A stretch of 64,000 nucleotides of DNA from Macrostomum lignano (GCA_002269645.1 NIVC01000623.1:62001-126000); one strand, 5' to 3'; counted from the stretch's first letter, positions 1 through 64,000 are shown. Program-made: numbers and translations. The notes: generated from the sequence alone by a model not told the origin.

Positions 1-158
1 ACATTGTCTACATTCAATTATTTAGACAGGTCTATGAATAGCTACTAATATGCATTTTAAGAGTTTAACAATTTTATGACAAATATACTTGAAGCAAAAA
101 TTCCACTTGTGATTTTTTACAACTTTGTTTTGGACTTACGAAATAAAAAGAAAACAAT

Positions 159-548
159 ATGGGCTGGTTGATGGTTACTATGGGCTGCTTGATAGTTACT
201 ATGGGCTGCTTGATGGTTACTGTGCCCTGTGGGCTGTTTGATGGTTACTGTGGGCTGTTTGATGGTTACTGTGGGCTGTTTGATGGTTACGATGGGCTGC
301 TTGTTGGTTACTGTGGGCTGTTTGTTGGTTACTATGGGCTGCTTGATGGTTACTGTGGACTGTTTGTTGGTTACTATGGGCTGCTTGATGGTTACTGTGG
401 ACTGTTTGATGGTTACTATGGGCTGCTTGTTGGTTACTGTGGGCTGTTTGATGGTTACTATGGGCTGCTTGTTGGTTACTGTGGGCTGTTTGATGGTTAC
501 TGTGGGCTGTTTGATGGTTACTGTGGGCTGTTTGATGGTTACTATGGT
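159..548. repeat. 21-bp minisatellite (GGGCTGTTTGATGGTTACTGT), about 18 copies, in a PKA intron
   Basis: Direct tandem periodicity; explains ORFs 117..615. Confidence 0.95.
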
Positions 549-801
549 CAGCAAAGTCTATATTTTGTTGTCCTTTTGTTATGGGGGACTTTTAGAAAAA
601 AAACGTGATTCATAGCAAACATTTTTGTCCGTTACAATTTTACTCGAATAAGATGGTGTATAAAACTGAAGAAGGAATTGGTTCTTAAGAAAACGTGTTT
701 TTAATGGATCTGCATGAATAATTTTTTATCCTTGCTTATTGGGCGCCACGAAGGCGGATACTAGATTGCTAGTAGAATATAAAATTGCAGAGCTCGCTCG
801 C

Positions 802-992
802 CTTCTGCTTGTCGAGAATCTTCATAGCATAGAATTCCTTCCTCTGCTTGTGCTGAACCAGCATCACCCGGCCGAAGCTGCCAGTGCCCAGTGTCCGAAT
901 GCGTTCAAAGTCGTCCAAGCTGGCCGTGTTCTGGCCTGGCCGATCCCATTTGTCTTGAAAGTCCTTTTTAGCTTCCTCCAAGTAGCTTTTAA
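802..992 (-). CDS. PRKACA: cAMP-dependent protein kinase catalytic subunit (PKA-C), internal coding exon; gene continues beyond the window start
   Basis: Encodes [64 protein letters not shown], with the PKA-C A-helix, GTGSFG loop and YAMK lysine. Acceptor ctttag at 993-998 (phase 1); donor AAG|GCGAGC at 801 (phase 0). The symbol denotes the family; a specific vertebrate paralog cannot be assigned. Confidence 0.93.
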
Positions 993-3569
993 CTAAAGTT
1001 GGTGGGCGTTAACAGAAAATAGTTCAACTTTTGATAAGAAAGCCTTTATTATCACAATTTTAAGCAAAAGTAAAAAACAATTAGCAGCCTATAAATAGCT
1101 GCATCAAAACAGTGTTGGTTGTGTATACTTTTGTATATCTTATTTAAAATGCTTTATCAAATCAATACATGTTAATAAACAACAATTAAACATCAAATAT
1201 CAGTTTTACACAACAAGCTTCAATGAGGCATACTCTCATTTTACACAGATAAAAAACTAGAAAATCTCATCTTTTGTATATAAATATGAGCATTTATACT
1301 AGCAAGTCAAAGCAATGATGACTTGGAAATCATTTTGGTTAAATTTTAAGATAAAAGTAATTTTTTCCTAGTGTTTTAATTACCATATATAAATATTTTA
1401 TTTTTCAATTTGATAAGAATATTAATTTTAATAGGAAAAATAACCTATATACCAGACTCCAGAAGGTTACATATACACTGGAAAATTCTGGCATACAAAA
1501 GACCCTTTTCAAAATTTGGTGTACAAATTTTGGTATACAAATTCATGCATTTTTGGCATTCAAATTTTGGTGAATAAATTTATGCTCTACATGACAATTG
1601 TAATATAAGTTAACATTTTTATATAAAATAAACAAAAATCTGTATAGTCTAGAAAGTTAATGAACTTTTTGCCTCTTAAACATTAACAATAAATAAAAAC
1701 AATTAAAATTATTGCTAAAAATGTACATTTTGCACCATTATTTTTATAGGTATAATTTAAGTTTGTTTAAAAGGACAATATTTGTAATACAAGCATGTTT
1801 TTAAAAAAGACTCAACTTATGAAAACCAAGTGACCTTTTTAGGAGAAAGTTTTGGTATACGTTTAGCTAAAATAGGATTCTTGTTTTAATTTTAACATAC
1901 ACTATTACACAATCCAGACCCTGGCTTATATAAAATGTTTGCTTGAAAAGTTTTGATTTCATCATTTAACTTTCATTTCAAAATTTAACAGATTTTAGGC
2001 AAATATTTTTCTAGGAATAAAATATATAGGGCTTACATAATGTACTACTAGTTATAATAACCCATTATACAAAAATACAAATATTAATAGTACTACTATT
2101 ACAAATGATAAACTTTAGTTATACTATCCAACCAATATTAATATAGGATACCAGAACTAAATATACTTAATGCATGCCTAAACAAATGCGCACCAAAAAT
2201 TCAAGTGTAAATGATATCTTCTAGAGTATGGGCACTTAGGAAGTATTCAAAAAAGCAAAAAACTATTAAAAAATTTCTAATAATGATAGGAGCTTGATTT
2301 CTAAATCTTCTATATTTTCAATGAGAAACACTTAAGTTTAAGAAATAAAAAGATTAAGTAAAAATGTTTCAAAGATGCAAAATTTGAAAATTAGAAACTT
2401 TATAATCCCTATGAAGAATCTCATCCTAAAACCCTCTATTTATTTCCTATGCCATGGTGGTTGGCTTTAAGCTACATTATATAGTTGGGTTAAACGTATT
2501 AAAAATAAAGCTTGAATTTGAAATCTGCACCATAAAAAATCTTACAGTGGCATAATTATAATCCTATCAAAATGGCAATTAATTCATATACCTAAAGTTT
2601 AAGAAGTCCAAGAAATATCAAAGAAAAATTTCTATCCATTAAATTAAAAAAATGATGATTTATGAAAGTTTTTGAATGCATAGGCCTAGTTTTATAAATT
2701 AATCTTTAACTATTAGCAATTTGTCTTTTACAAAAAGACCAAATAAATAGTTATTATGACTTTTGATAATTTGTTTTTTGAATCTAAAGAAAAAATGCAG
2801 TTGTTTTTTGTCCAGTGACCAGACAAATAGCCTTTTTGCTATTTGTCTAGTTAAATTACTAACACAAGTATCTATTTGTTTAGTGATGAAAATTCTAGAT
2901 TTTTAGGACCTTTTCTCATATCCTGATTAATATTTTGTTATATACTAGTGCAAGCAAAGCAGATATTTATAATGCATATGGCGAAATCCAAAAACGTGGG
3001 ATAAAACGGTAAAACAAATCTGCGGACATTCGATGGAAAGTAATGTATCTAAAAAAGGTTTTTGAAAGATAGATAGGTCTTTAGAAAATAGTTCTGGATA
3101 AAAACTATTGTTTTCATGCTTTATATTGTTGAATAAATAAGAAAAAACCACAAAAAAGCATTTTGAAAGTCCGAGTTGACCGATTTGCAATTTTTTGTTT
3201 CACTTTTTTTCATTATTAAACAATTAATTTTAAGACTTGTAGGCCTTAGAGAAGGCTAATTTTTTTACTACTTACAAAACAGAAAGTAATCTGTGTTTTA
3301 CTTTTTATTCAATTCAAAAAGATGAAGTATTTCTAAGGATTTCAAAGTTTTTCTAAAACCATATAAACTCGCAAAAATTCATACTAATATAAAGTGCAAA
3401 GTTTGCCAGCAAACATCTTTTTCTAAAAGTAAATATATCGCTAATTCCTTGTTGCAAAATAATCTTTAAGTTGTTTTCTTTCATTTAAATATCAACTTGC
3501 ATAGTATTAGTATTTGTAATATGCCTATATTTAGACTTAAAAATTTTGGGTAAAAAATGGTACCACAAA

Positions 3570-4278
3570 ATGTGAACCCGGCATCCAAATCAGATGCTTA
3601 CTGTATGCTCATTAAGCGACGAAGAACAATGAAATTACACTAAAACATGTATCATCGCGGCGTGTATGCAGGAAAAAAAGAATTTTCCAAATCGCTTCAG
3701 TAGAAGCTGAGTAAAATGCAATTTTCCAATCCTTATGGGAATTCCAATGTGTTACCCGGCTTCCAAATCAGATGCTTACTGTATGCTTATTAAGCGACGA
3801 AGAACAATGAAATTACACTAAAACATGTATCATCGCGGCGTGTATGCAGGAAAAAAAGAATTTTCCAAATCGCTTCAGTAGAAGCTGAGTAAAATGCAAT
3901 TTTCCAATCCTTATGGGAATTCCAATGTGTTACCCGGCTTCCAAATCAGATGCTTACTGTATGCTTATTAAGCGACGAAGAACAATGAAATTACACTAAA
4001 ACATGTATCATCGCGGCGTGTATGCAGGAAAAAAAGAATTTTCCAAATCGCTTCAGTAGAAGCTGAGTAAAATGCAATTTTCCAATCCTTATGGGAATTC
4101 CAATGTGTTACCCGGCTTCCAAATCAGATGCTTACTGTATGCTTATTAAGCGACGAAGAACAATGAAATTACACTAAAACATGTATCATCGCGGCGTGTA
4201 TGCAGGAAAAAAAGAATTTTCCAAACCGCTTTAGTAGAAGCTGAGTAAAATGCAATTTTCCGATCCTTACGGGAATTT
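3570..4278. repeat. 178-bp tandem repeat, about 4 near-identical copies
   Basis: The GCGAC of GCGACGAAGAACAATG recurs at 3616, 3794, 3972 and 4150 (spacing 178). Confidence 0.95.
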
Positions 4279-5047
4279 GTATGTTTAAATAATAAACTTA
4301 CGTTGAATACAATTTATTGCAAACGAACTCTATAAAATACACGTTGTCAAGAGTAACGAAAGTGATAAACAAATAAAACCTTAAAATAATGTTAAATATG
4401 TTGTAGAATTATAGAGTGTAACATTATAAGATAGTTAAAGTTAATAAAATACATTATTATAGCTTTTCAATCATTTTCATTAGACTCATTTTAGGTCGTA
4501 ATTAAACTTACCGTTTTAACAAATCATTTTATTAAAAATAAAGCTATACGAAAATAATTTGTGCTTTAATAGACTTTTTTACTTTTTAAAAACTTGAATA
4601 AATTTATTTTATAGCTTTATTGCTTTCAAATTGCCAAAAAACGAATTTTCATAAAACTTGCCCCCGATTTTTGGATTTCCCCATATGTGATTTGGCATAA
4701 TTTGGTACTTATAAGACATACACTAATATAACAAAATATTAATCAAGATACAAGTAGGGAGTCTTTGAAGTCCAGGAATATTCACCTTTGTAGTTTTTGT
4801 AAAAGAGATTATCAATTTAACCGGGCAAATAACAAAATGCCTATTTGTCTGGTATTAACTGGATAAATAGGGAAACATGGCTATTATCCAGTAACCAGAC
4901 AAATAACCACATCGCTATTCGTCCAGTCACCAGACAAATAACAACTGCCAAGAAAAAATTGAAACAGAAAAAAACACGAGATCACATAAAGAATTATATT
5001 TGAAATTTTATTAGAATAGGATTCAAATTTAAGCAATTTTAACTTAC

Positions 5048-5111
5048 AGTCAGTTATGTCCCCCTTTTTACTTGGAGCACTGCTACTAAACTTATTCTTG
5101 AAAAGATTCAT
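5048..5111 (-). CDS. PKA-C alternative first coding exon A (MNLFKNKFSSSAPSKKGDITD)
   Basis: ATG at 5111, 64 nt, ends T|gtaagtt in phase 1, matching the phase-1 acceptor at 992. Confidence 0.65.
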
Positions 5112-5502
5112 AGGTAGACGTAGACGTTAACAAATACAAAGGAATTTGACTTCAAGATTTGTCGTTCACAAAAACCGTTAATAATAGTTAATAATTAGAT
5201 GAATGTATCTTGGTTAAAAACTACTGTGACCAGAATGAATATTTTCGTAGAAAGAGCAAATTCGAATAGTACCACAATCAGTTGCATCTCGGAAAGCAAA
5301 GCTAAAATAACAAACATCTCTGTCTAAAAAAGTTTATAATGATTCAGTTTAACTTTTTCGTTTTATTAATTTGTTTCATTTTTTATATTTAAGATGCTGT
5401 ATAATTTTTACCTTAAAAATCTTAACTTCCTAATTTGATGTGTCTTCGTCGCTCGTACATACAACTAGTAGCAATTTAAACAGTTGCCATACCATAACTT
5501 AC

Positions 5503-5590
5503 AGAACTTCTCCGACTTCTCGACAAAGTCTATCTCTGAGTCGTCCTTCCGGTGATCCTTGCCCTCTTTGGAGAAGAACTTCAGCGGCAT
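5503..5590 (-). CDS. PKA-C alternative first coding exon B (MPLKFFSKEGKDHRKDDSEIDFVEKSEKF)
   Basis: ATG at 5590, 88 nt, GC-rich codons inside AT-rich DNA, ends T|gtaagtt in phase 1. Confidence 0.7.
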
Positions 5591-5754
5591 CTCGGTTTTA
5601 AAGTTTTTTTAGAAGCTGGCACAGTCTGAAAAAGTTGAAACCATTGTTTGATTCATTGATTTCTACTAAAAGTAGCAAGCTATACGTCGAGAAATGTAGT
5701 TAGAGTCTTGGAAATTTATTATTCAAATTCAACCTGATAAATTAAAGTTAGCGA

Positions 5755-5790
5755 CAAGGACTTCTAGACTAGTTAGTCTAGAAGTCCTTG
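5755..5790. other. Perfect palindrome (17-bp arms, 2-nt spacer)
   Basis: CAAGGACTTCTAGACTA-GT-TAGTCTAGAAGTCCTTG. Confidence 0.9.
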
Positions 5791-6469
5791 GTTAACGATT
5801 GCCACTCGCACCAAAATCATGGTTGTATATGTTTGTTTTTAACTGTATCGAAGATCAATCGTTAGCTACATGAGCAAATTTGTTATTGCATGGCTTTGAC
5901 CTTCAACTAATCTCTGCACTTGTTTACTTGTGCACATTGATAGTGGATCCCAGCTCTCAGCTAAATCCTGAGCTAGCTATAGATCTCTGCAACTCTCAGC
6001 TAGATCCCAGCTCCCAGGAAAGTTCGTAATTCATGAGTCGGCATGTGTCCAACAGCACACGAGGAAACAAGTAAAAATTGTAATCCCTGAGCACCCGTAA
6101 TAACAACTTCTACCAACGGAAACTTTTCCTGAGAGCGAATTCGACTTAATCCCTGAGAATCAAAGCCGGGAGATTAGACGACAAGTTTTTATTTTCCATT
6201 TCTAACGCTAAAGTTTTAGCACTTTCGTGAAAGAGCTACGAGTCTTCCTGAAGCGACTTCAGAACTAAGAATGACTAGCCTAACAGAATCAGTGTACATA
6301 AGGACGTAAATAACTTTAGCTTCGTGGAACCATAAAGTCTACAATATGTATGCGTTCAGAAAAATCTAGGTTTGTTTCCTTTTGTCACTATAGAAATTCA
6401 TGATTTAATTTCAGGACGAAACCATACACAGCTGTTTAAAACTCATTGTGTCTCAACAACACATCGCAA

Positions 6470-6572
6470 AGTCAAAATGTCACATCGTCAAAATGTCACA
6501 TCGTCAAAATGACACATTGTCAAAATGTCACATCGTCCAAATGTCACATTGTCAAAATGTCACATCGTCAAA
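6470..6572. repeat. 16-bp minisatellite (GTCAAAATGTCACATC), about 6 copies
   Basis: Direct periodicity. Confidence 0.9.
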
Positions 6573-7267
6573 ATCGATTATTATTAATCTCTAAACTAGA
6601 TGTCCTATTATTCAGGAATAATCTTTCCTGTCCAGAGTAGTAATATATAATGTAACTATTAGTTAAAGACAATAAAATTTTGGTGTTAACGATGACCTTT
6701 CGAAGTCTGTAAAGCGAACTCTAACCATATATGCTTTCCGATTATCTTGGAATTTGAATTGAAAGTAAAAAAAATTGAATCGAACTGCTATCGTCGGATT
6801 TGGGTTTCTATTGCAGTAATTCGCATAGTTATATAAGACTGTATGAAACCTCAAGTATAAGATATGTGGGATAAAAAGATAGAGATTTAACAAGGCAGAA
6901 AGTCTCCCAATGGACTCTCCCAGAGTTCTATCTTATTACTCGCAGTTCAGCTGCCCGGGGGGCAAATGGCCGAGTAAAATGCGCGAAGAAGGCGGCGATG
7001 ACTCGAAAGCTGGGAGTGCCGTGAAGCCCCTGTTGCTGGGGGTGAATTTGCATACAGGGAATCCCGCTGAGCACTGAGGCGAATTAAAACGGAATTTGGC
7101 AGCCCATTGCGCTTTTTCTCTCCTCGAATCTTTTTATATCTTTCCCAGCTTTGAAGCCTTATTATATCTGAAGGGCTTTGAAAGAAGCAGGCCGGCTCTG
7201 CGTGCTCAATTTGCTTGAACTGCGCGCAGCTGCGTCAGCACTGATCGAACTACATCAGTTCTACACC

Positions 7268-7859
7268 AGTGTCCACTGTGTCCCATGCAGATGACTCAAC
7301 AGATAATCTCACAGTGTCCCATGCAGATGACTCAACAGATAATCTCATAGTGTCTCATGGGGATGACTCAACAGATAATCTGATCACAGTGTCCCATTCA
7401 GATGACTCAACAGATAATCTCATAGTGTCCCATGCAGATGACTCAACAGATAATCTCACAGTGTCCCATGCAGATGACTCAACAGATAATCTCATAGTGT
7501 CTCATGGGGATGACTCAACAGATAATCTGATCACAGTGTCCCATTCAGATGACTCAACAGATAATCTGATAGTGTCTCATGGGGATGACTCAACAGATAA
7601 TCTCATAGTGTCCCATGCAGATTACTCAACAGATGATCTCATAGTGTCTCATGGGGATGACTCAACAGATAATCTCATAGTGTCCCATGCAGATTACTCA
7701 ACAGATAATCTCATAGTGTCTCATGGGGATGACTCAACAGATAATCTCATAGTGTCCCATGCAGATGACTCAACAGATAATCTCATAGTGTCCCATGCAG
7801 ATTACTCAACAGATGATCTCATAGTGTCCCATGCAGATTACTCAACAGATAATCTCATA
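7268..7859. repeat. 36/39-bp minisatellite (AGTGTCCCATGCAGATGACTCAACAGATAATCTCAT), about 16 copies
   Basis: Direct periodicity; source of ORF 7269..7862. Confidence 0.95.
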
Positions 7860-7869
7860 TAGATTTTTA

Positions 7870-8076
7870 ATCTCCCAGCCTCGCAATCTCCCAGCTTTCC
7901 AACCTCCCAGCCTCCCAATCTCACAGCCTCCCAATCTCACAGCCTCCCAATCTCACAGCCTCCCAATCTCACAGCCTCCCAATCTCACAGCCTCCCAATC
8001 TCACAACCTCCCAATCTCACAGCCTCTCAATCCCACAGCCTCCTAATCTCCTAGCCTCCCAGCCTCCCTATCTCTC
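7870..8076. repeat. 16-bp minisatellite (CTCCCAATCTCACAGC)
   Basis: Direct periodicity. Confidence 0.9.
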
Positions 8077-8375
8077 AGTATTTTTGCTCTCCATCTGGTC
8101 ACTCCTATTTGAACTACCGCAATCTCAATTCTCTCTCATCATAGAAGCATTGCTCCAATCTCGTCCATTCTTCCGTCCGCTCCCAACTCGCCCACAGCTT
8201 GAAGTTCAGCCTTCAAACAGCGGCAGCAGTTGGACACGCGATCTCTATAGCCATTGATTCGCTCGCATGAAAACGCAATTGCCAAGCTGCGCCAGGAGGT
8301 TGCGCAGATCTGCAGTTGCTGGGCCGCTTGGCAATGCAAACTTCGTCCGATTGTCTGATTTACGCTCGTACTTAC

Positions 8376-8391
8376 TGTGTACGCCATGCAT
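8376..8391 (-). CDS. Possible PKA-C alternative micro first exon C (MHGVH)
   Basis: ATG CAT GGC GTA CAC A|gtaagt: perfect donor in phase 1, but only 16 nt long. Confidence 0.25.
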
Positions 8392-9584
8392 GCGGCTTGT
8401 GTGAAGTCTGGACTGGCTAATCGTTAAACCTGATGCGCCATTCTACCCATTCTATAGCCCCAGCTAGCACAAGTTTCCACATCACTCCGCACCTTGCCAA
8501 ATCCACCCACCAAATTTATAGCCTCACCTCCCACCTTTCCCGGCATCTGACTATGGGCTGATGAGGAGGTACTGAATCATGCATCTGGAATTTTCTAATG
8601 TATAAATCTGCTGTTTCCGTTGCGTATGTATACAGTAAAGCAATTTCTCTTAAAAGGTAATATAATTGAAACTATAAAGTGAGAATCTCATTCAAAAAAG
8701 GAGCTGATGAAGTGGATAGCATCCGACTAATCTGGCAATTTAATGTTCACTTCTTGTTGGCTCAGAGGAGCATCGCGTGAGAGGCTGGGGGGGGGGGGCA
8801 GAGACGGATAGACGGGATGAGACAGTGAGGGAGGCTGAGCAGCTGCCACATCTCTTCTCCATAAAATAGGATGATGAAAAGTAAAGAGAAGAAGCGACAG
8901 TGGAAAGATTTCTGGAAGAGGAAGCGGAGGCAAAGAGATGATGAGAAGAAGCTGCATGCAGTGCTCTCCTCACCGAGGAGGGGCGGCGGCGGAAAGTGGG
9001 ACGGGTGCGGCTTATCCAGAATCAGCGCACGGATTGTGTGTCACGGGCGCGTATAAAATCCGCTCGGATTATCCGACCACGGAAGTCTCAGCCGGTTCTG
9101 GGGGGGGGAGGGAAGCAGAAATTAATTGGAACGGTAAGGAAGGAAGGAAGGAAAGAAAGAAGCGCGCCTTCTGGACATTTTGTCGGCAGTGGGTGGCTGG
9201 CTACGAATGCAAGAATTTCCACTATAGGATGAAAACTGCTTGCCAAAACACACGGCAAGGCGCTTCTAAAGGAAATGAAGGCGGGAAATCCTTGTTTGAT
9301 ACGCGGACTAGAGATATTTCTGCACGGCTGAAATTGGCACTGACGATGTGACGATGACAGGCCCGAAACTGAACTCGAGACCAGACCGAAGTATCAGGAT
9401 GAGGAGGAGGTTGGCTACCTTTCTTCAAGATTGAAATTATGCTTCGGCCGTTCCTGGTCTACAAATAGCTTACCTTGTTTTGATGCAGGGCAGATTTTTT
9501 AAATTAATATATTGTATCATATTTTTATACATGTATCAGCGATTGATCAGAAACCTCGATTAGAAAAAGAATAGCAACCAAGTA

Positions 9585-10315
9585 GCAACCGGTTGGAAAC
9601 CGAGAAAAAACCGGGTAGAAAACGGGTAGAAACCGGGTAGAAAACGGGTAGAAATCGGGCAGGAACCGGGTAGAAACGGGAAGAAACCAGGTAGGAACTG
9701 GGTAAAGACCAAGTAGAAACTGGGTAGAAACCGGATAGAAACCAGGTAGAAACCAGGTAAAAAGCAGGTAGAAACCAGGTAGAAACCAGGTAAAAAGCAG
9801 GTAGAAACCGGGTAGAAACCAGGTAAAAAGCAGGTAGAAACCAGGTAGAAACCGGGTAAAAACCTAGGTAGAAACCAGGTAGAAACCGGGTAAAAACCTA
9901 GGTAGAAACCAGGTAGAAACCGGGTAAAAACCTAGGTAGAAACCAGGTAGAAACCAGGTAAAACCAGGTAGAAACCAGGTAGAAAGCGGGTAGAAACCAG
10001 GTAGGAACTGGGTAGAGACCAGGGAGAAACCGGGTAGGAACCGGGTAGAAACGGGGTAGAAACCAGGTAGGAGCTGGTAGAGACCAGGTAGAAACCGGGT
10101 AGAAATCGGGTAGAAACCAGGTAGAAACCAAGGTAAAAGCCAGGTAGAAACCAGATAAAAACCAGGTAGAAACCAGGTAGGAGCTGGGTAGAAACCAGGT
10201 AGAAACCGGGTAGGAACCGGGTAGGAACCGGGTAGGAACCGGGTAGGAACCGGGTAGGAACCGGGTAGGAACCGGGTAGAAACCGGGTGAAACTGCGGGT
10301 AGGAACCGGGGAAAA
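9585..10315. repeat. 11-bp minisatellite (GGTAGAAACCR), degenerate
   Basis: Direct periodicity. Confidence 0.9.
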
Positions 10316-11532
10316 CAGAGAATAAACAAATATGAAACGGGGTGAAAATCGGTTTATGCCTAGATTAAGTTAAAACCGGTACTCACCAATTCTTCAGGAA
10401 AAGCGCTTTAATTCCCAATAGCTATCAGGCTGGCCAACAATCAGGAAGCACCCAAGTCGAGCTGAACTCAAGCACTAAGAATGTCGCTGATACTCTGGCT
10501 ACTATATTGAAGCGCTGTGAATGGCGGGCTAATTTTAAATAAAATAAATTTTGTCCTCGCCGCTCAGCTTCTATCGCATTCTAAGAAATAGCGCCTGCTT
10601 ATCAGTGCAATTTATTCAAAGCTGATTTCTTATCATCCCGTGTACATTTGTTACTGCAATAACTGCCTTCTGTTTGCTGCATTCTGATTGGCCAGCAGCT
10701 GAGCCAATAAGAGGCGGCCCTGTCCTGGCAGTAGGGATTACTTGCAAGGTCATCATTTCGAAGTTAGAATGTAATTAACTTTGTAAGCTCGTGTCGTATT
10801 GAGTATTTGGGTCGAGTTTGGTCGAGTTGGGTCGAGTTTTTGGCGCGGCACAGCTGGGGGTGCACGATATAGGTAAGCAGCAGGACGAGCATCGATGACA
10901 AAGACATGCCTTATTCTAGAGGAATCAATGGTGACCATAAAGTTTGTTGATGACAAAAAGTACTTACAGGACTGCAATTGGTGCTGTTTTGGTCACTAGA
11001 AAACTTGCACAGAAGCCCATGTGAACGCTCTATAATATAAATTTGCCCAACTGCCAGCCTTATTCTGTCAAGGCGGTTGTTTTTGTCAGTTAAGTCAATA
11101 AATGACCAGAGTGAATGAAGACTTGCGCGTTTACTGCTGAAAAATACCTGATTGATTGCTGAAGCCTTACAGGAGCAAAATTGATGATAGGCATTGGGAA
11201 AGCTCTTTTATCAGTTCGCCTCTTGTCTCTTGCGTCTGCACAAGCAGAAAGCACTTGTTTTTTCCTGATTGAAGCCATTCACAGAGAAATCAAATCAAGA
11301 AAGAGGCTTGAAGAGAAGCTGCATGGCGCTCAGAACCATCTCGAAAATTGTAATGATCAAATATGAACTATATAATATGGTAAATGATTTGAAAAGACGG
11401 TTTTCTTTCCCAGAGGCAATAACCGATAAGATTTATGTACTAATCAGTCGACATTTAATCTTATCTCTGGAACCCACTACTTAATAATATGATTGTATAG
11501 TCAGTTAATTCTGTTGTTTCAAATGAAGTTTG

Positions 11533-11858
11533 CTGTGGGAAGTGTGCAGTTGAAAGTGTGCAGTGGGAAATGTGCAGTGGGAAGTGTGCAGTGGGAAGTG
11601 TGCAGTTGAAAGTGTGCAGTGGGAAGTGTGCAGTGGGAAATGTGCAGTGGGAAGTGTGCAGTGGGAAGTGTGCAGTGAGAAGTGTGCAGTGGGAAGTGTG
11701 CAGTAGGAAGTATGCAGTGGGAAGTGTGCAGTAGTAAGTGTGCAGTGGGAAGTGTGCAGTGGGAAGTGTGCAGTGGGAAGTGTGCAGTGGGAAGTGTGCA
11801 GTGGGAAGTGTGCAGTGGGAAATGTGCATTGGGAAGTGTGCAGTGGGAAGTGTGCAAG
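11533..11858. repeat. 14-bp minisatellite (GTGGGAAGTGTGCA)
   Basis: Direct periodicity. Confidence 0.95.
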
Positions 11859-13449
11859 GGAATAATTTCAACACTTTCCAAGAAACGGAAGGGGAGCAGC
11901 GGCAGCAACCTAAGGATCAGGAAGGGCAGCAGGATAGAATGTGTGCTCTAATTGGGATACACAGGCAGATGGGGCCTCGCTCGCGTTGGCGGAACTGGCA
12001 CAGGCCGCTGATTCAGAGAAGACAAATTAGACTAGGACTCAGATGTGGGCAGAAAATAATTGAAACGAATGTCGCACAAAATAGTAAATTATGCATGAGC
12101 GCCGAGGGCCGCATAGACATTTCAAATCCGAATTGTTGATAGCATCGAGTGCCCCACACAAGCTGCACTGGCAAGCGCGGATTCTGCCTCCCTTTTCCTT
12201 AGCGTCTGTCTCTAGGGACTGCCAGACGATGAGAGGCAGAAATTCCTTCATAAGGGAACAAAGAACGTAGCGGGAATCTTTAAATAAGCCTTGTGCTCTT
12301 ATTTCCCCTTCTTTGGAAGTTCCTCTTTGACAAGGTCGCAGGGGAGATGTCGCTGATTACAGACCCTTTGACTACCTACAGAAATTACCCTACAGTCGTC
12401 CCTGATTAGGAAAATTCGAGGCAGGTGATAAGAAGCAAATTTCCTACTAATAGCCTACTAATTATTACCCTAAAAATACCTAAGCTTTAATTTGCAAACT
12501 GTCGGAGCATTTCATCAATTTAGCTCATAAAGACACTACTATACGTGTCAAGTTCCAGGTAGAATGGCATGGTCATCAATACAATTAGACCACATAGCAT
12601 GCAGTGCAATTGCATAGAAGCGATAATGAAGCTCATTTGAGAAAGTCTCGCTAAACTATGAGCTAGAATTTGCAAATAAGCAATTTTGCTTTGAGCCTAA
12701 CGATACGAACGCTATCCTCATCCAATCCAATAGGGTTTTCTGTATTGGGCAGTAATTATTTACCTCATATATTCATGCATTGTTAAGTTCCGCCGTCTGT
12801 TCCACATTTCCTATAGCTCATGCACTAGTACTGCTGGCATTGCTAACTGACAAGTGGAGGGGCCAAGTTTTTGACGCGCTTTTGTTCTGCGATAAGGACA
12901 AAACTAGTTTAGTCTCGGCCTGAGCGACTCGTATTCAATTTAGACCACCGCCATGCACACAGTGCTCATTTATTATTGAGAAGAGCCTGTCACAGATGTC
13001 TGGCTGCCAATTATCGAGAAAGAGACGGCCTGACACATCTTTCCGACTGTATACTGTGGCTCAACTTGTTCGGGTACTTTAGCAACATTATTTACAGTGC
13101 TTATCGCCTCCCGCTGCCAGGTTGATGCAAGCCTGTAGCTACAGACCGAGCTGCCTGACTCATAACTTAGCAATTTGCTCCTTGAATTTAAGCTTGAGCC
13201 TTGCCAGCGCAATTGAAATTCCGATCTTGATGAAAACCGTGTTGGTTAACTGACGTTAAAAGGTTAATGAGGTGTCTTGCTTGATTCATGGAGACCAGGA
13301 CCCGGATGGGACTATGACTAAATAGGAATACAAATAAGACGCTCAGACACCGAGGAGTCTAGCATGCACACACTCGCTGAAGAGTTGGGAGGAGCAGTAA
13401 GAGGCAGTCGAAGGGGTCAGTCCAATGGGCTGGCCTGGAGGTCAAGCTC

Positions 13450-14340
13450 AGTCAGGCTAGTCAGAAGTGTCAGATTTAGCGCTTTTCATCGCCTCAGTTG
13501 GTTGGTTGGTGTAGAAGAGCCATAGCGAGAGAGTTGGCTTCGCCTCGATTGTGACGTCTGAGGACGTCGCCAATTGGAAGTGACAGGCGCCTGCGCCAAA
13601 AGATTGCACTGAGAGGCAGGGCGCCAGTTTGCCTCGCAAGCTCACAGTTTAAGATGGTCGCAGAGTAGCGAATGCCAATTGCATAGCGTAAGCAGCGCTC
13701 TGTGCGCAGAGTCGAGGCTTCTTTCTTGAGAGTTGGTCATCGGCACCAATTCCAGGCTGTACAGGAGGATTGATTCAACGGCGGCCTGGAAGATCCTCAT
13801 CTTCAAAAGGTCAGTGGCAGCGGAGAATACCGGGCGCGTCGTGGGCACCGATGGCATCCGGAGCCATAATAGGAGAGTCGAGGTAGAGGAAGTTCTGGTA
13901 GACCGCGATAGGTTCACCGTTGGGCAGCCGGAGTGACGTCATGCAGTCTCCAGATGGAGAACCTCTGTCTTGCTAGCATGGACCAAATGACCACCAGTCA
14001 AATTCGAGCAACCCCCTACACCATCTGGTGAGGTAGCGATGAGTTGGCACCAGGATCCTTGCAGGCCGGCGAAGGTGAGAGCGCCAAGGAGTGATGACGA
14101 GGGGCCAGAACGTAGCCATGGTTCTTTTGCAGCGTCAGCCGAAGGATGTATGTCGACGACCAGAATAAAAAGAGAAGTAACCAGCGTGTCACCTGATAGG
14201 ACACTAAAAGTAGTTGTGATGAGCCGTCGAGACTTGCGTTGGGCCTTCGGCAGTCTTGACTAAAGCGCCTTGTAGAGGTCGGTGACAGCGGTGTTGAGGG
14301 CGTAGCCGACTTCGAAGGGTTGATGCTACTGTACATGTAG
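13450..14340 (-). pseudogene. Degenerate non-LTR retrotransposon RT and C-terminal relic (RTE-like)
   Basis: Minus-strand frames give TTFSVLSGDTLVTSLFILVVD (decayed GVLQGDTLAPFLF) and KMRIFQAAVESILLYSLE..ERSLDSAHRALL (RTE-type post-RT motif), with stops and frameshifts. Confidence 0.75.
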
Positions 14341-15989
14341 CTTATTGATTTTAGTTGTTGTAGTTTGTAGTTGTGTACTGAGACCAAGGTTTGCCGTAAG
14401 GAAAGTCCTGTAGTCTGAGTCCCTCTACCTGCTGCGGCGCCAAGATAATTGCTAACAACATCGATACTCGGAATAATGTAAATGTTGGAATTTGGTCATG
14501 TACATACGTAGAATTCTTGGCTTCGCCCCCACCACCATAAAATCTATGACGACGCCCCTGCGTACATGCATCCGATAAACTTGTAGGGGGGAATCTGGCA
14601 AGCATGCAGGCTTAGTGTAAAGCATGTAAGAAGGCACTTGATCGCGGTCAAACGTCGGGCTCCCATCTATATCCATGCACGTCGAACAACTGTCCAACAT
14701 CATAAACACGTGCATCGGGTGTAGCCATTCTTTCTAGATCCATTGCACACAATTGGGCATTAGCACTCGCGACAGAGTGCATTTACATGTAACCGAAGCG
14801 CATCAGTGATCAGACATGAGTAGAGAAGGGAAGTTCTAGAAAGGAACCGGAATGATTTTTAATAATATTCGTGAGCAAGGGGAACTTCTTCCTAAAATCA
14901 CGATTTTGATCCAGGCCAATACTGCCGATCAGGGTGTGCGGAAATTGTATGAAGCGAGCGAGGTCATGCAGACTCATAATTGTCGCTAATTTTTGCCGTG
15001 ACTAGCTACTAGTGTATGTACATGTATAGGGCCCCGTGTTGGCGGGAAGTCGATTTTAATTGCTTTTTCTATCACACGGAGCTGTCGTTGGCCTGGCACG
15101 CTAGAAAATCTCTAATCAGAAGCTTCATGCAGCTACAACAGGCCTATAACAACACCCGTAGTGAAATGCGTTTGAAAATCGAAAATTCATTCACATTTTG
15201 GTAACCGACACGGCATTTCCACTGCTTCAAAGAGTATGAATTGTATGTGCGTAACATATCCTACGGGAGTACACGAGTACTTTACTATGGAGCTAGATAC
15301 TAATTTGTACTGTCGATGCACAAAGCTTTTACTTTTTGTTGAACAAAGCTAAAAAGAACGTAAAAAATTCATACAGTTTATAATGCGCTGTAGCTTTAAA
15401 TGAATATGCTCGTACATACATGTGCATCATGGATATATGTACTAATTAATAAGCATGATATTGTATTGTATTTTAAATGATCGAATTCGTATCCATGGGC
15501 ATTTTCGTTACATTCATTACATGTATATTATATACCAGGGGCGTAATAGCCAGGCCTGGCAGGGGAATTTTTTTACTGCCGTTGTATTTCGCTTTCACGC
15601 TAACATCGGAGATGGGACTGATGTATCTGTGTCGTTCCCCCCCCCCCGACGTGAATCCTGCATGACAATGCGCCTGGCCATGGTGTACTGGCGCGCGTAC
15701 GATCGAGCAATTCATGTACTGTAAATGCAGGAACGCATTCGCTATAATACACGCTCACTCAAAGTGTACACAGGGGCCCTGATTATCGAATTTTAAGGTT
15801 AATATACTGTACTGTGGGTTGGCCCTCATGAGTGTGAATCACACGAGAGGGATTTCTTATTAGATGTCAAGGCTATAGGGGTCGTCAGGGTTAGCTACGA
15901 GTACGTACAATCGTACATGTATTTTTATTCCAAAATTTGTATTCCAATTTTTGTTGGCTTCCCAACTTGCTAGTTCTAACTAACTTTGA

Positions 15990-16710
15990 GGCAAGGCTTG
16001 CATAAGGAGTGGACCGTCGCGCACATCGTGCCGATCCCGAAGAAGGTAGGGACAACGCGGAAAGAAGACCACCGCGGGATCTCGCTGATGTCCTGCGACG
16101 CTAAGCTCTTCATCCGGCTGGTGCTCGATCGTCTGCAGTCGGTGCTGGCTGGACCCGTACCTGCGGTACGAGCATAACGGATTCCGGCCGCAACGCAGTA
16201 CAGTAACACAGATCCTCGCACTCCATCATCGAGGAGGCGCGCATCCGCCATGTCTACGCTGATCATTGTCTTCGTTGACTTTCGAAAGGCGGTTGACTCG
16301 GTGTTAAGAGCCGCGCTTCCCTTTGTCCCTCGAGCCTACCGGGTCCCCCAGCAGCTAATTTACGCCGTCATGTCTCTGTATCGTGACACTCGAGCTCCTG
16401 TGGTGACGGCGGACGGCCTGTTTGACCTGTTCGATACTTCATCAGGAGTTCTGCTGAGCGACACGCTAGCGCTGTTCCTCTTCGTGCTGCTGCTGGACTG
16501 GGTGCTTCGGACCGCATTCCCCTCGCGGTCGGCTGACGACGGCTTCCTGCTACACAGAGTCATCGGTCACCGTCATGGCGAAAAGCGCCTGAGCGTGCTT
16601 GGCTACGCCGACAAACTCGCTCTCCTGTCTTCGTCCGTTGAAGGCGCCCAGAGCCAGATCGACAGGCTGGTCGAGGTGGCATCGAGCGTCGGTCTGGTTG
16701 TCCTACAAGT
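15990..16710 (+). pseudogene. Degenerate non-LTR retrotransposon RT relic (RTE-like)
   Basis: WTVAHIVPIPKK..HRGISLMSCDAKLF, VFVDFRKAVDSV, GVLLSDTLALFLF and catalytic YADD decayed to YADK; the frame is broken near 16177-16250. Confidence 0.88.
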
Positions 16711-17468
16711 ACTACATGTATAAGTAGCACAAACAATTGCGAAGCTCAGACCAAGACGCACTTCAAACTTATCCGGAATTAAAAATGATGAAAAAAAAGA
16801 AATAGCTAAGAAAACGAAAAATTAATATGAATAGATAAATTAATCAACAAAAACGGTGTTGCCTTTAAACGCACTTATCCGCAATTGTAAGACACAACGG
16901 GCTTCAGCAATGAACACTTGTTCAGGAGAATTACGCAGTTAATGCAGTATTGTTGATTATAAGAAGAAGATTTAGGTGTTTAAAAATAGATAGAATATGC
17001 TTTTAGCTTGCACTGTTTAATTAAAAATAGATAGCATAAAGCACAATTTATTGTTTTGTTATAAATATTTGTCTTTCAAAAGTCTTTAATTCTTGCACTG
17101 TCGAACCTGACTCGCCAAAAATGTTCTGACTACTTTCGAACTTGTAATAAGTTACTCCTATCTCTTACTTATAGTATTAGTTCGTTTTTACTGTTTCCAT
17201 AGTGCTCAGACATCAACTGAGCATGGAAGCCGTTTTATGGACTGACCAGACCTAGAATTTTGTGTTGCATTAAAAAGACAACTAAAATCTTTACTATTCC
17301 TTTTATACCAAATCGAGGAATAACCTGAAATTGAAAAAGCTTTTCCTTCGCCCATCGTCTGTGTCTGGAAACTCTGCGTCTAAACCGATTCACATGTGTA
17401 CTTAATTAGCGTAATAAATAAACTTTGGATTAAATTAGGCCTAGGCCTAGTAAATCGAATTTGCAGAA

Positions 17469-20400
17469 ATGGATGATATCAGAAACATGCAGCGCCGGAC
17501 ACATCGTAAGTAACTTTTCCAAACAAAGTAAATTTTGTGAAAGTATTAAAAAAGTTTTTTCTACAGTTTTCTATTTATCTTTTGGCTTTTGGCTTATTTG
17601 AGTTATTTGCACATTTGCAGTAACTGCCTGCTCACAAACAACACATCTATTTGTTTGGTAAAAAATGGCTACTTGCCCCATGGAACAGTCATACAAATAG
17701 AATGTTTGTTAGTCTGCCTAACCTAAATATGTGATTAAAATATATTCTAATAAGGTCTAGAATAAAATAGGCCTAAAGGCTAGAAAACTAAGAGTTTTTG
17801 TTAAATTGAAAAATGAGTTAAGTTTTAATCACTACCCTATTATAACTAGTGTTCTATTATAATTATTGCTATAGTTGAACTTATTGGAAAGTTGGCAAAC
17901 TTTGATTATAGATTTTAAAAGATTTGGAATATCTTCCTCAAATGCAAGACTCATAAAATATTATAAAGCCGAAGCCTGTATTTATTTTTTTTAATTATAT
18001 TTTGCAGGGCATTCTATTAATATTATAAAAGGTAATATAGATAGGAAAAGTTTAGTTAAAAAAATAGTTAAGCATAATATAGCAAATATTTATATAATAT
18101 TGTTTATGCAAATTTTATTTAGTCCACACTCAGGAAGGTGTCACATGTGTGCTGGAATATATTTCAGCGTATTTTTGGAGTGTGCGCTGTGCGCGAAGCT
18201 AAAATATGAATTTTTGCGCCGAGTTCTACATTCGTTTATTGACAAATATATAGCTAAAGTACTAATGCGCCATAGCACTAAAACTTGGTAAAAGTCCAAT
18301 TAAAACAAAACTAAAAAACAGATAAATTTTCGTACATTATGTAGGCTTTTTTTCAACTTAAAACTTTTGCTTTATTTTAGCTTATGTAGAGAATTTTCAA
18401 AAGAAATAGCTCTAACTTTACCTTATAATCCAATTTTGAATTTTATTATTCATTTTACTTACCAAGAAACAATTTTTTTATTGATATGCTTAGAAAAAAT
18501 GTAATCTTAAAGCATATTTTACACACTGCATATGCAGATTATACATTTAGATGACTCAATGTGAGCTAAATTTTTCTGATTAGGTTTTGCTATGCGCCAC
18601 TGTGCGCTAAAAACTTCTGCTAAGCCTTTGTTGTGCGCCGTTTGCGCCACTTCGCGCATATTTTTCGTTGATGTGCGCCGGAATTTTTTGCCATAATGTA
18701 CACCTTCCTGAGTGTGGTATTTAGTGACAATTTTATTAATTTATAATTTGATTATAGGAAAATTTAGAATACAAAACTTTGACTATCTTAAATATAATGA
18801 ATTCAACTATAGAAAATGCATATTAAAATTCAATATGGCTATGCCTATAAAGTATAGAGGTATAATGGTAAAATACTAGTTGTAATATAAGGTTTGACAA
18901 AAATGAAGAGCTAGATAATAGTTCTTTGGTTTATAATATCAGATCTAAGTGATAAAAAAGAAAACCTAAAAGATTGTATATTTGGTCTATGCTTATTTAT
19001 AGTTTTATATAGCATATTACTAGAAAATTCTGGAAGCTTTGATTATTAAAAAAAACTTTTATTTGGTTAGATACTACTTATACAAACTGTTACCATACAA
19101 ATTTATATTAGCTTTTATTAATATAACTTTTATATTAAAGGCTTTAGAACTATAGTTGAACATTTAATTACATTGACAAAATTTCTAGAATAAAATTTCA
19201 ATATTGCATCAAAAAAAGAATTTTCTATTAAGTTTCTAAAAATATCTAGTGTACATAAATTTCTAAATATGCATTGCACTACAATAACACTGCAATGCTG
19301 CCCATACTTTCAATAATTTTGTTATAATATTATTTACTACCTATATTATCTATAATATTACTTACTACCAAAAAATACTTCCATTTTACTAATGTAACAA
19401 TAGCAATATATCTTCTTAGATAATAAATAATTTAAATCTTTTTAAATTCTGCTTTATCTTGGTTATGAATATTACTTAATTCCCTGGTTATCTAGGGGGT
19501 AAAAAGTCAGACACAGCTATCTTGAAGACCAGTTAAGTGACAAAAAATTGCCCAAAAAACGGGTTGTGTTTTCAAAAACAATGCACCACTAGAAGTTTTT
19601 ATATAAATTTTCAAAATGATTTTGCGAGATATTTTTATTTTATTGCATGTTTTTACTTTTACAATGATTTCTGTGCTGAAACTATAGTATCTGTGGTCTG
19701 GTAGTTGAGGGTTACTTGTATAATGTATGGCATACGTATAATTTTTGATCAAACATATCAATACATAAATTAGTAAACTTCATTAAATGAAAAATGGTGA
19801 ATAATATTAGACTGGGAAGGATGCAGCAACAGAGATGAGACACGTTGTATACTGCAAGGACCCGGAGGGACTCATTGATAGCCTTCTGTACCACCACTGC
19901 ATTGAAGAAGGAAACTTTGAAGTTAAAATTGGCATAGATGGAGGAGGCAACTTCTTGAAGGTCTGTCTCACTATTGTGCAAATTGGAGCAGAGCAACAAC
20001 CTAAAACAAAGACAAGCTATTCTGTTGCCGCATGCAGTTCTCGTTTCTGTGATAGTGGAGTGAAAAAAACTGCTGATCCTTGCAATTGTCGAAGATGTTC
20101 GAGAGTCCTACTTCAACATCAAGGCTGTCCTGGACCTTCTGAGACTGCAACAGGTACGTTTCGGTCTTGCTGTTGACATGAAGATGGCTAACGCACTACT
20201 TGGCCTCCAGTGTGCCAGCAGCAGTCACCCCTGTCCATGGTGCGAGTTGAACTGCAAAGAATTCTGTAGCATGCATCATGAAGTTCCCTTGCGGTCATTT
20301 GGCAGCATACGACAGAATGCTAATAGCTACCAAGAGCTGGTGCAGCAGACAAGTAGCACAAGGCACTCGGCTGCCAGGTTCAAGAATTGTGTTAGAATGC

Positions 20401-23400
20401 CGCTGCTTGATTTTCCAGACGAGACTTTGGTGATCAACGTTGTGCCTCCAATGGAGTTGCACTTGATGCTAGGTATTGTCAATCGGCTGTTCAAGGAGCT
20501 TGATTCTCAATTACAGTCAATCTCCAACTGTACAATACGAGCACAGGACTTTGCTAATCGTTTAAACATCTGGCAGGCACCATATCGAGGTGGGCAGTTT
20601 ACTGGCAACCACTGCAGCAAGCTGCTAAACAGTGTCGACTCACTTGAGCAAATGCTGCAAGACTGCGGTGCCATAGCAGCCATGCCTATTGTACAAGCCC
20701 TTCGTACCTTTCGTGAAGTCTGTAGGACTTGTTTTGGACTGGTGCTTTTAGACGGCTACGATGCAGCAATAAAGGCATTTGCTGCGGCCTACAAGGATGT
20801 TGGCATTCCTGTCAGCCCTAAAGTCCATGCTGTCTTTGAGCATGTTGCTCCATTTCTTCGCAACCAGCCGCAAATGCCTGGATCAGCTCTGCATGGCCTT
20901 GGATTCTGGTCGGAGCAGGCAAGTGAGGCTGTGCATGCGGACTTCAGTCGCCTCTGGGACAGCAGCTACAAAGTGGCGAAAACGAGTGCACAGTACAGCA
21001 AGCAGCTGCTGAAATGCACAATTGTGTACAACTCACGGCACCAGTAAACAAGTTACTTTTAGTTGATAACTATTTTTAAAGGTAAAGGTGATTTTCTATC
21101 AAAATGAAAGTCTAATATTATTCACCATTTTTCATTTAATGAAGTTTACTAATTTATGTATTGATATGTTTGATCAAAAATTATACGTATGCCATACATT
21201 ATACAAGTAACCCTCAACTACCAGACCACAGATACTATAGTTTCAGCACAGAAATCATTGTAAAAGTAAAAACATGCAATAAAATAAAAATATCTCGCAA
21301 AATCATTTTGAAAATTTATATAAAAACTTCTAGTGGTGCATTGTTTTTGAAAACACAACCCGTTTTTTGGGCAATTTTTTGTCACTTAACTGGTCTTCAA
21401 GATAGCTGTGCAGAGCATATCTTTGGGCCATAGCCTTCCCTTCAAGTCATACCCACAGCTTGGTCTGAGTTGCTAGCATCATTCAAAGGCCAGTCAGGAT
21501 ATCTTGCTTTATCTTTATATGCCATATATTTATAATATCTATTAAATAAAATAAATTAGGTCTTTGTTTAAGCCAAGCAAACATTTATACATTCAGATAG
21601 CTAGATTTCTTACTTTTTTAAAAAAACTTAGAAAATTCACAATTACACTGTATATAAACCAGCACCTGTTGAAGGTGCCAACGGCATCCGGGTGATGAAT
21701 AAATGCTTGTGAGACTAGCTGAGGGTGTCCAGAAGTTGAGGCTTGCTTATTGTCATGCTTGATTGGAAAAACTTGAGAAATTCATATCAGGGTGTTCATA
21801 GTCACCTGGGGCCACCTGTCAAAGGTCCAGAAGCTCCGCATGGGTGAAGGCTAGTGACAAACAAAGTTACAGCTAATGCAGACACATGTGATCGACATGC
21901 TGATGAAATTTGGAGACTTGGCAAGGCTGCAGTGAGGCGCAGTGCTGATTAACGCACAGGGGTGCACTGAATACACTGGCGCTTATGGGAAAAATCCAAC
22001 CTTCTGCTCCATTCTGGCGCAGCAAAAAATTGTCAAAGGGGGGGGGGAAATTCCCCCCTCTTGGTAGTTCTGCTGTTAATACATAATGAAAAATAATTAT
22101 ATCTAAACTTGAAATCGATAAAGACATAAAAGATTGTCAATGAAAACCACATGGTTTGTTTTAGACTATGTTAATAACCTATGTCTAATTTATGTGCTGT
22201 TTTATTTTCAGGTAGAAGGGCAGATTTCTCATCAGCTGGCATATCCCCTGGAGATGGTATGTATTGTACATTGAGCTTATTTGTGTTTGTGTTGGCAACA
22301 GTAGTTGTTAAGTTCTTGTCCTATTCCAGATCCAAAAGAGTTGCTACGCAAAGTTTCTGAAACGTTTCTCAGCCGCAGTGCTCAGCCAGCCAGCACTGTG
22401 CGCAAAGTTCACGTGTGCAATGCCCTGGTGCGAATGACCAAACGAATCAAAGCCAATGTTAGCTCTGACGATCTCTTTTGCAGGTGAGCATAGACCTGAT
22501 ACTTCTATACTCGAATATAGTTATATCTACTCAAACTTTTTGTTTCTTCAGTTTATTGCCGGCCTTTTTTCAAGACTGCCGCGAGGTCCGAGCCGCTGGG
22601 CTGCGCTGCATTCGAAAATTTCTCACCGATCAATCCGCTGTCAACAGTTTCTATAAGTTTCATTTCGATCTATGTGTTGCCAAGTAAGCTTTAATTTAGT
22701 GCTTCATATTTTCTGTATCTCCGAAACTATTGGTATTTCAAGTTGGTTTTTTGGGTCCACAAAATTTTTGACTGCCAACCAGTAGATTTTCGGCATTATG
22801 ACTGCCGATTGACTAACCCAATACCTGACCCTACATAGCACTTACTTGTCTAATTCTGTAGCGCTAACTTATAATTCCGTTGTGCTAAGTTTGAATTAAA
22901 TAACACTAAGTTAGAATTCTATAGTGATAAATTAGGATTCCGTGGCGCTAAATAAGGATTCTGTGGAGCTAAATTAGGATTATGTAGCTCTAAATTAGAA
23001 TTCTGTAGTGTTAAATTAGGATTCTGTATCGATAAATTAGGATTCCGTGGAGCTAAATTAGGATTCTGTAGCTCTAAATTAGAATTCTGTAGTGTTAAAT
23101 TAGGATTTTGTATCGCTAAATTAGGATTCTGTAGCTCTAAATTAGAATTCTGTAGTGTTAAATTAGGATTCTGTATCGATAAATTAGGATTCCGTGGAGC
23201 TAAATTAGGATTTTGTATCACTAAATTAGCATTCTGTAGTGCTGAATTAGAATTCTGTAGTGCTGAATTAGAATTCTGTAGTGCTGAATTAGGATTCTGT
23301 GTCGCTATATTAGGATTCTGTACTGATGAATTAGGATTCTGTAGTGCTGAATTAGAATTATGTAGTGCTGAATTAGAATTCTGTAGTGCTGAATTAGAAT

Positions 23401-26400
23401 TCTGTAGTGCTGAATTAGAATTCTGTATCGCTGAATTAGGATTTTGTAGCTTAAAAGTTGGCTTTGATTCTTGATGTGAAATTGATTAAAGCAATAGGAA
23501 TGAACCAATGGTTAATTCACCTTCGCAGATGCCTGGATCTCGGTTGCCTAGACGAAGAGGCTAGCTTGGCGCCCTTATTTCAAAGCGAACGCTTCCAAGC
23601 TGTCAAAATGATTCGCCAATTGACTACCTCTGGCGGCGGCCGAGTCCCAGCTAGTCTTGTTCAGCCTCTGCTCTCCATCTGTCGCCACGCTGACAGAGAG
23701 GAGCGTCGCGATCAACTGATGAAGGTTGGTATCGATAATATAACATAAGGTTTATGAGTCGCTGCTTGCCAGGGAAATTTGACTTAATTTGTTGTACTGA
23801 CTGGGACTGATCCACTAATCATACATGCGCAACAGTCGGCCGAGTCGGCCGACCGGTTTGGCGGCCAACCAAGGAAGTCGCAAAAATGCCCACCCGAAAA
23901 AAAACCCAAGTAGTCGTACTAAGTAGCTGACGAGGCATTTTGGCTTAATAAGACAGTCATAGTTACTCCTGTCGTTTAGTTGCGTTAATTTTGCTTTAGG
24001 TTTTTTACATGTAAGTCGCATTTCTGGCCAAAAACTACGTCGCATTTTTGTTAAAACTAAGTCGCACGGCCGACCGAATTTTGAAGGTTGTGCATGTATG
24101 CCACTAATCCATTGCGCAAATCCACTGTTACTAGGATAGGATTTTATATTGCATGTTAAAAAAATTTCCAGACCGCTCTCTATCTGCTGGCTGAGCTTGG
24201 CGCGCTGAACCCGTCCCAGCTTGCCGGCAGCGGAGCTCTCAAAACTGTACTGCAAGCTGTACTGGACACAAGCCTGCCGCCCAGGTGTACAGAGGCTCTT
24301 GTAGGCGTATTGGCGCACCTGTTGAATAGGCCGGATACTCGGCGCTACCTGCGACCATTGCCCGAATCGCTGCATTGCCTGCTTAGCCCGCTTACCAATC
24401 CCACCAGCTGCCGGGGTGGCGACGGCCGCCAGGCCGTGCTGTGCTTGTTCCGCACCTGGCCAGGCCTATTGTCGCTGTCGCCTCGCAGCCTGGTTGCTAT
24501 GCTATTTGTTAATAGCGAAGAAGCTCGCTCGGCGCTGGTCGACTTCTTTTTCGATTTATTCCTGGTGCCGAAACCGGCCGCCGGTGTGACGGAATTCAAT
24601 GAGGCGATCAGGTGAGTAATTTAAGTAAATAGTTTGTATGACGTCATCGGACTTCTACATCTGTAAAACTTAAGTTCACCCCTTTATCACCCATAAACTT
24701 TTCAATTCCCAAGCTGTAAAAAACTCAACCTTCGCATTCTCCAAGCTTCACAATCCCAAATTCACCATCCCTAAGCTTTACAATCCCAAGCTTCACAATT
24801 CCAAATTCACCATCCCTAAGCTTCACGATCCCCAAACTTCACAATCTCCAAGCTTCACAATTCCCAAACTTCACATTCTTCAAGCTTCACAATCCCCAAG
24901 CTTCACAATCCTCAAGCTTCACAATACCCAAGCTTCACAATCCCCAAGCTTCACAATTCTCAAGCTTCACAATTCTCAAGCTTCACAATTCCTAAGCTTC
25001 ACAATTCCTAAGCTTCACAATCTCCAAGCTTCACAATCTCCAAGCTTCACAACCCCCAAGCTTCACAATCTCCAAGCTACACAGTACCGACCTTTTTGGC
25101 TTGCTACCTAGTCACAGCAGGGTAAACTCGAACTCATCTTAATTCGCCCCACGCCCTGGGATGTTTGAGAGTGACGCTTTAGTATGTTTATTTGGCATTT
25201 GCCAGTCTTTGATATTGTTTTATCTTGTAACATTAATACTTTCATAGTTGTAAATACATATTTATTCGTATTTCAGGTGCCTAGATCCTAGCGACGATGC
25301 CTGGGACCTAACCGATGGATTTGTTGCAGCGGAAGGCAGCGATCTATTAGACTACCGGTGCCCCACTCGATTGAATCTATTAGATAATCACCTGGCTTTT
25401 CTGTTGCACCTGTTTGTACAATGCGGTCTGGCTCACGGCCTGTCCAGTTTACTGGCTGACAAATCTTCTGACCAGTTGGGCATTCGCTGCGCTTTGCTGC
25501 TTGGCGAGCTCACCCATCGGAGTCGGCTGCTGCCGGGCGCTCTGCGCTCAATCAGTGCCGCCCTTAGCGCCCCAGCTCTGCTAAGAAATCAACGCGCATT
25601 GCATTGGCTGGCAGCTGTGCAGCGCGCTCGGGAGAAACCGCCGCCGCCTAAAAATGTGCTTCTAGCAGCGCTTGTCTCTCAGGTATTGTATTTCTGCTAA
25701 ATTACTGGTAGAGTTGACAATATTGCCATGGTCCTGAGCCGCTCTGAGCCTTGGTGTGCTGCTTTATATCCTTGGTGTGCTGCTTTGGATCCTTGGTGTG
25801 CTGTTTTGGATCCTTGGTGTGCTGTTTTTTATCCTTGGTGTGCTGTTTTGGATCCTTGGTGTGCTGCTTTATATCCTTGGTGTGCTGCTTTGGATCCTTG
25901 ATGTGCTGCTTTGGATCCTTGGTGTGCTGTTTTGGATCCTTGATGTGCTGCTTTGGATCCTTTGGATCCTATGTGGAATTTTCTGGATCCTTGGCAGTTG
26001 ATTTAAAGGTCTAGTGAGTGGCACTTGGTAAACCACAAAGAAGCGTTGCTTATTCATTAAAGCATCTCGCCGTCCCATTTCAGACCAAGCCTGTCAACAC
26101 TTCCCTGCTGGCTTCCGCGTCGGCAGCTGCCTTAGCCTCCGCCTGCGCGTCTTTGGCTGCCTGTCCAGACGACCCGGACGACTGGGCATGGCCGGAGATG
26201 CTCGGCCTGGTCCGCTGCTGCCTACAAGTTGACGTCTCTACAGACGGCGGCTCAGGCGCTGGTTCTACCGTTTCCCTCGCCGCTCCTGTCGCCGCCGCCA
26301 GTCCGACTGCTCTGTCCGATTGGTTGGCGGCTGCCCGCCGTTTGTGCGCCTTCTACAGCCCGCCAACAACCGGAGCTACCGCTGCCTCATTCGTGACAAT

Positions 26401-29400
26401 GCCGCTCAGTTGGCGCCACGCTGCTGACGCTTATCTAACAGGCATTGAGCTCATTCAGCTGATGGCCAGATTGCCAGATTCCAGTGAGCTGCACAAATGT
26501 GTCATCAGCCTGGTTGCCAATCTGTCAGCTTACGTGCACAATCGGCTAATGTCTGCACCTAGCCTATTGGTTAACACGTGCGCCAGATACGCGCCAGGAC
26601 TGATTGGCGCGCTAACAGCCTCGGAGCGCGGCGAGGAAGCTTTAGAGGCGTGTAACGCCAAGCAGCTGCTGCTAGATCTCGTGTCCGACCAGGCGCATTC
26701 CTATTTTCCCAAACTGGTTAGTACAATTCTTGTTTGATCACACGTTGCAATGCTGATATTTGGGACAGAGTGTCAGGGGCAGTGTCATGGCGCTAAAATG
26801 AGTGTCAGGGGACGCTAAACCGGGTATCAGGTGTAAGTGGAGCTAAGAGCTGTACTGTGGCGCTAAAATGAGTTGTCAGGGACGCCAAAATGATTGTCAG
26901 GAAGAGCTAAAATGGTTATCAGGGGTGGAGCTAAGATGTACTCTGTGTCACCAAAATGAGTTTTCAGGGGCGCAAGAATGAGTGTCGGGGGGGGGGCGCT
27001 AAAGTGGGTATCGGGGGAGTGGAGCAAAGATCTGTACTGCAGCGCTAACATGTATGTCAGGGGGGGCGCTAAAGTGGGTATCGGGGAGTGGAGCAAAGAT
27101 CTGTACTGCAGCGCTAACATGTATGTCAGGGGGGCGCTAAACTGGGTATCGGGGGAGTGGAGCAAAGATCTGTACTGCAGCGCTAACATGTATGTCAGGG
27201 GGGGCGCTAAACTGGGTATCGGGGGAGTGGAGCAAAGATCTGTACTGCAGCGCTAACATGTATGTCAGGGGGGGCGCTAAACTGGGTATCGGGGGAGTGG
27301 AGCAAAGATCTGTACTGCAGCGCTAACATGTATGTCAGGGGGGCGCTAAACTGGGTATCGGGGGAGTGGAGCAAAGATCTGTACTGCAGCGCTAACATGT
27401 ATGTCAGGGGGGGCGCTAAACTGGGTATCGGGGAGTGGAGCAAAGATCTGTACTGCAGCGCTAACATGTATGTCAGGGGGGCGCTAAACTGGGTATCGGG
27501 GGAGTGGAGCAAAGATCTGTACTGCAGCGCTAACATGTATGTCAGGGGGGGCGCTAAACTGGGTATCGGGGGAGTGGAGCAAAGATCTGTACTGCAGCGC
27601 TAACATGTATGTCAGGGGGGGCGCTAAACTGGGTATCGGGGGAGTGGAGCAAAGATCTGTACTGCAGCGCTAACATGTATGTCAGGGGGGCGCTAAACTG
27701 GGTATCGGGGGAGTGGAGCTAAGATCTGTGCTGCGGCGCCAAAATGAGTGTCATACTGTAATCATGAGTGTCCCACTGCGCAGGTTCTGGCTAGCATAGA
27801 CTACACTAGAAATGGCGGATTCGGCCGTCTACTGCTATCTAAAGCGTTAAGCAGCGGCGACGAAGACTGCCGACTGTATGCCACCCGGTTCACGACTGTC
27901 CTGCTGCGCGCCGATATGCCGTTCTTTGCCAACTGGGGCATCGAGCTGCTTGTCAAACAGCTGTACGACACTGATCCGACCGTGTGCCAGACAGCCCTAG
28001 CCGTGCTAGAAGAGGCCTGCGAATTAGAAGTAAATAAAAATATACTAGTCCGCCTTAGACCAGCCGCTGTGCACCTTGGCGATCAAGGCGCTGTATTTAT
28101 TGCTAAACTGTGCGGCTTCAGCTTAGGCTTCCGAGTACTGCAAGAGTCCAATTGGTTTCAGCAGCATTTTGATCTTTGGTGCGACCGATTGTGCAACAGC
28201 TATCCTATGCTAGTCGAACAGACGCTGACCGAAGCGCTCACTGGCTATGAGATACCGCCGCCAGGGCAGGACTTTGTGAGGGCCTCGTCTCGGCCAAAAT
28301 CTGCGCCAAGGTAGTAGCGTAAATTAATTGCTTGCTGAAAGTTAAGCAGAACTAGTAGCGGTTAGTTCCCAGCTACACTCGTAAATAAGCTTGCGTAACT
28401 CATTCACCCTAGGGAGTTTCCACACCCAAGAACACAAATTATTTTCACGCATCCGCAGGCGCGTCCTGTTGCCAACGCATCTATTCGGTCAGCTGGCTTT
28501 ACATAAAGAGGGCTTCGATTTTTTGCGCAATCAATCGTGCGTGCGAAAATCGATCGATCTAGTCTACCAGCTGCTGCAGCCTGGCCAGAGATTCGATACT
28601 GAAGCTGAAATTATCGCTGCCAAGGCCGCAGTGTGGTCCCTTGGCCATATTGGCAGCACATCCTGGGGCCTGCCACTATTAGAACAGGAGCGAGTAGCGC
28701 CCGCACTGGCTATGCTAGCTGAACAATGTCCCGTGCTATCTGTACGCGGCGCCTGTTTCTGGTCTCTTTGCTTAGTAGCGGCTACAGAGCGTGGCTGCGA
28801 TCTGCTTGCCGACCTGGGCTGGGAGGCACTCCGCAGCAATCGCAGTCAGCTCTATCCTGTTGTACTGCCTAGGCCAGATCAGCTGTTACTGCCAGCTTCT
28901 GTTAGTCCGCCAACGACAGAATCTGTTGCGGATAGCTGGCGCCTATCGCAGGATTCAGTTATAGCCAATGGCAGTCGGACTAGCTCTGTCGGCACAGCGG
29001 ACGGTATATTAGTAAGTTTGTTTTATTGGATATTTTGAGGAGCAAGGTTTCATTCCGTGCACCTAGCTAATCACTTGGCAACCATTGTTATCTTGTCTTG
29101 ATCGCAACCCAGGGCCGGCCGCACTCTCTATCAGCTGCATCTGGCGGGCAATATCATTTGCACGTGTCTTCGGTCAAACAGCAGCACCAGACTCGAATTC
29201 ATCAAAGCAGCGATTTGGTTCGAAAAACTCGCAGCATCAGCGCTAGCGAATGCGACGGCGTCTCTATTAAAATTGTTAGCAGCGGAGAACACTCGGACGG
29301 ACTATCTGCCGATGCCCCCAGTGCCGTTGTGGTAGCAGCCGCTGCGGCCGCTGTTACTGCCGGATCTACCGCTGCTAACCAGCAGTTGGCTCTGCCCAGC

Positions 29401-30652
29401 TCAGTTTCCACCTGGACTGGCGGTACCGTTCGGGCTCTCCAACAGCAACGAGTAGCTCTGAGCCTAGCGGCCAACTCGCCGTCATTGAGCGCTCTTGACT
29501 CTGCCGCCGTCGGCAGTTCGACATTGTCTCTGACTGGCGGCCTGCGCGGCTGCGGCGGTCACAAGTCAGCTGCCGCTCTCACTAAACGATGCGGCGCCAC
29601 AGCTGGCGTGCTTTACCAATGCCTAGCCCTGCCTATCGATCCGATTCGCGTCACTCTTTGCGACTGCGGCTGCGACAACGAGTTGCCAGCAGCAGCAACA
29701 TCAGAAGCATCTGATCAAAGTTTGTCAACGCCGACTAATAATAATACGAATGGCGACGCTGCCGGTGTTGCATCAGCCTCGGCAGCTTCCGACGGCACCA
29801 GCGGCTACGCCAGCCGTTCGGACTCGAAGCCTCATCTCAACGACACCTACGGCTGCAATGGCCGGAGCGGCAGTGTCGCAGTGGACTCTACAAATGGCAG
29901 CAGCGGCTCCGGCTTGGAATTGCACACCGAAGAGTCCTGCATTGCCTGCAGTTTGTTAGCTTACCGCGGACTTCCAGTACCGCCAGCTATGGAATTATTA
30001 GCTGACTCGGCCGCCTCGGTTGCATGGATTCGCAGGGAAACAGTCCGGCTAGTTGGCCAGCTGGCCTGCCATGTCAATCAGTCGCGAAACGAGTCCGCCC
30101 TCATCCAATTGAAAGCTCGTCGGCCAGCCGCGTTCAGTCAGGACCTGTGTCTGTACTCTGAGGTGGCCCTAGTCCTGGCTAAGCATCCCTATTCTAGACG
30201 ATCGCGCGCCTTTGTCCAGGACCTATTTGCTGACTCGGCATTCGACATTGTGAGTCTCTTGATTGGGTAGTGTTTGTTTGCAGTCAGCTTTATATATTAA
30301 TTATTATTAATGAAAGCTAACTGGAACAAAAATTCCCATTTCAGCTGTACTCGATCCCAACGGCTAATTGACAGTGTTAAGGAAACCCTTTTTATATCAG
30401 ACATTTCAGAGTACAAATAACTGCTATTTTGGCTTTTATCGCTCATATAGATTTGGCCTTTATGACCCGTGAAAAAAGAAATTTTTAGTGTCTGCGCACT
30501 AACAAGCTTTACTAACTGTATTTTTATGTGTAAAGCTATAATTATTGAATAGTTTGTCAAATTTCTATAGAGCATAATATAATATTGATTATGTTATTTA
30601 CTAGGATGCTGTAAACGTGATTGTGCAATGTATAATTTATGATAATGACTGA
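17469..30652 (+). CDS. RICTOR: Rictor (mTORC2 scaffold), 12 exons, about 1435 aa: join 17469-17505, 22212-22256, 22330-22483, 22552-22683, 23529-23724, 24172-24611, 25277-25682, 26084-26716, 27784-28310, 28459-29011, 29113-30249, 30605-30652
   Basis: Rictor motifs: EVRAAGLRCIR, ERFQAVKMIRQL, HLLNRPDTRRY, WDLTDGFVAAE, SIDYTRNGGFGRLLLSK..CRLYAT..WGIELLVKQL..EEACE, LPTHLFGQL, HTEESCIAC and DLCLYSEV (C-terminal Zn site). All introns are GT-AG with consistent phases; total 4308 nt. Exons 1, 2 and 12 are inferred from splice signals and phase only. Confidence 0.92.
18124..18717. mobile_element. Non-autonomous DNA transposon (MITE), 594 bp, 18-bp TIR, 8-bp TSD
   Basis: TIR CCACACTCAGGAAGGTGT (18124-18141) and ACACCTTCCTGAGTGTGG (18700-18717); TATTTAGT on both flanks (18116-18123, 18718-18725). 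Confidence 0.9.
19512..21410 (+). mobile_element. DNA transposon, Chapaev/CMC-like (RAG1/Transib-related DDE), 1899 bp, 302-bp TIRs, 4-bp TSD
   Basis: 19512-19813 is the reverse complement of 21109-21410 with no mismatch seen; termini CACAG..CTGTG; CAGA on both flanks (19508-19511, 21411-21414). Confidence 0.9.
19835..21047 (+). CDS. Transposase catalytic core (about 403 aa once one extra A in the A7 run at 20063-20069 is removed); frameshifted as assembled and lacking an N-terminal region
   Basis: KIGIDGGGNFLKVCL (D1), DSGVKK-LLILAIVEDVRESY, LAVDMKMANALLGLQ (D2), HPCPWC, PPMELHLMLG, GGQFTGNHCSKLL, PKVHAVFEH, LGFWSEQASEAVH (E). Confidence 0.8.
22925..23448. repeat. 21-bp minisatellite (CTAAATTAGGATTCTGTAGNN), Rictor intron 4
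   Basis: Direct periodicity. Confidence 0.92.
24735..25082. repeat. 15-16-bp minisatellite (CCCAAGCTTCACAAT), Rictor intron 6
   Basis: Direct periodicity; same unit as 55545-55950. Confidence 0.92.
25750..25972. repeat. 21-bp minisatellite (CCTTGGTGTGCTGYTTTGGAT), Rictor intron 7
   Basis: Direct periodicity. Confidence 0.92.
26770..27750. repeat. 69-70-bp minisatellite, about 11 intact copies plus degenerate edges, Rictor intron 8
   Basis: AGATCT marker at 27028, 27097, 27166, 27236 and onward. Confidence 0.95.
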
Positions 30653-31037
30653 AAAGTCTTTTTTTACATTCAAAAGTTGTAATTCATCCATTCCGTGTAG
30701 AATTGTTACTAACTCATCTTTTGCAATAATTTTGAAATTTTAAAGCGCGTTGCGGGCATTCACTGAATGTTTTGACTTCGACTTATAGGGCTTAAATGTA
30801 ATCTATGGTATTAAAGGGATTGATTAAGTGCCCGCCGCGCAAAAAAGGTCATGGTACAATATTTACCATAGACAGTCTCTCTGCGGTCATGAAACCCGTT
30901 TCGTAGACCTTTGCATCGCTGAATCAATTGGCTTTTGGCCATAGACCAGTCTCAGTTTGAACCTCTGTTTCAATTCTATAGACAGACTGACAGACTGATT
31001 CTATTCTATAGAATTGGGAGCAATATCGATTAAGGGG

Positions 31038-31217
31038 CCGTATGCAGAAAGCTCTGTCTAGGGTAGTCCGGTCTTGAAAAGCTAGTCTGGACTTGGATTT
31101 GGTATGCAGAAACGCAAAGTTAGACCAGTCTACTATAGCAGAACTAGGCTAGCTAGACCATAGACTGAACTACACAAGTCCGGACTAGCTAGTCTGGACT
31201 AGGCTTTCTGCATACGG
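31038..31217. mobile_element. Small MITE with 15-bp inverted ends (PIF/Harbinger-like)
   Basis: CCGTATGCAGAAAGC (31038-31052) and GCTTTCTGCATACGG (31203-31217); internal CTAG-rich short repeats; no clear TSD. Confidence 0.6.
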
Positions 31218-32180
31218 TAAAAGATATTCTCAGAGTCAGTTTTGTCACTATTTATAATTTAAAATTGCCTACCTATTTATTTCTCCCATTTGTATAAGAA
31301 AAACGTTTTTGTAACAAAAAATTTATTCCGATTGAGCCATAGTCTGTTTAGTGGTGTGCTGTAAGACGAATTAATCAAATGTTCCCAGCATTGATTTCCT
31401 TTATTGTGCGTTTTTTTGCTAAATATGTCTGGAAGGTTTTACCTGTGATACAGCAGCCACCAAAGACTGTTATTTACCCTCGTAATTGTGTAAAATTTAT
31501 TTATTAGCCAAATATCCTACTGGCTAAAATTGCCAGTTTTGCTAATTCACTTTCAAAACGCACACACATTGCATTACTGTTGAGTAGTGTCGCTTCTTAG
31601 GCATTAGAATTTGCTGGTAGTGTAATTTTAAAGTGCACTTCATTGCGCATCATGATTTGTGTTAATAAATTGTAACAAAGAGAGATAATTGGTTATTTAT
31701 TGTGTTCGCCTTTCACTAAAGTTGTCGAGATTTTATTTGCTTTCTAATTAGTTCACTAATAACCTCAAGTTTAGTAATAGTCGAAAAGATGACAATAGTT
31801 TCTGAAGTTTATTACTTCATATACCAATCTCTACGCTTCATATTTTTTTGCCTCAAACCACGAACTCGCTCTTTCTCTCTGTCCTTTACAGTCACGAAAC
31901 ATTTATAAATCTTTCGCTAGTCTGTCGTACATTTCTTTGTATTTCATTTTTATCATATATAACTGCATGAGCTTCAACATCAACTCCATAATCCCTAGGC
32001 TGGTTCATTAACAATATCAGAACTACTTTTATTAGTTTATATCACTTAGAATTTCTACCACGGTATCTAAGAAATGAGCACACTATCCAAAAGTTGAGGT
32101 TAAAGTATCGCACTTTGAGCTACTTAATAAGTAGTAGCATGTGCATTTATTGCCGCCTATCCAACAAATTTCAGCCCAGA

Positions 32181-32711
32181 ATGACCGAGGCCAAAGACAA
32201 GACAAATGTGATGCGGGACATCCGCATTGCTAAGCTTTGCCTAAACATCTGCGTTGGCGAGTCTGGAGACAGACTGACCAGGGCCGCCAAAGTGCTGGAG
32301 CAGCTCACCAACCAGCAGCCGGTGTACAGCAAAGCACGGCTCACCGTCCGCTCGTTCGCCATCAGGCGCAACGAACGAATCGCTGTCCACTGCACCGTTC
32401 GCGGAGACAAAGCGAAGGACATCCTGGAGCGAGGCCTGAAAGTAAAGGAATATGAACTGCCCAGGTCCTGCTTCGCTGCGAATGGAAACTTTGGCTTCGG
32501 AATCAATGAGCACATTGACCTCGGCATCAAGTACGATCCCAGTATCGGCATCTTTGGCATGGATTACTACGTTGTGCTGCAGCGCACCGGTAACCGGGTG
32601 CAGTACCGGCGTCGCAAGCGAAACCGCGTCGGCCCCAAGCAGCACATCGCTCGCGAGGAGGCCATCAAGTGGTTCCAAACCACCTATGACGGCGTCATCA
32701 TGAACCGCTGA
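32181..32711 (+). CDS. RPL11: 60S ribosomal protein L11 (uL5), copy 1, intronless CDS, 176 aa
   Basis: [53 protein letters not shown]. Confidence 0.97.
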
Positions 32712-33492
32712 TTGATTGGTGACGGACTTTGTCTGAACTGTAGTCCTTCTGGTTTGAGGTTTTGCACTGTGTTTCGATATCAGTGTAGAAATAGTGGAGC
32801 TAATAAAAAGGTTTTTTAGAGAGATTAAACGCGCAGTAAAAAGTCTGACATTCAGAAGTTCTTTTCTGAAAGGAGGACAATCTCAGAGTGACTCGCTTTA
32901 ATAATAATAACTAAGAGAGACAATGATGGGCGCACAGAACGGGAGGGTACGGTGCTAGAAGAGTGCTGGCGCGCAGCGCAGTCAAGAGAAAAATCGATAT
33001 GAGCATGAAGCATGCAACAAGCCTCCATCTCAGAGTCGGAATTCCAAAGCACTCATTTATTGACCTGTTCGAAAATAAAATTGGGCTGAAGACTGCTAGA
33101 ATTTGGCCCTTTATGGGCTTTTGCGTCGCTAGTTGCTTTGTTTCTATTGCTTTGAGTTTAGCACTTGGCCATTGTGCGGTTCCAGACTAATTGCAAATGT
33201 CAGCGTCATTATGTTTATGAGCCGCCAATAATTTGAGAAGAGATTTTGTCCGCATCTAACTGTAATTGCGAGCGGAATAAAACTGTACTCACTCGTGCTA
33301 ACTGCTGGAATTTTGGCCTTTTTTCGGGTTCAGAGATTATTTGACATCCTAATTTGGAATTCGATACTCTCTGTTCGGCTTTTGTGTTTCAAGTTGTTTT
33401 CTTTCCATTGCCTTAAGTTTTGGAGCATTATTTTAAACAATTAATCAACCGTCTTTATTCCCTATCACTGCTCTATCAGGTGTACCATACAC

Positions 33493-33648
33493 GCGCAACC
33501 TTGGGAATCACCCGGCCGTTTCTATTGGCAACACACACATGTAAGTCGCTATTGGCTGAGAGCAGTCACGTGACTACTATTCTGTCCAATAGCGACTTAC
33601 GTGTGTGTGTTGCCAATAGAAACGGCCGGGTGAATCCCTAGGTTGCGC
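33493..33648. promoter_or_regulatory. 156-bp foldback element (63-bp arms, 60/63 match) with four CCAAT boxes and a central palindromic E-box
   Basis: Arms 33493-33555 and 33586-33648; AGTCACGTGACT at 33564-33575. The regulatory role is inferred. Confidence 0.6.
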
Positions 33649-33796
33649 CCAAGCATGAGGTGTACCCAAATCTCTCTGCCAATAGATCTTCCAATAAGTC
33701 ACTGCCATGCAATAGAACTGGCGGACTTTGAGATACCCAACAAGTAGTATCATATGCACTTAATGCCTCTTCCTATCCAACAAATTTCAGCCCAGA

Positions 33797-34327
33797 ATGA
33801 CCGAGGCCAAAGACAAGACAAATGTGATGCGGGACATCCGCATTGCTAAGCTTTGCCTAAACATCTGCGTTGGCGAGTCTGGAGACAGACTGACCAGGGC
33901 CGCCAAAGTGCTGGAGCAGCTCACCAACCAGCAGCCGGTGTACAGCAAAGCACGGCTCACCGTCCGCTCGTTCGCCATCAGGCGCAACGAACGAATCGCT
34001 GTCCATTGCACCGTTCGAGGAGACAAAGCGAAGGACATCCTGGAGCGAGGCCTGAAAGTAAAGGAATATGAACTGCCCAGGTCCTGCTTCGCTGCGAATG
34101 GAAACTTTGGCTTCGGAATCAATGAGCACATTGACCTCGGCATCAAGTACGATCCCAGTATCGGAATCTTTGGCATGGATTACTACGTTGTGCTGCAGCG
34201 CACCGGTAACCGGGTGCAGTACCGGCGTCGCAAGCAAAACCGCGTCGGCCCCAAGCAGCACATCGCTCGCGAGGAGGCCATCAAGTGGTTCCAAACCACC
34301 TATGACGGCGTCATCATGAACCGCTGA
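33797..34327 (+). CDS. RPL11: 60S ribosomal protein L11 (uL5), copy 2, intronless CDS, 176 aa
   Basis: Four nt differences from copy 1 by eye (three synonymous, one R to Q). Confidence 0.97.
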
Positions 34328-34535
34328 TTGATTGATGACAGACTGACTGAACGTTAGCCACTGCGGCCCCTTTGGTTTGAGGCTTCGTGCTGTTTGTTGA
34401 CAACAAAAAGAATGATTTGTTTAGCAGCTACATTATGGAGGCTGCTTTCCTGGAATTTCACCAGTTTTGCTTTGTTACTTTTTATGGCCTCTAGGCAATA
34501 GACGGGTTAATTAGACCGCATTTGCACTAAGAGAT

Positions 34536-35000
34536 CACTGCCATCAGTGTGCCCAATCACTGCTATCAGTGTGCCCAATCACTGCCATCAGTGTGCCCAA
34601 TCACTGCTATCAGTGTGCCCAATCACTGCCATCAGTGTGCCCAATCACTGCTATCAGTGTGCCCAATCACTGCTATCAGTGTGCCCAATCACTGCCATCA
34701 GTGTGCCCAATCACTGCTATCAGTGTGCCCAATCACTACAATCAGTGTGCCCAATCACTGCCATCAGTGTGCCCAATCACTGCTATCAGTGTGCCCAATC
34801 ACTGCTATCAGTGTGCCCAATCACTGCCATCAGTGTGCCCAATCACTGCCATCAGTGTGCCCAATCACTGCTATCAGTGTGCCCAATCACTGCTATCAGT
34901 GTGCCCAATCACTGCCATCAGTGTGCCCAATCACTGCTATCAGTGTGCCCAATCACTGCCATCAGTGTGCCCAATCACTGCCATCACTTTGCCCAATCAC
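34536..35000. repeat. 22-bp minisatellite (CACTGCTATCAGTGTGCCCAAT), about 20 copies
   Basis: Direct periodicity. Confidence 0.95.
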
Positions 35001-35174
35001 TATACTCAATCAGTGTGTCAAATAACTCTGCCTTGATAACCCTCAAATCTTAGACAAATCCAGTTGTATTATCATTAAAAAGACAGTATTTTGAATTCAT
35101 TATTGATACAAGCGCCAATGCACTATAATGTGCATGCTGTAATCTTCATCAACGTAGTATAATTACAATTAATA

Positions 35175-38100
35175 ATGTCGCAGCACGCCTTGCCAGTACT
35201 GTTTATTAACATGGGCGGCGAGATGCTCTACATCCTTGATCAAAGACTGCGCGCTCAAAAGATTGATAACGAAAAGGCGCGCAAGGTGCTTAACGATATT
35301 GTTGGCACAATGTTTAACAAGCGCTTCATGGAGGAGCTATTTAGACCGCAGGAGCTGTTCACCCGCAATAGTCTCCGCGTCCTGTTCGATCGTCTGGCAC
35401 ACGCGTCCATCATGCGCCTGAATTCGGCTAGCATGGACAAGCTGTACGATCTAATGACTATGGCAGTCAAGTTCCAGGTGTACATGGCTGAGCGACCGCG
35501 CGACCTGTTAATGGTGTGCCTGAATCACCTGGACTGGGTGGCCAAGCAGTTGCAGGGCGAGGACAGCCCGGCTAAGCAGGCCCTAGTTTGCACCTACAAG
35601 CTGCTGGCTTTGCTGGATAAACAGCTGGGCTACGGTGACTGGCAGGCCATGCGGCACTGTCTGATGAATTTCTTTCAGGTGAGACTGATTGTCTGCTAGT
35701 TTGCAGGTCAGGCCTATTCCCGTTGTAAACAACTAATTAGCGTCTCTGGTCCGACTCTTGTGACTTTTTAACGTCTCAAACGGCTATAATGCGACGGAGA
35801 GATACGAATCTACGGCCCCAGAGTCATGAAAGAAGCGCCCCGTTTCAGAGTTGCAGACAATAAAACGCCTCAAATTGACTCTTTGGCGAATCTTCGACGA
35901 CTTGTACCGTGACATCTGGTCGTTTGAATCTAAAAATACGGGTAGTTAGCTAGACCATTCACATCTTTTACATTTCATCCACTAATTTATTCCATTTCCA
36001 CCCATAGGACACGCACACTCGAGTGTCAATCTTTCTGAAGGAGGGCACGCAGGACAATTCTGGCCGATTTCGCCTGCCATTCGGCGGTCCCCTGCCAGCT
36101 GGCTTCGCTAAGCTGGGAAATGTGCAGCTGTACACCAATAGGGGCAAGCCGCTGCAGCCGGCCAGCTTCTCCGTCAAGCAGTTCAACGGTCAGAGTCGCG
36201 AAGGCTCGGCTGATATGCGAGGCGATCGGGGCACTTCGCTGGGCTGCAATATGTACGCTGGCGGGCAGGTGGACACCTCGGCGCCGCCGACGCAGCAGCC
36301 GACTGGCTCGGAGTCCCGGCAGCAGCAGAAACAGCAGCAGCGCAGCAAAGGAGCCCCGACGCCTCAACTGGTTGCGGCCCCATCCGATCTGGATAGTTAT
36401 CAGGTTATTGGCGTGTTTGAATTCCAGTTGTAGCTTGTCACTGATGTAGCTTTTCCCTGATGCAGCTTGTCACTGATGCAGCTTGTCACTGATGCAGCTT
36501 GTCTCTGATGTAGCTTGTCACTGATGCAGCTTGTCACTGATGTAGCTTGTCACTGATGTAGCTTGTCACTGATGTAGCTTGTCACTGATGTAGCTTGTCA
36601 CTGATGTAGCTTGTCACTGATGTAGCTTTTCCCTGATGCAGCTTGTCACTGATGCAGCTTGTCACTGATGCAGCTTGTCTCTGATGTAGCTTGTCACTGA
36701 TGCAGCTTGTCACTGATGTAGCTTGTCACTGATGTAGCTTGTCACTGATGTAGCTTGTCACTGATGTAGCTTGTCCCTGATGTAGCTTGTCACTGATGTA
36801 GATGTCACTGATGTAGCTTGTCACTGATGTAGCTTGTCCCTGATGTAGATGTCACTGATGTAGCTTGTCACTGATGTAGCTTGTCCCTGATGTAGCTTGT
36901 CTCTGATGTAGCTTGTCACTGATGTAGATGTCACTGATGTAGCTTGTCACTGATGCAGCTTGTCACTGATGTAGCTTGTCTCTGATGTAGCTTGTCTCTG
37001 ATGTAGCTTGTCACTGATGTAGCTTGTCAGTGATGTAGCTTGTCACTGATGTAGCTTGTCACTGATGTAGCTTGTCACTGATGTAGCTTGTCCCTGATGC
37101 AGCTTGTCACTGATGTAGCTTGTCACTGATGTAGCTTGTCACTGATGTAGCTTGTCCCTGATGTAGCTTGTCACTGATGTAGATGTCACTGATGTAGCTT
37201 GTCACTGATGTAGCTTGTCCCTGATGTAGCTTGTCTCTGATGTAGCTTGTCTCTGATGTAGCTTGTCCCTGATGTAGCTTGTCACTGATGTAGCTTGTCA
37301 CTGATGTAGCTTGTCCCTGATGCAGCTTGTCACTGATGTAGCTTGTCACTGATGTAGCTTGTCCCTGATGTAGCTTGTCACTGATGTAGCTTGTCACTGA
37401 TGTAGCTTGTCACTGATGTAGCTTGTCACTGATGCAGCTTGTCACTGATGCAGCTTGTCACTGATGTAGCTTGTCACTGATGTAGCTTGTCACTGATGTA
37501 GCTTGTCACTGATGTAGCTTGTCCCTGATGTAGCTTGTCACTGATGTAGATGTCACTGATGTAGCTTGTCCCTGATGTAGCTTGTCAGTGATGTAGCTTG
37601 TCTCTGATGTAGCTTGTCCCTGATGTAGCTTGTCCCTGATGTAGCTTGTCACTGATGTAGCTTGTCACTGATGTAGCTTGTCACTGATGCAGCTTGTCTC
37701 TGATGTACCTTGTCACTGATGCAGCTTGTCCCTGATGTAGCTTGTCACTGATGTAGCTTGTCACTGATGTAGCTTGTCCCTGATGTAGCTTGTCACTGAT
37801 GTAGCTTGTCACTGATGTAGCTTGTCACTGATGTAGCTTGTCTCTGATGTAGCTTGTCCCTGATGTAGCTTGTCACTGATGTAGCTTGTCACTGATGTAG
37901 CTTGTCACTGATGCAGCTTGTCACTGATGCAGCTTGTCACTGATGTAGCTTGTCACTGATGTAGCTTGTCACTGATGTAGCTTGTCCCTGATGTAGCTTG
38001 TCACTGATGTAGATGTCACTGATGTAGCTTGTCCCTGATGTAGCTTGTCAGTGATGTAGCTTGTCTCTGATGTAGCTTGTCCCTGATGTAGCTTGTCACT

Positions 38101-39816
38101 GATGTAGCTTGTCACTGATGTAGCTTGTCACTGATGTAGCTTGTCTCTGATGTAGCTTGTCACTGATGTAGCTTGTCACTGATGTAGCTTGTCACTGATG
38201 TAGCTTGTCCCTGATGTAGCTTGTCACTGATGTAGCTTGTCACTGATGTAGCTTGTCCCTGATGTAGATGTCACTGATTTAGATGTCACTGATGTAGCTT
38301 GTCACTGATGTAGCTTGTCCCTGATGTAGCTTGTCACTGATGTAGCTTGTCACTGATGTAGCTTGTCACTGATGTAGCTTGTCACTGATGCAGCTTGTCA
38401 CTGATGTAGCTTGTCACTGATGTAGCTTGTCTCTGATGTAGCTTGTCTCTGATGTAGCTTGTCTCTGATGTAGCTTGTCACTGATGTAGCTTGTCACTGA
38501 TGTAGCTTGTCACTGATGTAGCTTGTCACTGATGTAGCTTGTCCCTGATGTAGCTTGTCACTGATGTAGCTTGTCACTGATGTAGCTTGTCTCTGATGTA
38601 GCTTGTCACTGATGTAGCTTGTCACTGATGTAGCTTGTCACTGATGTAGCTTGTCACTGATGTAGCTTGTCCCTGATGTAGCTTGTCACTGATGTAGCTT
38701 GTCACTGATGTAGCTTGTCTCTGATGTAGCTTGTCACTGATGTAGCTTGTCACTGATGTAGCTTGTCACTGATGTAGCTTGTCCCTGATGTAGCTTGTCA
38801 CTGATGTAGCTTGTCACTGATGTAGCTTGTCTCTGATGTAGCTTGTCACTGATGTAGCTTGTCCCTGATGTAGCTTGTCACTGATGTAGCTTGTCACTGA
38901 TGTAGCTTGTCACTGATGTAGCTTGTCTCTGATGTAGCTTGTCCCTGATGTAGCTTGTCACTGATGTAGCTTGTCACTGATGTAGCTTGTCTCTGATGTA
39001 GCTTGTCACTGATGCAGCTTGTCACTGATGTAGCTTGTCAGTCACTTATGTAGTCAGTCACTTATGTAGTCAGTCACTGATACAACTGACAATACACTGA
39101 AACAACGGTATCGCATGTGACCCTCCAATGTGACGGTCAAATTAATAGTCACACATACCAAATACTTTGTTTTCTACGTTTACGTTTTTCATAAATTAAC
39201 CAAACATACACTGTATACACACAGAGGTCACATTGACGGTCACAAGTGTAACAGGTAGTGTCACATTTTTGACGGTGACCAAAAAATGGTGACTGTGCTG
39301 CATTTTTGTGGCAGAACAAAAAGGCTGTTGCCGCCAACGTATGGTGCCAGATCATTCAGTGTTGATTAGACAGTAACAGCTTTTAGAATAATATTTAGCT
39401 ATCAAATATTGTTTTTGACCAATTTCTGTCAGACGGACCCCAACGCGGCCGCCCAGCTGGACCTGCTGGCCCAGCTGATCGGCTCCGGGCCCAGGCGGTC
39501 CGGCGCGTCCGGCTTCCGGCTGAATCTGTTCCGCAACGACGCCGAAGAGGAGGAGGCCGAGTCCGTCGCCGCCGCCTCGGCCGGCCCGACGCCCGGCGCA
39601 CGAGATCATCGGGTGTTGAATTTCGACGCCCGAGAGGCCGGCAAAGGCGGTCGCGATCGGCTCAGCCACGTGATGCGCGACCTTCGACTGGACGACGACG
39701 ACGCCGATGATGACGGCGGTGACTACAGCAGAAATCGGCGTGGCGGCCAGGGGCGTACGAGAAGCGGCGGCGGTCAGCGCAACCTGTTGGATCTGATGGA
39801 CGAGGAAAATGATTAG
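35175..39816 (+). CDS. OSCP1: OSCP1/NOR1 homolog, 3 exons, about 427 aa: join 35175-35678, 36008-36403, 39433-39816
   Basis: LFINMGGEMLYILDQRLRAQ, RLAHASIMRLNSASMDKLYDLMTMAVKFQ, DTHTRVSIFLKE, LGCNMY; phase-0 GT-AG introns. Confidence 0.93.
36430..39075. repeat. 16-bp minisatellite (TGATGTAGCTTGTCAC), about 160 copies, OSCP1 intron 2
   Basis: Direct periodicity; starts about 26 nt after the donor. Confidence 0.97.
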
Positions 39817-41044
39817 TTGCTGAGAGGTCTCGGTTTAATCCGGATTTTATGACAGCCTTTTGTGATCTGCTCTTCTTTAATGTTCAGAACATCTTTTTCG
39901 GTGTTTTACGATTTAGAACAGTGCTTTTGTGGCTTTTGCTGTCGTGAATTGAGTTGACATTCTTGAATCAATAATCTCACTTGTTTTGCCTCGTTTATAT
40001 TAACTCTATTGTGTTTAATAGATGATTTTTATTGATGTGTAATCGTGAGCAGTTCAATTGGTTTAGAGAACACTGTGCGTTTTCACAAACTCTATGGATC
40101 TTAGTTTCAGAGAATTATCTATGCTTGTGCTGTCCACTAACAGTTGCAATATCGTTGCAATTGTGTTTGCTACATATAATAAATATGTAGATCGATCTTT
40201 TTCAACATGAACACTGATCCAGTGGCTTTCAATCAGGTTTTGCCCTTATATACTACACTAAAGCTCTCTATCTAGATTCTCTTGTTGTCTCTGAAATCCT
40301 ACGAGTACAAAAATTTAGTGCCTTAGTGCTATCATCGTGTCGCTGTGGAATAGCTTAATTGTAGCTCTAGACACTTTAATGACTAATTGATCATAGATAT
40401 TAATGTTTTGTTAATCACTTTTTATTAGCACGATTCAGGATAAACCGCGATATTCAAGGAGAGTTTCAAGTCCCAATTACAAACTACCCAATCATAAAGC
40501 ATAAGGCTCCATCTCCATTTCGATTTGACTTCGCGTTAATTTTGTTGCCAAAAAAGAACTATTCTATTACCGAAATCCGTCCTGAATTTCGCATTATAGT
40601 AGTATAGTAGTATGACAGGCACTTAGCTTAATTATTTCTATGCTTTCTATTATCATGTATTTTTGTTAATTTCACTTCAATACTACTAGGCTTGGAAAGC
40701 GTGATTTTTTTAACTGTGATGCTGTGTGTAACATTCCAGATCTGTGTCGCTGTTTACTATTGAAAGTTCTGTTCATTTTTATATAATTTTTTTTTACTTT
40801 GTTTTAGCTTATTAAAGCCGCTCTAGATGCACTCTAGATGTTGTTTGTTTAAATTCAAAAATAGCCGTCTTCTGCTGTGTTCTTTATTTCTCTTTTGTGT
40901 ATATTTCCCTAGTTTTAAAAAACACAGTATTGCCATGAAATAGGAATGAGAGGGCTCAGATAGCTAGAGTTGGCCAACATTTTTTAGTAAGACTGCTTGC
41001 CAATTTTGTATTTTGAAAAAAGCTAACACCTAAGCAGTACCTGC

Positions 41045-41090
41045 GACAGACTGGCAGGCAGACAGACAGACATAGGGCAGGCAGGCAGAC

Positions 41091-41139
<49 letters not shown>

Positions 41140-41168
41140 TAGACAGACAGATAGACAGATAGACAGAC

Positions 41169-41213
<45 letters not shown>
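41045..41213. repeat. (GACA)n microsatellite
   Basis: Direct. Confidence 0.95.
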
Positions 41214-41316
41214 CACTGGGAAAATTATAGAGAAAATCGCACCTGGGCTTCCGTATCCTGTCCCAAGTTGCGCACTGATCCACCTCCGCCTTGCAGACCT
41301 GCTCCCCGCAGCAATA

Positions 41317-41757
41317 ATGGTGTCAAAAATCATGAAAGCCGGTCGCGTCGTGGTGGTGCTGTCCGGCAGGTACGCCGGTCGGAAGGCCTTCATCGTGAAG
41401 AACTACGACAAGTCCGGCTCTGACGAGAGCAGCGGCAAGTCCGGCCAGGACAAGCGCAACTACTCGCACTCGCTGGTTGTGGGAGTGGACCGCTATCCGC
41501 GCAAAATCACCAGGAGCATGGGCAAGAAGAGGGCCGCCAAGAAGACCAAGCTGAAGCCGTTCATCAAGATTATGAACCACAACCACGTGCTGCCAACTCG
41601 CTACGTTGTGGACACCACCTTCGACAGTAAAGTTGTGAACAAGGAGGCGTTCAAGGACGCCGCGGCCAAGCGCAAGGCAATGGCACTTGTCAAGAGCCTG
41701 GAGGAGAAGTACAAGGCGGGCAAGAACAAGTGGTTCTTCACCAAGTTGCGCTTCTAA
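41317..41757 (+). CDS. RPL27: 60S ribosomal protein L27 (eL27), copy 1, intronless CDS, 146 aa
   Basis: [51 protein letters not shown]. Confidence 0.97.
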
Positions 41758-42077
41758 CTTTATGGCTATTGTTATTGTTAGGATTTACAACTCTGTAATA
41801 TACGACTCACAGTGAGATTGATGAACTGTTCTCGCCTGTTTTAGCGAGTGTCCGAGAAATGTTTATGGTTTTATTCATTTTTTCTCCACTTTTCTAGTAA
41901 AACAACTTTTATGCGGGATAGGTTGGAAATCTACTTAAAATATTTCAAATAAATTGTAAATTGCAATCCCGTAATTATTTCCTGTTCTCCTGTTCATGCC
42001 AGTCAGCTTACTGCCGCCCTACAGATTAATCAAATTTGACTAAAAGCAGATAAGGAGAATTACAAAGACTGAAACAA

Positions 42078-42554
42078 ATGGCCGCCGGGTCCGCAGACAT
42101 TCTGAGCCGCCGCCTACAGAAAGAACTAATGGAGGTCATGACAGTTGGCGAGAAGGGCCTGTCAGCATTTCCCGAGGGCGAGAATCTCACTCGATGGACG
42201 GCCACACTGGAGGGTCCCGCTGGCACGCCGTACGAAGGCGACGTTTACAAACTGTCGCTGGAGTTCCCGGCCGATTACCCCTATAAGAGTCCCGTTGTCC
42301 GCTTCACTACTCCCTGCTTTCATCCCAATGTAGACCAGTACGGCAACATCTGCTTGGACATTCTCAAGGAGAACTGGAGCGCCCTGTACACTGTGCGCAC
42401 CATCCTGCTGTCCTTGCGATCTCTACTTAACGAGCCCAACAATGACAGTCCGTTGAACGCGCAGGCCGCCAGTCTGTGGTGCAATCCGGCCAAATTCGCC
42501 GAGAAGAAGCGCGCCTTTCAGGAGCAGCAGCGCAGCGCTTCAACTAAGTCCTGA
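42078..42554 (+). CDS. UBE2C: Ubiquitin-conjugating enzyme E2 C (UbcH10-like), intronless, 158 aa
   Basis: RLQKELM..KGLSAFPEGENL, YKLSLEFP, HPNVDQYGNICLDILKENWSALY, EPNNDSPLN. Confidence 0.9.
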   Translation: MAAGSADILSRRLQKELMEVMTVGEKGLSAFPEGENLTRWTATLEGPAGTPYEGDVYKLSLEFPADYPYKSPVVRFTTPCFHPNVDQYGNICLDILKENWSALYTVRTILLSLRSLLNEPNNDSPLNAQAASLWCNPAKFAEKKRAFQEQQRSASTKS

Positions 42555-42700
42555 GTGACCGGATTCTATGTTGGCTAGCCTTCTGTATTTCATAGAATAA
42601 CACATAGCTGCAGATTGACTTTTGCTAATTGTTTTTCATTTAGTAATTCTAGTTTTAGTAACTAAAATATAACAATTTGGCTACTTTCTTACACAACCCC

Positions 42701-42779
42701 CGTATAAAAGTGGGGCGGTCACAATGGAGGGTCACAAAACGGTCACATAGTCAAAATGTGACCGTCCCACTTGTATACG
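42701..42779. mobile_element. 79-bp mini inverted-repeat element (23-bp arms, 2 mismatches) with internal GGTCAC motifs
   Basis: CGTATAAAAGTGGGGCGGTCACA and TGTGACCGTCCCACTTGTATACG; related inverted sequence near 39115-39290. Confidence 0.5.
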
Positions 42780-42950
42780 TACAATTGACAGATATTAAAA
42801 TAACTAGATTGGCGTGTGAGTTCAGTAGCAAGGAAATATATATAAACTGTTTTATGAAAAGAAATGGTCAGTTAAAGATAATTTTAATAGGTTTAGAAGT
42901 CCGGTAGAGAAACGCACGGTTTGTGGGTTTAAGCTGGTAGTTGAGTTAAG

Positions 42951-43261
42951 AGGTTGTAGTCTAGTGGTCAGAGCGTCGGACTCCCGACTTGAAGGTCTTT
43001 GGTTCGATTCCCGATCCCACTAGAACAATTTGTGTCATTGAGCAGGACACTTAACTCTGCTTTGCTTCAGTTCACCCAGCTGTAAAATGGGTGCCAGCAT
43101 TAGCTGGGGTAATTGAGGGTGTGTGGCGACCCCCCCCCCAGTCCTTGGACTGAACAGCCGTACGCAGCCTTCAGATGCGCCGCGCAATAGCTGCGGCTGA
43201 GCTGTCGGTTGCACATCTGGCCATTAGGGCCGGTGTAATCAATTATTTATTATTATTATTG
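42951..43261 (+). mobile_element. tRNA-derived SINE with CORE-like central domain, full length
   Basis: Pol III A box TAGTCTAGTGG, B box GGTTCGATTCC, core GTGTCATTGAGCAGGACACTTAAC..TCAGTTCACCCAGCTGTAAAATGGG, (ATT)n tail; second copy at 51946-52198. Confidence 0.88.
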
Positions 43262-44192
43262 AGCCAATAAAATAATCAATGTATTTTGTCTTAACTTACT
43301 ACTGAACTGACAGTAGCTTAAACGCATATGCGCTGAATGGCCTAACTAGTTATATTAGTATATGTGTCGCAATATGGGTAGTTGGGCCTTCTTTGCATGC
43401 ATTCGTACGGTTGGAATAATTTTATGTATCTAATAAAGGGTTGAGTTTTGCCAGCTGACTAATATTATACACTGTCGCTTCCACATTCGCCTGTGCGTGA
43501 GTTAGCGGCTACTGTATAATTAATTCAATTTGCTTGTCATTAATTAATTAACTTTAATATGCATGCTAATGTAGTTTTTTATCAGTTTGCAAGCAACCCA
43601 CTTTCTATTGAATTGAATATTACAACAATATAGCTGTGCTCATTTTTATCTTTTATTACTTAAGGCGTTGTAATTAGTTTCTTTTTTAACTAATTGCAAT
43701 CAAATATTTTTACTGCTATTTCACTTGAGGGACGCTGGCGTGTGTGATTTCTCTATGCATTCATCTGTCACTGTGTCACTGTTTTATTAGCTTTTAGTGC
43801 CGCAACATTTCTTGCTGTATTATAATATTAGTTAGCCCCGTGTAAATTATCTGTGTTCTGTAACTCACTGAGGTCCTTGGCTCCTTAACGCCTTAAGCTT
43901 TCTAATTATTTATATCATTTTGCACGCGAATAATCACAATTTTATGTTATGCCTAATTATGTTTCTGCTAGCCAGCACCAATTGAATAGTGTGCTCTGGT
44001 GTACATTAGATTGAGGGGCAAAGTTTTTACGTTGCCCCTGCTCTTTGTTTAATCTCTTTATAACTGGCAACACTAGTTATTTCATTATTATTATGATTGC
44101 ACTGTCACTTAGATACTACTCAATACCCCGGCACAGCAGTAGCGCGATTCGGACCACATGCTCTATAATTGTTACTTATTCTGATTTAACAC

Positions 44193-44363
44193 CAGGGGTC
44201 GGCATAGCCTGAATGGCCAGATTACAACCTAGCTATTGGCTGCAGGCCAGATGAGAGAGGAGAGGAGATATGGGATGAGAGAGATGAAAAAAAGAGAGCT
44301 GAGAAGAGACTTTTGCGAAGTTTCAAAGGACCCGAGGGCCGGGTAGGAGTTTGCCGACCCCTG
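44193..44363. mobile_element. hAT-type MITE (short copy)
   Basis: TIR CAGGGGTCGGCA and TGCCGACCCCTG; interior homologous to 46611-46853; no TSD preserved. Confidence 0.75.
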
Positions 44364-44962
44364 TGTTGCTCTTTCCACTGGCTGGGGCAGTATTCAGAGG
44401 CAGTGACTGCGCTACCCTTCTGTTAGCTTAGCCGGCATTCGCTGTACAAATAATCGATTTTTTTAGATCCGTCATTTCATAAATCCAATAGCAATTATTC
44501 TAACCCTGGAACTGACCTATAAATGGCTTGTATCTATTATACTCCTTATGTATCTTTATCATTACACTTGATACTCTATAAATAATGTATGACTCTTACT
44601 TATCATTTTATATAATAGTAGGTCCTATTTATTTAAATCGTATATACGCGTATTAATAAAAAATTCTGGTCAATCCTTTACTTGTTTGTTTTTATTATTT
44701 TAAATTCTGACAACAAAAATTCGACTCATTGCTCGTGTAAACTGCACATAAAATATGTCGTGCGATTTCTTTACAATGAATAAATATTATTATATACATT
44801 GACTGATGCTCCAAAGTCTGCTTGTTGCCTTTTTTTCAATCAATTTCTTGTTTTTAATCACTAATGCTAGGGTTTTTAGTATTGAAATCCTGGGCTTCCG
44901 TATCCTGTCCCAAGTTGCGCACCGATCCACCTCCACCTTGCAGACCTGCTCCCGCAGCAATA

Positions 44963-45403
44963 ATGGTGTCAAAAATCATGAAAGCCGGTCGCGTCGTGGT
45001 GGTGCTGTCCGGCAGGTACGCCGGTCGGAAGGCCTTCATCGTGAAGAACTACGACAAGTCCGGCTCTGACGAGAGCAGCGGCAAGTCCGGCCAGGACAAG
45101 CGCAACTACTCGCACTCGCTGGTTGTGGGAGTGGACCGCTATCCGCGCAAAATCACCAGGAGCATGGGCAAGAAGAGGGCCGCCAAAAAGACCAAGCTGA
45201 AGCCGTTCATCAAGATTATGAACCACAACCACGTGCTGCCAACTCGCTACGTTGTGGACACCACCTTCGACAGTAAAGTCGTGAACAAGGAGGCGTTCAA
45301 GGACGCCGCGGCCAAGCGCAAGGCAATGGCACTTGTCAAGAGCCTGGAGGAGAAGTACAAGGCGGGCAAGAACAAGTGGTTCTTCACCAAGTTGCGCTTC
45401 TAA
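44963..45403 (+). CDS. RPL27: 60S ribosomal protein L27 (eL27), copy 2, intronless CDS, 146 aa
   Basis: Identical protein to copy 1; two synonymous differences seen. Confidence 0.97.
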
Positions 45404-45679
45404 CTTAATAGACTGGCTGATTTATTGACAAATTGTTGTTTGCTCCAAAGGACTCAGAATAAAAGTGATTTGTAAAAGCAGCGTTGATAACTGTTGGCTT
45501 CGACTGGATTGAAATGCTTGTTTTGGAAAAAAAGGCTTTCTTCGCGTTTCGACTTCTTTGCTAACGTTAGCCGATAGTTAGCAATAAAAACCCTAGTTTC
45601 GATCACAGATACTAAAATGACTAGATGGGCTACTCAGGCACATATACTTAGTAAAACAGCTTTCTACCTTCAGTTCAGT

Positions 45680-45962
45680 AGCAAAGAAGAATACATAAGC
45701 TATTTTATAAAAATAAAGGCAGCTGAAATGACTTAATAATGTACATTAGCCAGTCCGAAAAAGGCAATAAAATTTTGGGCGGGGTGGCGGTAGTTTGGAA
45801 AGGTGCCGTTGGAGGGTTTAAGCTGGGGGGGTAAGAGCCAATAAATGAGCCTTGGCTTTAAAAAAACAATATAATGCTTCTGTCCAACCTACTACTGAAC
45901 TGAAAGTAGGTTACACGCAAGTGTGCTGAGTGGCCCATCTAGTTATTCTAGTATCTGTGGTT
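45680..45962 (+). repeat. Unclassified dispersed repeat, copy 1
   Basis: Shares AAGAATACATAAGCTATTTT, AATAAAGGCAGCTGAAAT, GGGTTTAAGCTGGGGGG and CCTACTACTGAACTGAAAGTAG with 51118-51482. Confidence 0.75.
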
Positions 45963-46610
45963 CGATGCAATAGTCATTCAGTTAATTTAGATTGCTTTTG
46001 CTTTAGACCACTTCAGTCCTACGAATACAGATCGGCCCCTTGCTCATGAGCCGTTCCAATTCCAAGGTATCAAAATGTCTTGCATTTGTGTCGCCGGAGT
46101 TATTTCGAGTTTATTATCAACCAGACTGACAAACATTCGCTATCTTCACTTATTCGTTGGCGAATCGAGTCGGCATGTACAATTGATTCTTTATATATTT
46201 GCTATGAAAGAAATAAGATGCGAAATGAAAAGTTAGCTAAGTGCTTGCTTTGGGTGCTTCCGGCCTCCGGCTGTCCGTCGGTTCTGGTGCAGTATCGTAT
46301 ACAGAGTTTTGCTAGCAATCAAAATGACACAGAAAAGTAAATATTGTATTGCACTGTACTCAGTGTGTAAAAATAGCCAATGCTTATATCCCTGGTTTGT
46401 TAATCTGGTTTAGAATAAAATTTAGTAATATAAGGATAACAAATGACAATGCTCCATGAACTTTATCTTCAATTATAATTATGTACTCGTAACAGAATAT
46501 CCTAGAATAGATGAACAACAGAAATATTATATTTGTAAGCATTTTCATGAGCCACGGTTACGGAACGCAAAAGATAAGTACGAATGAATGTGCAGTTTGA
46601 GAATTTAAAG

Positions 46611-46853
46611 CAGGGGTCCGATTGGCAAACTTTACCTCAAGGGCCAGGTTAGGAATCTTGCTTAAATAAGAGTTGGGAGAAAGAAGAGAAAATAGATAAA
46701 ATGAGGGATAGAGAGAAGATGAGAGGAGCTGAGAAACGAGAGAAGAGGGGAGAAAAGGTATTACAGAGCTGAGAAGAGGATTGCTAATGTGAAGTTTCAA
46801 AGGATCCGAGGGCCCGATACAGAGGCTTCGCGGCCGAAGTTTACCGACCCCTG
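46611..46853. mobile_element. hAT (Buster-like) MITE with 8-bp TSD
   Basis: Termini CAGGGGTC..GACCCCTG; ATTTAAAG on both flanks (46603-46610, 46854-46861), with central TA. Confidence 0.85.
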
Positions 46854-47309
46854 ATTTAAAGCCAGTCAAATTGTCTCAAATCGCGTTGTAATCTTGTGCA
46901 AACGGGACCGGACACTTGTCTTGAATACTCATTGGGGTTTTCTCAGCAGGGAAATGGGAATGACCAGCTCTTTATAAACGGATCGTGCTTGAAGACGTTG
47001 GGAATTTCTAGTCTTGGTTTTTAGTGTCGCATGCCTACACAAGTTAGCTGACTAGGGAGATTCCGCTATATGCGAACGGTATGATTTATTGTAAAACTAA
47101 ACTGGTCCTAAATCCTAATGACGCTAAACAATGTATTAGATTGAAATAATATCGTTAACAATATTGATCGGCCTTTGACTGTGTGTGCAGCGAATAGTTG
47201 GCCTCTCCGTCAGCCTTGCCTCCGTTAAACTTGTCTGAAATCGGGTGTTGATTAGTTTTTGATAATTTGGCTGCAAGAGGCCCACTGCAGTGCGCACGCA
47301 ATTCACGAC

Positions 47310-50300
47310 TTACGATGACTCGCGCCCATCGGATCTTGAGAGGCTTATCAGCAGCCGCTGCCGTTCTGGCGTCAGCTCCTGGCTGGCCGGGAATGTCCCA
47401 ACCTCCCCGCCGCCTCCGCTATCGTCTGCTGAGCTGCTCCTCGACTGCTGGTGGTGTTGCTGTTGATAAAGTGTAGACTCCGAGTCTAGCCGGATTGGCT
47501 GTGAAGACTCCGCTGCGGCCGTCGCGCCGCGCAGGCCGTCCAGTTCGCTGCTGCTGTGCGCGCAGTGCAGCGTCGGTCTGGTCCGAGCGGCCGGCTCTGA
47601 GAGCCACCGTTCCGGCTGCGACGGCGGCGGCGGCTTCGGCGAAACTGGCCGCGCCGCAATCGCCGAGTCGAAAGAATGATGATTACAACGTGGACAAGTC
47701 GCGGCGCTTGCCTGCTGCAGGGCGCTCGACTTCGGCGGCGGCTGCGGCAGGAGCTGCAGCTGGCGCAGCAGGGCCTCTCGGGCGCGCCGGAGCCGCTCAA
47801 GCCAGTCGTCGCACTGGCGCTGGTCCTGGGCGGCCAGGCACAGCAGGCTGTCGATGCTGCCAAAATCCGACAGTACGGCGGCTACGAACGAGTCTGATGA
47901 TTGAATCAAGGATTACATGTAGTTGGCTATATAGCCACAAGAACCGCTGACAATCTGCAAGAACCAACAGTTTGCTCACCAAGCTCAAAACTGCTTACTC
48001 AAGAGTCTTGCGTACATCATATAAAATGAGATGCGCTTCACACACGAGCGTAAATCCGTAGAAGTGAAACAGTAAACAGTAATAGAATTACTTGATTTTC
48101 AAGCTATTCGGACCGCTAGTAGATAGTAGGAAAATTATCGACAAAGAATTACTCTTATGCTGTGCATAAACATTTCTCTAATCACTCACTGCTGCCATCG
48201 CCCAGTCTGTGGGTGACCAGTTTGTCCAGTCGGATCGGAGACCTCAGCGGGCGCAAACTTGGCCTCTTAGAGCCGCGGGCCAGCAGCAGCATGTCGGTGA
48301 ACAGCAGGCACCGCGCCTCGCTCCACTGCGGATTCGGTGGGAACCGGGTTGTGAGACTTGAGGTAAATGAATATAATCAAAGACCTGCCTACATACGCGA
48401 TCCAACATGTGACACCTCTATCTTACAGTTACAGGTGACTCTCGTGTCTAACATGTGACACCTTTATCTTACAGGTGACTCCCGTGTCTAACATGTGACA
48501 CCTCCATCTTACAGGTGACTCCCGTGTCTAACATGTGATACCTTTATCTTACAGGTGACTCCCGTGTCTAACATGTGACACCTTTATCTTGAAGAGGACT
48601 CCCGTGTCTAGCAAGTGACACCTTTATCTTACAGGTGACTCGATCCCGTGTCTAACATGTGCTTCTCTCTTAGAGGCAAAATCCATTTTAACTGGTGTTA
48701 GAGGGGGGGTGTCACTTGTAGCACGTGAGCCATGAAGCCACCCACATCAGATGCAGTAGCCATCCAATACCTTGCCTCGCTCGTCCTTCAGCCGCAGGTC
48801 GCCCTCAAATATCTTTCTACGCTGCTGGCCATTGTGCTGCATGGGCCTCAGCAGGCTGAGCCGGTACCGCTCCATAAGGCTTGAACAATCCTCGCCAAAC
48901 GAGTCTATCGCATCCTGTAGCTTGGCGTCTTCCTCGAGCTTATCGGCCACCACTCGAACCTCGTCTTCGTCCGTCTTTTTCTGGTAGCGACTGTTCAGCT
49001 GGCTGCAGAATTCCGTTACTTTGAGGATCTGCAGCAGTTTAGTTGCAGAAATCTGCACTACGAGTATACAGTACAACTGCGAACACGTTGCAATGCTTTT
49101 AATGCGATCAAAACTCAACCTTGACCTCCCCCAAAGCTATAGGCTGTCTTACCCGCCACCCCATCACTCACCCTCTCCAAAGCCATGCTGTCTTACCCGC
49201 CACCCCATCACTCACCCTCTCCAAAGCCATGCTGTCTTACCCGCCACCCCATCACTCACCCTCTCCAAAGCTATGCTGTCTTACCCGCCACCCCATCACT
49301 CACCCTCTCCAAAGCCATGCTGTCTTACCCGCCACCCCATCACTCACCCTCCCAAAGCCATGCTGTCTTACCCGCCACCCCATCACTCACCCTCTCCAAA
49401 GCCATGCTGTCTTACCCGCCACCCCCATCACTCACCCTCCCCGATGCTAGGCTGTCTTACCCGCTACCCCGTCTCTCACCCTCCCCGATGCTAGGCTGCC
49501 TCACCCGCCACCCCATCATTCACCCTCCCCGATGCTAGGCTGCCTCACCCGCCACCCCATCACTCACCCTCCCCGATGCTAGGCTGCCTCACCCTCCCCG
49601 ATGCTAGGCTGTCTTACCCGCCACCCCATCACTCACCCTCCTCGGGGCTAGGCTGCCTCACCCGCCACTCTATCACTCACCCTCCCCGATGCTAGGCTGC
49701 CTCACCCGCCACCCCCAGCACTCACCCTCCCAAAGCTAGGCTGCCTCACCCGCCACCCCATCACTCACCCTCCCCGATGCTAGGCTGCCTCACCCGCCAC
49801 CCCATCACTCACCCTCCCCGATGCTAGGCTGCCTTACCCGCCACCCCCAGCACTCACCCTCCCCGATGCTAGGCTGCCTCACCCGCCACCCCCAGCACTC
49901 ACCCTCCCCAAAGCTAGGCTGCCTCACCCGCCACCCCATCACTCACCCTCCCCGATGCTAGGCTGCCTCACCCGCCACCCCACCACTCACCCTCCTCGGG
50001 CTAGGCTGCCTTACCCGCTACCCCCGTCTCTCACCCTCCCCGATGCTAGGCTGCCTCACCCGCCACCCCATCACTCACCCTCCCCGATGCTAGGCTGCCT
50101 CACCCGCCACCCCATCACTCACCCTCCCCGATGCTAGGCTGCCTCACCCTCCCTGATGCTAGGCTGTCTTACCCGCCACCCCATCACTCACCCTCCTCGG
50201 GGCTAGGCTGCCTCACCTGCCACCCCAATCACTCATCCTCCTCGGGCTAGGCTGCCTCACCCGCCATCCCATCACTCACCCTCCTCGGGGCTAGGCTGCC

Positions 50301-52865
50301 TCACCTGCCACCCCAATCACTCATCCTCCTCGGGGTTAGGCTGCCTCACCTGCCACCCCAATCAGTCATCCTCCTCGGGGCTAGGCTGCCTCACCTGCCA
50401 CCCCAATCACTCATCCTCCTCGGGGCTAGGCTGCCTCACCCGCCATCCCATCACTCACCCTCCTCGGGGCTAGGCTGCCTCACCCGCCATCCCAATCACT
50501 CATCCTCCTCGGGGCTAGGCTGCCTCACCCGCCACCCCATCACTCACCCTCCTCGGCTAGGCTGCCTCACCCGCCACCCCATCACTCACCCTCCTCGGGC
50601 TAGGCTGCCTCACCCGCGACCCCATCACTCACCCTCCCGATGCTAGGCTGCTGCATAGTGAAAAGGATAAAAAGCATTGGGCCCAAAACACCCACCATGA
50701 TCTCAAGCGACTCCCTATCGCCGGGCTCCTCGGTGTGCCTGAGAATCTCCTGCAGCAGAAGGCCGTACTTGGTGATGCGCTGGAACGGCGTAGTTAGCAG
50801 CGATTTCAGCTGCAGATCGACCGATCCCTCGTCGGAGCTGTAGTTTCTGGCGCTGTACTTTTGCGCCCACTGCCAGGAGTGTTGAAGAGTTTAAAGAAAA
50901 TTCAAGTTGCTCAAGTGAGATATAAATGACACTCACTGACTGAGACATCATGCACTACGCACAGCAGCTGTGAGAGATTCAATTTAGACTACTGAGAAAG
51001 TAGACGAATAAAGATTTGAATCGTAAAATCTATCAAATAGCCCAAAAATGTCGTCATGAAAGAAATGTCTGTGCACACCACAAATACTGAAGTAACTAGA
51101 TGGACACTCAGGTATATAGCAAAGAATACATAAGCTATTTTTTTTTTAAATAAAGGCAGCTGAAATACTTTGATAAGTTTAGAAGCCCAAGCTTGCAGGC
51201 GCAAACAACTTGCTAATTGGTTCAGCCATAATGTACACTAGCCAGTGCCACTGAAATGTACATGGCAGCTTTAGGCTGGAAGTCCGAGAAAGGTACCAGG
51301 TAATAAATAAAATTGGGTGGTGGGGCGGGGGTGGAAAGGCTCGGGGGTTTAAGCTGGGGGGGAGTAAGTGCCAATAAACTGAGCCTTGGCTATAAAAATA
51401 CATTAACCTACTACTGAACTGAAAGTAGCTTACACGCAAATATGCTGAGTGGTCCACCTAGTAGTTATTCTGGTACCTGTGGTGCCACACTGAGAGTGGT
51501 GGCAGAGGACGGCGTGTGGCTGTTGCTGACTGACAAAGGCAAATAAGCCAGAAACCGGTCTCACACCAGCAGCCAACACAATCAAAATCCAGTCTCACCT
51601 TGACAAATTCATTAAATGCATCGTTCTTCTCCTGCAGCCGCAGGTACTCCTTGCAGTCGCTAATGCTCAAGCAATAGTCCACTGACGGCTGGAAAATCTG
51701 GGGGAAGCCTTCGAAACCCGATTGAAAGTCGCTCGGCCTGATGAAGCCGCCTCGCTGCTTGGCGGCCAGCAGGGCGGGCTTGAGGTGCAGCGACCACAGT
51801 GTATAGTGAGCCTGGAACACGGCAGACAGGCAGGGGAACAGCCGCTGGGTGCTCACGTCTGTTAGCAGGCCGGCACTGGACTGCAGGTGCTGCAGCACGT
51901 TCGCGTACACCTGGGTAGGATATGATAGGGGGTGCTAGAATATTAAGAATTAATAATAATAACTGATTACACCTGCCCCAATGAGCAGATGTGCAACCGA
52001 CAGCTTAACCGCAGCTATTGCACGGCGCATCTGAAGGCTGCGTACGGCTGTTCTGCAGTCCAAGGACACCCTCAATTACCCCAGCTAATGCTGGCACCCA
52101 TTTTACAGCTGGGTGAACTGAAGCAATGCAGAGTTAAGTGTCTTTCTCAAGGACAAATTATTCCGAGTGGATCGGGAATCGAACCCCCGATCTTAAGGTT
52201 ATTTAGGCCTTGCTTAGGGCTTGTGAAGTTTAGAGCTTAACATTGCCATTCGCGATCTTGTTTCTAAGCTAATTCGTATTCAGCGGAATCAATGGTCGAT
52301 AAAATGAGTCGACAGTTTAAAAAACTTTTAAAAATCTCACCTCAATGATGGTCTTAAGGTGGCGCAGTATGTTGAGCTCTGTGTGGCACAGCTCCCATAT
52401 TGCCGCCTGCTGTTTCACAATTTTGCCGCTCGCCTGGCCAGAGGAGTTCTGCAATTGAAATCTTGGCAGAGTAACGGGGTTTGGTTTTCAATGACTAACT
52501 TACTGACTGACTGACTGACTGACTGACTGACTGACTGACTGACTGACTGACTGACTGACTGACTGACTGACTGACTGACTGACTGACTGACTGACTGACT
52601 GACTGACTGACTGACTGACTGACTGACTGACTGACTGACTGACTGACTGACTGACTGACTGACTGACTGACTGACTGACTGACTGACTGACTGACTGACT
52701 GACTGACTGACTGACTGACTGACTGACTGACTGACTGACTGACTGACTGACTGACTGACTGACTGACTGACTGACTGACTGACTGACTGACTGACTGACT
52801 GACTGACTAACTAACTAACTGACTAACTAACTAACTGACTAACTAACTAACTAACTAACTAACTG

Positions 52866-52910
<45 letters not shown>

Positions 52911-55900
52911 TAAACAAATAAAACCAAACCAATCAACCAACTCACCCCGGGCAGATCCGAGACGCTGAGCTGCCAGACGGCCTGCAGGTCGGAGCTGACG
53001 GCCTCCAGCTGCGGGTTGTCCTGCCTGGGCAGGCTCTGCTCGCACTGCCGCAGCTGCTCAGCCAGGCGCTCGCGACTGTCCTGCGGAGCCAGCAAGGCGG
53101 GGTGGCGGGTGCACCTGCTGGCTCCGCCTGTCCCTGAAACTCGCTCTCGGATTTCCTGTCAGCCCATTGCTCAGCGCTTTCCTTCAGTTCTCATTCACCT
53201 TCTCTCCCCTTGATCTATATCACACCTCTCCTCATCCCATCTCTCCCCTCATCCCCTCTCCCTCATCCCATCTCTCCCCACATCCCATCTCTCCCCTCAT
53301 CCCCTCTCCCTCATCCCATCTCTCCCCTCATCCCATCTCTCCCCTCATCCCATCTCTCCCCTCATCCCATCTTTCTCCCTCATCCCCTCTCCCTCATCCC
53401 CTCTCCCTCATCCCATCTCTCCCCTCATCCCATCTCCCCCTCATCCCATCTCTCCCTCATCCCATCTCTCCCCTCATCCCCTCTCCCTCATCCCATCTCT
53501 CCCCTCATCCCATCTCTCTCCCTCATCCCCTCTCCCTCATCCCCTCTCCCTCATCCCATCTCTCCCCTCATCCCATCTCCCCCTCATCCCATCTCTCCCT
53601 CATCCCATCTCTCCCCTCATCCCCTCTCCCTCATCCCATCTCTCCCCTCATCCCATCTCTCCCCTCATCCCATCTCTCCCCTCATCCCATCTCTCTCCCT
53701 CATCCCCTCTCCCTCATCCCATCTCTCCCTCATCCCATCTCTCCCCTCATCCCATCTCCCCCTCATCCCATCTCTCCCTCATCCCATCTCTCCCCTCATC
53801 CCCTCTCCCACATCCCCTCTCCCTCATCCCCTCTCTCTCATCCCATCTCTCCCTCATCCCATCTCTCCCCTCAACCCATCTCCCCCTCATCCCATCTCTC
53901 CCTCATCCCATCTCTCCCTCATCCCATCTCCCCTCATCCCATCTCTCCCTCATCCCATCTCTCCCTCATCCCATCTCCCCCTCATCCCATCTCCCCCTCA
54001 TCCCATCTCCCCCTCATCCCATCTCCCCCTCATCCCATCTCCCCCTCATCCCATCTCCCCTCATCCCATCTCTCCCTCATCCCATCTCCCCCTCATCCCA
54101 TCTCCCCCTCATCCCATCTCCCCCTCATCCCATCTCCCCTCATCCCATCCCATCTCGCGCTCTCTCATATTTAACCATCTATCCGATTGCATTTATTACC
54201 GCATAAGTTTAAGACTAAAATCATAGCTAAAAATGAAAATCCAAAAAAGTTAATTTACACAAACAGACAGCGGCTTCACTTATTAATCACTGCAGCGGGA
54301 TAGAACGATATGATATGATATAATCTGTCAGCTATTGCGTTTACTAAATTGGATTTGACAATTCTGAACTCCCAACTTTAATAGTACATGTATGCTCATA
54401 CTTGTGGCCGCGAGTTCAAAAACGAAAAAAGACAAATTTTCTAGAAAAGAAATAGAAATAATATTTTACAACAAGAATTAGTATCAAGGAAGCCGACGCC
54501 TAATTTTTAGACTCAAGATCGCTGCATATTGGTGAACATGCTCAGTGATCTGGTGTACTGATTGTGTGCACAATAATCACGATGACCTTTTCATATTCTT
54601 GACTACTGTAAGTAGGATAATAGCATTCATAAGTGCAGTTTATCAGATTGGGTTTCACAACATTGCTGCAGCTACTGTCTGTCGTGTACTTTTTGTGTCT
54701 GATAATTAGTAATATTTGACCGCAATAATCCATGAAGTATGAAGATGGAAATTTGCCTGTTGAATGGGCGCTTTAAGAGTTTTAAAAATCTGATAGCATC
54801 CTTAAAAGCTGTAAGAATCTGTAAAATAGTCTGTAAGATTCTGTAGAATTGGCTAAGAGACTGTAGAATTGTCTGTAAACGTCTGTAAGATTGTGCAAAA
54901 TAGTCTCTAAGAGTCTGTAAAAGATTCTGTAGAATTTTCTGTAAGATACTGTAGAGAAGCCTGTAAGATTCTGTAAAACAGGCTGTGAGATTATGTAGAG
55001 CAGTATTTTAAGATTTAAGAGTCTGTAGAAGATTCTGTAAGATTCTGTAAAATACTTTTCTAAATTGTTTAAAATGGTATAAGTCTGTCGTCTGCTAATA
55101 TAATTTACAAGAGCCCATTAAAGAGTCTGTAGATAAGCCAAGAAGTCTGTAAAACCTGGCGGTCAGTACTGTACACATAAGTATAGGTATTCTACAAATC
55201 CAAGCCATGCAGGGGTCGGGGCTTCTAAATGTAGCGGAGGGCGCTGATTATTGGCAAACCTCGCCTCCCTCGCTGTCCCTTGCGCCCGGGAACAGCATCG
55301 TGAAGGAGTTCCTGCGCGGCTTCGACGCTGCCGGCGGTTTCAAACCGGACGACATCGCTTTCTGGTTGCCACCGGAGCAGATTGTGATCACCTGGCGTGT
55401 ACGTTGGCAATTTAAGTATTTGAATCATCCAAGGCAACTGTCGCCTCGATTGGCGTGTAGCAGTTCATTGTGGAGTCACTGTGAGGCCGACTGAGTCGCT
55501 GCTTCACTGGAGTTAATTGGCTTCTGCAGACCTAATCCTGCTTCGCAATCCCCAAGCTTCGCTCACGATCCCCAAGCTTCACAATCGCCAAGATTCACAA
55601 TCCCAGGCTTCACAATCCCCAAAGCTTCACAATCCCCAAGATTCACAATCCCCAAGATTCACAATCCACAAGATTTACAACCCTCAAGCTTCACAATCCC
55701 CAAGCTTCACAATCCCCAAGCTTCACAATCCCCAAGCTTCACAATCCCCAAGCTTCACAATCCCCAAGCTTCACAATCCCCAAGCTTCACAATCCCCAAG
55801 CTTCACAATCCCCAAGCTTCACAATCCCCAAGCTTCACAATCCCCAAGCTTCACAATCCCCAAGCTTCACAATCCCCAAGCTTCACAATCCCCAAGCTTC

Positions 55901-57713
55901 ACAATCCCTAGGCTTCACAATATCTAGGCATCACAATCCAAAGCTTCACAAAACCAATGGCCAATTTCTCCAGTTGCCAAGCTGAGCATCTCGCAACTCA
56001 CCCCTGCTGAGAGTCGCTTCTCGTTCCGTCGATCTCGACCTCTCACTCGGTCGGCATCACGATCTGCGCAAGGATTTTTGAGTCAAAGATCTCGATCAGA
56101 TCAGGTCAGGGGTCGGGTCGGGTCAGAGTTGTCCCTGTCACGCAATGTCCCTGGGGTTTAGTCGCTATTTAGGGAAACACTTTGCTAACTTGGGTGAAAA
56201 ATCCATATACTAAAATGACCAATTAGCTTCTTCCATTGCTGTTTCTTTTATTTTTATTTCCCCAGCACTCAGCTCAGGTGTCACCTGATCTTTCACACGT
56301 CATCCAGGGGCCACCTCGATCTCAGCAGCATCTTGTTTGGGTTCACTTGGGGTCGCGATTCTTATGGACCACCAACTGCTCTTTCCAATTTCAAAGCAAT
56401 CGAGTTGGTGTGCAAGTTTATTAAATTATATTGGCTCAGCCTTGGTTCTAAAGTACAAAAGCTTGGATAGATACTTCTTTATCGCAGGTAAAGAAAAATT
56501 TATCTAAAAAGCCACCTCAGCAGATCATTAATTAATTAAAGTCCCTTCCTTACACAAGCATCTGAAGGATTCTAATACATAATTAACTATGCATGGGATG
56601 TCGCTTGACTTCAAACCTGGCTCGCTCGTATTCCTTGGCAAGCAACTTTTTGCTTAAAAAACTCTGCAACCAAATCTTTTTTAAGACCTACAAAAAGTCA
56701 GTTTGCGTGATGGTTCGAAATGCTCAGGAAATTTGGAGATCGCTAGACCCTATTGAAGAAAAAATTCAAATAAAATATCAATATTAGGAAACATGCTATT
56801 TTGCCTTCTGCCGGCTTTCAATAAAATAGTTTTATTAATTACTATTTTGCTTGAATTTGAGGAAAACAAACATGTTTTTTTTTCGATTTGGAGAAGTCTG
56901 AAAACAGAAACTGCCTTTTTAATTGCCTAACAGGAAATTTTCCTAACTGAAAAATCTATGTGCCAGCAGTGACAGCAGTGACAGCAAGAGGAACAGCCAG
57001 CAGTGACAGCAGGGAACAGCCAGCAATCACAGCAGGGAACAGCCAGCAATCACAGCAGGGAACAGCCAGCAATCACAGCAGGGAACAGCCAGCAATCACA
57101 GCAGGGAACAGCCAGCAATCACAGCAAGGGGAACAGCCAGCAATCACAGCAGGGAACAGCCAGCAGTGACAGCAGGGAAACAGCCAGCAGTGACAGCAGG
57201 GAAACAGCCAGCAGTGACAGCAGTGACAGCAAGGGGAACAGCCAGCAGTCACAGCAAGGGAACAGCCAGCAATCACAGCAGGGAATAGCCAGCAGTGACA
57301 GCAAGGGGAACAGCCAGCAATCACAGCAGGGAATAGCCAGCAGTGACAGCAGGGAACAGCCAGCAATCACAGCAGGGAACAGCCAGCAGTGACAGCAAGG
57401 GGAACAGCCAGCAGTGACAGCAAGGGGAACAGCCAGCAGTCACAGCAGAGAACAGCAAGGGGAACAGCCAGCAGTCACAGCAGAGAACAGCAAGGGGAAC
57501 AGACAGCAGTGACAGCAGGGAACAGCCAGACCTACCCGCAGACAGGTTCATATCCAAAGGCCGGTTGAAAAACTGCTGAGCAAAGATCTCAGCGACATTC
57601 ATGGGAACTCCAGCGCTGGTAGGTGGGCAGTCCCGCTGTGACTCTCCGATCCCAGACTTTGATGCTTCATCTGTGCTCTGCAGAGCCTCAGTGGCCGGCC
57701 TGCTGGGCTGCAT
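47310..57713 (-). CDS. DH-PH RhoGEF of the PLEKHG5/6/7 family, about 692 aa: complement join 57536-57713, 56002-56063, 55260-55391, 52946-53080, 52341-52448, 51599-51910, 50696-50869, 48771-49028, 48190-48325, 47310-47893
   Basis: DH start KQQAAIWELCHTE, TPFQRITKYGLLLQEILRHT, PH motifs CLLFTDMLLL..PIRLDKL and SFVAAVLSDFGS..CDDWLERLRRA; phases consistent throughout. The three 5' exons are inferred from splice signals, phase and GC3 only. Confidence 0.82.
48406..48662. repeat. 40-bp minisatellite, about 6 copies
   Basis: ACATGTGA marker at 48451, 48491, 48531, 48571. Confidence 0.92.
49122..50650. repeat. About 44-bp minisatellite with three successive variant blocks
   Basis: Core CCCGCCACCCCATCACTCACCCT with linker changing from CCAAAGCCATGCTG to CCCCGATGCTAGGCTG to CCTCGGGGCTAGGCTG. 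Confidence 0.95.
51118..51482 (+). repeat. Unclassified dispersed repeat, copy 2 (abuts the 3' part of the RhoGEF intron)
   Basis: Homologous to 45680-45962 in the same orientation, with indels. Confidence 0.75.
51946..52198 (-). mobile_element. CORE-like SINE, second copy, 5'-truncated (B box kept, A box lost)
   Basis: Reverse complement of about 42990-43261 with a small internal deletion; TAA/ATT tail at 51948-51963. Confidence 0.88.
52497..52910. repeat. Compound microsatellite (GACT)n followed by (AACT)n
   Basis: Direct. Confidence 0.97.
53225..54152. repeat. 16-18-bp pyrimidine-rich minisatellite (CCCATCTCTCCCCTCAT)
   Basis: Direct periodicity; source of the Pro/Ser/His ORFs 53167..54226. 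Confidence 0.95.
54810..55155. repeat. Degenerate CTGTAAGA/CTGTAGAA short-period repeat
   Basis: Recurrent CTGTA motif about every 10-12 nt. Confidence 0.7.
55545..55950. repeat. 16-bp minisatellite (CCCCAAGCTTCACAAT)
   Basis: Direct periodicity; same unit as 24735-25082. Confidence 0.93.
56960..57528. repeat. 23-25-bp minisatellite (GGGAACAGCCAGCAATCACAGCA)
   Basis: Direct periodicity. Confidence 0.93.
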
Positions 57714-58004
57714 CTCCGGTTCAAGCGAAAACTTTGGAAGGGCCTAACAAGCTGGCAATGACTTGCGTTGATTCGCGTCTTCTCCCAGTTCTGTTTAGCT
57801 CCCCCTAATGTTGAGCTTTTTCTCCCCTTATTATAGCTGATGGGATTTGGAGGATTGGATTGGAGCGGCCCAGCCAGCGCCAATCAACCCGAGTGTGCTC
57901 TGTCAGGCATCTGACTGTCTCGGCCTCTCTTGGGGTGTTATTTAAGCTCGTGTGCTTTATATTGCTGTTTGATGTTCTGCCTTAGTGCTTCTGCACTGCG
58001 CTGT

Positions 58005-61000
58005 CAGGGAGGTTTCGGGATTAGAGGACGTTTCCGGGATTAAAATGACTTTTTCGGGATTAGAATGAGTTTTCAGGATTGAGGGGAGTTTTCGGTATTG
58101 AGGGGAGTTTTGGAATTACATGTAAAGGGAGTTTTCGGGATGAGGGGGAGTTTTCGGGATGAGGGGGTGTTTTCGGTATTAAAGGGAGTTTTCGGGATTA
58201 AGGGGAGTTTTCGGGACAAGGGGGAGTTTTCGGGATGAGGGGAGTTTTGGAATTACATGTAAAGGGAGTTTTCGGGATGAGGGGGAGTTTTCGGGATTGA
58301 TTGGAGTTTTCGGTATTGATTGGAGTTTTCGGGATGAGGGGAGTTTTCGGGATTGAGGAGAGTTTTCGGGATGAGGGGAGTTTTCGGGATTGAGGGGAGT
58401 TTTCGGGATGAGGGGAGTTTTCGGGATTGAGGGGAGTTTTCGGGATGAGGGGGAGTTATCGGGATGAGGGGAGTTTTGGGGATGAGGGGGGGTTTTCGGT
58501 ATTAAAGGGAGTTTTCGGGTTTGAGGGGAGTTTTCTGGATGAGGGGAGTTTTCGGGTTTGAGGGGAGTTTTCGGGATGAGGGGAGTTTTCGGGATGAGGG
58601 GAGTTTTCGGGATGAGGGGAGTTTTCGGGATTGAGGGGAGTTTTCGGGATTGAGGGGAGTTTTCGGGATGAGGGGAGTTTTCGGGATGAGGGGGTGTTTT
58701 CGGTATTAAAGGGAGTTTTCGGGATTAAGGGGAGGTTTCGGGACAAGGGGGAGTTTTCGGGATGAGGGGAGTTTTGGAATTACATGTAAAGGGAGTTTTC
58801 GGGATGAGGGGGAGTTTTCGGGATTGATTGGAGTTTTCGGTATTGATTGGAGTTTTCGGGATGAGGGGAGTTTTCGGTATTAAAGAGAGTTTTCGGGATT
58901 GAGGGGAGTTTTCGGTATTAAAGAGAGTTTTCGGGATTGAGGGGAGTTTTCGGGATTGAGGGGAGTTTTCGGGATGAGGGGAGTTTTCGGGATGAGGGGA
59001 GTTTTCGGGATTGAGGGGAGTTTTCGGGATTGAGGGGAGTTTTGGGGATGAGGGGGAGTTTTCGGTATTAAAGGGAGTTTTCGGGTTTGAGGGGGGTTTT
59101 CGGGATTGAGAGGAGTTTTCGGGATGAGGGGAGTTTTCGGGATGAGGGGGAGTTTTCGGGATTGAGGGGAGTTTTCGGGATTGAGGGGCGTTTTCGGGAT
59201 GAGGGGAGTTTTCGGGATGAGGGGGAGTTTTCGGGATTGAGGGGAGTTTTCGGGATTGAGGGGAGTTTTCGGGATGAGGGGGAGTTATCGGGATGAGGGG
59301 AGTTTTGGGGATGAGGGGAGTTTTCGGGATGAGGAGAGTTTTCGGGATGAGGGGGAGTTTTCGGGATGAGGGGGAGTTTTCGGGATGAGGGGAGTTTTCG
59401 GGATTGAGGGGAGTTTTCGGGATTGAGGGGAGTTTTCGGGATGAGGGGAGTTTTCGGGATGAGGGGGTGTTTTCGGTATTAAAGGGAGTTTTCGGGATTA
59501 AGGGGAGTTTTCGGGACAAGGGGGAGTTTTCGGGATGAGGGGAGTTTTGGAATTACATGTAAAGGGAGTTTTCGGGATGAGGGGAGTTTTCGGGATTGAT
59601 TGGAGTTTTCGGTATTGATTGGAGTTTTCGGGATGAGGGGAGTTTTCGGGATGAGGGGAGTTTTCGGGATGACGGGGAGTTTTCGGTATTAAAGAGAGTT
59701 TTCGGGATTGAGGGGAGTTTTCGGTATTAAAGAGAGTTTTCGGGATTGAGGGGAGTTTTCGGGATTGAGGGGAGTTTTCGGGATGACGGGGAGTTTTCGG
59801 GATGAGGGGAGTTTTCGGGATTAAGGGGAGTTTTCGGGATGAGGGGAGTTTTGGGGATGAGGGGGAGTTTTCGGTATTAAAGGGAGTTTTCGGGTTTGAG
59901 GGGGGTTTTCGGGATGAGGGGAGTTTTCGGGATGAGGGGAGTTTTCGGGATTGAGGGGAGTTTTGGGGATGAGGGGGAGTTTTCGGTATTAAAGGGAGTT
60001 TTCGGGTTTGAGGGGGGTTTTCGGGATTGAGGGGAGTTTTCGGTATTGATTGGAGTTTTCGGGATGAGGGGGAGTTTTCGGGATTGAGGGGAGTTTTCGG
60101 GATTGAGGGGAGTTTTCGGGATGAGGGGAGTTTTCGGGATGAGGGGGAGTTTTCGGGATTGAGGGGAGTTTTCGGGATTGAGGGGAGTTTTCGGGATTGA
60201 GGGGAGTTTTCGGGATGAGGGGAGTTTTGGGGATGAGGGGAGTTTTCGGGATGAGGAGAGTTTTCGGGATGAGGGGGAGTTTTCGGGATGAGGGGGAGTT
60301 TTCGGGATGAGGGGAGTTTTCGGGATTGAGGGGAGTTTTCGGGATTGAGGGGAGTTTTCGGGATGAGGGGAGTTTTCGGGATGAGGGGTGTTTTCGGTAT
60401 TAAAGGGAGTTTTCGGGATTAAGGGGAGTTTTCGGGACAAGGGGGAGTTTTCGGGATGAGGGGAGTTTTGGAATTACATGTAAAGGGAGTTTTCGGGATG
60501 AGGGGAGTTTTCGGGATTGATTGGAGTTTTCGGTATTGATTGGAGTTTTCGGGATGAGGGGAGTTTTCGGGATTGATTGGAGTTTTCGGTATTGATTGGA
60601 GTTTTCGGGATGAGGGGAGTTTTCGGGATGAGGGGAGTTTTCGGGATTGAGGGGAGTTTTCGGGATGAGGGGAGTTTTCGGGATTGAGGGGAGTTTTCGG
60701 GATGAGGGGAGTTTTGGGGATGAGGGGGAGTTTTCGGTATTAAAGGGAGTTTTCGGGTTTGAGGGGGGTTTTCGGGATGAGGGGAGTTTTCGGGATGAGG
60801 GGAGTTTTCGGGATGAGGGGAGTTTTCGGGATTGAGGGGAGTTTTGGGGATGAGGGGGAGTTTTCGGTATTAAAGGGAGTTTTCGGGTTTGAGGGGGGTT
60901 TTCGGGATTGAGGGGAGTTTTCGGTATTGATTGGAGTTTTCGGGATGAGGGGGAGTTTTCGGGATGAGGGGAGTTTTCGGGATGAGGGGAGTTTTCGGGA

Positions 61001-63113
61001 TGAGGGGGAGTTTTCGGGATTGAGGGGAGTTTTCGGGATTGAGGGGAGTTTTCGGGATGAGGGGGAGTTATCGGGATGAGGGGAGTTTTGGGGATGAGGG
61101 GAGTTTTCGGGATGAGGAGAGTTTTCGGGATGAGGGGGAGTTTTCGGGATGAGGGGAGTTTTCGGGATGAGGGGAGTTTTCGGGATTGAGGGGAGTTTTC
61201 GGGATTGAGGGGAGTTTTCGGGATGAGGGGAGTTTTCGGGATGAGGGGGTGTTTTCGGTATTAAAGGGAGTTTTCGGGATTAAGGGGAGTTTTCGGGACA
61301 AGGGGGAGTTTTCGGGATGAGGGGAGTTTTGGAATTACATGTAAAGGGAGTTTTCGGGATGAGGGGAGTTTTCGGGATTGATTGGAGTTTTCGGTATTGA
61401 TTGGAGTTTTCGGGATGAGGGGAGTTTTCGGGATTGATTGGAGTTTTCGGTATTGATTGGAGTTTTCGGGATGAGGGGAGTTTTCGGGATGAGGGGAGTT
61501 TTCGGGATGACGGGGAGTTTTTGGTATTAAAGAGAGTTTTCGGGATTGAGGGGAGTTTTCGGTATTAAAGAGAGTTTTCGGGATTGAGGGGAGTTTTCGG
61601 GATTGAGGGGAGTTTTCGGGATGAGGAGAGTTTTCGGGATGAGGGGGAGTTTTCGGGATGAGGGGGAGTTTTCGGGATGAGGGGAGTTTTCGGGATTGAG
61701 GGGAGTTTTCGGGATTGAGGGGAGTTTTCGGGATAAGGGGAGTTTTCGGGATGAGGGGGTGTTTTCGGTATTAAAGGGAGTTTTCGGGATTAAGGGGAGT
61801 TTTCGGGACAAGGGGGAGTTTTCGGGATGAGGGGAGTTTTGGAATTACATGTAAAGGGAGTTTTCGGGATGAGGGGAGTTTTCGGGATTGATTGGAGTTT
61901 TCGGTATTGATTGGAGTTTTCGGGATGAGGGGAGTTTTCGGGATTGATTGGAGTTTTCGGTATTGATTGGAGTTTTCGGGATGAGGGGAGTTTTCGGGAT
62001 GAGGGGAGTTTTCGGGATGACGGGGAGTTTTTGGTATTAAAGAGAGTTTTCGGGATTGAGGGGAGTTTTCGGTATTAAAGAGAGTTTTCGGGATTGAGGG
62101 GAGTTTTCGGGATTGAGGGGAGTTTTCGGGATGACGGGGAGTTTTCGGGATGAGGGGAGTTTTCGGGATTGAGGGGAGTTTTCGGGATGAGGGGAGTTTT
62201 GGGGATGAGGGGGAGTTTTCGGTATTAAAGGGAGTTTTCGGGTTTGAGGGGGGTTTTCGGGATGAGGGGAGTTTTCGGGATGAGGGGAGTTTTCGGGATG
62301 AGGGGGAGTTTTCGGGATTGAGGGGAGTTTTCGGGATGAGGGGAGTTTTCGGGATGACGGGGAGTTTTCGGGATGAGGGGAGTTTTCGGGATTGAGGGGA
62401 GTTTTCGGGATGAGGGGAGTTTTGGGGATGAGGGGGAGTTTTCGGTATTAAAGGGAGTTTTCGGGTTTGAGGGGGGTTTTCGGGATGAGGGGAGTTTTCG
62501 GGATGAGGGGAGTTTTCGGGATGAGGGGGAGTTTTCGGGATTGAGGGGAGTTTTCGGGATGAGGGGAGTTTTCGGGATGAGGGGAGTTTTCGGGATGAGG
62601 GGGAGTTTTCGGGATTGAGGGGAGTTTTCGGGATTGAGGGGAGTTTTCGGGATGAGGGGGAGTTATCGGGATGAGGAGAGTTTTCGGGATGAGGGGAGTT
62701 TTCGGGATGAGGGGAGTTTTCGGGATGAGGGGAGTTTTCGGGATGAGGGGAGTTTTCGGGATTGAGGGGAGTTTTCGGGATTGAGGGGAGTTTTCGGGAT
62801 GAGGGGGAGTTTTCAGTATTAAAGGGAGTTTTCGGGATGAGGGGAGTTTTCGGGATGAGGGGGAGTTTTCGGGATGAGGGGAGTTTTCGGGATTGAGGGG
62901 AGTTTTCGGGATTGAGGGGAGTTTTCGGGATGAGGGGGAGTTTTCAGTATTAAAGGGAGTTTTCTGGATGAGGGGGAGTTATCGTGATGAGGGGAGTTTT
63001 GGGGATGAGGGGAGTTTTCGGGATGAGGGGAGTTTTCGGGATGAGGGGGAGTTTTCGGGATTGAGGGGAGTTTTCGGGATGAGGGGAGTTTTCGGGATGA
63101 GGGGAGTTTTCGA
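58005..63113. repeat. 5.1-kb G-rich satellite, 18-19-bp monomer (GGGATGAGGGGAGTTTTC), with higher-order structure
   Basis: Marker GGAATTACATGTAAAGGGAG at about 58112, 58249, 58776, 59549, 60470, 61331 and 61841. Confidence 0.97.
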
Positions 63114-63519
63114 GAAGAGATTTGATTAGAATTTGTCTATTGTTATTTTTGATACTACATTGGAATTCGGATCTTTTAAAAGCCTCAGTCAGATCAGTGC
63201 TGCGGCAGCTGGATCTGCTGCATGTTGGAAAACGGCAATTGCTTGTGCTCAGCGTGGAGACAGTAGCACACCTCTCTTCGAATACAATTGGTTCTATGCA
63301 AGCCTTTTACCCTGAACCCGTCAGTTCAAAATGCGTCAGTTCATGCATTTTCGCTTTGTCTCCTCTCTGCCTTCCCTGCTCGGGATTTTCTGCTTTTTTG
63401 TTTTAATTCACTCACTGTTTCGCATTCCGCAGGGTGGCAGTTGCCGAGGCAGACTGGGTTGAATGATAATATTGTGCTACAGATTCTGCGATACAGACTC
63501 TCAATCATAGACACCCCAG

Positions 63520-64000
63520 TAAACCCCCAGACTACCCAGTCTACTCCAGACTCCCCAGTCTACTCCAGACTCCCCAGTCTACCTCAGACTCCCCAATCTA
63601 CCCCAGACTCACTAATCCACCTCACAAACACACCAATCTACTTCAAAGACACTTGAATCTACCCCAGACTCCTTAATCTACATGCATCTTAAGACACTCA
63701 ATCTACCCCATAGATACCCTAGTCTATCAGATACCCCAGTCTACCCCACATACACCCCAATCTACCCCACAGACACCCCAATCTACCCCACAAACACCCC
63801 AATCTACCCCATAGATACCCCAGTCTACCCCATAGATACCCCAGTCTACCCCACAGACACCCCAATCTACCCCATAGATACCCCAGTCTACCCCACAGAC
63901 ACCCCAATCTACCCCACAGACACCCCAATCTACCCCATAGATACCCCAGTCTACCCCATAGATACCCCAGTCTACCCCATAGATACCCCAGTCTACCCCA
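63520..64000. repeat. 21-bp minisatellite (AGATACCCCAGTCTACCCCAT), runs off the window end
   Basis: Direct periodicity. Confidence 0.92.

What the first reader, a model, noticed from the sequence alone, without database searches (positions are those of the whole stretch)
19512..21410. Very young RAG1/Transib-related (Chapaev-like) transposon reduced to a catalytic core between two identical 302-bp ends
Seen: apparently perfect 302-bp TIRs with CAC termini, a CAGA target duplication, and one ORF region carrying all three acidic residues (GIDGG, AVDMK, WSEQ) plus CxxC and HxxxxH motifs. Established: DDE transposases with these C/H motifs and CAC termini belong to the CACTA-Mirage-Chapaev and Transib/RAG1 group; Transib makes 5-bp TSDs, whereas 4-bp TSDs fit Chapaev. 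Inference: the left TIR ends only 21 nt before the first ATG and no N-terminal DNA-binding or Zn region is present. The element may therefore be a rebuilt derivative whose native left end was replaced by an inverted copy of its right end, or a natural minimal family. Identical TIRs imply recent mobility, so an active partner should exist in the genome.
Basis: partly seen in the sequence, partly recalled or inferred. Interest (0 to 1): 0.8.

Follow-up and report, generated by a model that had tools for sequence, protein, structure and literature searches.

The report
Truncated Chapaev transposon copy in a flatworm
This is a real, very recent insertion of a cut-down, non-autonomous copy of a Chapaev DNA transposon (a distant relative of the RAG1 antibody-gene recombinase) in the flatworm Macrostomum lignano, and it is an ordinary new member of a known transposon group.

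Summary
Window 19512-21410 is a 1,899-bp element with two 302-bp inverted ends that match 302/302. Its termini are CAC...GTG and it is flanked by a 4-bp CAGA duplication. It carries one ORF, split by a +1 frameshift in an A7 run.

The repaired 403-aa protein is a RAG1/Transib-type DDE core. A family profile hits only RAG1L, RAG1 and HzTransib in the PDB. The AlphaFold model (pLDDT 90.5) matches only RAG1 and RAGL chains (E down to 4e-11).

Full-length relatives are about 650-710 aa. Their N-termini match the published Chapa zinc domain of Hydra and Aedes Chapaevs (up to 64 bits; best shuffle 8).

This copy lacks the first ~295 residues. The break falls inside a folded element, and homology runs right up to the inner edge of the left repeat. 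It is therefore a non-autonomous derivative, not a minimal family.

Relatives carry native inverted ends of 130 to over 330 bp. A simple internal deletion reaching into the left repeat therefore explains the anatomy, and a "rebuilt" left end is not needed, though not excluded.

Copy number, the autonomous partner and the empty site could not be tested.

The outer repeat ends look RSS23-like. Interest is low to moderate.

The parts
19508..19511 (.). Left copy of the 4-bp target-site duplication, CAGA
   Evidence: Read directly from the sequence. It is identical to 21411-21414.
19512..19813 (+). Left terminal inverted repeat, 302 bp, 28% GC, beginning CACAGCT
   Evidence: It is 100% complementary to 21109-21410. 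Relatives also carry long repeats.
19512..19548 (+). Outer repeat end with an RSS23/Transib-like layout: heptamer-like CACAGCT (19512-19518), a 21-nt spacer, and an A-rich 9-mer ACAAAAAAT (19540-19548). It is mirrored at 21374-21410.
   Evidence: A run of five or more A covers repeat positions 33-35 in 5 of 7 independent family elements. Background coverage is 8.7% per position. The Transib and RSS consensus sequences are from PMC1131882. Suggestive only.
19835..21047 (+). 5'-truncated Chapaev transposase gene covering only the RAG1-like catalytic core, 403 codons after repair. It lacks about 295 N-terminal codons.
   Evidence: tblastn with full-length relatives starts at 19814-19835, which corresponds to their residues ~293-314. 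The family profile hits RAG1L, RAG1 and HzTransib. The AlphaFold model has pLDDT 90.5, and its top 44 Foldseek hits are all RAG1 or RAGL.
20063..20069 (+). A7 homopolymer carrying the +1 frameshift. Relatives imply A6, reading GVKKLL.
   Evidence: The frame switches between 20064 and 20068 in every tblastn alignment (translations). It may be a real mutation or a homopolymer error in the assembly.
19937..19939 (+). Codon of D35, the first catalytic Asp (GIDGG)
   Evidence: Nearly invariant in alignment A1. It lies at the end of strand beta-1 of the RNase-H-like fold in the model.
20175..20243 (+). D114 (20175-20177), followed 19 residues later by the C133-x-x-C136 zinc ligands (20232-20243)
   Evidence: Invariant in A1. 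In the profile alignment they align with RAG1 YDEK and CTLC.
20457..20462 (+). The L208-H209 'LH' motif
   Evidence: Invariant in A1. PMC4079192 lists it as a Chapaev hallmark.
20826..20915 (+). H331-x4-H336 (20826-20843) and the catalytic E360 (20913-20915, WSEQ)
   Evidence: Invariant in A1. They align with RAG1 HKTLAH and the ...SEGNE glutamate.
21109..21410 (-). Right terminal inverted repeat, 302 bp. Its inner edge is 61 bp after the stop codon.
21411..21414 (.). Right copy of the 4-bp target-site duplication, CAGA

Best explanation
The feature is a non-autonomous internal-deletion derivative of a Chapaev DNA transposon. Chapaev belongs to the CMC / Transib-superfamily clade of RAG1-like DDE transposases. 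The host is Macrostomum lignano, and the element lies at contig NIVC01000623.1:81512-83410.

Shown:
- Two perfect 302-bp inverted ends with CAC...GTG termini and a 4-bp target duplication.
- A single ORF that encodes only the RNase-H-like, ZnC2/ZnH2 and C-terminal part of the transposase.
- Absence of the ~295 N-terminal residues, which in full-length relatives hold the Chapa zinc domain and the region that extends the structural match to the RAG1 core.

Inferred:
- The parent was a roughly 3-kb element with native inverted ends of at least 302 bp.
- A deletion, probably from abortive gap repair after excision, removed everything from inside the left repeat to about codon 295. This is why the repeat ends exactly where the truncated reading frame begins.
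- The derivative kept both ends and was then cut out and pasted into this CAGA site by a full-length transposase supplied in trans.
- By homology with RAG1 and Transib, that reaction would involve nicking at the CAC ends, a hairpin on the flanking DNA, and staggered 4-bp integration.
- The insertion is recent. The copy's own product cannot mobilise it, because it lacks the end-binding N-terminal half and is also frameshifted as assembled.
For: Anatomy.

RAG1-type core:
- The family profile hits only RAG1L (E 1.4e-4), RAG1 and HzTransib in the PDB. The catalytic D, CxxC, HxxxxH and E columns align.
- The AlphaFold model has pLDDT 90.5. Its top 44 Foldseek hits are all RAG1 or BbRAGL (E 4e-11 to 1e-6, TM 0.54-0.67). 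The next hit is Hermes at E 0.07.

Chapaev membership of the family:
- An N-terminal profile built from 18 full-length relatives scores 64.4, 45.5, 43.2 and 30.9 bits on the published Chapa domains of Chapaev-2_HM, -1_AA, -1_HM and -5_HM. The best of 260 shuffles scores 8.2 bits.
- The hallmarks are met: CAC/GTG termini, 3-4 bp duplications, and the C(2)C, LH and H(4)H motifs (for the definition; for the data).

Truncation:
- Relatives are 650-710 aa.
- Homology begins at their residue ~293-314, at 19814-19835.
- The breakpoint falls inside the beta-hairpin at residues 286-308 of the full-length M. lignano model.
- The full-length model aligns to RAG1 over about 100 more columns and with higher target TM.

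Long native repeats in relatives: 216 bp at 99% in the same genome; 140, 133 and 158 bp; over 330 bp.

The 4-bp duplication recurs in relatives: CACC, GACT and TGCT.

Internal-deletion derivatives of Chapaevs are already documented (PMC4079192).
Against: - No full-length parent, no second copy and no empty site were seen, so the deletion origin and trans-mobilisation are inferences.
- No protein more than 60% identical to this ORF exists in the 5.8-billion-cluster collection, although M. lignano proteins are in it.
- The deletion model requires the parent's repeats to be 302 to about 363 bp long, which is unverified.
- A perfect 302/302 match is cleaner than the 1-2% arm differences seen in some relatives. 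That fits a recent copying of one end equally well.
- One relative has a 3-bp duplication and two have none readable.
Confidence: 0.62

Rival explanations
1. End regeneration. A 5'-truncated, one-ended Chapaev fragment regained a left end when about 302 bp of its right end were copied in inverted orientation, for example by template switching during repair. This created a new two-ended element that could be mobilised.
For: The repeat ends exactly at the truncation point. The arms are 302/302 identical, whereas other family members show 1-12% arm divergence. The length of 302 bp has no independent support as the native repeat length.
Against: Long native repeats are the rule in this family, so no special event is needed. 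One relative also has a perfect 111-bp repeat (L017). The right repeat's inner edge lies 61 bp after the stop codon. That resembles intact relatives, which show about 68 bp in L016 and about 135 bp in L053. The target duplication shows only that the finished structure transposed. It says nothing about how the structure arose.
Confidence: 0.2
2. A natural minimal autonomous family, in which the 403-aa core-only protein is the complete transposase.
For: The ORF keeps every catalytic and zinc-ligand residue and has no stop codon other than the one introduced by the frameshift.
Against: - Of 10,668 clusters related to the family, the best 150 are mostly 600-750 aa and carry the N-terminal region.
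- Homology to that longer protein runs to the repeat edge, and the break falls in a folded element.
- The part that extends the match to the RAG1 core is missing, as is the zinc domain.
- The ORF is frameshifted as assembled.
Confidence: 0.02
3. The truncated core protein is expressed and acts as a regulator, for example as a dominant-negative partner of the full-length transposase like the KP protein of P elements. In that case the copy would be more than inert.
For: The first ATG follows the repeat by 21 nt. The ORF is intact apart from a homopolymer indel that may be an assembly error.
Against: There are no expression data, and no evidence of selection on this copy. Its youth alone explains the intact frame.
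Confidence: 0.05
4. An assembly artefact: the perfect inverted repeat was created by mis-assembly rather than by biology.
For: Perfect identity over 302 bp, and a homopolymer frameshift in the same element.
Against: The structure has family-typical CAC...GTG termini and a clean 4-bp duplication. It also has a 1.3-kb unique coding interior homologous to a large transposase family. Foldback read artefacts give whole-insert palindromes, not terminal repeats flanking unique DNA (own knowledge).
Confidence: 0.03

Closest known systems
Chapaev transposons, RING-less subgroup (Repbase Chapaev-1_HM, -2_HM and -5_HM of Hydra; Chapaev-1_AA of Aedes)
   Same: The termini are CAC...GTG and the target duplication is 4 bp. 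The DDE triad and the C(2)C, LH and H(4)H motifs are present. Full-length relatives of the window protein carry an N-terminal Chapa zinc domain that matches these published sequences at 31-64 bits.
   Different: This copy has lost the Chapa domain and everything up to about 34 residues before the first catalytic Asp. Its core could not be compared with Repbase core sequences, which are not available here. The nearest protein anywhere is only 60% identical.
Chapaev internal-deletion derivatives and MITEs (GarfieldN1_BM, ConanN1/N2_AC; PMC4079192)
   Same: Both are non-autonomous elements made by internal deletion of a full-length Chapaev, keeping both ends.
   Different: Those are short, non-coding, multi-copy families. 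This element still holds two-thirds of the ORF, and its copy number is unknown.
Chapaev3
   Same: It belongs to the same wider group. The N-terminal profile gives weak matches of 26 and 15 bits.
   Different: Chapaev3 elements make TWA duplications between A and T (PMC4079192). Here the duplication is CAGA.
Transib / HzTransib
   Same: They share the RAG1-like fold and motif order. HzTransib appears among the profile and fold hits. The outer repeat end has a similar heptamer, ~22-nt spacer and A-rich 9-mer layout.
   Different: Transib makes 5-bp duplications, has ends of about 38 bp, and has no extra N-terminal domain (PMC1131882, PMC4411706). This element has a 4-bp duplication and 302-bp ends, and its family has a Chapa domain.
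RAG1 / ProtoRAG RAG1L
   Same: These are the best structural and profile matches. The catalytic D, CxxC, HxxxxH and E residues align.
   Different: Sequence identity is about 13-17%. There is no RAG2-like gene in the element. It is a transposon copy, not a domesticated recombinase.
EnSpm/CACTA and Mirage (the rest of CMC)
   Same: They share CA...TG termini, short duplications, and the C(2)C and H(3-4)H motifs (PMC12730594).
   Different: Their duplications are 3 bp and 2 bp, their domain architectures differ, and they lack a Chapa domain (own knowledge, in part).

Membership tests
Chapaev (CMC / Transib superfamily) | [quoted passage not shown] | tested here: met
   D35, D114, C133/C136, L208-H209, H331/H336 and E360 are invariant or nearly invariant in 36 sequences. 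The definition is from PMC4079192.
Chapaev (CMC / Transib superfamily) | Terminal inverted repeats with 5'-CAC...GTG-3' termini | tested here: met
   The termini are CACAGCT...AGCTGTG. Relatives L015, L016, L053 and L069 also start with CAC. L001 starts with CAG.
Chapaev (CMC / Transib superfamily) | 3- to 4-bp target-site duplication | tested here: met
   The window element has CAGA. Relatives have CACC, GACT and TGCT (4 bp) and GGT (3 bp).
Chapaev (CMC / Transib superfamily) | N-terminal Chapa zinc domain in the family's full-length transposase | tested here: met
   A profile of 18 relatives was scored against the sequences in Additional file 5 of PMC4411706. It gave 64.4, 45.5, 43.2 and 30.9 bits for the RING-less Chapaevs. 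The best of 260 shuffles gave 8.2 bits. The published sequences were transcribed from a machine-read PDF and may contain errors.
Chapaev (CMC / Transib superfamily) | Chapa domain present in this particular copy | tested here: not met
   The ORF starts at the equivalent of residue ~293-314. No N-terminal homology exists within +/-1.5 kb. The copy is a truncated member.
Chapaev (CMC / Transib superfamily) | Core transposase groups with Repbase Chapaev cores in a phylogeny | not testable with these tools
   Neither Repbase nor the RepeatMasker protein library is available here.
Chapaev3 | TWA target duplication, inserted between A and T | tested here: not met
   The duplication is CAGA. The definition is from PMC4079192.
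Transib (canonical) | 5-bp target-site duplication | tested here: not met
   Only 4 bp match; TCAGA against CAGAG fails.
Transib (canonical) | Transposase consists of the core alone, with no other identifiable domain | tested here: not met
   Full-length relatives have a Chapa-type zinc domain. The definition is from PMC4411706.
RAG1-like fold (Transib superfamily in the wide sense) | RNase-H-like domain plus ZnC2/ZnH2 and C-terminal domain, superposable on RAG1 | tested here: met
   Foldseek's top 44 hits are all RAG1 or RAGL, with E 4e-11 to 1e-6 and TM 0.54-0.67. The full-length relative reaches E 1e-13.
RAG / ProtoRAG transposon | An adjacent RAG2-like gene inside the element | tested here: not met
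   The 1,295-bp interior holds only the one transposase-related ORF.
Autonomous DNA transposon | Encodes a complete transposase | tested here: not met
   About 295 N-terminal residues are missing, and the ORF is frameshifted.
Active (currently mobile) family | Other near-identical copies, an autonomous partner, or a polymorphic empty site | not tested
   No tool here searches the eukaryotic genome by DNA. The homeologous contig could be read only to within about 2.5 kb of the site.

The most novel reading that the evidence does not exclude
The outer ~38 bp of the inverted ends in this Chapaev group are built like a 23-type recombination signal and like Transib ends. They have a CAC heptamer, a spacer of about 22 nt and an A-rich 9-mer; here this reads CACAGCT, 21 nt, ACAAAAAAT. 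If this is a real, conserved transposase-binding layout, the bipartite signal architecture predates the Chapaev/Transib/RAG split. Its reader would lie in the N-terminal half that this copy has lost. No paper in the searchable library links Chapaev with heptamer and nonamer, but the Repbase Reports that describe Chapaev could not be read.
Probability: 0.35. Interest if true: 0.5.

Novelty: new member of a known kind. Interest (0 to 1): 0.25.

Why it matters
For annotation, this fixes the identity of a feature with no Pfam or PDB sequence hit. It is a Chapaev-group element in Macrostomum lignano, a regeneration and transgenesis model. The same genome also holds a divergent full-length Chapaev with an intact 702-aa ORF (P0005, L001).

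A perfect-repeat copy with an intact target duplication suggests that Chapaev transposase was active recently in this lineage. That matters for genome stability and for possible tool development.

More broadly, the family is very large: 10,668 clusters at 50% identity, nearly all unannotated. It supplies many RAG1-fold proteins. It also gives a hint that the heptamer-spacer-nonamer design of recombination signals is older than Transib. That hint would bear on the origin of V(D)J recombination if it is confirmed on many curated Chapaev ends.

Tried and rejected
- Pfam and PDB sequence searches with the single 403-aa protein found nothing. Only profiles and structure revealed RAG1.
- Pfam on full-length relatives gave only DUF1280 and a weak zf-AD match. 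There was no RAG1 N-terminal family.
- I looked for the window's own ORFs in the gene-position collection to count copies. Neither the 289-aa ORF nor several neighbouring ORFs is on record.
- An exact 26-mer from the repeat end has no match in the metagenome contigs.
- Self-BLAST of the repeat, the interior and the flanks within the window found no other copy and no paralogous empty site. The repeat also has no match in 67 fetched loci.
- Empty-site test. I identified the homeologous contig NIVC01002752.1 and walked towards the site through UBE2C and RPL11. The stored flank ends at a position equivalent to window ~23,973, about 2.5 kb short. Two protein searches meant to retrieve the annotated Rictor protein, which could have bridged the gap, returned nothing usable.
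- I tried to define the ends of more relatives by comparing copies. This gave one extra family (L015/L018) and confirmed the left end of L052/L021. L033/L048 have no recognisable right end.
- A 5-bp Transib-type duplication does not fit.
- The minimal autonomous family and assembly-artefact readings were rejected for the reasons given under rival explanations.


Full report
**1. The observation**

The repeat finder reports arms at 19512-19813 and 21109-21410. They are 302 nt each, 100% complementary, and 1,295 nt apart. A direct string comparison confirms this. The arms begin CACAGCT and end AGCTGTG. The four bases outside each end are CAGA (19508-19511 and 21411-21414), and a five-base duplication does not fit. 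The repeats are AT-rich at 28% GC. The interior is 47% GC.

The interior carries one reading frame in two pieces, 19835-20176 and 20178-21047 as listed. Translation and tblastn place the frame switch inside the A7 run at 20063-20069. Removing one A yields 403 codons without a stop. Nothing else in the window resembles the repeat, the interior or the flanks.

**2. What the protein is**

The single sequence gives no Pfam or PDB sequence hit. It does have 55 relatives in the large protein collection, the nearest at 60% identity. Complete relatives are about 680-700 aa and come from animals such as Macrostomum lignano and Patella caerulea, or from eukaryote-bearing metagenomes. An exhaustive profile search finds 10,668 clusters at E below 1e-3 and 1,593 at E below 1e-30. 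Most of the best 150 are 600-750 aa.

A profile of 36 members (A1) hits only eight PDB sequences of interest: amphioxus RAG1L (E 1.4e-4), six RAG1 sequences and HzTransib. The alignment places the family's vDlK on RAG1 YDEK, CtwC on CTLC, HavlvH on HKTLAH and wsEq on the RAG1 glutamate. From my own knowledge of the RAG1 structure, these are D708, C727/C730, H937/H942 and E962. The spacing from D to the first Cys is 19 residues in both proteins.

The AlphaFold model of the 403-aa protein is confident (pLDDT 90.5, pTM 0.89). Its 44 significant Foldseek matches are all RAG1 or BbRAGL chains, with E from 4e-11 to 1e-6 and query TM of 0.54-0.67. The next hit is Hermes at E 0.07. The RAG1/Transib-type assignment is therefore well founded.

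**3. Which family**

The literature defines Chapaev by four features: 3-4 bp duplications, invariant CAC...GTG termini, a DDE triad, and the C(2)C, LH and H(4)H motifs (PMC4079192). It places Chapaev and Chapaev3 with Transib and TransibSU in one superfamily. Chapaevs are distinguished by an N-terminal 'Chapa' zinc domain (PMC4411706). The wider CMCT clade shares CA...TG termini and 2-5 bp duplications (PMC12730594).

The window element meets all the DNA and motif criteria. For the zinc domain, I built a profile from the N-terminal ~300 residues of 18 full-length relatives. I scored it against the Chapa-domain sequences printed in Additional file 5 of PMC4411706. The scores were:
- Chapaev-2_HM 64.4 bits (E 1.7e-19)
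- Chapaev-1_AA 45.5 bits
- Chapaev-1_HM 43.2 bits
- Chapaev-5_HM 30.9 bits
- Two Chapaev3 sequences, 26.1 and 15.3 bits
- The RING-containing Chapaevs and RAG1 itself, not above the best of 260 shuffles (8.2 bits)

The family is therefore the RING-less Chapaev subgroup. Chapaev3 is excluded by its TWA duplication rule, and canonical Transib by its 5-bp duplication. I could not run a tree against Repbase cores.

**4. What is missing from this copy**

tblastn with six longer relatives starts at window 19814-19835, which corresponds to their residues ~293-314. No N-terminal homology exists within 1.5 kb on either side. The frame stays open back to 19814, the base after the repeat, and a TAG lies just inside the repeat. 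Coding homology therefore abuts the repeat.

In the model of the full-length M. lignano relative P0005 (pLDDT 81), the window protein begins inside the beta-hairpin at residues 286-308, not at a domain boundary. That full-length model aligns to RAG1 over about 565-644 columns, against 445-504 for the truncated one. Its E-values are better (1e-13) and its target-normalised TM is higher. So besides the zinc domain, the copy has lost roughly 100 residues that correspond to the N-terminal part of the RAG1 core. From my own knowledge, this is where the dimerisation/DNA-binding and nonamer-binding domains sit. A 'natural minimal family' is therefore not tenable, and the copy must be non-autonomous.

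**5. Are 302-bp ends special?**

They are not special in this family. The examples found were:
- The full-length M. lignano element (L001:5503-8870, intact 702-aa ORF) has 216-bp ends at 99%.
- A Patella copy has ends of at least 128 bp.
- A marine-metagenome family has an identical 686-aa ORF on at least 24 contigs and ends longer than 330 bp.
- Metagenome relatives show 140 bp (L016), 133 bp (L053), 158 bp (L069) and a perfect 111 bp or more (L017).

A deletion whose left breakpoint falls within a long left repeat automatically makes the repeat end at the breakpoint, which is what is seen. The inner edge of the right repeat lies 61 bp after the stop codon. In intact relatives the corresponding distance is about 68 bp (L016) and about 135 bp (L053).

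I therefore prefer a plain internal deletion. This is the usual origin of non-autonomous DNA transposons and is already documented for Chapaevs. Only the parent element can decide between them. Either way, the intact 4-bp duplication shows that the finished two-ended derivative was itself transposed, which requires a full-length transposase in trans.

**6. Target duplication in relatives**

Four-base duplications flank L015 (CACC), L053 (GACT) and L069 (TGCT). L016 has 3 bp (GGT). L001 and the degraded L052 show none. This supports reading CAGA as a genuine duplication.

**7. Source and context**

Window 41078-43554 is 100% identical to M. lignano GCA_002269645.1 contig NIVC01000623.1:103078-105554. 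The window is therefore 62001-126000 of that contig. A second contig, NIVC01002752.1, is a copy at about 95-98% identity. I could read it only as far as the equivalent of window ~23,973, about 2.5 kb short of the insertion site. The empty-site test therefore remains undone.

The element lies in an AT-rich spacer about 0.8-1 kb upstream of the first recognisable exons of a Rictor homologue.

No protein more than 60% identical to the element's ORF is in the 5.8-billion-cluster collection, which does contain M. lignano proteins. That says nothing firm about a partner, because transposon ORFs are often left unannotated.

**8. Age**

Zero differences in 302 paired positions, an intact duplication and a stop-free 403-codon frame all point to a recent event. 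The single frameshift lies in a homopolymer of an assembly that, from my own knowledge, rests on long noisy reads. It may therefore not be real.

**9. A side observation**

The outer repeat end reads CACAGCT, then 21 nt, then ACAAAAAAT. Across seven independent family elements with defined termini, a run of five or more A covers repeat positions 33-35 in five. Background coverage is 8.7% per position. The window element and L053 share GAC(C)AAAAAATTGCCCA at the same distance, although their proteins are only about 35% identical.

This is the layout described for Transib ends (CACAATG, spacer, AAAAAAATC) and for RSS23 (PMC1131882). The sample is small. After allowing for scanning about 100 positions, the chance probability is roughly 0.01. 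Two elements (L016, L069) do not fit. I found no paper linking Chapaev to heptamer and nonamer, but the original Repbase Reports were not readable.

**10. Verdict**

The 'minimal family' reading is rejected, and the 'rebuilt end' reading is unnecessary but still open. The element is an ordinary, young, non-autonomous member of a known transposon group in a genome where that group had not, as far as the searchable literature shows, been described. Interest is low to moderate.

Noticed in passing
window 19512-19548 and 21374-21410; L001:5503-5540; L015:134-171; L052:2828-2865; L053:2554-2591: The outer ends of the inverted repeats in this Chapaev group have an RSS23/Transib-like layout: a CAC heptamer, a spacer of about 22 nt, and an A-rich 9-mer. 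A run of five or more A covers repeat positions 33-35 in 5 of 7 independent elements, against 8.7% background. The window element and L053 share GAC(C)AAAAAATTGCCCA despite about 35% protein identity.
   Followed up: partly
relatives P0010 (residues 128-254) and P0014 (residues 243-374): Pfam DUF1280 (PF06918), a family of C. elegans proteins of unknown function, matches above its cut-off (27.4 and 25.9 bits). The match covers the stretch just before and including the first catalytic Asp of full-length Chapaev transposases. DUF1280 proteins may therefore be Chapaev-derived.
   Followed up: no
window 20063-20069: The only defect in the ORF is one extra A in an A7 run. This could be a homopolymer error of the assembly rather than a mutation.
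   Followed up: no
window ~22300-30270 (+ strand): A multi-exon Rictor homologue starts about 0.8-1 kb to the right of the element. It seems unannotated on this contig. The homeologous contig NIVC01002752.1 carries an annotated 1,429-aa RICTOR gene. The insertion is therefore in the gene's 5' flank.
   Followed up: partly
window 32181-32711 and 33797-34327; 41317-41757 and 44864-45403; 42078-42554: There are tandem duplicates of the ribosomal protein genes RPL11 (uL5) and RPL27 (eL27), with a UBE2C-like E2 gene between the RPL27 copies. The same arrangement is found on the homeologous contig.
   Followed up: partly
window 36429-39040, 58007-63119, 49140-50651, 53226-54149, 26990-27753, 22853-23450 and others: The window holds many long tandem arrays. 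Examples are a 16-bp unit repeated 164 times and a 19-bp unit repeated 269 times. The second has strong GC skew and produces long spurious ORFs.
   Followed up: no
window 15980-16723: A reverse-transcriptase fragment, the remnant of a retroelement, lies 3 kb to the left of the Chapaev copy.
   Followed up: no
L001:5503-8870 (M. lignano NIVC01000691.1): This is a second, divergent Chapaev family in the same genome (47% protein identity). It has an intact 702-aa ORF and 216-bp ends at 99%, starting CAG rather than CAC, with no readable duplication. A MITE-like repeat (L001:2-268 and 2400-2665, 98%) has a third arm at 8873-9139 that abuts its right end.
   Followed up: partly
L004-L011 (ENA/Tara marine metagenome contigs): A Chapaev family has an identical 686-aa ORF on at least 24 contigs from different ocean samples. 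Its ends are longer than 330 bp, and about 1.2 kb of tandem repeats lie between the left end and the ORF. It is probably an active family in a planktonic animal.
   Followed up: partly
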